A stretch of DNA of 32,000 nt from Trichlorobacter lovleyi SZ (GCF_000020385.1 NC_010814.1:1620001-1652000); one strand, 5' to 3'; counted from the stretch's first letter, positions 1 to 32,000 are shown. The notes: generated by a model not told the origin, from the sequence alone. Program-made: numbers and translations.

Positions 1-1
1 A

Positions 2-478
2 AACCTGCAACCGGATCTGTTGCTGTCCGCCCACTTTAATCAGCTGATCGGATCTGTGTTGCTTGATCTGCCATCAGTTGGTTGTCTGAATATTCACCCC
101 GGAGCGTTGCCGCAGTACAAGGGGGTTGATCCGGTGATTCATGCTCTGGACAGAGATGAACAGCGGGTGGGAGTGACACTGCATGTCCAGGATACCGGTT
201 TTGATACCGGTGCAGTTCTTGCCTCGGCTGAAGCTGCAGTAGCTGCGGAAGATACGTTGTTTTCTGTAACTATGCGGCTTTTCAGGCGGGGGACAGGCCT
301 GCTGCTTGATTGTCTGGCAGCGCATGGAGCTGTCTTGGAAGGGACTCCACAAGAAGCTGACGCTGCCTATGATTCATGGCCGGATAGCGGTTTGGTGGGG
401 CGGCTGAGGAGCTCTGGCAGGAGGTTAATAGGTGTAAGGTTGTTTTGGGTTTGTCTACGGGGCAACAGCCTGGAATAA
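2..478 (+). CDS. formyltransferase-family protein (Fmt/PurN/ArnA-like catalytic domain), 5'-truncated by the window edge
   Basis: Frame 2 is open from nt 2 (NLQPDLLLSAHFNQLIG...). It contains 'LNIHPGALPQYKGVDPV', which matches the formyl-transferase N(I/L)HPSLLPxxRG active-site pattern. Stop at 476-478. Convergent with the AOS gene (10-nt gap). Confidence 0.65.
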   Translation, partial: NLQPDLLLSAHFNQLIGSVLLDLPSVGCLNIHPGALPQYKGVDPVIHALDRDEQRVGVTLHVQDTGFDTGAVLASAEAAVAAEDTLFSVTMRLFRRGTGLLLDCLAAHGAVLEGTPQEADAAYDSWPDSGLVGRLRSSGRRLIGVRLFWVCLRGNSLE

Positions 479-488
479 CGTCACCTGT

Positions 489-1826
489 TCAGATCTCTTC
501 CGCAAGGATGGCAACGGTTTTCCTGATCTGCTCTTCCGTATGCAGGCATGAGATGAAAAAACGCAGCCGTGCAGATTTCTCCGGCACTGCTGGATAGATG
601 ATCGGCTGAACATTAATGCCACGCTCAAAGAGCGCCTCAGCAAGCCGGGCAGCCTTCAGAGAACTGCCGGTAATTGCCGGTATGATGGCAAGTCCGGCGC
701 TGCTGCCGGTATTGATCCCTGCCTCCTGTGCCAGTTTTAAAAAAAGTTGGCCCCGCGCTTTCAAGGTTGCTGTAAGTTCAGGTGTTTGACGTATAAGCTC
801 AAGGGCTGCCAGTGACGAGGCAGCAACTGAAGGCGGCATGCCGACACTGTAGAGAAAGCCGGGAGCAAGGAACTTGAGATGTTCGATCAGTGCGGTTTCC
901 CCTGCGATATAGCCACCACACCCTGCCAGTGCCTTGCTTAACGTCCCCATCCAGATATCAACGTCGCTCCCCTGCAAAGCAAAATGTTCCCGAATGCCAA
1001 GTCCTTTTTCTCCCATAATGCCGAACGAATGGGCTTCATCCACCATCAAAAAGGCGCAATAGCGTTTTTTTATCTCAACAAAAGCAGGCAGATCGGGATA
1101 ATCGCCATCCATGCTGTAGATTCCTTCAAGTACGATCAATACCCGTTCAAACTGGTGTCGTTGATTTTTCAGGATCTGATCCAGAGCGGTATAATCATTG
1201 TGGGGAAATGACAGCCGTTTGGCGCCTGAAAGCTGTATACCCTGCAGGATACTGTTGTGAATCAGTTCATCGTGGAGTACGAGATCTTTGGGGCCGAACA
1301 GGTAACCGATGGTGGATACGTTGGTGGCGTGACCACTGACAAATGCAATGGCATCATCAACCTGATAGGTCTCTGCAAGGGCTTTTTCAAGTTGCCGGTG
1401 GACAGGACGTTCCCCTGATACGGGGCGGCTGGCAGAAACAGAGGTGCCGTACTGGTCAATCGCCTGTTTGGATGCTTCGGCCACTGCGGGGTGGCCCACA
1501 AGCCCAAGATAGTTGTAGCTGGAATAGTTGATGTATTCTTTGCCGTTAATAACCGTGGTGGCGCCTGCAATACCTTCATGCAGTTTAAAAAAAGGATTGC
1601 TGATGCCAAGACGGACACCGCCATCATTTATTATGCGGAGTTGCTGATAACCGGGATGCAGATGAAAACGATAGAATTTTTCAGGAATTGTTGCTGACTC
1701 TGGTCGTGTGCTGCCGCTTGTAGCGGTTTCCTGGCGTTCTGCAGTTTGTAACCGCCGCTCAAGAGCCTGCAAAATCAGTGCATCTTTAAGTTGGGCGGTA
1801 AGTCCGTGCAATCCTTTACGAGGCAT
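489..1826 (-). CDS. PLP-dependent alpha-oxoamine synthase (BioF/Kbl/Spt/CqsA family acyl-transferring aminotransferase)
   Basis: 445 aa. Motifs: 'NYSSYNYLGL', 'SGHATN', 'MVDEAHSFG', and the PLP-lysine motif 'GTLSKALAGCGGYIAG' (Lys298, nt 933-935). Its ATG (1826) lies 1 nt from the PKS stop codon (1828-1830). Confidence 0.85.
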   Translation of the reverse strand: MPRKGLHGLTAQLKDALILQALERRLQTAERQETATSGSTRPESATIPEKFYRFHLHPGYQQLRIINDGGVRLGISNPFFKLHEGIAGATTVINGKEYINYSSYNYLGLVGHPAVAEASKQAIDQYGTSVSASRPVSGERPVHRQLEKALAETYQVDDAIAFVSGHATNVSTIGYLFGPKDLVLHDELIHNSILQGIQLSGAKRLSFPHNDYTALDQILKNQRHQFERVLIVLEGIYSMDGDYPDLPAFVEIKKRYCAFLMVDEAHSFGIMGEKGLGIREHFALQGSDVDIWMGTLSKALAGCGGYIAGETALIEHLKFLAPGFLYSVGMPPSVAASSLAALELIRQTPELTATLKARGQLFLKLAQEAGINTGSSAGLAIIPAITGSSLKAARLAEALFERGINVQPIIYPAVPEKSARLRFFISCLHTEEQIRKTVAILAEEI

Positions 1827-1827
1827 A

Positions 1828-4800
1828 TTACTGGATCATCCTTTTTTCGTCCGTTGCTGGAGTAGCATACACATCATGTACAATCTGCTCAATAATCTCC
1901 TCCGTGACCTCTGCGCCATGCTGAGAAACCGCCTGCTGAACCGATGCAACAGTTTCCTGGTGCGTACTGTTTTCAGCAATATCCCGGGATGAGGAAAGCT
2001 GGGTAAGCAGATGCTGCGCCAGTTTGGCTATGGTTGGGCTGTCAGTGAGTACCATGACCGGCACCTTGATACCAAATAGTGACTCCAGAGCAACTGCCAG
2101 TTCTACCCCCATTAACGAATCCAGTCCCATATCGGAAAGAAGGCGGTTCGGATCAATTTTAGTCGGATCAATTCTGAGTACCGTGCCTACTTCGTGTTTC
2201 AATAGATCCATGAAGGTTGACAGAATCTCTGTTTCTGAAAGTTCAGCCAACAGTTGCCGTATATCCGGTTTTTGCTCCTGTTGTTCACTGCTGCTGCCGG
2301 CCAGTTGCGAAAGTTTCATGAATTTTGGACTGTTAGCGCTTGGCAGTGAGCGGCTGAGGGTTTTCCAGTCCAGATCAAGTACACCAAGGCCGGACTGGTT
2401 AGCCAACAGCAGCTTTTCCAGCTGATCAAGGGCTGTGGAAGCACTGATCGCTTCACCCCCCAGGCGACTTTGCAGTGCATCCTTGATCTGTTGGTTCTGT
2501 GCAAGGAAGCCGGCGTCATCAATAGGGCTCCAGCCTACGCAAGTGACCGGCAGGCCGCATGTCTGGCGGTGGGCTGCAAATGCCTCAAGCCAATGGTTTG
2601 CCGCTACGTAGTTTCCCTGCCCGGGGTTGCCGAACAGGGTGGTTGCCGATGAAAAAAGGATGAAGTACTTAATCGGCAATTGCTGCGATAGTTCATGTAG
2701 ATAGGTGGCACCGAGTATTTTGGGGGCCAGGACCTGACTGATCTGTTGTTTGTCCATGGCCTTGATCAGGCCGTCCTGGATTACCATTGCGGCATGGACG
2801 ATCCCGGTAAGTGGAGGAAGTGTCTTAGCAATTTCGGCAAACAGCTGTGTCAGTGCAGCTTTTTCGGTGGTATCACATGCAGTGGCATGAACCGTAACGC
2901 CTGATCGTTGCAGTTGGCTGATTGCCTGTTTGGCTTCTTCTGAAACCGGGCCGCTTCGGCTGATAAGCACAAGGTTACGCACCCCTTTTTGCACGAGCCA
3001 TTCAGCGGTTTTAAGTCCAAAACCGCTCAGGCCTCCGGTTATCAGAAAGGTGGCGTCAGGCGGTAAAACGAGACTGCCTGCAGCTGTTTTTGCGTCACAG
3101 GCCGGGACGGTGACCCCGTTTTTATAGGTGACTACGATCTTGCCGATTTGACGTGACTGTTGCATGTATCTGAAGGCATTTACGATGTCGTTGGCATCAA
3201 AGGTCTGGAACGGCAACGGATGGAAAACCCCTTCGGTAAAGAGCGACATAATCTGCTTGAACAGTGTGCGGGTTAGATCCGGGCGTTCCTGCATCAGCTG
3301 GTCGGCATCAATGCCAAAGTAACTGATGTTGTTTCTGAAGGGGCGCAGACCGATGCGGGTATTTTCGTAGTAGTCCCGCTTGCCTAACTCCAGAAACCGT
3401 CCGAACGGTTTGAGTATCCGCAGGTTCCGATTGATCGCTTCGCCGGAAAGGGAGTTCAGCACAACATCAACACCGCTGCCACCTGTCCGGGCCAGTAGTT
3501 CATCAGCAAAATGCAAAGAACGCGAATCATAGATAAAGTCAATTCCAAGCATACGCAGGAAGTCACGCTTTTCATCGGTACCGGCAGTTGCATGGATTTC
3601 AGCTCCGCACCATCGTGCGACCTGAATGGCGGCAATACCGACACCCCCGGCGGCCCCGTGGATCAGTACTTTTTCTCCCGGTGCAACTCTGGCGAGATAA
3701 TGCAGTGCATAAAAACTGGTAAAAAAGGTTGCCGGGATGGTTACGGCAGCTTCAAAGGATAAACCGGCCGGAATGAAGGAGACCGCGTTGGATTTGGTGA
3801 TGACACGATTGCTGAAACAGGCCGGGCCGAACCCCACCAGATGGTCACCGGGGGCAAACTCCTGCACTGACTCTCCAACACGAACAACAGTGCCGGAAAA
3901 TTCCATACCAAGGGTTGGTCCGGCAAAACCGTTTTCAACTGCTTCATCAGACAGCAGGCCAAGGGTGTACATGAAATCGCGGAAATTAAGGCCGGTGGCA
4001 TGGACCTCTATCTCTATTTCATCGCCTTTCGGTGCAGAACCGACGCAGGACTCCCAGCGCAGGTTACGTAGCTGTCCGGGAAACTGGAAGCCCAGGCGGT
4101 AGCAGGGGGAAGCAGCCTGCGGAGACTGTCCTTGGAGGAAGATTGTTGAAGCAGGCAGAAGTTGCAGACGGGTTGCAAAACGTCTGCCGTCAGAGTTGAT
4201 ACATATTTCCTGCTCGTCATCCGGCTGGATAAGCTCTTTTATGAGTGCAGATGCCATTGTCTCAAGATCAGCTGGCATTTCAAGGTCAACCATGCGTATG
4301 GAACCTGAGGGCATTTCATTGATCAGGGTACGTCCCAATCCCCATAGTGCAGCATCGGCTGAAAAATTGACCTTATCGGCATGTCGGGCAGCTGTCTGTA
4401 TCGGCAGCAGATAGCTGGCAGCGTTGGCACTGATTAACCAGCAGGTGGTGCTGGTCTGTGTTGCTTCAGATGCAGCGACAATTGCGGCTGTCGTGGCACA
4501 ACGGTCGGTTTCTCTGGAAAAGTCCGAGATTGGATCATCAAGTGGTTCCGACCGAAAGCCGCTGAGATGGAGAATTCCGGTTAGTACTCCATATGATTTT
4601 TTTATGTTCTGCAACTGATCTGCAATGGCCTCTCTGGAAGTGAGTGTGGAGAGGACAGCCCGCCCTCCAGCGTCCTTGAGCCTGTTTGAAAGCTCATTCG
4701 CCAGCTGGCCTGAATCGCCTTGTTCATCAGACAGGATCAGCCAGACAGCTTCTGTATTTATAAGCAAAGGTGGGGCTGAAACAGGTGCTGCTTCAGGCTT

Positions 4801-7800
4801 GCGGCCAAGTAACAGATACGGACCCGATGAGGCTTTGGGGGATAGTTCATGGCACTCAAGTTCAGTCAGACCTTGCTGTTCCAGCTGTTTCTGCCAGAAA
4901 GCGGGCGGTTGCTGCTGGGATTGCGGTGTTGCCGAACTGCTGTCGCGCCACCAGTCGGTGCGACAGCCAAATACAAAATCGGTCCATCGTGACGGGTGGT
5001 GACCAATGAAGATCACCACTCCTTCCGGGGCCAGATACGTTAATGCGGTACGTATACTATCAGAAGCCGCCTCAATGGTAGGGAAGTCAGACTGTATAAT
5101 TGCCAGATCATACAACCGGCCACCAACAGGCTGTTCAAAGGATGCTGATGGTTCAATCAGCTGAATCTCTGCAGCTGGAAACCGGTCAAGCTGTTGTCGC
5201 GCTTCATCGGCGGTTTCGCCGTTATGAGTTGCAAAGAGATAGCTGCACTGATCGAAATCCAGCAGTTGGCAGATTGCGGAAGCAAAGAGTGGCAGGCCAT
5301 CGCTGACCTCAATGATGCCGAGGCGGCTTCCTGTGGGAAGAGTGGTAAGCCCATTGACAAGCAGCTTGTGCAAGGCATCTTCAATTTTGCTTTTTGCTGC
5401 AGCCCCTAACAGATTCCGGGTAAGGGATGTCAGCGAACCGGGTGCAGGTAGAAACCCTGCGGCACCTGGTTCAGAAAAAAGCTTGTGTAGATGCAGTCCT
5501 ACCTGTGAAACGCTATGGAGGATCGGAAAGTAGTCGGGGTAATCGTGAAACAGGCTGTTCCAGATATCCTGCGCAGCGATACTGTTTGTGTCAGGGGCAG
5601 AGATCTTAAAGCCCGTTTCCGTTGGCGTCAGCAGGGCATCCTGAACCAATAGATCTATCAGGTGTTCAAGATAGCGTGTCTGTCCCGGATTTTTTGAGTG
5701 GAATCCCTGAATTGTTGCGTTGTCAAGTTGTTGCGCCTCATCGGCCAGTGGCTGGAGTGCCTCCAGGGTGAAACGGCTGCAGAGTACATCAAGCAGCGGA
5801 TCAACCTCTTCAGAATAGCATCGATGTGTGCCTTTAAGCACGGCTTGCCTTACTGCCTCACTCATCTCATGCCTGAACAGTTGAAAAGGTAGTGGTGATG
5901 CACAGCGCGGTGTCAACGGATGAGGGCTTGGTATGCTGTGATAGGCCAGAAATCTGAGTCTTGCATCCGTACGTTTGATACTGAGGCGGACAGCACGGAA
6001 ACGAGCTTCCTGAATAATGGCGATTGGTAAGCCTTCGGCATCGGCAATGACGAATTCCGCTGTCAGCGAGTGCGGAGCACGGCGCAGCATTGTCGCCCTG
6101 GCCCGTTGCGGGATGCGTTGGATATCATGCAGGAACAGCCGCCCGATTTTTACCGGGATAAAGATAATGCCGCTCTGCTCGGACAGTTGCTCCTGCATAA
6201 GCTGAAAGATCAACTGGAAGGCACAATCCAGGTAGGCCGGGTGCAGATGGAAGGTGGAGAGGTTAGTGTTATCTGGTGTTTCTTCGGCTTTGTAGATAGC
6301 AGTAACAGTGTTGTTTTCAATCCAACCGGATTTAATGACCTGAAATGCCGGGCCATACCCCAGTCCGGCAGCTGTGGTAAGCTGATGATGTTCTGCGCCG
6401 GAGAAATCCGGAAATCTTTCAGGCAGGGTGATTCGCTGTTCCTGGTGTATCCTGACAGGAGAACCCTGCAGGATTCTTGCTGAGACATGCAGTTCCCATG
6501 GTTCAGTGCTGGTTAATTCCCTGCCTTTGATAGTCAGATCGCCACGGGCTGGATCAACGGCTACGCGAATCAGTTTTGAATGGTTATCTTTAATGAGCAA
6601 AGGGGCATGAATTTCCAGCTCTTCGATCTCACAGTACTCAGCAGGCTGCCAGGCGTGGGAGGCGGCCAATGTCAGTTCGGCAAAACCGGCAGCGGGAAAG
6701 ACAACAGCATCGCCGACCTGATGGTCTGCCAGCAGGGGAATGAGCCGGGTATCAAGTTGGTTTTCCCAGGTAAGCTCATGCTGAGCAAGCCTGTAACCTA
6801 AAAAGGCATGTAGTTTGTAACGGTGCAGTAGACCATATGATTCAGGTGTTACGGTGTGCCAGTACTGTTCCCGCTGCCATGGATAATGGGGCAGTTCCAC
6901 TACGCCAGCTTTTTCAGGGAAGAAAACAGTCCAGTCAATGGGGACGCCGCTGATGATTGTTTGACTTACCGCAGCTGTCATTCTTTGCGGGGTATCATCG
7001 CCACGCATGCCGGTGGTGATGATACGTCCCGGCAGAGCTGTTTCATTCAGGCAGTCCTGCAGGTAGCTGCGCAGGATCGCGTTCGGGCTGATCTCGATAA
7101 AGACGTTCAAGCCGTCTGCAAGCAATTGCTTGATGGTGCGGTCGAATTGAACCGGTTTACGCAGGTTATGCCACCAGTAGGCAGCATCAAGTGCTGTTCC
7201 GTTAAGTTGTCCTCCGGTGACTGTTGAGTAAAACGAGACAGACGCTGTTTGCGGTGCAAGCGAAGCAAGTGCCGAGATAATACCCGGTTCAAGCGGGTCC
7301 ATTGCCGGACTGTGGAAGGCGTAGTCAAGGGCAAGGCGTTTGTTAAATATGTTCCGGTTTGCAAGGGCTGATTCAAGCGCGCTCAATCCCTCAGTCGTTC
7401 CAGCGATCGTAACCCCTTTGCCGCTATTGCTGCCTGCAATCGTCAGGACGTCAGCGAGCCCAAGCGTGAAGAGCAATTGTTGGGCATCAGCTTCTCCTAA
7501 TCCGATTGCGCTCATTTGCCCCTGGCCTTTTGTCGTGCCTTGGAGTTTGCTGCGATGGTAGATAACCCGCACTGCAGCTTCCAGTGACAAGGCGCCAGAT
7601 GCCCAGGCAGCTGCAACTTCACCAACACTGTGGCCGGTGACTGCTGTTGGGCTGACACCACGTTCGTGAAGCATCCGGGTTATGCCGACCTGGATGGCAA
7701 ACAGTGCCGGTTGCGCAATTTCAGTGTCGGCATAGCGGTCAATGCCATACTGTCCGCTCAGCTCTTTTTCAAGAGACCAGTCCGCATACTGAGTGAAGAA

Positions 7801-9471
7801 GAAGTCTATTTCCTGGACAGTTTTAAGAAATAGTGGGTCAGCCAGAAGGGCTTTGCCCATGCCGAACCACTGGGCCCCATTACCGGAGTAAACAAATACT
7901 GGGCCTGCTGGCATTGCCACAGGAGTGCCTGTCAGGATGGTTTCATTATCTAAGAATGTACGCAGTTGCTTGGCTATTTCCGCGTGAGTGCTGCCGAAAA
8001 TAACGCTTTGGTATTCAAATAACTCTCGACGGAAGAGAGCGTTGTAGGTGATGTCATACAAGGGGGTCTGTTGATTGCTATCCAGGTATGCTGCAATGTC
8101 TCTGGCTGATGTTTTTAAGGCATCCATGTTCTTAGCAGAAAGTATCAGAGGGAGCACCTGGAGGCTTACTTTTTTTGAGCTGCTGGCTGAAGGCTCGTAA
8201 CTTTTCAGTACAACGTGGGCGTTAGCCCCCCCGAAACCAAAGGAGTTGACGCCAATAATAATCTCACCGTTCTTGGTAATGGGTCTGCAATCGGTAGCCA
8301 CCTCAATATTCAAATCGTTAAATGGAATTGCCGGGTTGAGCTGGGTAATGCCGATGGTGGCAGGGATGGCACGGTTCTGGATGCACAGCAGTGCCTTAAC
8401 CAGGCCAGCGACACCTGCGGCTGACTCAAGATGCCCCAGATTGCTTTTAACAGAGCCGATGAGCAGTGGCTTTCCTTCGGGGCGCTGTTTGCCCAATGCT
8501 TCACCAATAGCCTGCACTTCTATGGGGTCGCCAACAGTAGTACCGGTGCCATGTGCCTCAATGTAGTCAATCTCTGCAGGCGCTATGCCGGCTCGCAGAT
8601 AGGCTTGCTTCAAGAGGGTTGACTGAGCTTTTGCACTTGGTACGGTCAAACCTGATTTCCGGCCATCCGTATTGACTGCAGAGGCAGCCACTACAGCCAG
8701 TATCTGGTCTCCATCAGCCACAGCCTGATTGTACTCTTTCAGCAGAAACAGGCCGGCACCTTCAGAGCGGACATAGCCATCGCATGCTGCGTCAAACACG
8801 TTGCAATGGCCTTGTTTAGACAGCATGGATGCCTTAGAAAAAGCAACAAATGTATACGGGTGTAGGTGCAGGCTGACCCCTCCTGCCAAGGCCATACTGC
8901 TTTCGCCTGATGCTATGGATACACAAGCTTGGTGAAAGGCAACCAACGAGGATGAGCAGGCTGTATCGATTGCCATACTGGGACCGTGCAGGTCAAAGAA
9001 GTACGAGAGGCGATTTGCGGCAATGCTTGAGGTGTTTCCTGTCCCGGAAGAGGAGTCGATCGCTGCGAGATCGTCAGTGAGGCGAAAGGCATAGTCGATA
9101 TTCGAAACTCCAATATAGACGCCGCATCGGCTACCCCTTAAGGATGAAGGTTTTATTCCGGCGTGTTCACAAGCTTCCCAGCCAAGCTCTAGTAACAGGC
9201 GTTGTTGAGGATCCATGACAGCAGCTTCACGTGGAGAAATACCAAAAAAACCTGCGTCAAAGAGTGAAACATCGCCAATTGGGCCGGCTGTGAAGGAGTA
9301 ACTGGCTCCGGGGTGATCCTTGTCTGGATGATAAAATGTTTCCTGGCTCCAACGGTTATTCGGAACACTTGTTACCAGATCACGACCTTGTAACAGGTCG
9401 TTCCAGAACGCTTCTTGAGTAGTGTTGGGCAGTCTGAATGAAAATCCAATGATGGCAACAGTTGGTGGCAT
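1828..9471 (-). CDS. type I polyketide synthase, FAS/MAS-like fully reducing single module: KS-AT-DH-(degenerate MT)-psiKR-ER-KR-ACP, no thioesterase
   Basis: 2547 aa. KS: 'DTACSSSL' (Cys172), 'EAHGTGT', 'KSNLGH', about nt 8197-9465. AT: 'GHSVGE' (Ser614) and 'YAFHS', about 6982-7902. DH: 'HQVGDAVVFP', 'GYGPAF', 'LDCAFQ', about 5977-6819. MT-like region without GxGxG: 'IIEVSDGLP', about 4792-5874. ER: 'LIHGAAGGVGIAA', about 3127-4089. KR: 'ITGGLSGFG', 'GQGNYVAAN', about 2512-3054. ACP: 'GLDSLMG' (Ser2452, nt 2116-2118). AGGA lies 5 nt upstream of the ATG. Confidence 0.95.
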   Translation of the reverse strand: MPPTVAIIGFSFRLPNTTQEAFWNDLLQGRDLVTSVPNNRWSQETFYHPDKDHPGASYSFTAGPIGDVSLFDAGFFGISPREAAVMDPQQRLLLELGWEACEHAGIKPSSLRGSRCGVYIGVSNIDYAFRLTDDLAAIDSSSGTGNTSSIAANRLSYFFDLHGPSMAIDTACSSSLVAFHQACVSIASGESSMALAGGVSLHLHPYTFVAFSKASMLSKQGHCNVFDAACDGYVRSEGAGLFLLKEYNQAVADGDQILAVVAASAVNTDGRKSGLTVPSAKAQSTLLKQAYLRAGIAPAEIDYIEAHGTGTTVGDPIEVQAIGEALGKQRPEGKPLLIGSVKSNLGHLESAAGVAGLVKALLCIQNRAIPATIGITQLNPAIPFNDLNIEVATDCRPITKNGEIIIGVNSFGFGGANAHVVLKSYEPSASSSKKVSLQVLPLILSAKNMDALKTSARDIAAYLDSNQQTPLYDITYNALFRRELFEYQSVIFGSTHAEIAKQLRTFLDNETILTGTPVAMPAGPVFVYSGNGAQWFGMGKALLADPLFLKTVQEIDFFFTQYADWSLEKELSGQYGIDRYADTEIAQPALFAIQVGITRMLHERGVSPTAVTGHSVGEVAAAWASGALSLEAAVRVIYHRSKLQGTTKGQGQMSAIGLGEADAQQLLFTLGLADVLTIAGSNSGKGVTIAGTTEGLSALESALANRNIFNKRLALDYAFHSPAMDPLEPGIISALASLAPQTASVSFYSTVTGGQLNGTALDAAYWWHNLRKPVQFDRTIKQLLADGLNVFIEISPNAILRSYLQDCLNETALPGRIITTGMRGDDTPQRMTAAVSQTIISGVPIDWTVFFPEKAGVVELPHYPWQREQYWHTVTPESYGLLHRYKLHAFLGYRLAQHELTWENQLDTRLIPLLADHQVGDAVVFPAAGFAELTLAASHAWQPAEYCEIEELEIHAPLLIKDNHSKLIRVAVDPARGDLTIKGRELTSTEPWELHVSARILQGSPVRIHQEQRITLPERFPDFSGAEHHQLTTAAGLGYGPAFQVIKSGWIENNTVTAIYKAEETPDNTNLSTFHLHPAYLDCAFQLIFQLMQEQLSEQSGIIFIPVKIGRLFLHDIQRIPQRARATMLRRAPHSLTAEFVIADAEGLPIAIIQEARFRAVRLSIKRTDARLRFLAYHSIPSPHPLTPRCASPLPFQLFRHEMSEAVRQAVLKGTHRCYSEEVDPLLDVLCSRFTLEALQPLADEAQQLDNATIQGFHSKNPGQTRYLEHLIDLLVQDALLTPTETGFKISAPDTNSIAAQDIWNSLFHDYPDYFPILHSVSQVGLHLHKLFSEPGAAGFLPAPGSLTSLTRNLLGAAAKSKIEDALHKLLVNGLTTLPTGSRLGIIEVSDGLPLFASAICQLLDFDQCSYLFATHNGETADEARQQLDRFPAAEIQLIEPSASFEQPVGGRLYDLAIIQSDFPTIEAASDSIRTALTYLAPEGVVIFIGHHPSRWTDFVFGCRTDWWRDSSSATPQSQQQPPAFWQKQLEQQGLTELECHELSPKASSGPYLLLGRKPEAAPVSAPPLLINTEAVWLILSDEQGDSGQLANELSNRLKDAGGRAVLSTLTSREAIADQLQNIKKSYGVLTGILHLSGFRSEPLDDPISDFSRETDRCATTAAIVAASEATQTSTTCWLISANAASYLLPIQTAARHADKVNFSADAALWGLGRTLINEMPSGSIRMVDLEMPADLETMASALIKELIQPDDEQEICINSDGRRFATRLQLLPASTIFLQGQSPQAASPCYRLGFQFPGQLRNLRWESCVGSAPKGDEIEIEVHATGLNFRDFMYTLGLLSDEAVENGFAGPTLGMEFSGTVVRVGESVQEFAPGDHLVGFGPACFSNRVITKSNAVSFIPAGLSFEAAVTIPATFFTSFYALHYLARVAPGEKVLIHGAAGGVGIAAIQVARWCGAEIHATAGTDEKRDFLRMLGIDFIYDSRSLHFADELLARTGGSGVDVVLNSLSGEAINRNLRILKPFGRFLELGKRDYYENTRIGLRPFRNNISYFGIDADQLMQERPDLTRTLFKQIMSLFTEGVFHPLPFQTFDANDIVNAFRYMQQSRQIGKIVVTYKNGVTVPACDAKTAAGSLVLPPDATFLITGGLSGFGLKTAEWLVQKGVRNLVLISRSGPVSEEAKQAISQLQRSGVTVHATACDTTEKAALTQLFAEIAKTLPPLTGIVHAAMVIQDGLIKAMDKQQISQVLAPKILGATYLHELSQQLPIKYFILFSSATTLFGNPGQGNYVAANHWLEAFAAHRQTCGLPVTCVGWSPIDDAGFLAQNQQIKDALQSRLGGEAISASTALDQLEKLLLANQSGLGVLDLDWKTLSRSLPSANSPKFMKLSQLAGSSSEQQEQKPDIRQLLAELSETEILSTFMDLLKHEVGTVLRIDPTKIDPNRLLSDMGLDSLMGVELAVALESLFGIKVPVMVLTDSPTIAKLAQHLLTQLSSSRDIAENSTHQETVASVQQAVSQHGAEVTEEIIEQIVHDVYATPATDEKRMIQ

Positions 9472-9786
9472 GTAAATCCTGACTGAGGAGTCGTAAATTA
9501 TTTATATTCATATTAGCATATTTGGCGGGCTCGTTCAATCTATGTAGAAATTATTGCTATCTCTTGTTATAGGATTTATGAAAGATCTCCTGAAAACCGT
9601 AAAAATTAGGGTCTTAAATGTTTGGCGTTTCCAATCAAGGTTGCCCTGTCGGGTAACTAGCTGGAGTCAATATTGAATTTTATTTTAGAGTGGACAATCA
9701 TTTGGCGTGGAAGTTCTTTGGAATTGTACTGCTGCCGGCAGTCAGTGGAGACGCAGTGAGCATGAACCTGCTGTACCGTTTCTGAT
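9472..9786. promoter_or_regulatory. AT-rich divergent intergenic region (promoters of the PKS operon and of dgkA)
   Basis: Spot counts of four consecutive 60-nt lines (9481-9720) give 22, 18, 24 and 21 G+C, i.e. 30-40%. Flanking coding lines give roughly 45-63%. The region sits between divergently transcribed genes. Confidence 0.45.
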
Positions 9787-10125
9787 ATGAGCCGTTTTCT
9801 GGTCTCGCTCGGCTATGCGCTGGAAGGCATCAGGTTCGGCATCAAGACCCAGCGGCATCTCAGATTTCATCTGGTTGCCGCCTGCCTGGCCCTGGCTGCC
9901 GGTCTCTGGAAAGGGCTGCAGCCTGTTGCATGGGGCCTGCTTGTACTGTTGATTGCTGCGGTAGTTGCTGCTGAGCTGATAAATACCGCCATAGAGGCGG
10001 TGGTTGATCTGGTTTCTCCCTTACCGCATCCTCTGGCCAAGGCGGCCAAGGATACTGCTGCCGGGGCAGTGCTGGTGCTGGCTGCTGCTGCCCTGGTTAT
10101 TGCTGTTGTGTTGTTCTGCTGTTGA
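9787..10125 (+). CDS. dgkA: diacylglycerol/undecaprenol kinase (DgkA family small membrane kinase)
   Basis: 112 aa with three hydrophobic helices. Contains 'AELINTAIEAVVDLV' and 'AKDTAAGAVLV', which are characteristic DgkA motifs. Confidence 0.85.
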   Translation: MSRFLVSLGYALEGIRFGIKTQRHLRFHLVAACLALAAGLWKGLQPVAWGLLVLLIAAVVAAELINTAIEAVVDLVSPLPHPLAKAAKDTAAGAVLVLAAAALVIAVVLFCC

Positions 10126-10142
10126 TACTCCCCTTGTACCTG

Positions 10143-11384
10143 CTACCTGTCTTTTCTTGGTACCACCACAATGCCTGATTCGGTGATGGTATAGCCGTTC
10201 TTGATGTCATCTTCATGATTGCAGCCAATCTCGGCTCCATCCGGAATGACTACCCCCTTATCGATAATCGCCTTTTTGATCTTTACGTGCCGTCCTACGG
10301 TAACCCCTTCGAACAGGATGGAGTCTTCCACCAGGCTGTAGCTGTTGATCTTGCACATCGGCCCCAGGATTGAGCGGCGAACGGTGCTGCCGCTGGTGAT
10401 GCAGCCGCCGGTGACGTAGGAGTCGATATTGACGCCGCGGCGGCCTTCTTCGTCAAAGACGGTCTTGGCCGGCGGCAGGTTGCCCTGGTTGGTCAGGATC
10501 GGCCACTTGTAGTTGTAGAGGTTCAGCTGAGGTGAAACATGGATCAGGTCCATGTTGGCCTCGTAGTAGGAATCCAGCGTACCCACATCCTTCCAGTAGC
10601 CCCGTTCTTCCGATTTCATCCCCGGCACCAGGTTGTCATTGAAGTTGTAGGCATAGATCCGGTCACCCTTTTCCAGCATCATCGGGATGACGTGCTTGCC
10701 GAAATCCAGGTCTTCATAGTGCTTTTTACCTTCCAGCAGGACTTCGATCAGCTTGCGGGTGGGAAAGATATAGTTGCCCATGGAGGCAAAGCAGGTTTCG
10801 CGGCCCGGTATGGTTTCAGGATCTTTCGGTTTTTCTGTAAAGGCGGTGACGCGGTTGTCGTCATCGACAGAGAAGACCCCGAAGCGGCTGGCCTCTTCTT
10901 TGGGCACCTCCAGGGAGGCGATGGTAAGGTCGGCACGGTTCATACGGTGGAACTGGATCATCTGGGTTACATCCATCTTGTAGATATGATCGCCGCCAAA
11001 GACCGCCACATAGTCTGCATCAGCGGTTTCCACAAAGCGCAGGTATTGCAGGATGGCGTCTGCGGTACCCTTGAACCACTGTTCACTGTCGCTGCTGGTC
11101 TCCGGTGAGATGGCTACGCAGAACTCTCCCAGACCGGTCCATTTGCCCCATGATTCACGAATATGCTTGTTGAGTGAGTAGGCCCGGTACTGGGTCAGGA
11201 TGTACATTCGCCTGATGCCGGAGTTGAAGAGGTTACTCAAGACAAAGTCAATGATCTTGTATTTGCCGCCAAAGGTGACGCTGGGCTTGGCGCGGCGCAG
11301 GGTCAGGGGCATCAGCCGTTCTCCTTTGCCGCCTGCCAGCACCATGGCAATGGTATTTCTGCCAAGATTTGATCCGTCGAACAT
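10143..11384 (-). CDS. glgC: glucose-1-phosphate adenylyltransferase
   Basis: 'IAMVLAGGKGERLMPLTLRRAKPSVTFGGKYKIIDFVLSNLFNSGI' is the canonical GlgC N-terminus, and a C-terminal left-handed beta-helix region follows. I place the start at ATG 11384 (MFDGSN...), preceded by AAAGGAGC. The longer track ORF (to 11690) runs across the upstream hairpin and overlaps the neighbouring gene. Confidence 0.9.
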   Translation of the reverse strand: MFDGSNLGRNTIAMVLAGGKGERLMPLTLRRAKPSVTFGGKYKIIDFVLSNLFNSGIRRMYILTQYRAYSLNKHIRESWGKWTGLGEFCVAISPETSSDSEQWFKGTADAILQYLRFVETADADYVAVFGGDHIYKMDVTQMIQFHRMNRADLTIASLEVPKEEASRFGVFSVDDDNRVTAFTEKPKDPETIPGRETCFASMGNYIFPTRKLIEVLLEGKKHYEDLDFGKHVIPMMLEKGDRIYAYNFNDNLVPGMKSEERGYWKDVGTLDSYYEANMDLIHVSPQLNLYNYKWPILTNQGNLPPAKTVFDEEGRRGVNIDSYVTGGCITSGSTVRRSILGPMCKINSYSLVEDSILFEGVTVGRHVKIKKAIIDKGVVIPDGAEIGCNHEDDIKNGYTITESGIVVVPRKDR

Positions 11385-11489
11385 GGGAAGCTCCTTTTTG
11401 CAGTCTCTGATTGCTCTTAGCTTATCCTTTAGCCGTAAGCTGTCAAGCATGCAAGCCTGATTTTTCCAGAAAGAGTGCTGCGAGGAAGG

Positions 11490-11516
11490 GCAAGGGCAGG
11501 AGAGTCCTGCCCTTGC
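11490..11516 (-). terminator. perfect 11-bp stem / 5-nt loop hairpin, 17 nt downstream of the Spy/CpxP-like gene
   Basis: gcaagggcagg-agagt-cctgcccttgc, with the two arms exact reverse complements. There is no strong U-tract directly after the stem on the minus strand, so terminator function is uncertain. Confidence 0.45.
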
Positions 11517-11532
11517 ATCATGAGAAGTGCTG

Positions 11533-11955
11533 CTACTGATTGCGTGGTGGCGGGAAGAGAGATCTGATACGTGCCTGGGTGCGGAGATGCGAGAGCAGCA
11601 GCTCTGTCTGCAGTTCCGACTGAAGCTTTGCCAGTGCCGTAACCGCGGCCTCATCAAACGGCTCCCGGTCTGCTGCCTGCCGTAAGGCATGCCGGTTTTC
11701 TTCCATTTTCTGTAAAATTCCTGCAGCGTGGTCCCGTTCTTTTTTGAGTAGCTGCTCCAGTTGCGTCTGTTGCTCCCCGGTCAGTTGCGGCATTGCCCTC
11801 ATCCTGTGATGTTCTGGTCCCGGTAAAGGCGGATGAGGCCGGCAATCCGGCGGTGGCGGCGGCAAGAGTGTCTCAGGGCATCCCTCTGCCTGTACGGTTG
11901 AACCTCCCAGTAGTAATCCTGTTCCCAATAGTGCTGCAAACAGCCGCATTACCAT
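11533..11955 (-). CDS. periplasmic Spy/CpxP/ZraP-family (LTxxQ) protein
   Basis: 140 aa. Signal peptide 'MVMRLFAALLGTGLLLGGSTVQA'. One LTxxQ motif ('LTGEQQTQL') sits in an otherwise helical, charged protein. A Pro/Cys/His-rich segment follows the signal peptide. GGAG RBS upstream. Confidence 0.6.
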   Translation of the reverse strand: MVMRLFAALLGTGLLLGGSTVQAEGCPETLLPPPPPDCRPHPPLPGPEHHRMRAMPQLTGEQQTQLEQLLKKERDHAAGILQKMEENRHALRQAADREPFDEAAVTALAKLQSELQTELLLSHLRTQARIRSLFPPPRNQ

Positions 11956-12080
11956 GGTGCTGCTCCTTTCCTGTCAGAGTGCGTGATGTCAGCCAACGTT
12001 GTTAAAAGTCTAACAAAACTGGACGTACCCCGGTGGTAAAGAGATGTACGCAAATGGTAAAGTACGGCCTGGCTGCGGTA

Positions 12081-12968
12081 TCAGGAAAGCACGTTCACTG
12101 ATTGCGTGCTACTGCTGGAACTTGAACTGTTCTTCAGCATTTTCAACAGGGCGGCAAGGCTGTTCTGGTCGACATTCTGGAGAAACGAGGCCAGGGCGTC
12201 CTGCTGAGAGCTGCTGTCCTGATCAGAGCTGTCATCGGTCTTGGCCATCTGTGGTGGCGGCGGTGGCGGTCCCATGCTCTTCATCATGCTGTCCATCTCA
12301 TCGCTGTTGAGAGAACCGTCGCTGTCGCTGTCATACTGGGTAATCAATGCAGAGGCGTCCTGTGACTGACCGGTCATCTCTGCCATTTTATCCAGCATGG
12401 TCTGCAGTTCGTCAGATGAAACGGCGCCGCTGCTGTCACTATCCACTTTCTTGAACATCTCTTCCGGACTTGGCGGTGGCGGAGGCGGCCCTTGCTTGCC
12501 GCCTATGGCCGAACTGCTGCCGGTTGAGCTGTCTTCACTCTCTGATGATGAACTTTGCATCTGCTGCAGCATGCTGATCAGGCTTGAAACCAGATCCTGA
12601 CCGGAGTTTGACAGGTACGAGGCCAGCGAAGTGGTGTCAAGCCCGCTGGACTGACTGCTGGACTCTTCTTCATTGCTCATCATGGCATCACGCTCATGCT
12701 TCGGCTTGATGCTTTCCATCAGACTGTTCATTTCGTCTTCGCCCAGAGAACCGTCGCTGTTGCTGTCGTACTGAGAGAGCAGTGATGAGGCATCCAGTGT
12801 TTTGCCGCTGTCCTGAGAGATCTTGTCTGTCAGAGCCGTTAATTCAGTCTGTGAAATGCCGCCGTTGCCGTCGCTGTCAACTTTGCTGAAGAGATCCTGT
12901 TTTCTCTTCTGCTGCTCAATGCTGTACATGCTGCTTATGCTGCTGCTGATACTACTGATGCTGCTCAT
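12081..12968 (-). CDS. EF-hand calcium-binding protein, Ser/Pro-rich, with an internal tandem duplication
   Basis: 295 aa. Four canonical 12-residue EF loops: DSDGNGGISQTE, DSNSDGSLGEDE, DSDSSGAVSSDE, DSDSDGSLNSDE. Two GPPPPPP runs and Ser runs. AAAGGAGG RBS. Confidence 0.8.
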   Translation of the reverse strand: MSSISSISSSISSMYSIEQQKRKQDLFSKVDSDGNGGISQTELTALTDKISQDSGKTLDASSLLSQYDSNSDGSLGEDEMNSLMESIKPKHERDAMMSNEEESSSQSSGLDTTSLASYLSNSGQDLVSSLISMLQQMQSSSSESEDSSTGSSSAIGGKQGPPPPPPSPEEMFKKVDSDSSGAVSSDELQTMLDKMAEMTGQSQDASALITQYDSDSDGSLNSDEMDSMMKSMGPPPPPPQMAKTDDSSDQDSSSQQDALASFLQNVDQNSLAALLKMLKNSSSSSSSTQSVNVLS

Positions 12969-13145
12969 GGCGGGCCTCCTTTGATTCGGCGTGGATAGTG
13001 AACCTGTTACTTGAACGTATCGGCTGGAGGGGCCCTGCTCTTCGTTAAGTGAGCAGCTGATTGGGTAAAGATTTGTAACGCTGTTGGTTGTACCTGCAGG
13101 CCAGCACTAGGGTAATCACCCCATTGTTGCCTGCTGCGGTAAGTG

Positions 13146-13187
13146 GTACTAATACCGGCATCAGCCAAAGCAGTACTAATCCGGCAT
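13146..13187 (+). promoter_or_regulatory. direct repeat pair in the divergent promoter region (candidate regulator-binding sites)
   Basis: gtactaataccggcat (13146-13161) and gtactaatccggcat (13173-13187). The two are identical except for one inserted A, and both are preceded by 'aag'. They lie 60-100 nt upstream of the REC-HD-GYP start. Confidence 0.3.
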
Positions 13188-13246
13188 GCTGACGGGCAAC
13201 CTGAAAAGAACGCGGTCATCCGGCTTGGCAGGCGCAGGAGGAGACG

Positions 13247-14353
13247 ATGTTTGACGATATAAAGATTCTGGCTGTGGATGATGACAACTTCAACCTGCAG
13301 ATTATCCAGGCCATGCTGGAAGGGGTCTCGTCCACCATCTACACCGCCTTAGACGGTCAGCAGGCGCTCGATCTGCTGGAGGCGACACCGGGTATCGATA
13401 TTGTGTTGCTCGATCTGCAGATGCCGGTCATGGATGGTTTTGAGACCCTGCAGCGGATCAAGCTCAACTTCAGGTTGATGAAAATACCGGTCATCGTGGT
13501 TACCGCCGATCAACAAGAAGTGACCAAGGTACTGGGGTTGGGGGCTAACGACTTTCTTGCAAAGCCGTTTAACCCGGAGGAACTGCGACTGCGGGTGATG
13601 AACCACGTCCGTAACAAACGCTATCAGGATCTGATCAGCAACATGAATGTGGTGCTTGAACAGAAGGTGGCAGAAAAAACAGCTGCCCTGCAAGCGGCCC
13701 TTTCTTTGTCCCAGGAGGCTGAATACGAAATCTGTCTGCGGCTGGGCCGCGCTGCTGAATTCCGGGATATGGAAACCGGCATGCATACCCGCCGTATCAG
13801 CGAAATGTCGAAAACCCTGGCACTTCTGGCCGGACTTTCGGAAGAGCAGGCCGAGCTGCTCCGGTTTGCTTCGCCGCTGCATGACGTGGGCAAGATCGGT
13901 ATACCGGACCGGATACTGCTCAAACCTGGTAAGCTGGATGATACCGAGATGCAGATCATGAAGCTGCATACCACCATCGGCGGGAGAATCCTGTCTGACG
14001 GTGAGCGTTTTCATTCCCTTGAGGCAGGCCGGATTGTGGCGCTGCAGCACCATGAAAAATGGGATGGCAGCGGCTACCCGGCCGGTTTGCAGGGTGAAGC
14101 GATTCATATCTTTGCCCGGATTGTGATGATTACCGATATCTTTGATGCGCTTGCCTCGGACCGCCCTTACAAGAAGGCCTTCCCGATTGAAAAAATCCTG
14201 ACCATCATGGAAGAGGGGAGCGGAATATTTTTTGATCCCCGGTTGCTGCAACTCTTTCTGGATAACCTGCAGCAGTTCATCGCTATCCGTGACCGGCTGA
14301 AGGATCAGCAGGACGAGGTTGATCCATTGCTGGAGTTGCTTACTATTACCTGA
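13247..14353 (+). CDS. response regulator with HD-GYP output domain (RpfG-type c-di-GMP phosphodiesterase)
   Basis: 368 aa. REC: 'ILAVDDD', 'DIVLLDLQMPVMDG' (Asp56), 'KPF'. HD-GYP: 'HDVGKIGIPD', 'HHEKWDGSGYP'. AGGAGGAG RBS. Confidence 0.9.
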   Translation: MFDDIKILAVDDDNFNLQIIQAMLEGVSSTIYTALDGQQALDLLEATPGIDIVLLDLQMPVMDGFETLQRIKLNFRLMKIPVIVVTADQQEVTKVLGLGANDFLAKPFNPEELRLRVMNHVRNKRYQDLISNMNVVLEQKVAEKTAALQAALSLSQEAEYEICLRLGRAAEFRDMETGMHTRRISEMSKTLALLAGLSEEQAELLRFASPLHDVGKIGIPDRILLKPGKLDDTEMQIMKLHTTIGGRILSDGERFHSLEAGRIVALQHHEKWDGSGYPAGLQGEAIHIFARIVMITDIFDALASDRPYKKAFPIEKILTIMEEGSGIFFDPRLLQLFLDNLQQFIAIRDRLKDQQDEVDPLLELLTIT

Positions 14354-14367
14354 TTCAGGAGGTCTGT

Positions 14368-15168
14368 ATGTCAATTCGATCCTGCTGTATCCGTCCCTTG
14401 TTGTTGTTGCTGTTGCTCGTGTCGGCCCAGGCACCTGCAACGGTTTTTGCCGCTCCGTCCGGGAACAACCTGTTGATTTATTGCGGAATCACCATGGTAC
14501 GTCCGGTAACCGATATTGCCCGTCTGTTTGAGAAACAGGAAAAGATCAGCATTGCCGTTGCCCAGGGAGGGTCGGAAGATCTGTACCAGAGTGCTAAAAA
14601 GAGCCAGCAGGGAGATCTATACCTCCCGGGTGAGCCGGTCTTCCGGATCAGGCACCAGTCAGAGGGGCTGCTTGGGGAGTATCGCGGGCTGGGCTTTAAC
14701 CAGATGGCACTGATGGTTCAGAAAGGCAATCCCAAGAAGGTAAAACCGGATCTGAAAGAACTGCTGCGCAAGGATCTGAGCGTGGTGCTGGGCAGCAGTG
14801 AAAGCGGCAGCGTCGGTGTTGAGGCACGTCGGATTCTGACCCAGGCGGGACTTTATCCCAAGGTTGCTGCCAAGGTGGTCCAGATGTTGCCGGACTCCCG
14901 TTCGATCATGGCAGCCATGCGGCGGGGGGATGCCGACGTCACCATGAGCTGGCGTGCCACCGGCTATTTTCCGGATAATGCTGCTTCCGTTGATGTGCTG
15001 GATCTGCCGCCAGCCGTTGCCCCGCCGCAGGAGTTACAGTTGACCCTGTTGACCTTCTCAAAGAATCCGGTTATGGCGCGCAAATTTATGGCATTTGCCG
15101 CAGGTCCGCAGGGACAGGCGATTTTCCGCCGCTACGGCTTTATTACAGCCGTCAAATCAGGGCAGTAA
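14368..15168 (+). CDS. periplasmic substrate-binding protein, ModA/type-2 PBP-like (no transporter genes adjacent)
   Basis: 266 aa. Signal peptide '...LLLLLLLVSAQAPATVFA'. 'LLIYCGITMVRPVTDIARLFEKQ...AQGGSEDLYQSAKKSQQGDLYLPGE' resembles the N-lobe pattern of molybdate/tungstate/sulfate binding proteins. Lies 14 nt after the RR gene and 6 nt before the first kinase. Confidence 0.65.
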   Translation: MSIRSCCIRPLLLLLLLVSAQAPATVFAAPSGNNLLIYCGITMVRPVTDIARLFEKQEKISIAVAQGGSEDLYQSAKKSQQGDLYLPGEPVFRIRHQSEGLLGEYRGLGFNQMALMVQKGNPKKVKPDLKELLRKDLSVVLGSSESGSVGVEARRILTQAGLYPKVAAKVVQMLPDSRSIMAAMRRGDADVTMSWRATGYFPDNAASVDVLDLPPAVAPPQELQLTLLTFSKNPVMARKFMAFAAGPQGQAIFRRYGFITAVKSGQ

Positions 15169-15174
15169 GGCGTA

Positions 15175-17997
15175 ATGAAGTCAATTGCAACGCAATTCAG
15201 GCAGCTGATGCAGGCAACTTCAGGGGCTGCACGAGCCTCCCGTTTGCTGTTCTTATTGCTGGGGCTGTTTGTGGTCGGCTTTGTAGCCCTGGCTGCAGTC
15301 AACTTCGGCATCGGAAGTCTGATGGATGAGCTGGAACAGCGTGGCCGGAATGAACAGACCCGCTTATTCATCGGCGAAGTGCTGGTCGATGACATCAAGG
15401 GGATGGAGCTTGATTTCAACCGGATGGTCGCCTCAGTCAGCACGGCAGAGCAGGGCCGTCTGCGATCCGCGATCAGGGAGAAAAGCCTCAAACTTGAACA
15501 TGACCTGCTGGTACTCAAGGACGGCGGCCGGGTTGAGCGAACCATTGACCTGAACATTGAGGGCGTTGACACCCTGAATGAACAGATTACCTATATGCCA
15601 CACTCTGATGACCCCCATAACCTGCTGGAACTGATTGAAATAGGGCCGCACCTGGACAAGGTCAGGCTCAAGGCTGATGAGCTGGCCTTGCTGCTTGCCA
15701 AACGTGAACAGGCGCGGGAAGCCCGTAATGCTGCCCGTTTATTAAGCCTCGAAGATGAGCTGAATATGTTCTACAAGCATGTCCCCTCCCTCTTTGTCCG
15801 GCTGAATGAAAATGCAAACCGGCTCTACTATGAAAGCAATAACCGGATCAGCAGTCTGAACAAAGAACTGTCAGCCCGGCGGATACTCTATAAGAACCTG
15901 CAGATGGGACTTGGCGGTGCCATTCTGCTTCTGGTGATAGGGTGCGGTATCCTGCTGGCGCGGCAGTTGGCAGCCGTTAATGTGCAGTTGATGCAGTCCG
16001 GTGAAGAAATGCGGATTGCCAAAGAACAGGCTGAGGCCAGCAGCCGCGCCAAGAGTGAGTTTCTGGCAAATATGAGCCATGAGATCAGGACGCCGATGAA
16101 CGGTATTCTGGGGATGACCGAACTCTTGATGGATACGGAGCTGAACCCGCAGCAGTTCGACTATCTGCGTTCGGTCAAGGTCTCGGCAGAAAATCTGATG
16201 GATATCATTAACGATATCCTTGACTTCTCAAAGATTGAGGTCGGCAGGCTTGAGACCGAGGCGATTCCCTTCATGTTGCGCAGCATGCTGGGACAGACCC
16301 TGCGGACCCTGTCGGTTCGCGCCGCCCAGAAGGGGCTTGAACTGGTTTTTCAGGTGGATCCGGATCTGCCTGATACCCTGATCGGTGATCCGGGCCGGTT
16401 GCGGCAGGTACTGCTTAACCTGGCCGGCAATGCGGTCAAGTTTACCGACCAGGGCGAGGTTGAGCTGCTGGTGTCAAAGCAACAGGAGCTGCCCGGCAAA
16501 GAGCTGCTGCTGCGCTTTGAAGTGCGGGACAGGGGGATCGGTATCAGTCCTGAGCATCAACAGCGGATTTTTGCCCCCTTTGAACAGGCTGACCTTTCGA
16601 CAACCAAAAAGTATGGCGGCACCGGCTTGGGACTAGCCATCAGCAGCCGTCTGGTGCAGTTGATGGGCGGTGAGATCGGGCTGGAAAGTGTGGCGGGCCA
16701 GGGCAGTACCTTCTGGTTTACCCTGCGCTGCCAGGTGCAGGAGCAGCCTCAGCATGAAGCGCAACAAACCGGAACCTTATCCGGTTATCTGGCATTGGTG
16801 GTGGATGATATCGCCATCAACCGCCAGTTGCTGGAGCGGTTTCTGACCCGTTGGGGGATGGATGTACTCACGGCAGGCAGCGCTGAAGAGGCGTTTTCGA
16901 TGCTGGAGTACGCCCGGTCAAGGCGGCCTGTCCAGCTGCTTTTAACCGATCTCCAGATGCCCGATTGTGACGGCTGGGGGCTGGTGGAACAGATCAGGAA
17001 CGATCAGCGCTACGATGAACTGAAACTGGTGCTGTTGCCCAGCGCCGGAAAACGGGGCGATGCCAGGCGCTGTCGCGAATTGAAGGTAAACGGCTATCTG
17101 ACCAAGCCGGTCATTCACAGTGAACTGTATGAGGCTTTGAAGGCAATCATACATGGTAAGGAACAGCCCGGCAGCAGTCCGGTCACCCGTCATCATGTCA
17201 GAGAGGCGCAGGGCAGCTGTTCCATTCTACTGGTTGATGATGTTGAGATCAACCGGGAGCTGGCCCGGATCATCCTTGAAAAACGGGGACATCGGGTCGT
17301 CCAGGCGGCGAATGGTCTTGAGGCGGTTGATGCTGCCCGCAAAGAACGTTTTGATCTGGTATTTATGGATATTCAGATGCCGCTAATGGACGGTTTTGAG
17401 GCCACAAACGAGATTCGTTCCTTTGAGTTGTCTCAGGGGCTGCAACCGGTACCGGTTATCGCCATGACCGCCTATGCCTTGCAGGGAGACCGGGACCGCT
17501 GCCTGGCAGCAGGTATGGATGGCTACATTGCCAAGCCGATTAAAGAGGATGATCTGTGCAGGGTGATCGGACAGATGGCGTTTGGCCGCTCCGATCAGGA
17601 GTTGCTGCAGGTTGTGATTGAACAACCTGAAATCGTGCTGCCGGCAGAACAGGAACCTGATCTGTATCCGGTTTTTGACCGTCAGGCCCTGCTGACCAGA
17701 CTGGGTGGAAATGAGGCATTGATACAGAAGTTTGTGTCCATGTTTTTTGAGAGCGCCGATGAGCATATGACCCAGCTGCGACAGGCGGCCAAGGAAGGTG
17801 ATGCCGAGCAGCTGCGGGCCAAGGCCCATGCCCTCAAAGGTTCGGCCGGCAACGTGGGGGCCTGTGCCCTGTCCATGGCAGCTGCCGAGCTTGAAACGGC
17901 TGCCCGGGAACTGCAGCAAACGGAACAACCCGAATTGCTGAGCCGGCTGGAAGAACAGTTTGTCCTGTTTGAGCAGGCGACCGGGAAACGGAAATGA
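15175..17997 (+). CDS. hybrid sensor histidine kinase (2 TM + helical periplasmic domain, HisKA-HATPase-REC-REC-Hpt)
   Basis: 940 aa. TM segments at about aa 22-45 and 244-262. H-box '[10 protein letters not shown]' (His302, nt 16078-16080). '[10 protein letters not shown]' G2 box. Two receiver domains: '[13 protein letters not shown]' and '[13 protein letters not shown]'. Hpt: '[12 protein letters not shown]'. Confidence 0.9.
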
Positions 17998-20900
17998 CTG
18001 GTCAACGGTTGACTGCACTGCGTAGCCTCATGACAGGCCTTCTGTTTGGTCTGGCCGGGGCGGTGCTGAACTGGTTCAAGCTGGAGCTGTTCTTTAATGT
18101 TGATTTTCTGTTCGGTTCGATTGCCACAATGGTGGCATTGCAGCGATTTGGATTGCTGGCCGGACTTTCGGCGACCCTTATTGCTTCTGCTGTGAGCATA
18201 CTGCTATGGCACCATCCCTGGGCCATCGTGATCTTTACGGCTGAGACCCTGCTGGTGTACCAGTTGACCGCTCGTCGTCGTTTCAGTCTTTTGAATGCTG
18301 ATATTCTGTACTGGTTCACTACCGGGCTGTTGCTGGTTTGGCTGTTCTACCAGCAGATAATGGGATTTAGCCTGCTTGCCACCCTGTTGATCGCCTTGAA
18401 ACAGGGAATTAACGGTATTTTTAATACCCTTCTGGCCAAAGGAATCTGTCTGCTGCCCTGGATAAGCAGCCGTGAGGAACACCAACAGAAACCAACCCTA
18501 CGTGAACTACTGTTTGTGGGACTTGCAGCCCTGGTACTGGTGCCTGCTCTCGGATTTGCCTGGTTTACTATCCACCATGGTTTCAAGCGCGATCTTGAGA
18601 CGGCCAAAGATAACCATTACCGTTTCAGTCGGGTCATCTCACAAACCACGCTTGATCTCTGGTTTGCCCAGCGGAAATTACAGGTTGAGGGGGTCGCCGC
18701 TGTTATGCCTTCCCCTGACACTACACCGTACCATCAATTACAGCATAGTCTTGAAAAGCTGAGTTCCAGCTATAGCTGTATTTGTCGTCAAATGATCCTC
18801 GATAGCCGGTCCGTTACCAAAGCTTTTGTGCCCAAGTCTGATGAACAGGGTAACTCTACCATCGGACTGGACATGAGTGACCGTCCATTTTTGAAGCGCG
18901 TTATGAGTCCTCCCTATCATTCAACCGTAGAGTTTTTTATGGGCAGGATCGGAACCCCAGGCCCCCGACTGGCAGTAGTTGCCCCGATCCATGAGGCAGG
19001 CCGTTATCAGGGGGCCGTGTTGTCGGTTTTTAAGCTGGAAGAACTTCAGAGTCTGCTTGATACGCTGAAAGGCAAGCGGCCTGTTACCATAACGTTGCTA
19101 GATCCTGAAGGACGGGTTGTTGTCAGCAGCAACAAAGATCTGAAGCCAATGACACTATTCACGTTGCCGTCTGGAGGCATCCTGCGGCTTCTGGGGGATA
19201 CGACACGCCAATGGATACCTGATCCTCAGCCTGGTGTTGGCGCCATGAAGCGCTGGCTCAGGTCATTTCTGTATCAGGAAGAAACTCTGCATAGTCTGCC
19301 GGGCTGGAAACTGGTCACTCAGTGGTCGCTGCAACCGTTGCTGTTACAGACCAGTCAACAGGTTTCACGAGTGTTGGGGGTGATTGCCTTCGTGTTGTTG
19401 CTGGCAATTGCGTTGGCTAATTATTTTGCTAACTATCTTGCCCGGGTTTTTGTTCGTCTTGAGGAGAACACTCGCAGCCTGTCCCAGCGGATTATGGCCG
19501 GTGATGCCATTGTTTGGCCTGCCGCATCGGTACGGGAAGTGGAGGGGCTGACAGCCAATTTTCAACAGATGGCAGTCAGTCTGCAGCACCAGTCTCTTGA
19601 ACTGCAGTCATTAAATGGAGAGCTTGAACAGCGGGTACAGGAGCGTACATCTGATTTGAGAAATGCTGAAGCCCAAATGAGGACTTTGATCAACCTTATT
19701 CCCGATATTATCTGCCTGAAAGACGGCAAGGGACGCTGGTTGATTGCCAACAATTTTGACCTCGAGCTATTCGGTTTGAGCGGGGTGGCGTACCAGGGCA
19801 AGACAGATATGGAGCTGGCTTCATTCAGCCCGTTCTATCAGAATGCTTTTGCGAACTGCGAGCGCTCTGACGAACTGGCTTGGCAGGCCGGTGGGCTAAA
19901 TCGTTATGAAGAAATCATCCCCCGGCCGGATGGCTCCAGTATCACTTTTGATGTCATCAAGCTGCCGGTCTTTGAGCCGGATGGCAGTCGTAAGGCTTTA
20001 GTTGTTGTGGGGCGCGATATAACGGCCCGCAAGCTAACCGAACAAGCCCTGCAGGATGCCACTGAGGCCAAGATGCAGTTTCTGGCCAACATGTCCCATG
20101 AAATCCGCACTCCGATGAACGGCGTAATCGGTATGACCGGGCTGCTTCAGGAAAGCGGACTGAATCCGGAACAACAGCAGTATGTTGAGGTGATCAGGGC
20201 CAGCGGTGATCTGTTACTGTCCATTATCAACGATATCCTTGATTTTTCTAAAATGGAGGCGGGCAGGCTTGAACTGGAGCAAACTCCCTTTGATGTCTCG
20301 ATGATTCTTAACGAGGTGATCGATCTGGTTTCCACCCAGGCCCAGTCCAAAGGGTTGGCACTTGAACGACATCTTGAGCTTGCGCAGCCCTGTTACCTGA
20401 AAGGAGATGTCACCCGTCTACGCCAAATTCTGCTGAACCTGTTGGTAAATGCAATCAAGTTTACCGAATCCGGCAGTGTAACACTGCAGGCCCGGGTCGA
20501 ACCGGGACAGGATAGGCGAAGCATGTTGCTGTGTCAGGTCCGGGATACCGGTATCGGTATTTCGGAGCAGCAGTTGGAGACTCTTTTTGATCCATTTACC
20601 CAAGCGGATGCCTCCATAACCCGAAAATATGGCGGTACCGGGCTGGGTCTGGCCATCAGTCGCCATCTGACGCAGTTGATGGAGGGCGAAATAGGCGTAG
20701 ATAGTCACCAAGGGCAGGGGACGACCTTTCGTCTATCGATTCCGTTTCTAAGCTGCACGGAAGCTGATCTGGATCTGCTACAGCGGGAAAAGGCTGTCCA
20801 GGCACCGAAACAGAGCAGGCCTGTCCGCCTTCTGCTTGTGGAGGACAATGCCACCAACCAGCTGGTGGCTCGTACTATCCTCGAAAAGCTGGGGCATACG

Positions 20901-21593
20901 GTAGTGCTGGCTGGCAATGGCAAAGAAGCATTGGAGCTTCTGCATATGATTCCGGTTGATCTTGTGCTGATGGACTGCCAGATGCCGGTCATGGACGGTT
21001 TTGAAGCCACCCGCCGTATCAGGGCCGGCGAGGCCGGTGAGCAGAACCGGCTGCTTCCGGTGCTGGCCATGACCGCCCATGCCTTTGCGGAGGACAGAGA
21101 GCGCTCCCGCGCGGCAGGTATGGATGACTACCTGACCAAACCGGTGCAACTGACAACCTTGTCCAAGGCCGTCACTACCTGGCAGGGGCGGCATCATGGC
21201 GTCGGTCATGCACCTGCACCGGATGAAACATCAGTACCTCCTGTGGAACACGCCCCAACTGGCATCTTCGATCAGGATGGCCTTCTGTCTCGTCTGGATG
21301 GAGATCATGAGCTGGCAGCAGCAACAATCAACATCTTTCTTGACGGTGTTGAGGACCTAATGGTGGGGTTAAGCCATGCCCTGGAGTCTCGCGATCGTAA
21401 TGCTATTGCCATGCAGGCCCATGGACTGCGAGGGGCTGCCTTGAATTGTGGCGCCGACAAAGTTACAGCAGTGGCCCAACGGCTCGAATATCAGGTTCGT
21501 GAAGGCCATCTTGAAGGTACTGAACAGTTGCTGAACGAATTAAGGCATGAGATTCGCCTCTACTGTCAAACCGTGCAGCATTTGAAGCGGTAG
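17994..21593 (+). CDS. hybrid sensor histidine kinase (polytopic N-terminal membrane domain, periplasmic Cache-like domain, PAS, HisKA-HATPase-REC-Hpt)
   Basis: 1199 aa. Its ATG overlaps the upstream stop (ATGA at 17994-17997). About 6 hydrophobic helices in aa 1-190. A second TM lies near nt 19375-19445. H-box His702 (nt 20097-20099). '[10 protein letters not shown]'. REC: '[13 protein letters not shown]'. Hpt: '[12 protein letters not shown]'. Confidence 0.9.
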
Positions 21594-21618
21594 CATCTTT
21601 GCTTACAAAGGAAACAGC

Positions 21619-24606
21619 TTGCGTTTTTCAACCATACAAAGTCGTCTGATAGTCAGTATCTCACTGTTTCTGCTACTAGTCATGAGCGGAGCTGCCATTG
21701 GTATTTACCTGTATTTTAAGCAGCAAACCGTCAGTCTGGTCCAGGCACAGCAGTTTGCCATGGTCTCCACCCTCGCTTCCGGACTGGATGACAAACTCAG
21801 CTCGGCTCAACTGGCCTTGATTCGTTCCGCTGGCAGCGCCCCCCGGGATCTGTTCAATAATCCGGAAAAAGCACAGGCATGGCTGAACAGCCGTACCGGC
21901 ACCAAAAGTATCTTCAGTGGCGGCCTGTTTTTGTTTACGCCAGAAGGAATGCTGCTGGTGGAGAACCCGCGACTGCCCAGCCGCCGCGGTAGGGATTTCT
22001 CCTTTCGTGAATACTACCTGAAAACCGTTGCCAGCGGCAAACCGGTGATATCCAATCCTTATCCCTCCTCAATACATGGACGTCCCAGCATCATGATGAC
22101 CGTTCCGCTCTTTCACGCCGACGGACGGCTATCGGGGATCATGGGCGGGGCACTGGACCTGTTGGACAAAGACAGCTTTCTTAATGTCCTGACCAGAACC
22201 AGGGTTGGCAAGAGTGGCTATTTTTACCTGTATGCGCAGGACCGCACCATGATAGCTCATCCAGACCCAAGCCGGATCATGCAGCAGGATGTGCTGCCCG
22301 GTATGAATCGTCTGTTTGACAAGGCGTTGGAGGGCTTTGAAGGGAGCGGCGAGACGGTTAACAGTAAAGGGGTGCGGGCACTCTCTTCCTTTAAGCGGCT
22401 CAAGAGTGCCGGCTGGATTTTGGCTGCTAATTTGCCGACAACAGAGGCCTATCAGCCGGTACAGCGTTTCAGGCTGTTTTTTCTGGGGGGGATGATCCTG
22501 GTTATGCTGATGGCAGTCTGGGGGGTCCGGCTGCTTGTCGGGACGTTTACTGCCGGACTTGCCAGGCTTAGTGAACGCATGGAACAGATTGATCCGCAAC
22601 ATCTGGCAGATGCATCACCTATAAAGCTTTTGAGCGACGATGAAGTGGGCCGATTGGCAGCAACGTTCAACAACCTGCTGACTGAGGTGGCGCAGACAGA
22701 CAAGCGTCTACGGGAAAGCGAAACAAACTTTCGAACTTTTTTTGATACCATAGACCATTTCTTGTTTGTGCTGGATCATAACGGTCTGATACTCAAGGTG
22801 AATCAAACGGTTACTCAACGTTTGGGCTATGAAGAATCAGAACTGCTGGGGCAGCATGTGCTGGTTATCCACCCGGCAGAGCGGCGTGATGAAGCCGGCA
22901 GGATCATCACAGAAATGCTGGCTGGTACCGTCTCCTTCTGCCCGGTACCGCTGGTTTGTAAGGATGGTCGCTTGATAGCGGTGGAAACACAGGTGGTGGC
23001 AGGGACCTGGAACGGCCGCCCGGCGCTGTTTGGCATTACGAAGGATATTTCCGTTCTGCAGGAGTCGGAAGAGAAGTTCTCTCGGGCTTTTAATGCCAGC
23101 CCGGCATTGATGGCCCTCAGCACACTTGAAGACGGGGTCTACCTTGATGTGAACGAGGCTTTCTTGCAGCAGTCGGGCTTTGCTAGAGATGAAGTAATCG
23201 GAAAGAGTTCTCTGGAGCTTGGGCTGTTTACCGATTACGAGCAGCGGCTTGAGATGAGGCGTCTGCTGAATGAGCAGCAGCGGGTCAGAAACAAAAAAAT
23301 TGTCATGCGATCAAAATCAGGCGGGTTGCTGTATGGTCTGTTTTCTGCTGAATTAATCCGGCTGCAGCAACGGGATCTGCTTCTGACGGTAATGGTTGAT
23401 ATAACCGATCGCGTCAATGCGGAACATGCCCTGCTGGAGGCAAAGCAGGCAGCGGAATCTGCCAGCCGGGCCAAGAGCGAGTTTCTGGCTAACATGAGTC
23501 ATGAGATCCGTACGCCAATGAACGGTGTGCTGGGCATGGCCGAACTGCTTGCCTTCACCGACCTGACAGCTGAACAGGAACAGTACCTGGCCTGTATCAA
23601 AAGCTCTGGTGATAACCTGTTGGCATTGATCAATGATATCCTTGACCTTTCCAAGATTGAGGCTGGCAAGATTGAGCTTGAATATGCTGATTTTTCGCTC
23701 AGAAAGGCAATTAATGACGTTGTTACTACCCAGATATCCGCTATTCATACCAAACGTCTGCAGTTCTCATGCGATCTTGCCGAGGATCTGCCTGAGATCG
23801 TGCTGGGTGACCAATTGCGCTTTAAACAGATCCTCTTGAATCTGCTTTCCAATGCCATCAAATTTACTGATCATGGTAGTGTCAGTATTAGTGCTGAATT
23901 GATAGAATGTCATTCATTTCAGTCGTTTGTGCGTGTAACTGTAGCTGACACCGGCATCGGCATCCAGGCCGAAGCACGGCAGACGATCTTTGCACCCTTT
24001 ACCCAGGCCGATAGTTCTACTACCCGTCGCTTTGGCGGTACCGGGCTGGGGCTTGCCATCAGTCGGCAGCTGGCAGAGTTGATGGGTGGGGATATCGGGC
24101 TGGAAAGCGAACCGGGCAGCGGCAGTCGTTTCTATCTTGATCTCCCGTTTGGTACCAGCAAAGGTAAACTGCAGGGGAGTGAAACCATGCCGTCGGCCAT
24201 GTTTTGGGATGGTCCTGCAGTTACGGTGCTGGTGGCTGAAGATAATGTCATGAACCAGCAGTTTATCAGCGGACTGCTGAAAAAATTGGGACTTGGCTGC
24301 CAGTTGACCAGCAATGGTCAGGAAGCGTTGGAACGCTGGCAACAGGGCGATATTGACCTGATCTTGATGGATATCCAGATGCCGGTAATGGGCGGGGAGG
24401 CGGCGTTGCATCAATTACGGCAGATGGAATCGGAGAGCGGCCGGCATGTTCCGGTGGTCGCCTTGACGGCCCACGCCTTACGGGGCGATCAGGAGCGACT
24501 GCTGGCTGCCGGGTTTGACGGTTACCTGTCCAAACCGCTTAACTTGAAAGAGTTGATGGTTGAGTTGAAGCGGGCCATTGATTCTCAAAACAGCGCAGCT
24601 GTGTAA
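21619..24606 (+). CDS. hybrid sensor histidine kinase (dCache-like periplasmic domain, HAMP, two PAS, HisKA-HATPase-REC; no Hpt)
   Basis: 995 aa with a TTG start preceded by AAGGAAAC. TM, then about 270 aa periplasmic, then TM ('[17 protein letters not shown]'). H-box His628 (nt 23500-23502). '[10 protein letters not shown]'. REC: '[13 protein letters not shown]'. Confidence 0.9.
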
Positions 24607-24709
24607 ACCTGAACCGGAGGACAGCGTCTATTTTCACATGATCACTTCTGTCATAGCTAAATTGTAGCGGGATAGGTGAATCGCCCTATTGCAATTGGGA
24701 AAAAATCTG

Positions 24710-24737
24710 TTACAAGCGGTGCAGTGTTTTGTATACA
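24710..24737 (+). promoter_or_regulatory. candidate sigma70-type promoter for the hydrogenase operon
   Basis: TTACAA (24710-24715), a 16-nt spacer, then TATACA (24732-24737), about 60 nt upstream of the first gene. It overlaps the palindrome TGTATACA and the inverted repeat GTTACA...TGTAAC. Motif match only. Confidence 0.25.
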
Positions 24738-24795
24738 TAATGTAACTCACTGCTTTCAGACAAAATCCGTCACCGTAGAAGGAGGCAGCCTGAAC

Positions 24796-25320
24796 ATGTC
24801 AGCCGCCATGCCCGCAACAGCTCTTTCCGATCCCCGATTTGCCCTGCAGGAGACCATGGTCTTTCTGGGGGCGATTGCCAGCGGTATGGAGGAGGCGATT
24901 GGCGAGTCAGCCAACAGCATTTCCTATCTGGCCGGTAAAAACCTGGGAAAAAACCTCTCCGGCAGCATCCCCAAAACCGATGACCTTGAACAGGCGCTGC
25001 AGGCGACCCGTGACGTGCTGGTCAAGAACGGTTTTCTCTGGTTGTTCGAGACCTTCAAGATGCATGATCAACCCTCACTGGTGCAGCAGACCGCGGAAGG
25101 TCAGGAGATCAATCTGGTCTTTCGCGACTGCATGATCCGCCAGTCACTGTTTCGCTTCGGCCACTGCCAGAAAGGGTCGCTCTGCACCATGATGAACGGT
25201 TTCTTTGCCGGCGCCCTGCAGACCATCATGGGGGCTGACTCTGCGCTGGAAATTGTCCATGCCGGTGAAAATGCCTGCATGAAGAAGTTGACCATCCGCA
25301 GGGCAGGGGGTGCAGCATGA
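24796..25320 (+). CDS. V4R-domain-like small protein (four conserved Cys)
   Basis: 174 aa from ATG 24796, with GGAGG 10 nt upstream; the track ORF's GTG 24676 extension has no support. The C-terminal 'FRDCMIRQSLFRFGHCQKGSLCTMMNGFFAGALQTIMG...HAGENACMKKL' fits the V4R (4-vinyl reductase / XylR N-terminal type) pattern C...C..G...G....C. Its stop overlaps the next start (ATGA). Confidence 0.55.
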   Translation: MSAAMPATALSDPRFALQETMVFLGAIASGMEEAIGESANSISYLAGKNLGKNLSGSIPKTDDLEQALQATRDVLVKNGFLWLFETFKMHDQPSLVQQTAEGQEINLVFRDCMIRQSLFRFGHCQKGSLCTMMNGFFAGALQTIMGADSALEIVHAGENACMKKLTIRRAGGAA

Positions 25321-26267
25321 GCGCCGAACCGGTAACTATTAATACTGAATGGCTGTCTGACTGTTCCGGCTGCCATATTGCCATTGTTGACCTGCATGAA
25401 AAAATCCTGTCGGTGCTGGAGTCGGTCAAGATTCAGCGCTGCCCGGTGCTCACGGATGTTAAGGACTACCCGCCCGCCAAGATCGGTCTGGTATCCGGCG
25501 CCATCCGCAACGAGCATGACCGCCATGCCGCCATTGAGATGCGCAAAAGCTGCGATCTGATCATTGCCTGGGGTTCATGCGCCGTATTTGGCGGTCCGGC
25601 AGGCGCAGGCAACGTGCATACCCGTGAAGAGATCGCTGATGCGGTCTACCTGCAGAACAAGACCACCAGCACCAGCACTCTGCCCAATCGTGAGATTTCT
25701 CCCCTTGAGGTGTCGGTAACCCCGATTGACAAGGTGATCGACGTTGATCTGTATCTGGCCGGCTGTCCTCCTCATCCCACCTATATCTTTGATGCCCTGG
25801 TTTCTCTGCTGGAAGGGAAGCAGCCCAAGGCCACCAAAGAATCGGTCTGCGCCAAGTGCAAGCGCCAGATGAAAAAAAGTGATGTTGCTGCCATCAAACA
25901 GCATACCGACGGTATGCCGGACCCGGAAATCTGCTTTCTCTCCCAAGGCTACATCTGTATGGGGTCAGCCACCATTGACCGCTGTCTTTCCCCCTGCCCA
26001 ACCAACGGCGTGCCCTGTACCGGTTGCGCCGGGGCCACCATGCAGATCCTGAGTGAGCCCAACCGTGATATCCGTACCGAGATTGCGGAGCGGATGGCGC
26101 GGCTGACCAAGATCCCTAAAGAGGAGATCGTCAAGGAGATTGAGAAGAGTTCAAAATCCCACTATTCCTACACCATGGCCAGTTCCATGATCAGCGAGAA
26201 GCCAACCTTTCTGATCAATAAGTGGATTCATGAAGCCAATGAAGATTATGAAGCCGTACACGGGTAA
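25317..26267 (+). CDS. [NiFe]-hydrogenase small subunit, cytoplasmic MvhG-like (group 3 type)
   Basis: 316 aa. 'WLSDCSGCHIAIVDLHEKIL', 'WGSCAVFGGP' and 'LAGCPPHP' are the proximal-cluster Cys. The C-terminal Cys cluster is 'CAKCKRQ...CFLSQGYICMGSATIDRCLSPCPTNGVPCTGCAG'. No twin-arginine signal. Confidence 0.9.
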   Translation: MSAEPVTINTEWLSDCSGCHIAIVDLHEKILSVLESVKIQRCPVLTDVKDYPPAKIGLVSGAIRNEHDRHAAIEMRKSCDLIIAWGSCAVFGGPAGAGNVHTREEIADAVYLQNKTTSTSTLPNREISPLEVSVTPIDKVIDVDLYLAGCPPHPTYIFDALVSLLEGKQPKATKESVCAKCKRQMKKSDVAAIKQHTDGMPDPEICFLSQGYICMGSATIDRCLSPCPTNGVPCTGCAGATMQILSEPNRDIRTEIAERMARLTKIPKEEIVKEIEKSSKSHYSYTMASSMISEKPTFLINKWIHEANEDYEAVHG

Positions 26268-26340
26268 CCCCTCCAACCTCCCCTTATCAGGGGAGACGTA
26301 GCGACTTCCCCCCTGACAAGGGGGGACTGAGGGGGGGTGG
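26268..26340. repeat. C/G-run palindromic (REP-like) element between the small- and large-subunit genes
   Basis: Two similar hairpins: ctcccc-ttatca-ggggag (26278-26295) and tcccccc-tgacaa-gggggga (26307-26326). They are flanked by cccctccaacc and followed by a G7 run (26331-26337). The AAGAGGAGG RBS of the large subunit follows at 26356-26364. Confidence 0.6.
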
Positions 26341-26374
26341 CTTTTGAAGTATCTAAGAGGAGGTATAGCTCACG

Positions 26375-27814
26375 ATGTCTGCCCAAACTGAAACGCCTAA
26401 TTCCAGAACCATCCGGATTGACCCGGTGACCCGTATCGAAGGCCATGCCAAGGTCTTTGTCAATCTGGCTGAAGATGGTTCTCTTGATAATGCCGGACTG
26501 GTGGTAAACGAGCTGCGCGGTTTTGAGAAGATCCTGGTGGGGATGGAGGCTAACCGGATGCCCCACATTACGGCCCGGATCTGCGGGGTCTGTCCTACGG
26601 CCCACCATATTGCCGCCTCCAACGCCCTTGACCATGCCTGTGGTGTGGTTGCCCCACCGGCTGCCATGCTGCTGCGGGAGCTGATGTATATGGGGCATAT
26701 CATTCACTCCCACGCCCTGTCCCTGTTTGTGCTGCAGGGGCCCGATCTGGTGCTGGGGCTGGATGCTGATCCGGCCATCCGCAATGTGGTGGGGATTGTC
26801 CAGGCTAACCCCGAGGTGGCGAAAAAGGCGCTACGGATCAGGACCGTCGGTCAACGTCTGAACGAGATTGTCGGTGGGCGTGGTACCCATCCGGTTACCT
26901 CGGTGGCCGGCGGTATTACCTTTGTGTTGGATAGTGAAAAACGTGCCATGCTGCAGAGTCTGGTGGATGAAGGCAAGCAGCTTGCCAAGGATCTGGCACC
27001 GGTGGTCAAGCAGTTGGTGGTGACCATGCTGGAAAGGCACCCGGCCATGCTGACCGATTGGGTTGCCCCTTCCTGGAGTGTGGGCACGGTGCTGGATAAC
27101 CGGGTCTCACTGATTCAAGGGAACATCCGTGCGGTTGACGAAAACGGTATCACCCAGGTTGAGTTCCCGGTGCAGGACTATGACAAGTACATGGTTGAGT
27201 CGGTGGTTGACTTCTCCTACATGAAGCGGGTCGGCTTTAAGAAGGGTGGCCTGCTGCATGACTACCGGGTTGGTCCCCTGGCCAGAATCAATGCCATGCA
27301 GCAGTTCAGCACCGAATGGGCCAACCGTGAGATGGAAGAGATGCTCAAACTGGGCGGCTATCCCTGCCACATCACCCTGTTTCAGGCCTATGCCAAACTG
27401 GTTGAGATGATCTGGGCCATTGAACGGGCAGACGATATCCTGCGTGACCCGGCAGTAAACGGCGAGACACGGGTACCGGTCAAGTTTCAGGGCGGTCGCG
27501 CTGTCGGTCATTCCGAGGCACCTCGCGGCACCCTGATCCATGACTATGAGATTGATGAAGACGGCATTGTGCGGGCAGCCAACCTGATTGTTGCCACCCA
27601 GCAGAATTACGCCATCATCAACCGTTCCATTGAGCATGCCGCCAAGTCTCACGTTATCGGAAAGAGTGATGATCAGGCCCTGTTAAATGCCATTGAGTTC
27701 AGCATCCGCTGTTATGATCCCTGTCTTTCTTGCGCCACCCATGCCGTGGGGGCCATGCCGATGGAGATCAGCATCAACCGTGGCGGCCGGACCGTCAAAA
27801 CCATCAGGAGGTAG
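26375..27814 (+). CDS. [NiFe]-hydrogenase large subunit (MvhA-like, group 3 type)
   Basis: 479 aa. 'RIEGH' (aa 20-24). N-terminal Ni/Fe ligands 'RICGVCPTAHH' (Cys70/Cys73). C-terminal 'DPCLSCATH' (Cys450/Cys453/His456), followed by a 23-aa extension of the kind removed by the maturation endopeptidase. Confidence 0.95.
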   Translation: MSAQTETPNSRTIRIDPVTRIEGHAKVFVNLAEDGSLDNAGLVVNELRGFEKILVGMEANRMPHITARICGVCPTAHHIAASNALDHACGVVAPPAAMLLRELMYMGHIIHSHALSLFVLQGPDLVLGLDADPAIRNVVGIVQANPEVAKKALRIRTVGQRLNEIVGGRGTHPVTSVAGGITFVLDSEKRAMLQSLVDEGKQLAKDLAPVVKQLVVTMLERHPAMLTDWVAPSWSVGTVLDNRVSLIQGNIRAVDENGITQVEFPVQDYDKYMVESVVDFSYMKRVGFKKGGLLHDYRVGPLARINAMQQFSTEWANREMEEMLKLGGYPCHITLFQAYAKLVEMIWAIERADDILRDPAVNGETRVPVKFQGGRAVGHSEAPRGTLIHDYEIDEDGIVRAANLIVATQQNYAIINRSIEHAAKSHVIGKSDDQALLNAIEFSIRCYDPCLSCATHAVGAMPMEISINRGGRTVKTIRR

Positions 27815-27816
27815 CC

Positions 27817-28083
27817 ATGTCAACAGGCTCTACGGTTGAAATCAAGGTACATGAGCAGGCCTGCCGGGGGTGCGAGATGTGCGTTGATATCTGCCCCACC
27901 AAGGTGTTTGATTTTGATGAAGAGAAGCGGCTCTGTACGGTGGGGCATGCAGAAGACTGCATCGCCTGCCTTTCCTGCGCCTTTATCTGTCCATCCGGCG
28001 CCATTACCCATGACAACTATCACCAGGTAAAGAACTTCTACCGCGATCTTGAGTTCAGCAAGCGGATGGGGAAATTCCTATGA
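27817..28083 (+). CDS. 2x[4Fe-4S] ferredoxin
   Basis: 88 aa from ATG 27817 (AGGAGG upstream, 2 nt after the large-subunit stop). Two CxxCxxCxxxCP motifs: 'CRGCEMCVDICP' and 'CIACLSCAFICP'. The track ORF's upstream extension overlaps the large subunit. Confidence 0.85.
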   Translation: MSTGSTVEIKVHEQACRGCEMCVDICPTKVFDFDEEKRLCTVGHAEDCIACLSCAFICPSGAITHDNYHQVKNFYRDLEFSKRMGKFL

Positions 28084-28541
28084 CCAACGATAACGCCCTG
28101 CAGATGACCCCTGAAGATCACCAGAAGGCCTTTACCGAGGTGGCCTTTCTGATTGAGAGCTTTGCCAACACCATTGATAATATCATGGGTGGTGCCACGG
28201 CGCCGGTGGGCAGGATTGCCGGTCGCTCCATTGCCCGCAAGCTGCCGCTTAACCTGCAGCAGCCAACACTTGCATCGGTGCTGGAGGTTCTTGCCAAACG
28301 GATGCAGGCCGGTTTCCAGATGACCGCCAGCACCACCAATGATACCTCGTCAGAGCTCACCTTTGAACGTTGCGCCCTGCGTGATGTCTGTGCGTTACGT
28401 TCCATGGAAACCGGCAGTGCAGTCTGCAGGCTGTTTCATTCCTACTTTGACGGTATGGTCAATGAGCTTTTGCACCGGCCGGTCAAGTCAGAAATCGTTG
28501 AAACCGGTCAGGTATGCAGAATAACCACCTGCAGCCAGTGA
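28080..28541 (+). CDS. V4R-domain-like small protein (paralogue of 24796-25320)
   Basis: 153 aa, with ATGA overlap with the ferredoxin stop. 'FERCALRDVCALRSMETGSAVCRLFHSYFDGMVNELL...ETGQVCRITT' has the same Cys/Gly pattern as the first V4R-like protein. Confidence 0.5.
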   Translation: MTNDNALQMTPEDHQKAFTEVAFLIESFANTIDNIMGGATAPVGRIAGRSIARKLPLNLQQPTLASVLEVLAKRMQAGFQMTASTTNDTSSELTFERCALRDVCALRSMETGSAVCRLFHSYFDGMVNELLHRPVKSEIVETGQVCRITTCSQ

Positions 28542-29044
28542 CTGCTGCCCGGGCCCTAGTGGTCTGTATCGGCAATGAACTGGTGGCTGATGACGCAGTG
28601 GGGCATGCAGTCTTTACGCAGCTCACTGAGCAGGGACTACCGGAGGATGTCAGGCTGGAATACTGCGGTGTCGGCGGTATTGCCCTGCTGGAGCTGCTGA
28701 CCGGCCAGGAAGAGCTGATGATCGTGGTTGATGCAGTGCAACTTGGCGACCCAATCGGTACGGTACGACGCTGGCCCTGGGATGAACTGCCGGTGCTTGA
28801 AGGGGGCAGCGCCATCTCTGCCCACGGCATTGGACTGAAAGATACGCTGGCCATCGGGCAGACCCTGTACCCGGAACGGATGCCGCAACAGATCCTGCTG
28901 GTGGGGGTTGAGGGTCGCTGTTTTGATCAACTGGGTGTTGCCATGACCCCCGACGTTGCTGCTGCTGTACCGTTTGCGGTAGCGGCCATCTGCAAAGAAC
29001 TGAATCTGTCGTTGTTACCAAACCAGGCAGGAGACCAGCCATGA
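28514..29044 (+). CDS. hydrogenase maturation endopeptidase (HycI/HoxW/FrhD family)
   Basis: 'ALVVCIGNELVADDAVGHAV' matches the GNxxxxDDGxG motif, and 'DAVQLG...PG' and 'HGIGL' are present. An alternative GTG start at 28538 would give a GTGA overlap with the upstream stop and a more typical N-terminus. Confidence 0.85.
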   Translation: MQNNHLQPVTAARALVVCIGNELVADDAVGHAVFTQLTEQGLPEDVRLEYCGVGGIALLELLTGQEELMIVVDAVQLGDPIGTVRRWPWDELPVLEGGSAISAHGIGLKDTLAIGQTLYPERMPQQILLVGVEGRCFDQLGVAMTPDVAAAVPFAVAAICKELNLSLLPNQAGDQP

Positions 29045-30621
29045 GTGATCAACAAGTAACCGTCTATAACGCCATCCATGCTGTTGCAGAGGCGATGGTG
29101 GCTGGCAGGCTTGACCAGCGCTGCGATACTGCCGGGCATACTACCCAGGATGCAGAACTGCTGGATCTGGTGAACGGTATGCTGGACGCGCTGATTGCGC
29201 CGATGCGGCTGGCAGGCCATGCCCTGGACGAGATTGCCCACGGACGGATCCCCCCCTTTGTGATTGATGAGTATCAGGGCGAGTACAATACCATCAAACA
29301 GAACATCAATACCCTGTTGGCCATTCTGTACGGCATGCATAAAGAGACCACCAACCTGACCGATTCGGTGCGGGAGGGTAACCTGAAGACCAGGGGCAAT
29401 GACTGGGATTATGACGGTATCTGGAAAGAGCTGATCAGGGGCATGAACGGTACACTGGATGCGGTGCTTGATCCGGTTAACGAAGCCAGTAGTGTGCTGG
29501 GCCGCCTGGCAGGCTATGACCTGAGTGCCCGGATGCGGGGCCGTTACCACGGTGACCATGCCGTAATCCGCAAGGCCATGAACACCACTGCCGAGGCGCT
29601 GCACAGTGCTATTTCTCAAGTGGCTGAAACCGTGGAGCTGGTATCAGAGGCAGGCCAGCAGATCAGCGAAGGCAACGCGGTTGTATCTGACGGCGCTGCA
29701 GAGCAGAGTAGCCAGCTGGCTGAGACCTCCAGTAATCTGGAGCGGATTGCCGTCGGTGCGGCAACCAGTACCAGCAAGACCAGCGAGGCCAGGGAAAAGG
29801 TCCACGAAGCTGCCCAGACCATGGAACAGGCCCAGGAGTCAATGGAGCAGATGCTGGGGGCGATGGTCAGGGTGCGTGAGGCAGCGGAAAACACCACCGC
29901 CATTGTCAATGAGATCGACGGGATTGCCAAAGAGACCGGCACCCTTTCCACCAGCGCCATGGACAAGGCGATCAGGATCAGGACCTCGGCAGGCGGATTC
30001 GGGGTGGTTGCCCATGAGATCAGAAAACTGGGGCAACGCTGCACCGAAACGGCAAAGGGGATGAAGCAGTTCAGCAAGCAGGTTGCATTGGGCGATGGTG
30101 AAGAGGCTGATAAGCTGCGGGATGACTTCCAGTTGCTGATCGATGATCTGGAAGATGTGGCCATGTTCTCAAACCTGCTGGGGGTGAATGCCGCCATTGA
30201 GGCCGCCCATGTGGAAGGGGCCGGTAATGACTTCAAGTTGTTGACCGACGAGATTCACAGCCTGGCCAGCCGTTCTGCCGATGCAGCCAAGCGGACCGAG
30301 CAGATGACCCGTACCTCGTTGCAGCTTTCCCGTAGTGGTGAAGAACTGTCACGGGATATCAACCGGCAGCTGCGCGGTGCGGTCGAAGGGGCCAGGACCA
30401 TCAGTCTGCTGACTGATGAGATCTCCAGAGCTACGGCGGAACAGGCTGACGGCATTGACCAGATCAACCAGGCGGTTGCCCAGATCAATCAGGTCACCCA
30501 GAAGAACGCCGACAGTGCTGCCCACTCATCTGAGGCAGCCCGGGGGCTTGAGCGCCAGGTGGATAAGCTCTCCAGCATGGTACAGAAGTTCAGATTAGAG
30601 ACAGCGCCCGCCCAGGCGTGA
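29041..30621 (+). CDS. soluble methyl-accepting chemotaxis protein-like transducer (HAMP-like repeats + atypical duplicated signalling domain)
   Basis: 526 aa with no hydrophobic TM segment and ATGA overlap with the endopeptidase stop. Four repeats of the type 'xGxLxxR...N..L' in aa 1-195. MCP signalling helices: 'AAEQSSQLAETSSNLE', 'NLLGVNAAIEAAHVEGAG', 'GGFGVVAHEIRKLGQR', 'ATAEQADGIDQINQAVAQINQVTQKNA'. Confidence 0.8.
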   Translation: MSDQQVTVYNAIHAVAEAMVAGRLDQRCDTAGHTTQDAELLDLVNGMLDALIAPMRLAGHALDEIAHGRIPPFVIDEYQGEYNTIKQNINTLLAILYGMHKETTNLTDSVREGNLKTRGNDWDYDGIWKELIRGMNGTLDAVLDPVNEASSVLGRLAGYDLSARMRGRYHGDHAVIRKAMNTTAEALHSAISQVAETVELVSEAGQQISEGNAVVSDGAAEQSSQLAETSSNLERIAVGAATSTSKTSEAREKVHEAAQTMEQAQESMEQMLGAMVRVREAAENTTAIVNEIDGIAKETGTLSTSAMDKAIRIRTSAGGFGVVAHEIRKLGQRCTETAKGMKQFSKQVALGDGEEADKLRDDFQLLIDDLEDVAMFSNLLGVNAAIEAAHVEGAGNDFKLLTDEIHSLASRSADAAKRTEQMTRTSLQLSRSGEELSRDINRQLRGAVEGARTISLLTDEISRATAEQADGIDQINQAVAQINQVTQKNADSAAHSSEAARGLERQVDKLSSMVQKFRLETAPAQA

Positions 30622-30895
30622 TTGTGCCGTTGTAATAATGGGTCAGGCCGATGTTGCTGGATGCCTTCCTCCCTGCTGCTGGCTGCAAAACGTAATCTGG
30701 TGTTGACTGCGGTTGCCTCTTCGTAGCATTCATCTCTCTCTGCTGCTTGCCAACGGCCGCCGGATCGGCAGCATCACGTATTTGTGATGCAGACTGGATC
30801 TGCTATGGCTTGTACTGCTGTTGTTGACGGAGTGCGATCATGTATGCGGGCGATTGTCAACTGGTTGGAAAAAAGTCCAGGGGTGAACAAACACG

Positions 30896-32000
30896 ATGAT
30901 TGATCCGTTACTGAAGGCCTACACCAGTGATCTTGCAGTGCTGTGTGTGGAGGATGATCCGGTGGGGGCTGCCCTCATCCGTAAAATGCTGGAGCCGCTC
31001 TTTGGCCATGTCTACAGCGCCACGAACGGGGCTGAGGGGTTGCAGCAGTTTTATCAGCAGCAGCCGGATCTGATCGTCAGCGACCTGATGATGCCGGTCA
31101 TGGATGGCATCGGTATGCTCAGGGAGATTCGCAAAAGCAACCAGAAAACGCCGGTTCTGTTGATGACCGCTTCGCTGGAGCATGTTCATCTGGTTGAGGC
31201 GATTAATCTCGGGGTTTCAAAGTTTCTGGCAAAACCGCTGCGAGTCGATGCCTTGCAACGGGCGCTGTTTGCTGTTACCAGAGAGCTGTATCTGGAAAGG
31301 GTTGCCGAGCAGGCCCGGCAACAGGAAGTGGAGCTGCTGCAGTACCGCAACCGTTATCACTCCCGGCAGCAGGAGCTGGCGCAGGCCAAGGAACGCCATA
31401 TCGTCAGTAACCTGCTTGAGACGCAGTATCTCAGGCACGCTGATCATGGGGGCTGGCTGGTGGATCTGCTGCAGCAACCCCGTGATATCATGTCGGGTGA
31501 CAGCTACTCGGTTGTCAGGACAAATGACAATACCCTGTTGCTGTTTCTGGCAGATGCCATGGGACATGGTCTGTCCGCCTCGGTTACTTCCATGCTGGCC
31601 ACTGCTTTCTTTAACTATGCGGTACAGGGTTACAGCTCTGGAGAACTTGAATTCGCGGCTTTGGCCACCAGCGTCATGAACTTTGCCGCCCAGAATCTGC
31701 TGGAGGATGAGGTGTTCAGCGGGCTGGTGCTTGAACTGGACCCGCAGCGTAAATCAGTGCAGCTTGCCAGCTGCGGCATGCCGGCTCTGCTGCTGGCGCG
31801 TAACGGCAGGGTTGAACGGATACGGGGGGCAAACCCGCCGGTTTCCGCTTTTCTGCCGCCGTTGCAACTGCAGCGGATCAATCTGGATGGCGTAAGCGAT
31901 ATCCTGCTTGCAACCGATGGGCTGGGGGATGCGGCGACCCGAGAAGGCGGGGCGTACCGTGAACGTCTGAGCACGGATCTGCTCGGTACTGCCACCACCC
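30896..32000 (+). CDS. response regulator with PP2C/SpoIIE serine phosphatase output (RsbU-like), 3'-truncated by the window edge
   Basis: Not in the ORF track because it has no stop inside the window. I translated it codon by codon from ATG 30896 to nt 31999 and found no stop. REC: 'VLCVEDDP', 'DLIVSDLMMPVMDG', 'KPL'. PP2C: 'GDSYSVV...LLLFLADAMGHGLSASVTS', 'ATDGL'. An in-frame TGA lies at 30884-30886. Confidence 0.85.
   Translation, partial: MIDPLLKAYTSDLAVLCVEDDPVGAALIRKMLEPLFGHVYSATNGAEGLQQFYQQQPDLIVSDLMMPVMDGIGMLREIRKSNQKTPVLLMTASLEHVHLVEAINLGVSKFLAKPLRVDALQRALFAVTRELYLERVAEQARQQEVELLQYRNRYHSRQQELAQAKERHIVSNLLETQYLRHADHGGWLVDLLQQPRDIMSGDSYSVVRTNDNTLLLFLADAMGHGLSASVTSMLATAFFNYAVQGYSSGELEFAALATSVMNFAAQNLLEDEVFSGLVLELDPQRKSVQLASCGMPALLLARNGRVERIRGANPPVSAFLPPLQLQRINLDGVSDILLATDGLGDAATREGGAYRERLSTDLLGTATT

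Follow-up and report, generated by a model that had tools for sequence, protein, structure and literature searches.

A polyketide synthase (PKS) gene that encodes no release domain lies one nucleotide upstream of a gene for a PLP-dependent alpha-oxoamine synthase (AOS) in the window examined here, the whole 32,000-nucleotide stretch from Trichlorobacter lovleyi SZ. This arrangement raises the question of which lipid the pair produces and for what. A first-pass annotation, which correctly gave the coordinates and strand of both genes (Table 1), had proposed an iterative, reducing PKS whose chain the AOS releases as a sphingoid 2-amino-3-keto lipid or, as another option, a CAI-1-like signal. The best overall explanation, in which we place considerable confidence, is an SgaA/SgaB-type sphingolipid module, possibly tied to a capsule lipid.

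Table 1. Features of the PKS/AOS locus, in window coordinates; residue numbers refer to the encoded proteins.
Feature	Position	Strand	Evidence and details
Formyltransferase-family gene, 3′ end (last 158 of 274 codons)	2-478	+	Pfam Formyl_trans_N; cut by window edge
SgaB/WcbT/RkpG-type PLP alpha-oxoamine synthase, 445 aa, serine-palmitoyltransferase-like	489-1826	-	ORF call, Pfam, profile scores
Conserved AOS N-terminal helix, aa 8-27	1746-1805	-	GL..LK..LIQQ.LER; conservation, PDB alignments, AF2
PKS-AOS junction	1824-1843	-	AOS ATG 1824-1826, base 1827, PKS TAA 1828-1830, AAGGA 1839-1843
SgaA/WcbR/RkpA-type iterative fully reducing type I PKS, 2547 aa	1828-9471	-	ORF call, Pfam, motifs
PKS C-terminal tail after ACP, 59 aa	1831-2007	-	Little conserved except ...R-M-I-Q/H end
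ACP, aa 2423-2488	2008-2205	-	Pfam; Ser2452 in GLDSL
KR, aa 2140-2318	2518-3054	-	Pfam; TGGLSGFG, Tyr2288 (GQGNYVAAN)
ER, ~aa 1799-2115 (Pfam 1817-2114)	3127-4077	-	Pfam; GAAGGVGIAA, GGVG at 1942
Degenerate C-methyltransferase (psiCMT), ~aa 1261-1538	4858-5691	-	PDB sequence search
DH, aa 888-1162	5986-6810	-	Pfam; H917...P926, D1082 (DCAFQ)
AT, aa 525-816	7024-7899	-	Pfam; GHSVGE at 613, YAFHS at 717
KS, aa 4-375	8347-9462	-	Pfam; Cys172 (DTACSSS), His307 (EAHGTG), His347 (LGHLE)

Architecture of the PKS

Pfam and a sequence search of the PDB together assign the PKS the domain order KS-AT-DH-psiCMT-psiKR-ER-KR-ACP, a single module with a full reducing loop, one ACP and intact catalytic motifs. 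Every catalytic residue named beforehand for the KS, AT, DH, ER, KR and ACP domains is found at the position given for it, and the DH motif carries its glycine at +3, not +4. For comparison, the 80 closest homologous loci were taken from a genome scan, and their neighboring genes were identified by tblastn with the T. lovleyi proteins. Across the 65 full-length PKS orthologues among these closest loci, the catalytic motifs vary little or not at all: those of the KS are unchanged in 64-65 sequences and DYAFHS of the AT is present in 61, so the reading frame is not a chance one. This AT motif had been read as malonyl-type; it does occupy the expected place, but its YAFHS core mixes the malonyl signature (HAFH) with the methylmalonyl one (YASH) and is a hallmark of this PKS family.

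Between DH and ER lies a stretch of about 280 residues in which, as in the N terminus of the AOS, Pfam finds no match. The PDB search aligns it with the C-methyltransferase of CurJ (5thy, E=9.4e-12), and the domain is degenerate: where CurJ has LLEIGAGTG as its SAM motif, the T. lovleyi PKS has IIEVSDGLP, the catalytic histidine of VLHAT is gone, and motif I is degenerate in 65/65 full-length orthologues among the closest loci. The first-pass annotation, which recognized the order typical of animal fatty acid synthase (FAS) and of synthases resembling mycocerosic acid synthase (MAS), had missed this domain, and its presence between DH and ER makes the order even closer to that of animal FAS. 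Animal FAS and the MAS-like synthases share KS-AT-DH-(psiMT)-psiKR-ER-KR-ACP in one polypeptide with the window PKS, and MAS is its nearest solved structure (E=3.7e-273). Unlike animal FAS, which has a C-terminal thioesterase (TE), the window PKS shows no TE, reductase or condensation domain by Pfam, in agreement with the earlier reading. The tail beyond the ACP is short and free of any release domain, as had been described, although it extends 59 rather than about 55 residues past the Pfam ACP boundary; it is possibly a docking element. Over its full length the PKS shares 47.5% identity with the closest Pseudomonas PKS among those compared, which is encoded on plasmid pL21564-1.

The oxoamine synthase and its coupling to the PKS

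The AOS retains the PLP lysine (Lys298, in TLSK), together with His190 and Asp263/His266. Its best NCBIfam match is bioF, and it scores below the curated cut-off of every functional model in the family: 347.8 bits against 426.45 for BioF (TIGR00858), 309.6/460 and 259.3/493 for Kbl (NF005394 and TIGR01822), 292.7/640, 270.3/500 and 213.4/670 for three serine palmitoyltransferase (SPT) equivalogs, and 156.7 against 428 for CqsA/LqsA (NF005526), the weakest of the set; the ALAS cut-off is likewise not reached. Solved Kbl, BioF and SPT structures are equidistant from the AOS, the SPTs matching it at about 1e-60, and the fungal enzyme SphA is among its distant PDB matches. A position inside the BioF or Kbl clades, which the first-pass annotation had identified as the finding that would speak against its proposal, is therefore not what these scores give, and the nearest relatives are instead C-terminal AOS domains of assembly lines. 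Multidomain proteins account for 127 of the 150 nearest AOS cluster representatives, and in 121 of these 127 the AOS is C-terminal, following PKS or FAAL-ACP modules, including the arrangement KS-AT-DH-ER-KR-ACP-AOS. As far as profiles and relatives can tell, the enzyme lies outside the BioF, Kbl, canonical SPT and CqsA clades, although it probably works like an SPT.

The junction between the two genes reads CAG-TAA-T-ATG, which bears out the single-nucleotide spacing reported before, and an AAGGA sequence resides 12 nt upstream of the AOS start codon. In most of 77 orthologous loci among the closest, PKS and AOS are likewise separated by -4 to +10 nt, and the PKS C terminus is directly upstream of the AOS in 75 of 76 homologues.

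Orthology to SgaA/SgaB of Pseudomonas fluorescens MYb115

The sequence comparisons identify PKS and AOS as the Trichlorobacter orthologue of the SgaA/SgaB module of MYb115. The AOS shares 68% identity over 438 aa with the biochemically characterized PfSgaB, a figure that may slightly understate the true identity given that the PfSgaB sequence was taken by OCR from the published PDF, and a short-chain dehydrogenase/reductase (SDR) encoded just outside the window shares 48% with PfSgaC over 256 aa. Peters et al. (Nat Commun 2025; PMC12134224) showed PfSgaB to be a palmitoyltransferase-like enzyme specific for L-serine, which together with the iterative PKS SgaA yields C24-C28 sphinganines and phosphoglycerol-sphingolipids; its activity was assayed with acyl-CoA surrogates rather than SgaA-ACP, accompanied by 13C/15N-serine labelling in vivo, and the phosphoglycerol head group was proposed from exact mass only (PMC12134224). 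The release of a sphingoid lipid from an iterative, TE-less reducing PKS by an AOS, as the first-pass annotation had predicted for T. lovleyi, has thus been shown for the orthologous pair. Any suggestion of novelty is unsupported, because the PKS/AOS module is already known: it was published in 2025, and the 6101 homologous SgaAB clusters of Supplementary Dataset 4 include 2 from Trichlorobacter and 3452 from Burkholderia (PMC12134224).

Both organisms share the same set, a monomodular iterative type I PKS, then the AOS, plus an SDR/KDSR homologue. The hosts differ, MYb115 being a Pseudomonas and T. lovleyi an anaerobic member of the Desulfuromonadia. So do the surroundings: the gene after the AOS is of the formyltransferase family in T. 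lovleyi and a PhyH-like dioxygenase gene with a GNAT gene in the Pseudomonas loci, and in T. lovleyi the KpsC-like protein is single-domain and PAPS-synthesis genes are adjacent.

The loop sequence YPAVP, which resembles the YPxVP of KBL and ALAS rather than the RPPATP of SPT, had suggested glycine as the AOS substrate. This candidate was rejected, since PfSgaB, at the identity given above, strongly prefers L-serine over glycine and alanine.

A capsule setting for the module

Inspection of the genes to the left of the window, which the first-pass annotation had recommended, uncovers tailoring candidates and capsule genes in an operon convergent with the PKS/AOS pair. After the AOS come, in order, genes for the formyltransferase, a PF00884 protein, the SDR, KpsS-like, KpsC-like, GT4 and KpsD-like proteins, CysNC and CysD, with the SgaC-like SDR about 1.9 kb beyond the left edge of the window. 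The open reading frame at the edge of the window, noticed earlier, is real and belongs to the last gene of this operon, and its link to the PKS/AOS pair, previously called weak, is strengthened by the company of SgaC-like SDR, LtaS-like, KpsS/KpsC-like, GT4 and KpsD-like genes. Its catalytic residues are present (Asn-x-His in LNIHPG, Asp in DTG), and in many others of the closest loci the AOS is followed by a homologue at 35-43% identity or by a CAT-like acyltransferase; the enzyme is a candidate N-formylase of the sphingoid amine. The PF00884 (LtaS-like) protein has a multi-TM N terminus and is without the C/SxPxR motif, and its Pseudomonas homologue is named 'LTA synthase family protein' by PGAP. 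The 346-aa KpsC-like protein matches a solved KpsC domain (6mgd) at 5e-83; the KpsS-like protein matches Pfam Capsule_synth and scores 291 bits on the NCBIfam KpsS model, whose cut-off is 600, with no solved homologue found. Leftward from the T. lovleyi AOS to CysD, a distance of 10 kb, no KpsM or KpsT gene was seen, and ABC-2 transporter genes occur in two of the homologous loci (L004 and L052).

Among the closest loci, 35 of the 51 long ones contain homologues of KpsS/C/D/M/T, and capsule hallmarks are absent from the other 16 within the flanks examined. The order is PKS-AOS-KdsA-KpsC-KpsS in B. hinzii and PKS-AOS-KdsA-KpsF in Paraburkholderia; on the Pseudomonas plasmid, PKS-AOS is found beside KpsC, LtaS-like, SDR, KpsS, KpsF, KdsB and KdsA. 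No discussion of a link between the PKS/AOS pair and capsule loci was found in the literature searched.

Other genes of the window were set apart from the module. A DAG kinase gene adjoins the PKS in T. lovleyi only, among the loci compared, and is for this reason not counted; glgC (10143-11690) was excluded as a genuine glucose-1-phosphate adenylyltransferase. Sensor kinases are abundant in the window, and scans of it for Rfam families, tRNAs, tandem repeats, promoters and terminators returned nothing relevant.

Comparison with other systems

Similar modules can be recognized in several capsule loci. Judged by literature naming and synteny, the T. lovleyi module appears to correspond to wcbR/wcbT of Burkholderia and Bordetella and to the PKS/AOS genes of Sinorhizobium rkp-1. 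According to published descriptions, wcbR/wcbT (with wcbP, wcbQ and wcbO) of the B. pseudomallei CPS-I and the wcb loci of Bordetella and Cobetia are capsule loci of the ABC-transporter kind that encode, besides homologues of KpsS and KpsC, a type I PKS of some 2500 aa together with an AOS, an SDR and an LtaS-like protein. T. lovleyi resembles Burkholderia CPS-I in its KpsS-like, KpsC-like, GT4 and KpsD-like genes, which here lie in the convergent operon; it differs in that wcbS separates wcbR (BPSL2789) from wcbT (BPSL2787) in B. pseudomallei, whereas the T. lovleyi pair is 1 nt apart. The wcb genes have been proposed to make a capsule lipid, no lipid product being reported for Burkholderia in the literature searched, and in Cobetia, where they neighbor kpsSC, wcbPQRT are named for 'lipid carrier biosynthesis' (PMC11766843). 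Deletion of wcbR lowers CPS-I and does not abolish it (PMC3735121), so this capsule has no absolute need of the lipid.

In S. meliloti, the same six-gene set occurs in synteny, comprising an exporter, a 2502-aa PKS, an AOS, an SDR, a PF00884 protein and a KpsS-like protein, with KpsF nearby; the corresponding rkp-1 reading frames are presumably rkpU-rkpA-rkpG-rkpH-rkpI-rkpJ. Identity to the T. lovleyi proteins is 49% for the AOS, 32% for PF00884 and 39% for the KpsS-like protein, with greater divergence in the PKS (34%) and SDR (24%), and the AOS start overlaps the PKS stop by 4 nt. One report ascribes to the rkp-1 products 'a specific lipid carrier' for the K-antigen and states that poly-Kdo secretion needs them (PMC4881576).

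More distant parallels concern the chemistry. The fumonisin (Fum1/Fum8/Fum13) and sphingofungin (SphB/SphA/SphF) systems likewise combine a TE-less, highly reducing iterative PKS that has a place for a C-methyltransferase, AOS release and a KDSR-type 3-ketoreductase, a comparison with sphingolipid-like mycotoxins that has also been drawn for SgaAB (PMC12134224). They are, however, eukaryotic and distant in sequence, possess an active C-methyltransferase, and use alanine or aminomalonate; their products are toxins, not envelope lipids. The canonical bacterial Spt of Sphingomonas, Bacteroides and Caulobacter shares the PLP chemistry and, by extension from PfSgaB, presumably the amino acid; its acyl donor is acyl-CoA or a discrete ACP of primary fatty-acid metabolism, whereas the window AOS has a dedicated PKS and an extra N-terminal helix. 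At the polymer end, the prototype is the (lyso)phosphatidylglycerol-poly-beta-Kdo terminus built by KpsS and KpsC in E. coli and Neisseria group 2 capsules. KpsS/KpsC/KpsD-like genes also reside beside the T. lovleyi PKS/AOS, and a phosphoglycerol-sphinganine would present the same lyso-PG head group; the prototype loci, in contrast, are without PKS, AOS or SDR genes.

A proposed pathway to a capsule lipid

The first three steps, chain assembly, serine condensation and ketone reduction, are very likely. The AT would load malonyl units and the KS condense them, with KR, DH and ER fully reducing each round in the manner of animal FAS. Iteration and chain length are suggested by the orthologue SgaA, whose products are sphinganines of C24-C28 in total. 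The dead C-methyltransferase implies an unbranched chain, and the lack of a thioesterase implies that this chain stays on the single ACP. The translationally coupled AOS would then bind L-serine on the PLP at Lys298, attack the acyl thioester and decarboxylate, giving a very-long-chain 3-ketodihydrosphinganine; the choice of serine is predicted from the resemblance to PfSgaB, and the gene coupling and fused PKS-AOS relatives point to off-loading straight from the ACP. The SDR would reduce the ketone to sphinganine.

Later steps are proposed with less assurance. The fourth, for which we judge the chances to be somewhat below even, comprises capping of the amine by the formyltransferase-family enzyme (in other lineages by a CAT-like or GNAT acyltransferase) and addition of a phosphoglycerol head group, as in MYb115, for which the membrane-bound LtaS/OpgB-like PF00884 protein is a candidate. 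In the fifth, for and against which the chances seem evenly balanced, sphinganine-1-phosphoglycerol would form the lipid end of the capsule, mimicking lyso-phosphatidylglycerol as acceptor for the KpsS/KpsC-like beta-Kdo transferases, a role suggested by gene context; the polymer would be an ABC-transporter-type, possibly sulfated, capsular polysaccharide. A difficulty for the order of these two steps is that LtaS/OpgB-type enzymes act at the periplasmic face and KpsS/KpsC in the cytoplasm. Extended to all bacteria that carry the module, the proposal that a very-long-chain sphinganine-1-phosphoglycerol, N-formylated on its amine in T. lovleyi, is the KpsS/KpsC acceptor has just short of an even chance; this would cover the B. 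pseudomallei CPS-I, Bordetella cap, rhizobial K-antigens, Cobetia/Halomonas, Pseudomonas and Trichlorobacter. No report of a sphingoid capsule anchor was found in the literature searched, and for kpsSC-containing Bordetella cap loci the Whitfield laboratory expects the conventional phosphatidylglycerol-Kdo terminus (PMC8760489).

Alternative explanations

The sphingolipids could instead be free membrane lipids or secreted metabolites, with the capsule genes a separate entity that merely shares an island or regulation, a reading that holds a real but minority share of the probability. The SgaAB lipids have been framed as free secondary metabolites: free sphinganines and PG-sphingolipids were detected in MYb115 and linked to a host phenotype, with no capsule phenotype or involvement reported (PMC12134224). 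Such a separation also fits the fused PKS-AOS relatives, which are accompanied only by a PPTase and an ACP and not by capsule genes, the 16 long loci without capsule hallmarks and the CPS that wcbR mutants still make. What it leaves harder to explain is that the association of PKS/AOS with capsule genes recurs in Desulfuromonadia and in Beta-, Gamma- and Alphaproteobacteria amid differing gene orders and polymer genes, that PKS/AOS are co-operonic with KdsA, KpsF and KpsC/KpsS, that capsule is affected in wcb and rkp-1 mutants, and that on a mobilizable plasmid the sphingolipid genes form a single block with those for Kdo supply and Kdo transfer.

Two further readings give the AOS a different role. 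Production of a CAI-1/LAI-1-type signal in the form of a diffusible alpha-hydroxyketone or amino-ketone, the second option of the first-pass annotation, has hardly any chance of being correct: CqsA and LqsA do belong to the AOS family and the wealth of sensor kinases in the window would suit a signal, but the CqsA/LqsA model is missed by a wide gap, no CqsS-like partner adjoins the cassette, the locus holds a ketoreductase plus lipid and polysaccharide enzymes, and the SgaAB orthologue makes C24-C28 sphinganines from L-serine. It is very unlikely, too, that the PKS only supplies an unusual fatty acid of very long chain to be built into a glycerolipid anchor, such as the acyl group of (lyso)phosphatidylglycerol, with the AOS serving an unrelated pathway (biotin or threonine). 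Older annotation does call WcbR a 'fatty acid synthase', bioF is the best NCBIfam match of the AOS, and the poly-Kdo of S. meliloti is said to have a proposed C28 hydroxy-fatty-acid phosphoglycerol anchor. There is, however, no thioesterase to free a fatty acid; the AOS falls under the bioF and Kbl cut-offs, adjoins the PKS in all but one of the 76 homologues among the closest loci, is fused to PKS in its relatives and closely resembles an enzyme of demonstrated SPT activity; and in MYb115 an AOS (sgaB) knock-out abolishes the PKS-dependent lipid.

Implications of a possible capsule anchor

As a cassette, the T. lovleyi pair is an ordinary orthologue of the 2025 system, and its value resides in the capsule context. 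To the published picture the present analysis adds the fused assembly-line relatives of the AOS, its near-universal adjacency to the PKS, and the KpsS/KpsC-type capsule or Kdo context. The rkp-1, wcb and sga literatures, the first reaching back to rhizobial work of the 1990s, appear to describe one module, and no mutual citation among them was found in the literature searched. Were the sphingolipid to serve as capsule anchor, the start of KpsS/KpsC on (lyso)phosphatidylglycerol would need revising, since in many 'group 2/3-like' capsules a sphingolipid would take the place of a glycerophospholipid as anchor; rkp-1 and wcb would have their 'specific lipid carrier' identified, and the SgaAB lipids of MYb115 would be capsule-anchor precursors. 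What wcbR/wcbT do would likewise be explained for a capsule that is a major virulence factor of melioidosis and a vaccine antigen, and environmental anaerobes such as Trichlorobacter would join the producers of sphingolipids.

A conserved N-terminal extension of the AOS

A further structural element of the AOS is the helix at its N terminus, in which conservation reaches 0.65, as compared with 0.14 in the variable linker of 14-27 aa that follows. Solved BioF, Kbl and SPT structures are without this helix, and PDB alignments begin only at residue 72-101, whereas alignment with the fused relatives extends back to residue 17-21. In the AF2 model of the AOS, residues 11-31 are helical (pLDDT about 55) and residues 29-45 disordered, which faintly hints at a tethered helix. 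The helix is a candidate docking or linker element.

PKS and AOS as a conserved unit

The adjacent genes for an SgaA-type iterative polyketide synthase (PKS) and an SgaB-type alpha-oxoamine synthase (AOS) are directly coupled, as the first-pass annotation had reported from the open reading frames, domains, residues and 1-base junction, all of which are seen here: a single base separates the PKS stop codon TAA from the AOS ATG, and AAGGA lies 12 nt upstream of this start. A scan with one genome per species recovered at least 571 AOS relatives, the best 80 of which are 63-89% identical and reside in Trichlorobacter, Bordetella, Achromobacter, Pseudomonas, Accumulibacter, Sulfuriferula, Thiobacillus, methanotrophs and others; the closest named relative among these 80 belongs to a Trichlorobacter MAG (89%). 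Of the 76 loci with sufficient upstream sequence, 75 have a homologous PKS C-terminus that ends just ahead of the AOS, and the spacing across orthologous loci is mostly -4 to +10 nt. The PKS and AOS are thus a conserved unit.

The PKS has a single carrier domain, and Pfam detects no thioesterase, reductase or condensation domain in its 2547 residues. The catalytic residues listed in the first-pass annotation are all at their claimed positions, and the catalytic motifs show little or no variation across 65 aligned full-length orthologues; what that anatomy overlooked is a degenerate C-methyltransferase. The 630 residues from DH to ER have no Pfam match, and in a sequence search of solved structures amino acids ~1261-1538 match the CurJ C-methyltransferase (E=9.4e-12). 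The SAM-binding site reads IIEVSDGLP, as against LLEIGAGTG in CurJ, and the catalytic histidine of the CurJ VLHAT motif is lost, a degeneracy common to 65 of 65 orthologues. With this dead domain in place, the order becomes KS-AT-DH-psiCMT-psiKR-ER-KR-ACP, an arrangement shared with animal fatty-acid synthase and with fungal highly reducing PKSs, and the chains made should be unbranched. Among solved proteins, the best match is mycocerosic acid synthase, an iterative enzyme (E=3.7e-273). The AT motif DYAFHS, present in 61 of the 65 orthologues, is a family hallmark; since Phe is the malonyl-type determinant under the established HAFH/YASH rule, the motif reads as a hybrid signature, malonyl-type in its Phe but carrying a Tyr.

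Features of the window and of related loci
Feature	Sequence	Position	Strand	Basis or remark
AOS, 445 codons	window	489-1826	-	ORF call
PKS, 2547 codons	window	1828-9471	-	ORF call
Ketoacyl synthase (KS)	PKS	aa 4-375	-	Pfam
Acyltransferase (AT)	PKS	aa 525-816	-	Pfam
Dehydratase (DH)	PKS	aa 888-1162	-	Pfam
Enoyl reductase (ER)	PKS	aa 1817-2114	-	Pfam
Ketoreductase (KR)	PKS	aa 2140-2318	-	Pfam
Carrier domain (ACP)	PKS	aa 2423-2488	-	Pfam
Prokaryotic diacylglycerol kinase, DgkA family	window	9787-10125	+	
glgC	window	10143-11690	-	mechanical ORF
LTXXQ/metal-resistance ORF, 140 aa	window	11533-11955		
EF-hand protein, 295 aa	window	12081-12968	-	Pfam EF-hand_1, E=1e-17
Signalling block: response regulator with HD-GYP-type HD domain, then periplasmic solute-binding protein; three consecutive hybrid histidine kinases (940/1199/995 aa) with receiver and Hpt domains	window	13247-24606	+	
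NiFe-hydrogenase cluster: small and large subunits, 2x[4Fe-4S] ferredoxin, HycI-type maturation protease	window	24676-29044	+	
ORF ahead of hydrogenase genes, 214 aa	window	24676-25320		no Pfam match
ORF	window	31182-31679		no Pfam match
KpsC-like, 346 aa	L001 (T. lovleyi)	15701-16741		one domain
CysNC and CysD	L001 (T. lovleyi)	19221-21338		left of window
KpsC-like	L085 (Bordetella)	12225-14288		two domains
PhyH-family	L033 (Pseudomonas)	12764-13807		
PhyH-family	L090 (Pseudomonas)	15378-16421		
KpsC-like	L090 (Pseudomonas)	16411-18540		two domains
Sphingolipid-plus-Kdo block	L090 (Pseudomonas)	6473-29227		plasmid pL21564-1
Fused PKS-AOS P0316	L087/L088	10001-17812		uncultured bacterium

Profile matches place the AOS in the alpha-oxoamine synthase group of class I/II PLP enzymes, with the PLP lysine at position 298 and the His and Asp residues typical of the group. 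Scored against NCBIfam equivalog models with curated cut-offs, it falls under every one (BioF, 348 against 426 bits; Kbl, 310 against 460; SPT, 293 against 640; ALAS, 236 against 339; CqsA-type, 157 against 428), which rules out BioF, Kbl, canonical Spt and CqsA. Solved Kbl, BioF/Kbl and SPT structures also all lie at the same distance from it (E about 1e-60 to 1e-63).

A different relationship emerges from the 150 nearest relatives (47-59% identical) among 1.84 billion 50%-identity cluster representatives. At least 700 aa long in 127 cases, these proteins carry the AOS at their extreme C-terminus, after PKS or fatty-acyl-AMP-ligase-ACP modules, in 121 of the 127, and include full KS-AT-DH-ER-KR-ACP-AOS fusions such as P0305 and P0316. 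These fusions are Rosetta-stone evidence that the clade of the window AOS would accept carrier-protein-bound chains. Two elements of the free-standing AOS are missing from solved homologues, a conserved N-terminal helix (aa 8-27) and a linker of variable sequence, and this stretch aligns to the ACP-AOS linker of the fused relatives; we infer that it may be a docking remnant. P0305 and P0316 are ~2600 aa long and come from uncultured bacteria. At the P0316 locus, a PPTase and a free-standing ACP precede the fused protein and no capsule genes were seen nearby, so that it apparently represents a separate, uncharacterised amino-lipid pathway.

Relationship to SgaAB

The cassette is already known and belongs to a family that has been published and catalogued. 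In Pseudomonas fluorescens MYb115, the two-gene cluster sgaAB, encoding an iterative type I PKS and an AOS, is needed for C24, C26 and C28 sphinganines and for +154 Da species assigned by the authors as phosphoglycerol sphingolipids (Peters et al., Nat Commun 2025; PMC12134224). In purified form, SgaB yields the external aldimine with L-serine and converts serine and acyl-CoAs to 3-ketodihydrosphinganines, using serine almost exclusively over alanine or glycine; labelled serine is incorporated in vivo, and a nearby SDR, SgaC, is the proposed 3-keto reductase (PMC12134224). The same study catalogued 6101 homologous clusters (Burkholderia, 3452; Bordetella, 319; Sinorhizobium, 241; Cobetia, 26; Trichlorobacter, 2).

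The MYb115 SgaB sequence (from the supplement of PMC12134224) shares 68% identity with the window AOS over 438 residues, and SgaC shares 48% with the SDR encoded immediately to the left of the window. On these identities the main proposal of the first-pass annotation, a sphingoid-like lipid made by PKS and AOS, is correct; its other option, a CAI-1-like signal, is not supported, the CqsA-type score being low and the orthologue making sphinganines. Orthology makes it very probable that a chain would be built iteratively on the PKS ACP, released by the AOS through serine-dependent decarboxylation as 3-ketodihydrosphinganine, and reduced by the SDR.

The T. lovleyi neighbourhood

The left window edge falls inside the last gene of an operon convergent with PKS-AOS. 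In the T. lovleyi loci that reach further left, PKS and AOS are followed on the opposite strand by genes, in this order, for formyltransferase-family, PF00884, SDR, KpsS-like and KpsC-like proteins and, in the same operon, a GT4 glycosyltransferase, a KpsD/Wza-like exporter, CysNC and CysD. On the other side of the PKS, glgC is a genuine housekeeping gene, which places the locus boundary at the start of the PKS.

The 274-aa formyltransferase-family protein keeps the catalytic Asn-x-His and Asp, and the KpsC-like protein has a match to 6mgd, a solved beta-Kdo transferase domain of KpsC (5e-83). The PF00884 "sulfatase"-family protein has a strongly hydrophobic N-terminal third and lacks the C/SxPxR sulfatase motif, and its homologue in Pseudomonas is annotated by PGAP as "LTA synthase family protein". 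It thus resembles a phospho-head-group transferase of the LtaS/OpgB/EptA type rather than a sulfatase. A DgkA-family gene is oriented divergently to the PKS, 315 nt away, in T. lovleyi loci only among those compared. DgkA recycles diacylglycerol left after LtaS/OpgB-type phosphoglycerol transfer, which would fit the candidate role of the PF00884 protein.

The T. lovleyi KpsC-like protein has a single Kdo-transferase domain, whereas those of Bordetella and Pseudomonas have two (650-710 aa), a difference that hints at a shorter or uniform Kdo linker. CysNC and CysD, which carry out PAPS synthesis, close the operon, and no sulfotransferase was seen in the T. lovleyi DNA examined left of the window. 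The same PAPS-synthesis combination accompanies the sulfated capsule of Cobetia marina (PMC11766843).

Association with capsule genes

The interest of the cassette lies in this genomic context rather than in the cassette itself. KpsS/KpsC-, KpsD-, KpsM- or KpsT-like genes occur in 35 of the 51 AOS loci with at least 18 kb of sequence, an SDR in 25 and a PF00884 gene in 23, while about a third have no capsule genes within the flanks examined. The whole set is present in Sulfuriferula. Bordetella hinzii has PKS-AOS-KdsA-KpsC-KpsS, all in one direction, Paraburkholderia caballeronis has PKS-AOS-KdsA-KpsF-GNAT, and in a Burkholderia sp. a UDP-sugar dehydrogenase, GT2 enzymes and an ABC-2 transporter follow PKS-AOS. 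Sinorhizobium meliloti combines an exporter, a 2502-aa PKS, AOS (49%), SDR, PF00884 (32%), KpsS-like (39%) and KpsF, a set that we take to be the rkp-1 region. In Pseudomonas sp. TMW 2.1634, one block encodes PKS, AOS, PhyH-like dioxygenase, KpsC-like, GNAT, LtaS-like, SDR, KpsS-like, a second KpsC-like, phosphotransferase, KpsF, KdsB and KdsA; its location next to an IS5 transposase on a mobilizable (MOBP) plasmid of 99.7 kb suggests that the module moves horizontally as a unit. The PhyH-family (phytanoyl-CoA dioxygenase-like) gene directly follows the AOS in Pseudomonas but not in T. lovleyi, and its product is a possible hydroxylase of the sphingoid base (phyto-type).

Publications on rkp-1, wcb and sga appear to concern one and the same module. 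Products of rkp-1 synthesise and modify "a specific lipid carrier" for K-antigen, and poly-Kdo secretion depends on them (reviewed in PMC4881576). WcbR, the PKS and "fatty acid synthase" of the Burkholderia pseudomallei CPS-I locus, is required for full capsule, its loss leaving less (PMC3735121, PMC7858667). In Burkholderia thailandensis, homologues of wcbT-wcbO lie beside a different polysaccharide cluster, as a generic module would be expected to do (PMC2945791); wcbT is named in Bordetella capsule loci (PMC5045587), and Cobetia wcbPQRT, beside kpsSC and PAPS genes, is annotated as "lipid carrier biosynthesis", of which little is known (PMC11766843). The SgaAB paper makes no mention of capsule, kps, Kdo or wcb (PMC12134224), the Whitfield laboratory assumed a phosphatidylglycerol-Kdo terminus for kpsSC-containing Bordetella loci and mentioned no PKS (PMC8760489), and our literature search found no paper joining oxoamine synthase, polyketide synthase and capsular polysaccharide.

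A candidate capsule anchor

Beyond the reduced base, the amine would be capped, in T. lovleyi through formylation by the formyltransferase-family enzyme; a CAT-like or GNAT acyltransferase takes the place of this gene in other lineages. A phosphoglycerol head group would then be added, with the PF00884 enzyme as candidate, and the resulting sphinganine-1-phosphoglycerol could serve as acceptor for the KpsS/KpsC-like Kdo transferases. Group 2 capsules of E. coli and Neisseria are established to end in lyso-phosphatidylglycerol, which has the same head group as the predicted acceptor. Conversely, LtaS-type enzymes act in the periplasm and KpsS/KpsC in the cytoplasm, wcbR mutants retain some capsule, and the model is further weakened by the third of long loci that show no capsule genes in the flanks examined and by fused PKS-AOS relatives that occur without them. 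An anchoring role for this lipid stays tentative, its chances even at best.

Other genes in the window

The mechanical glgC ORF spans 515 aa, as against 413 aa from the gene-caller start; the 102 additional codons at the N-terminus, which overlap the last part of the LTXXQ/metal-resistance ORF, are probably untranslated. Several gene starts in the unidirectional signalling block overlap the preceding stop. The 295-aa protein carries several canonical EF-hand calcium-binding motifs, which are unusual in bacteria.
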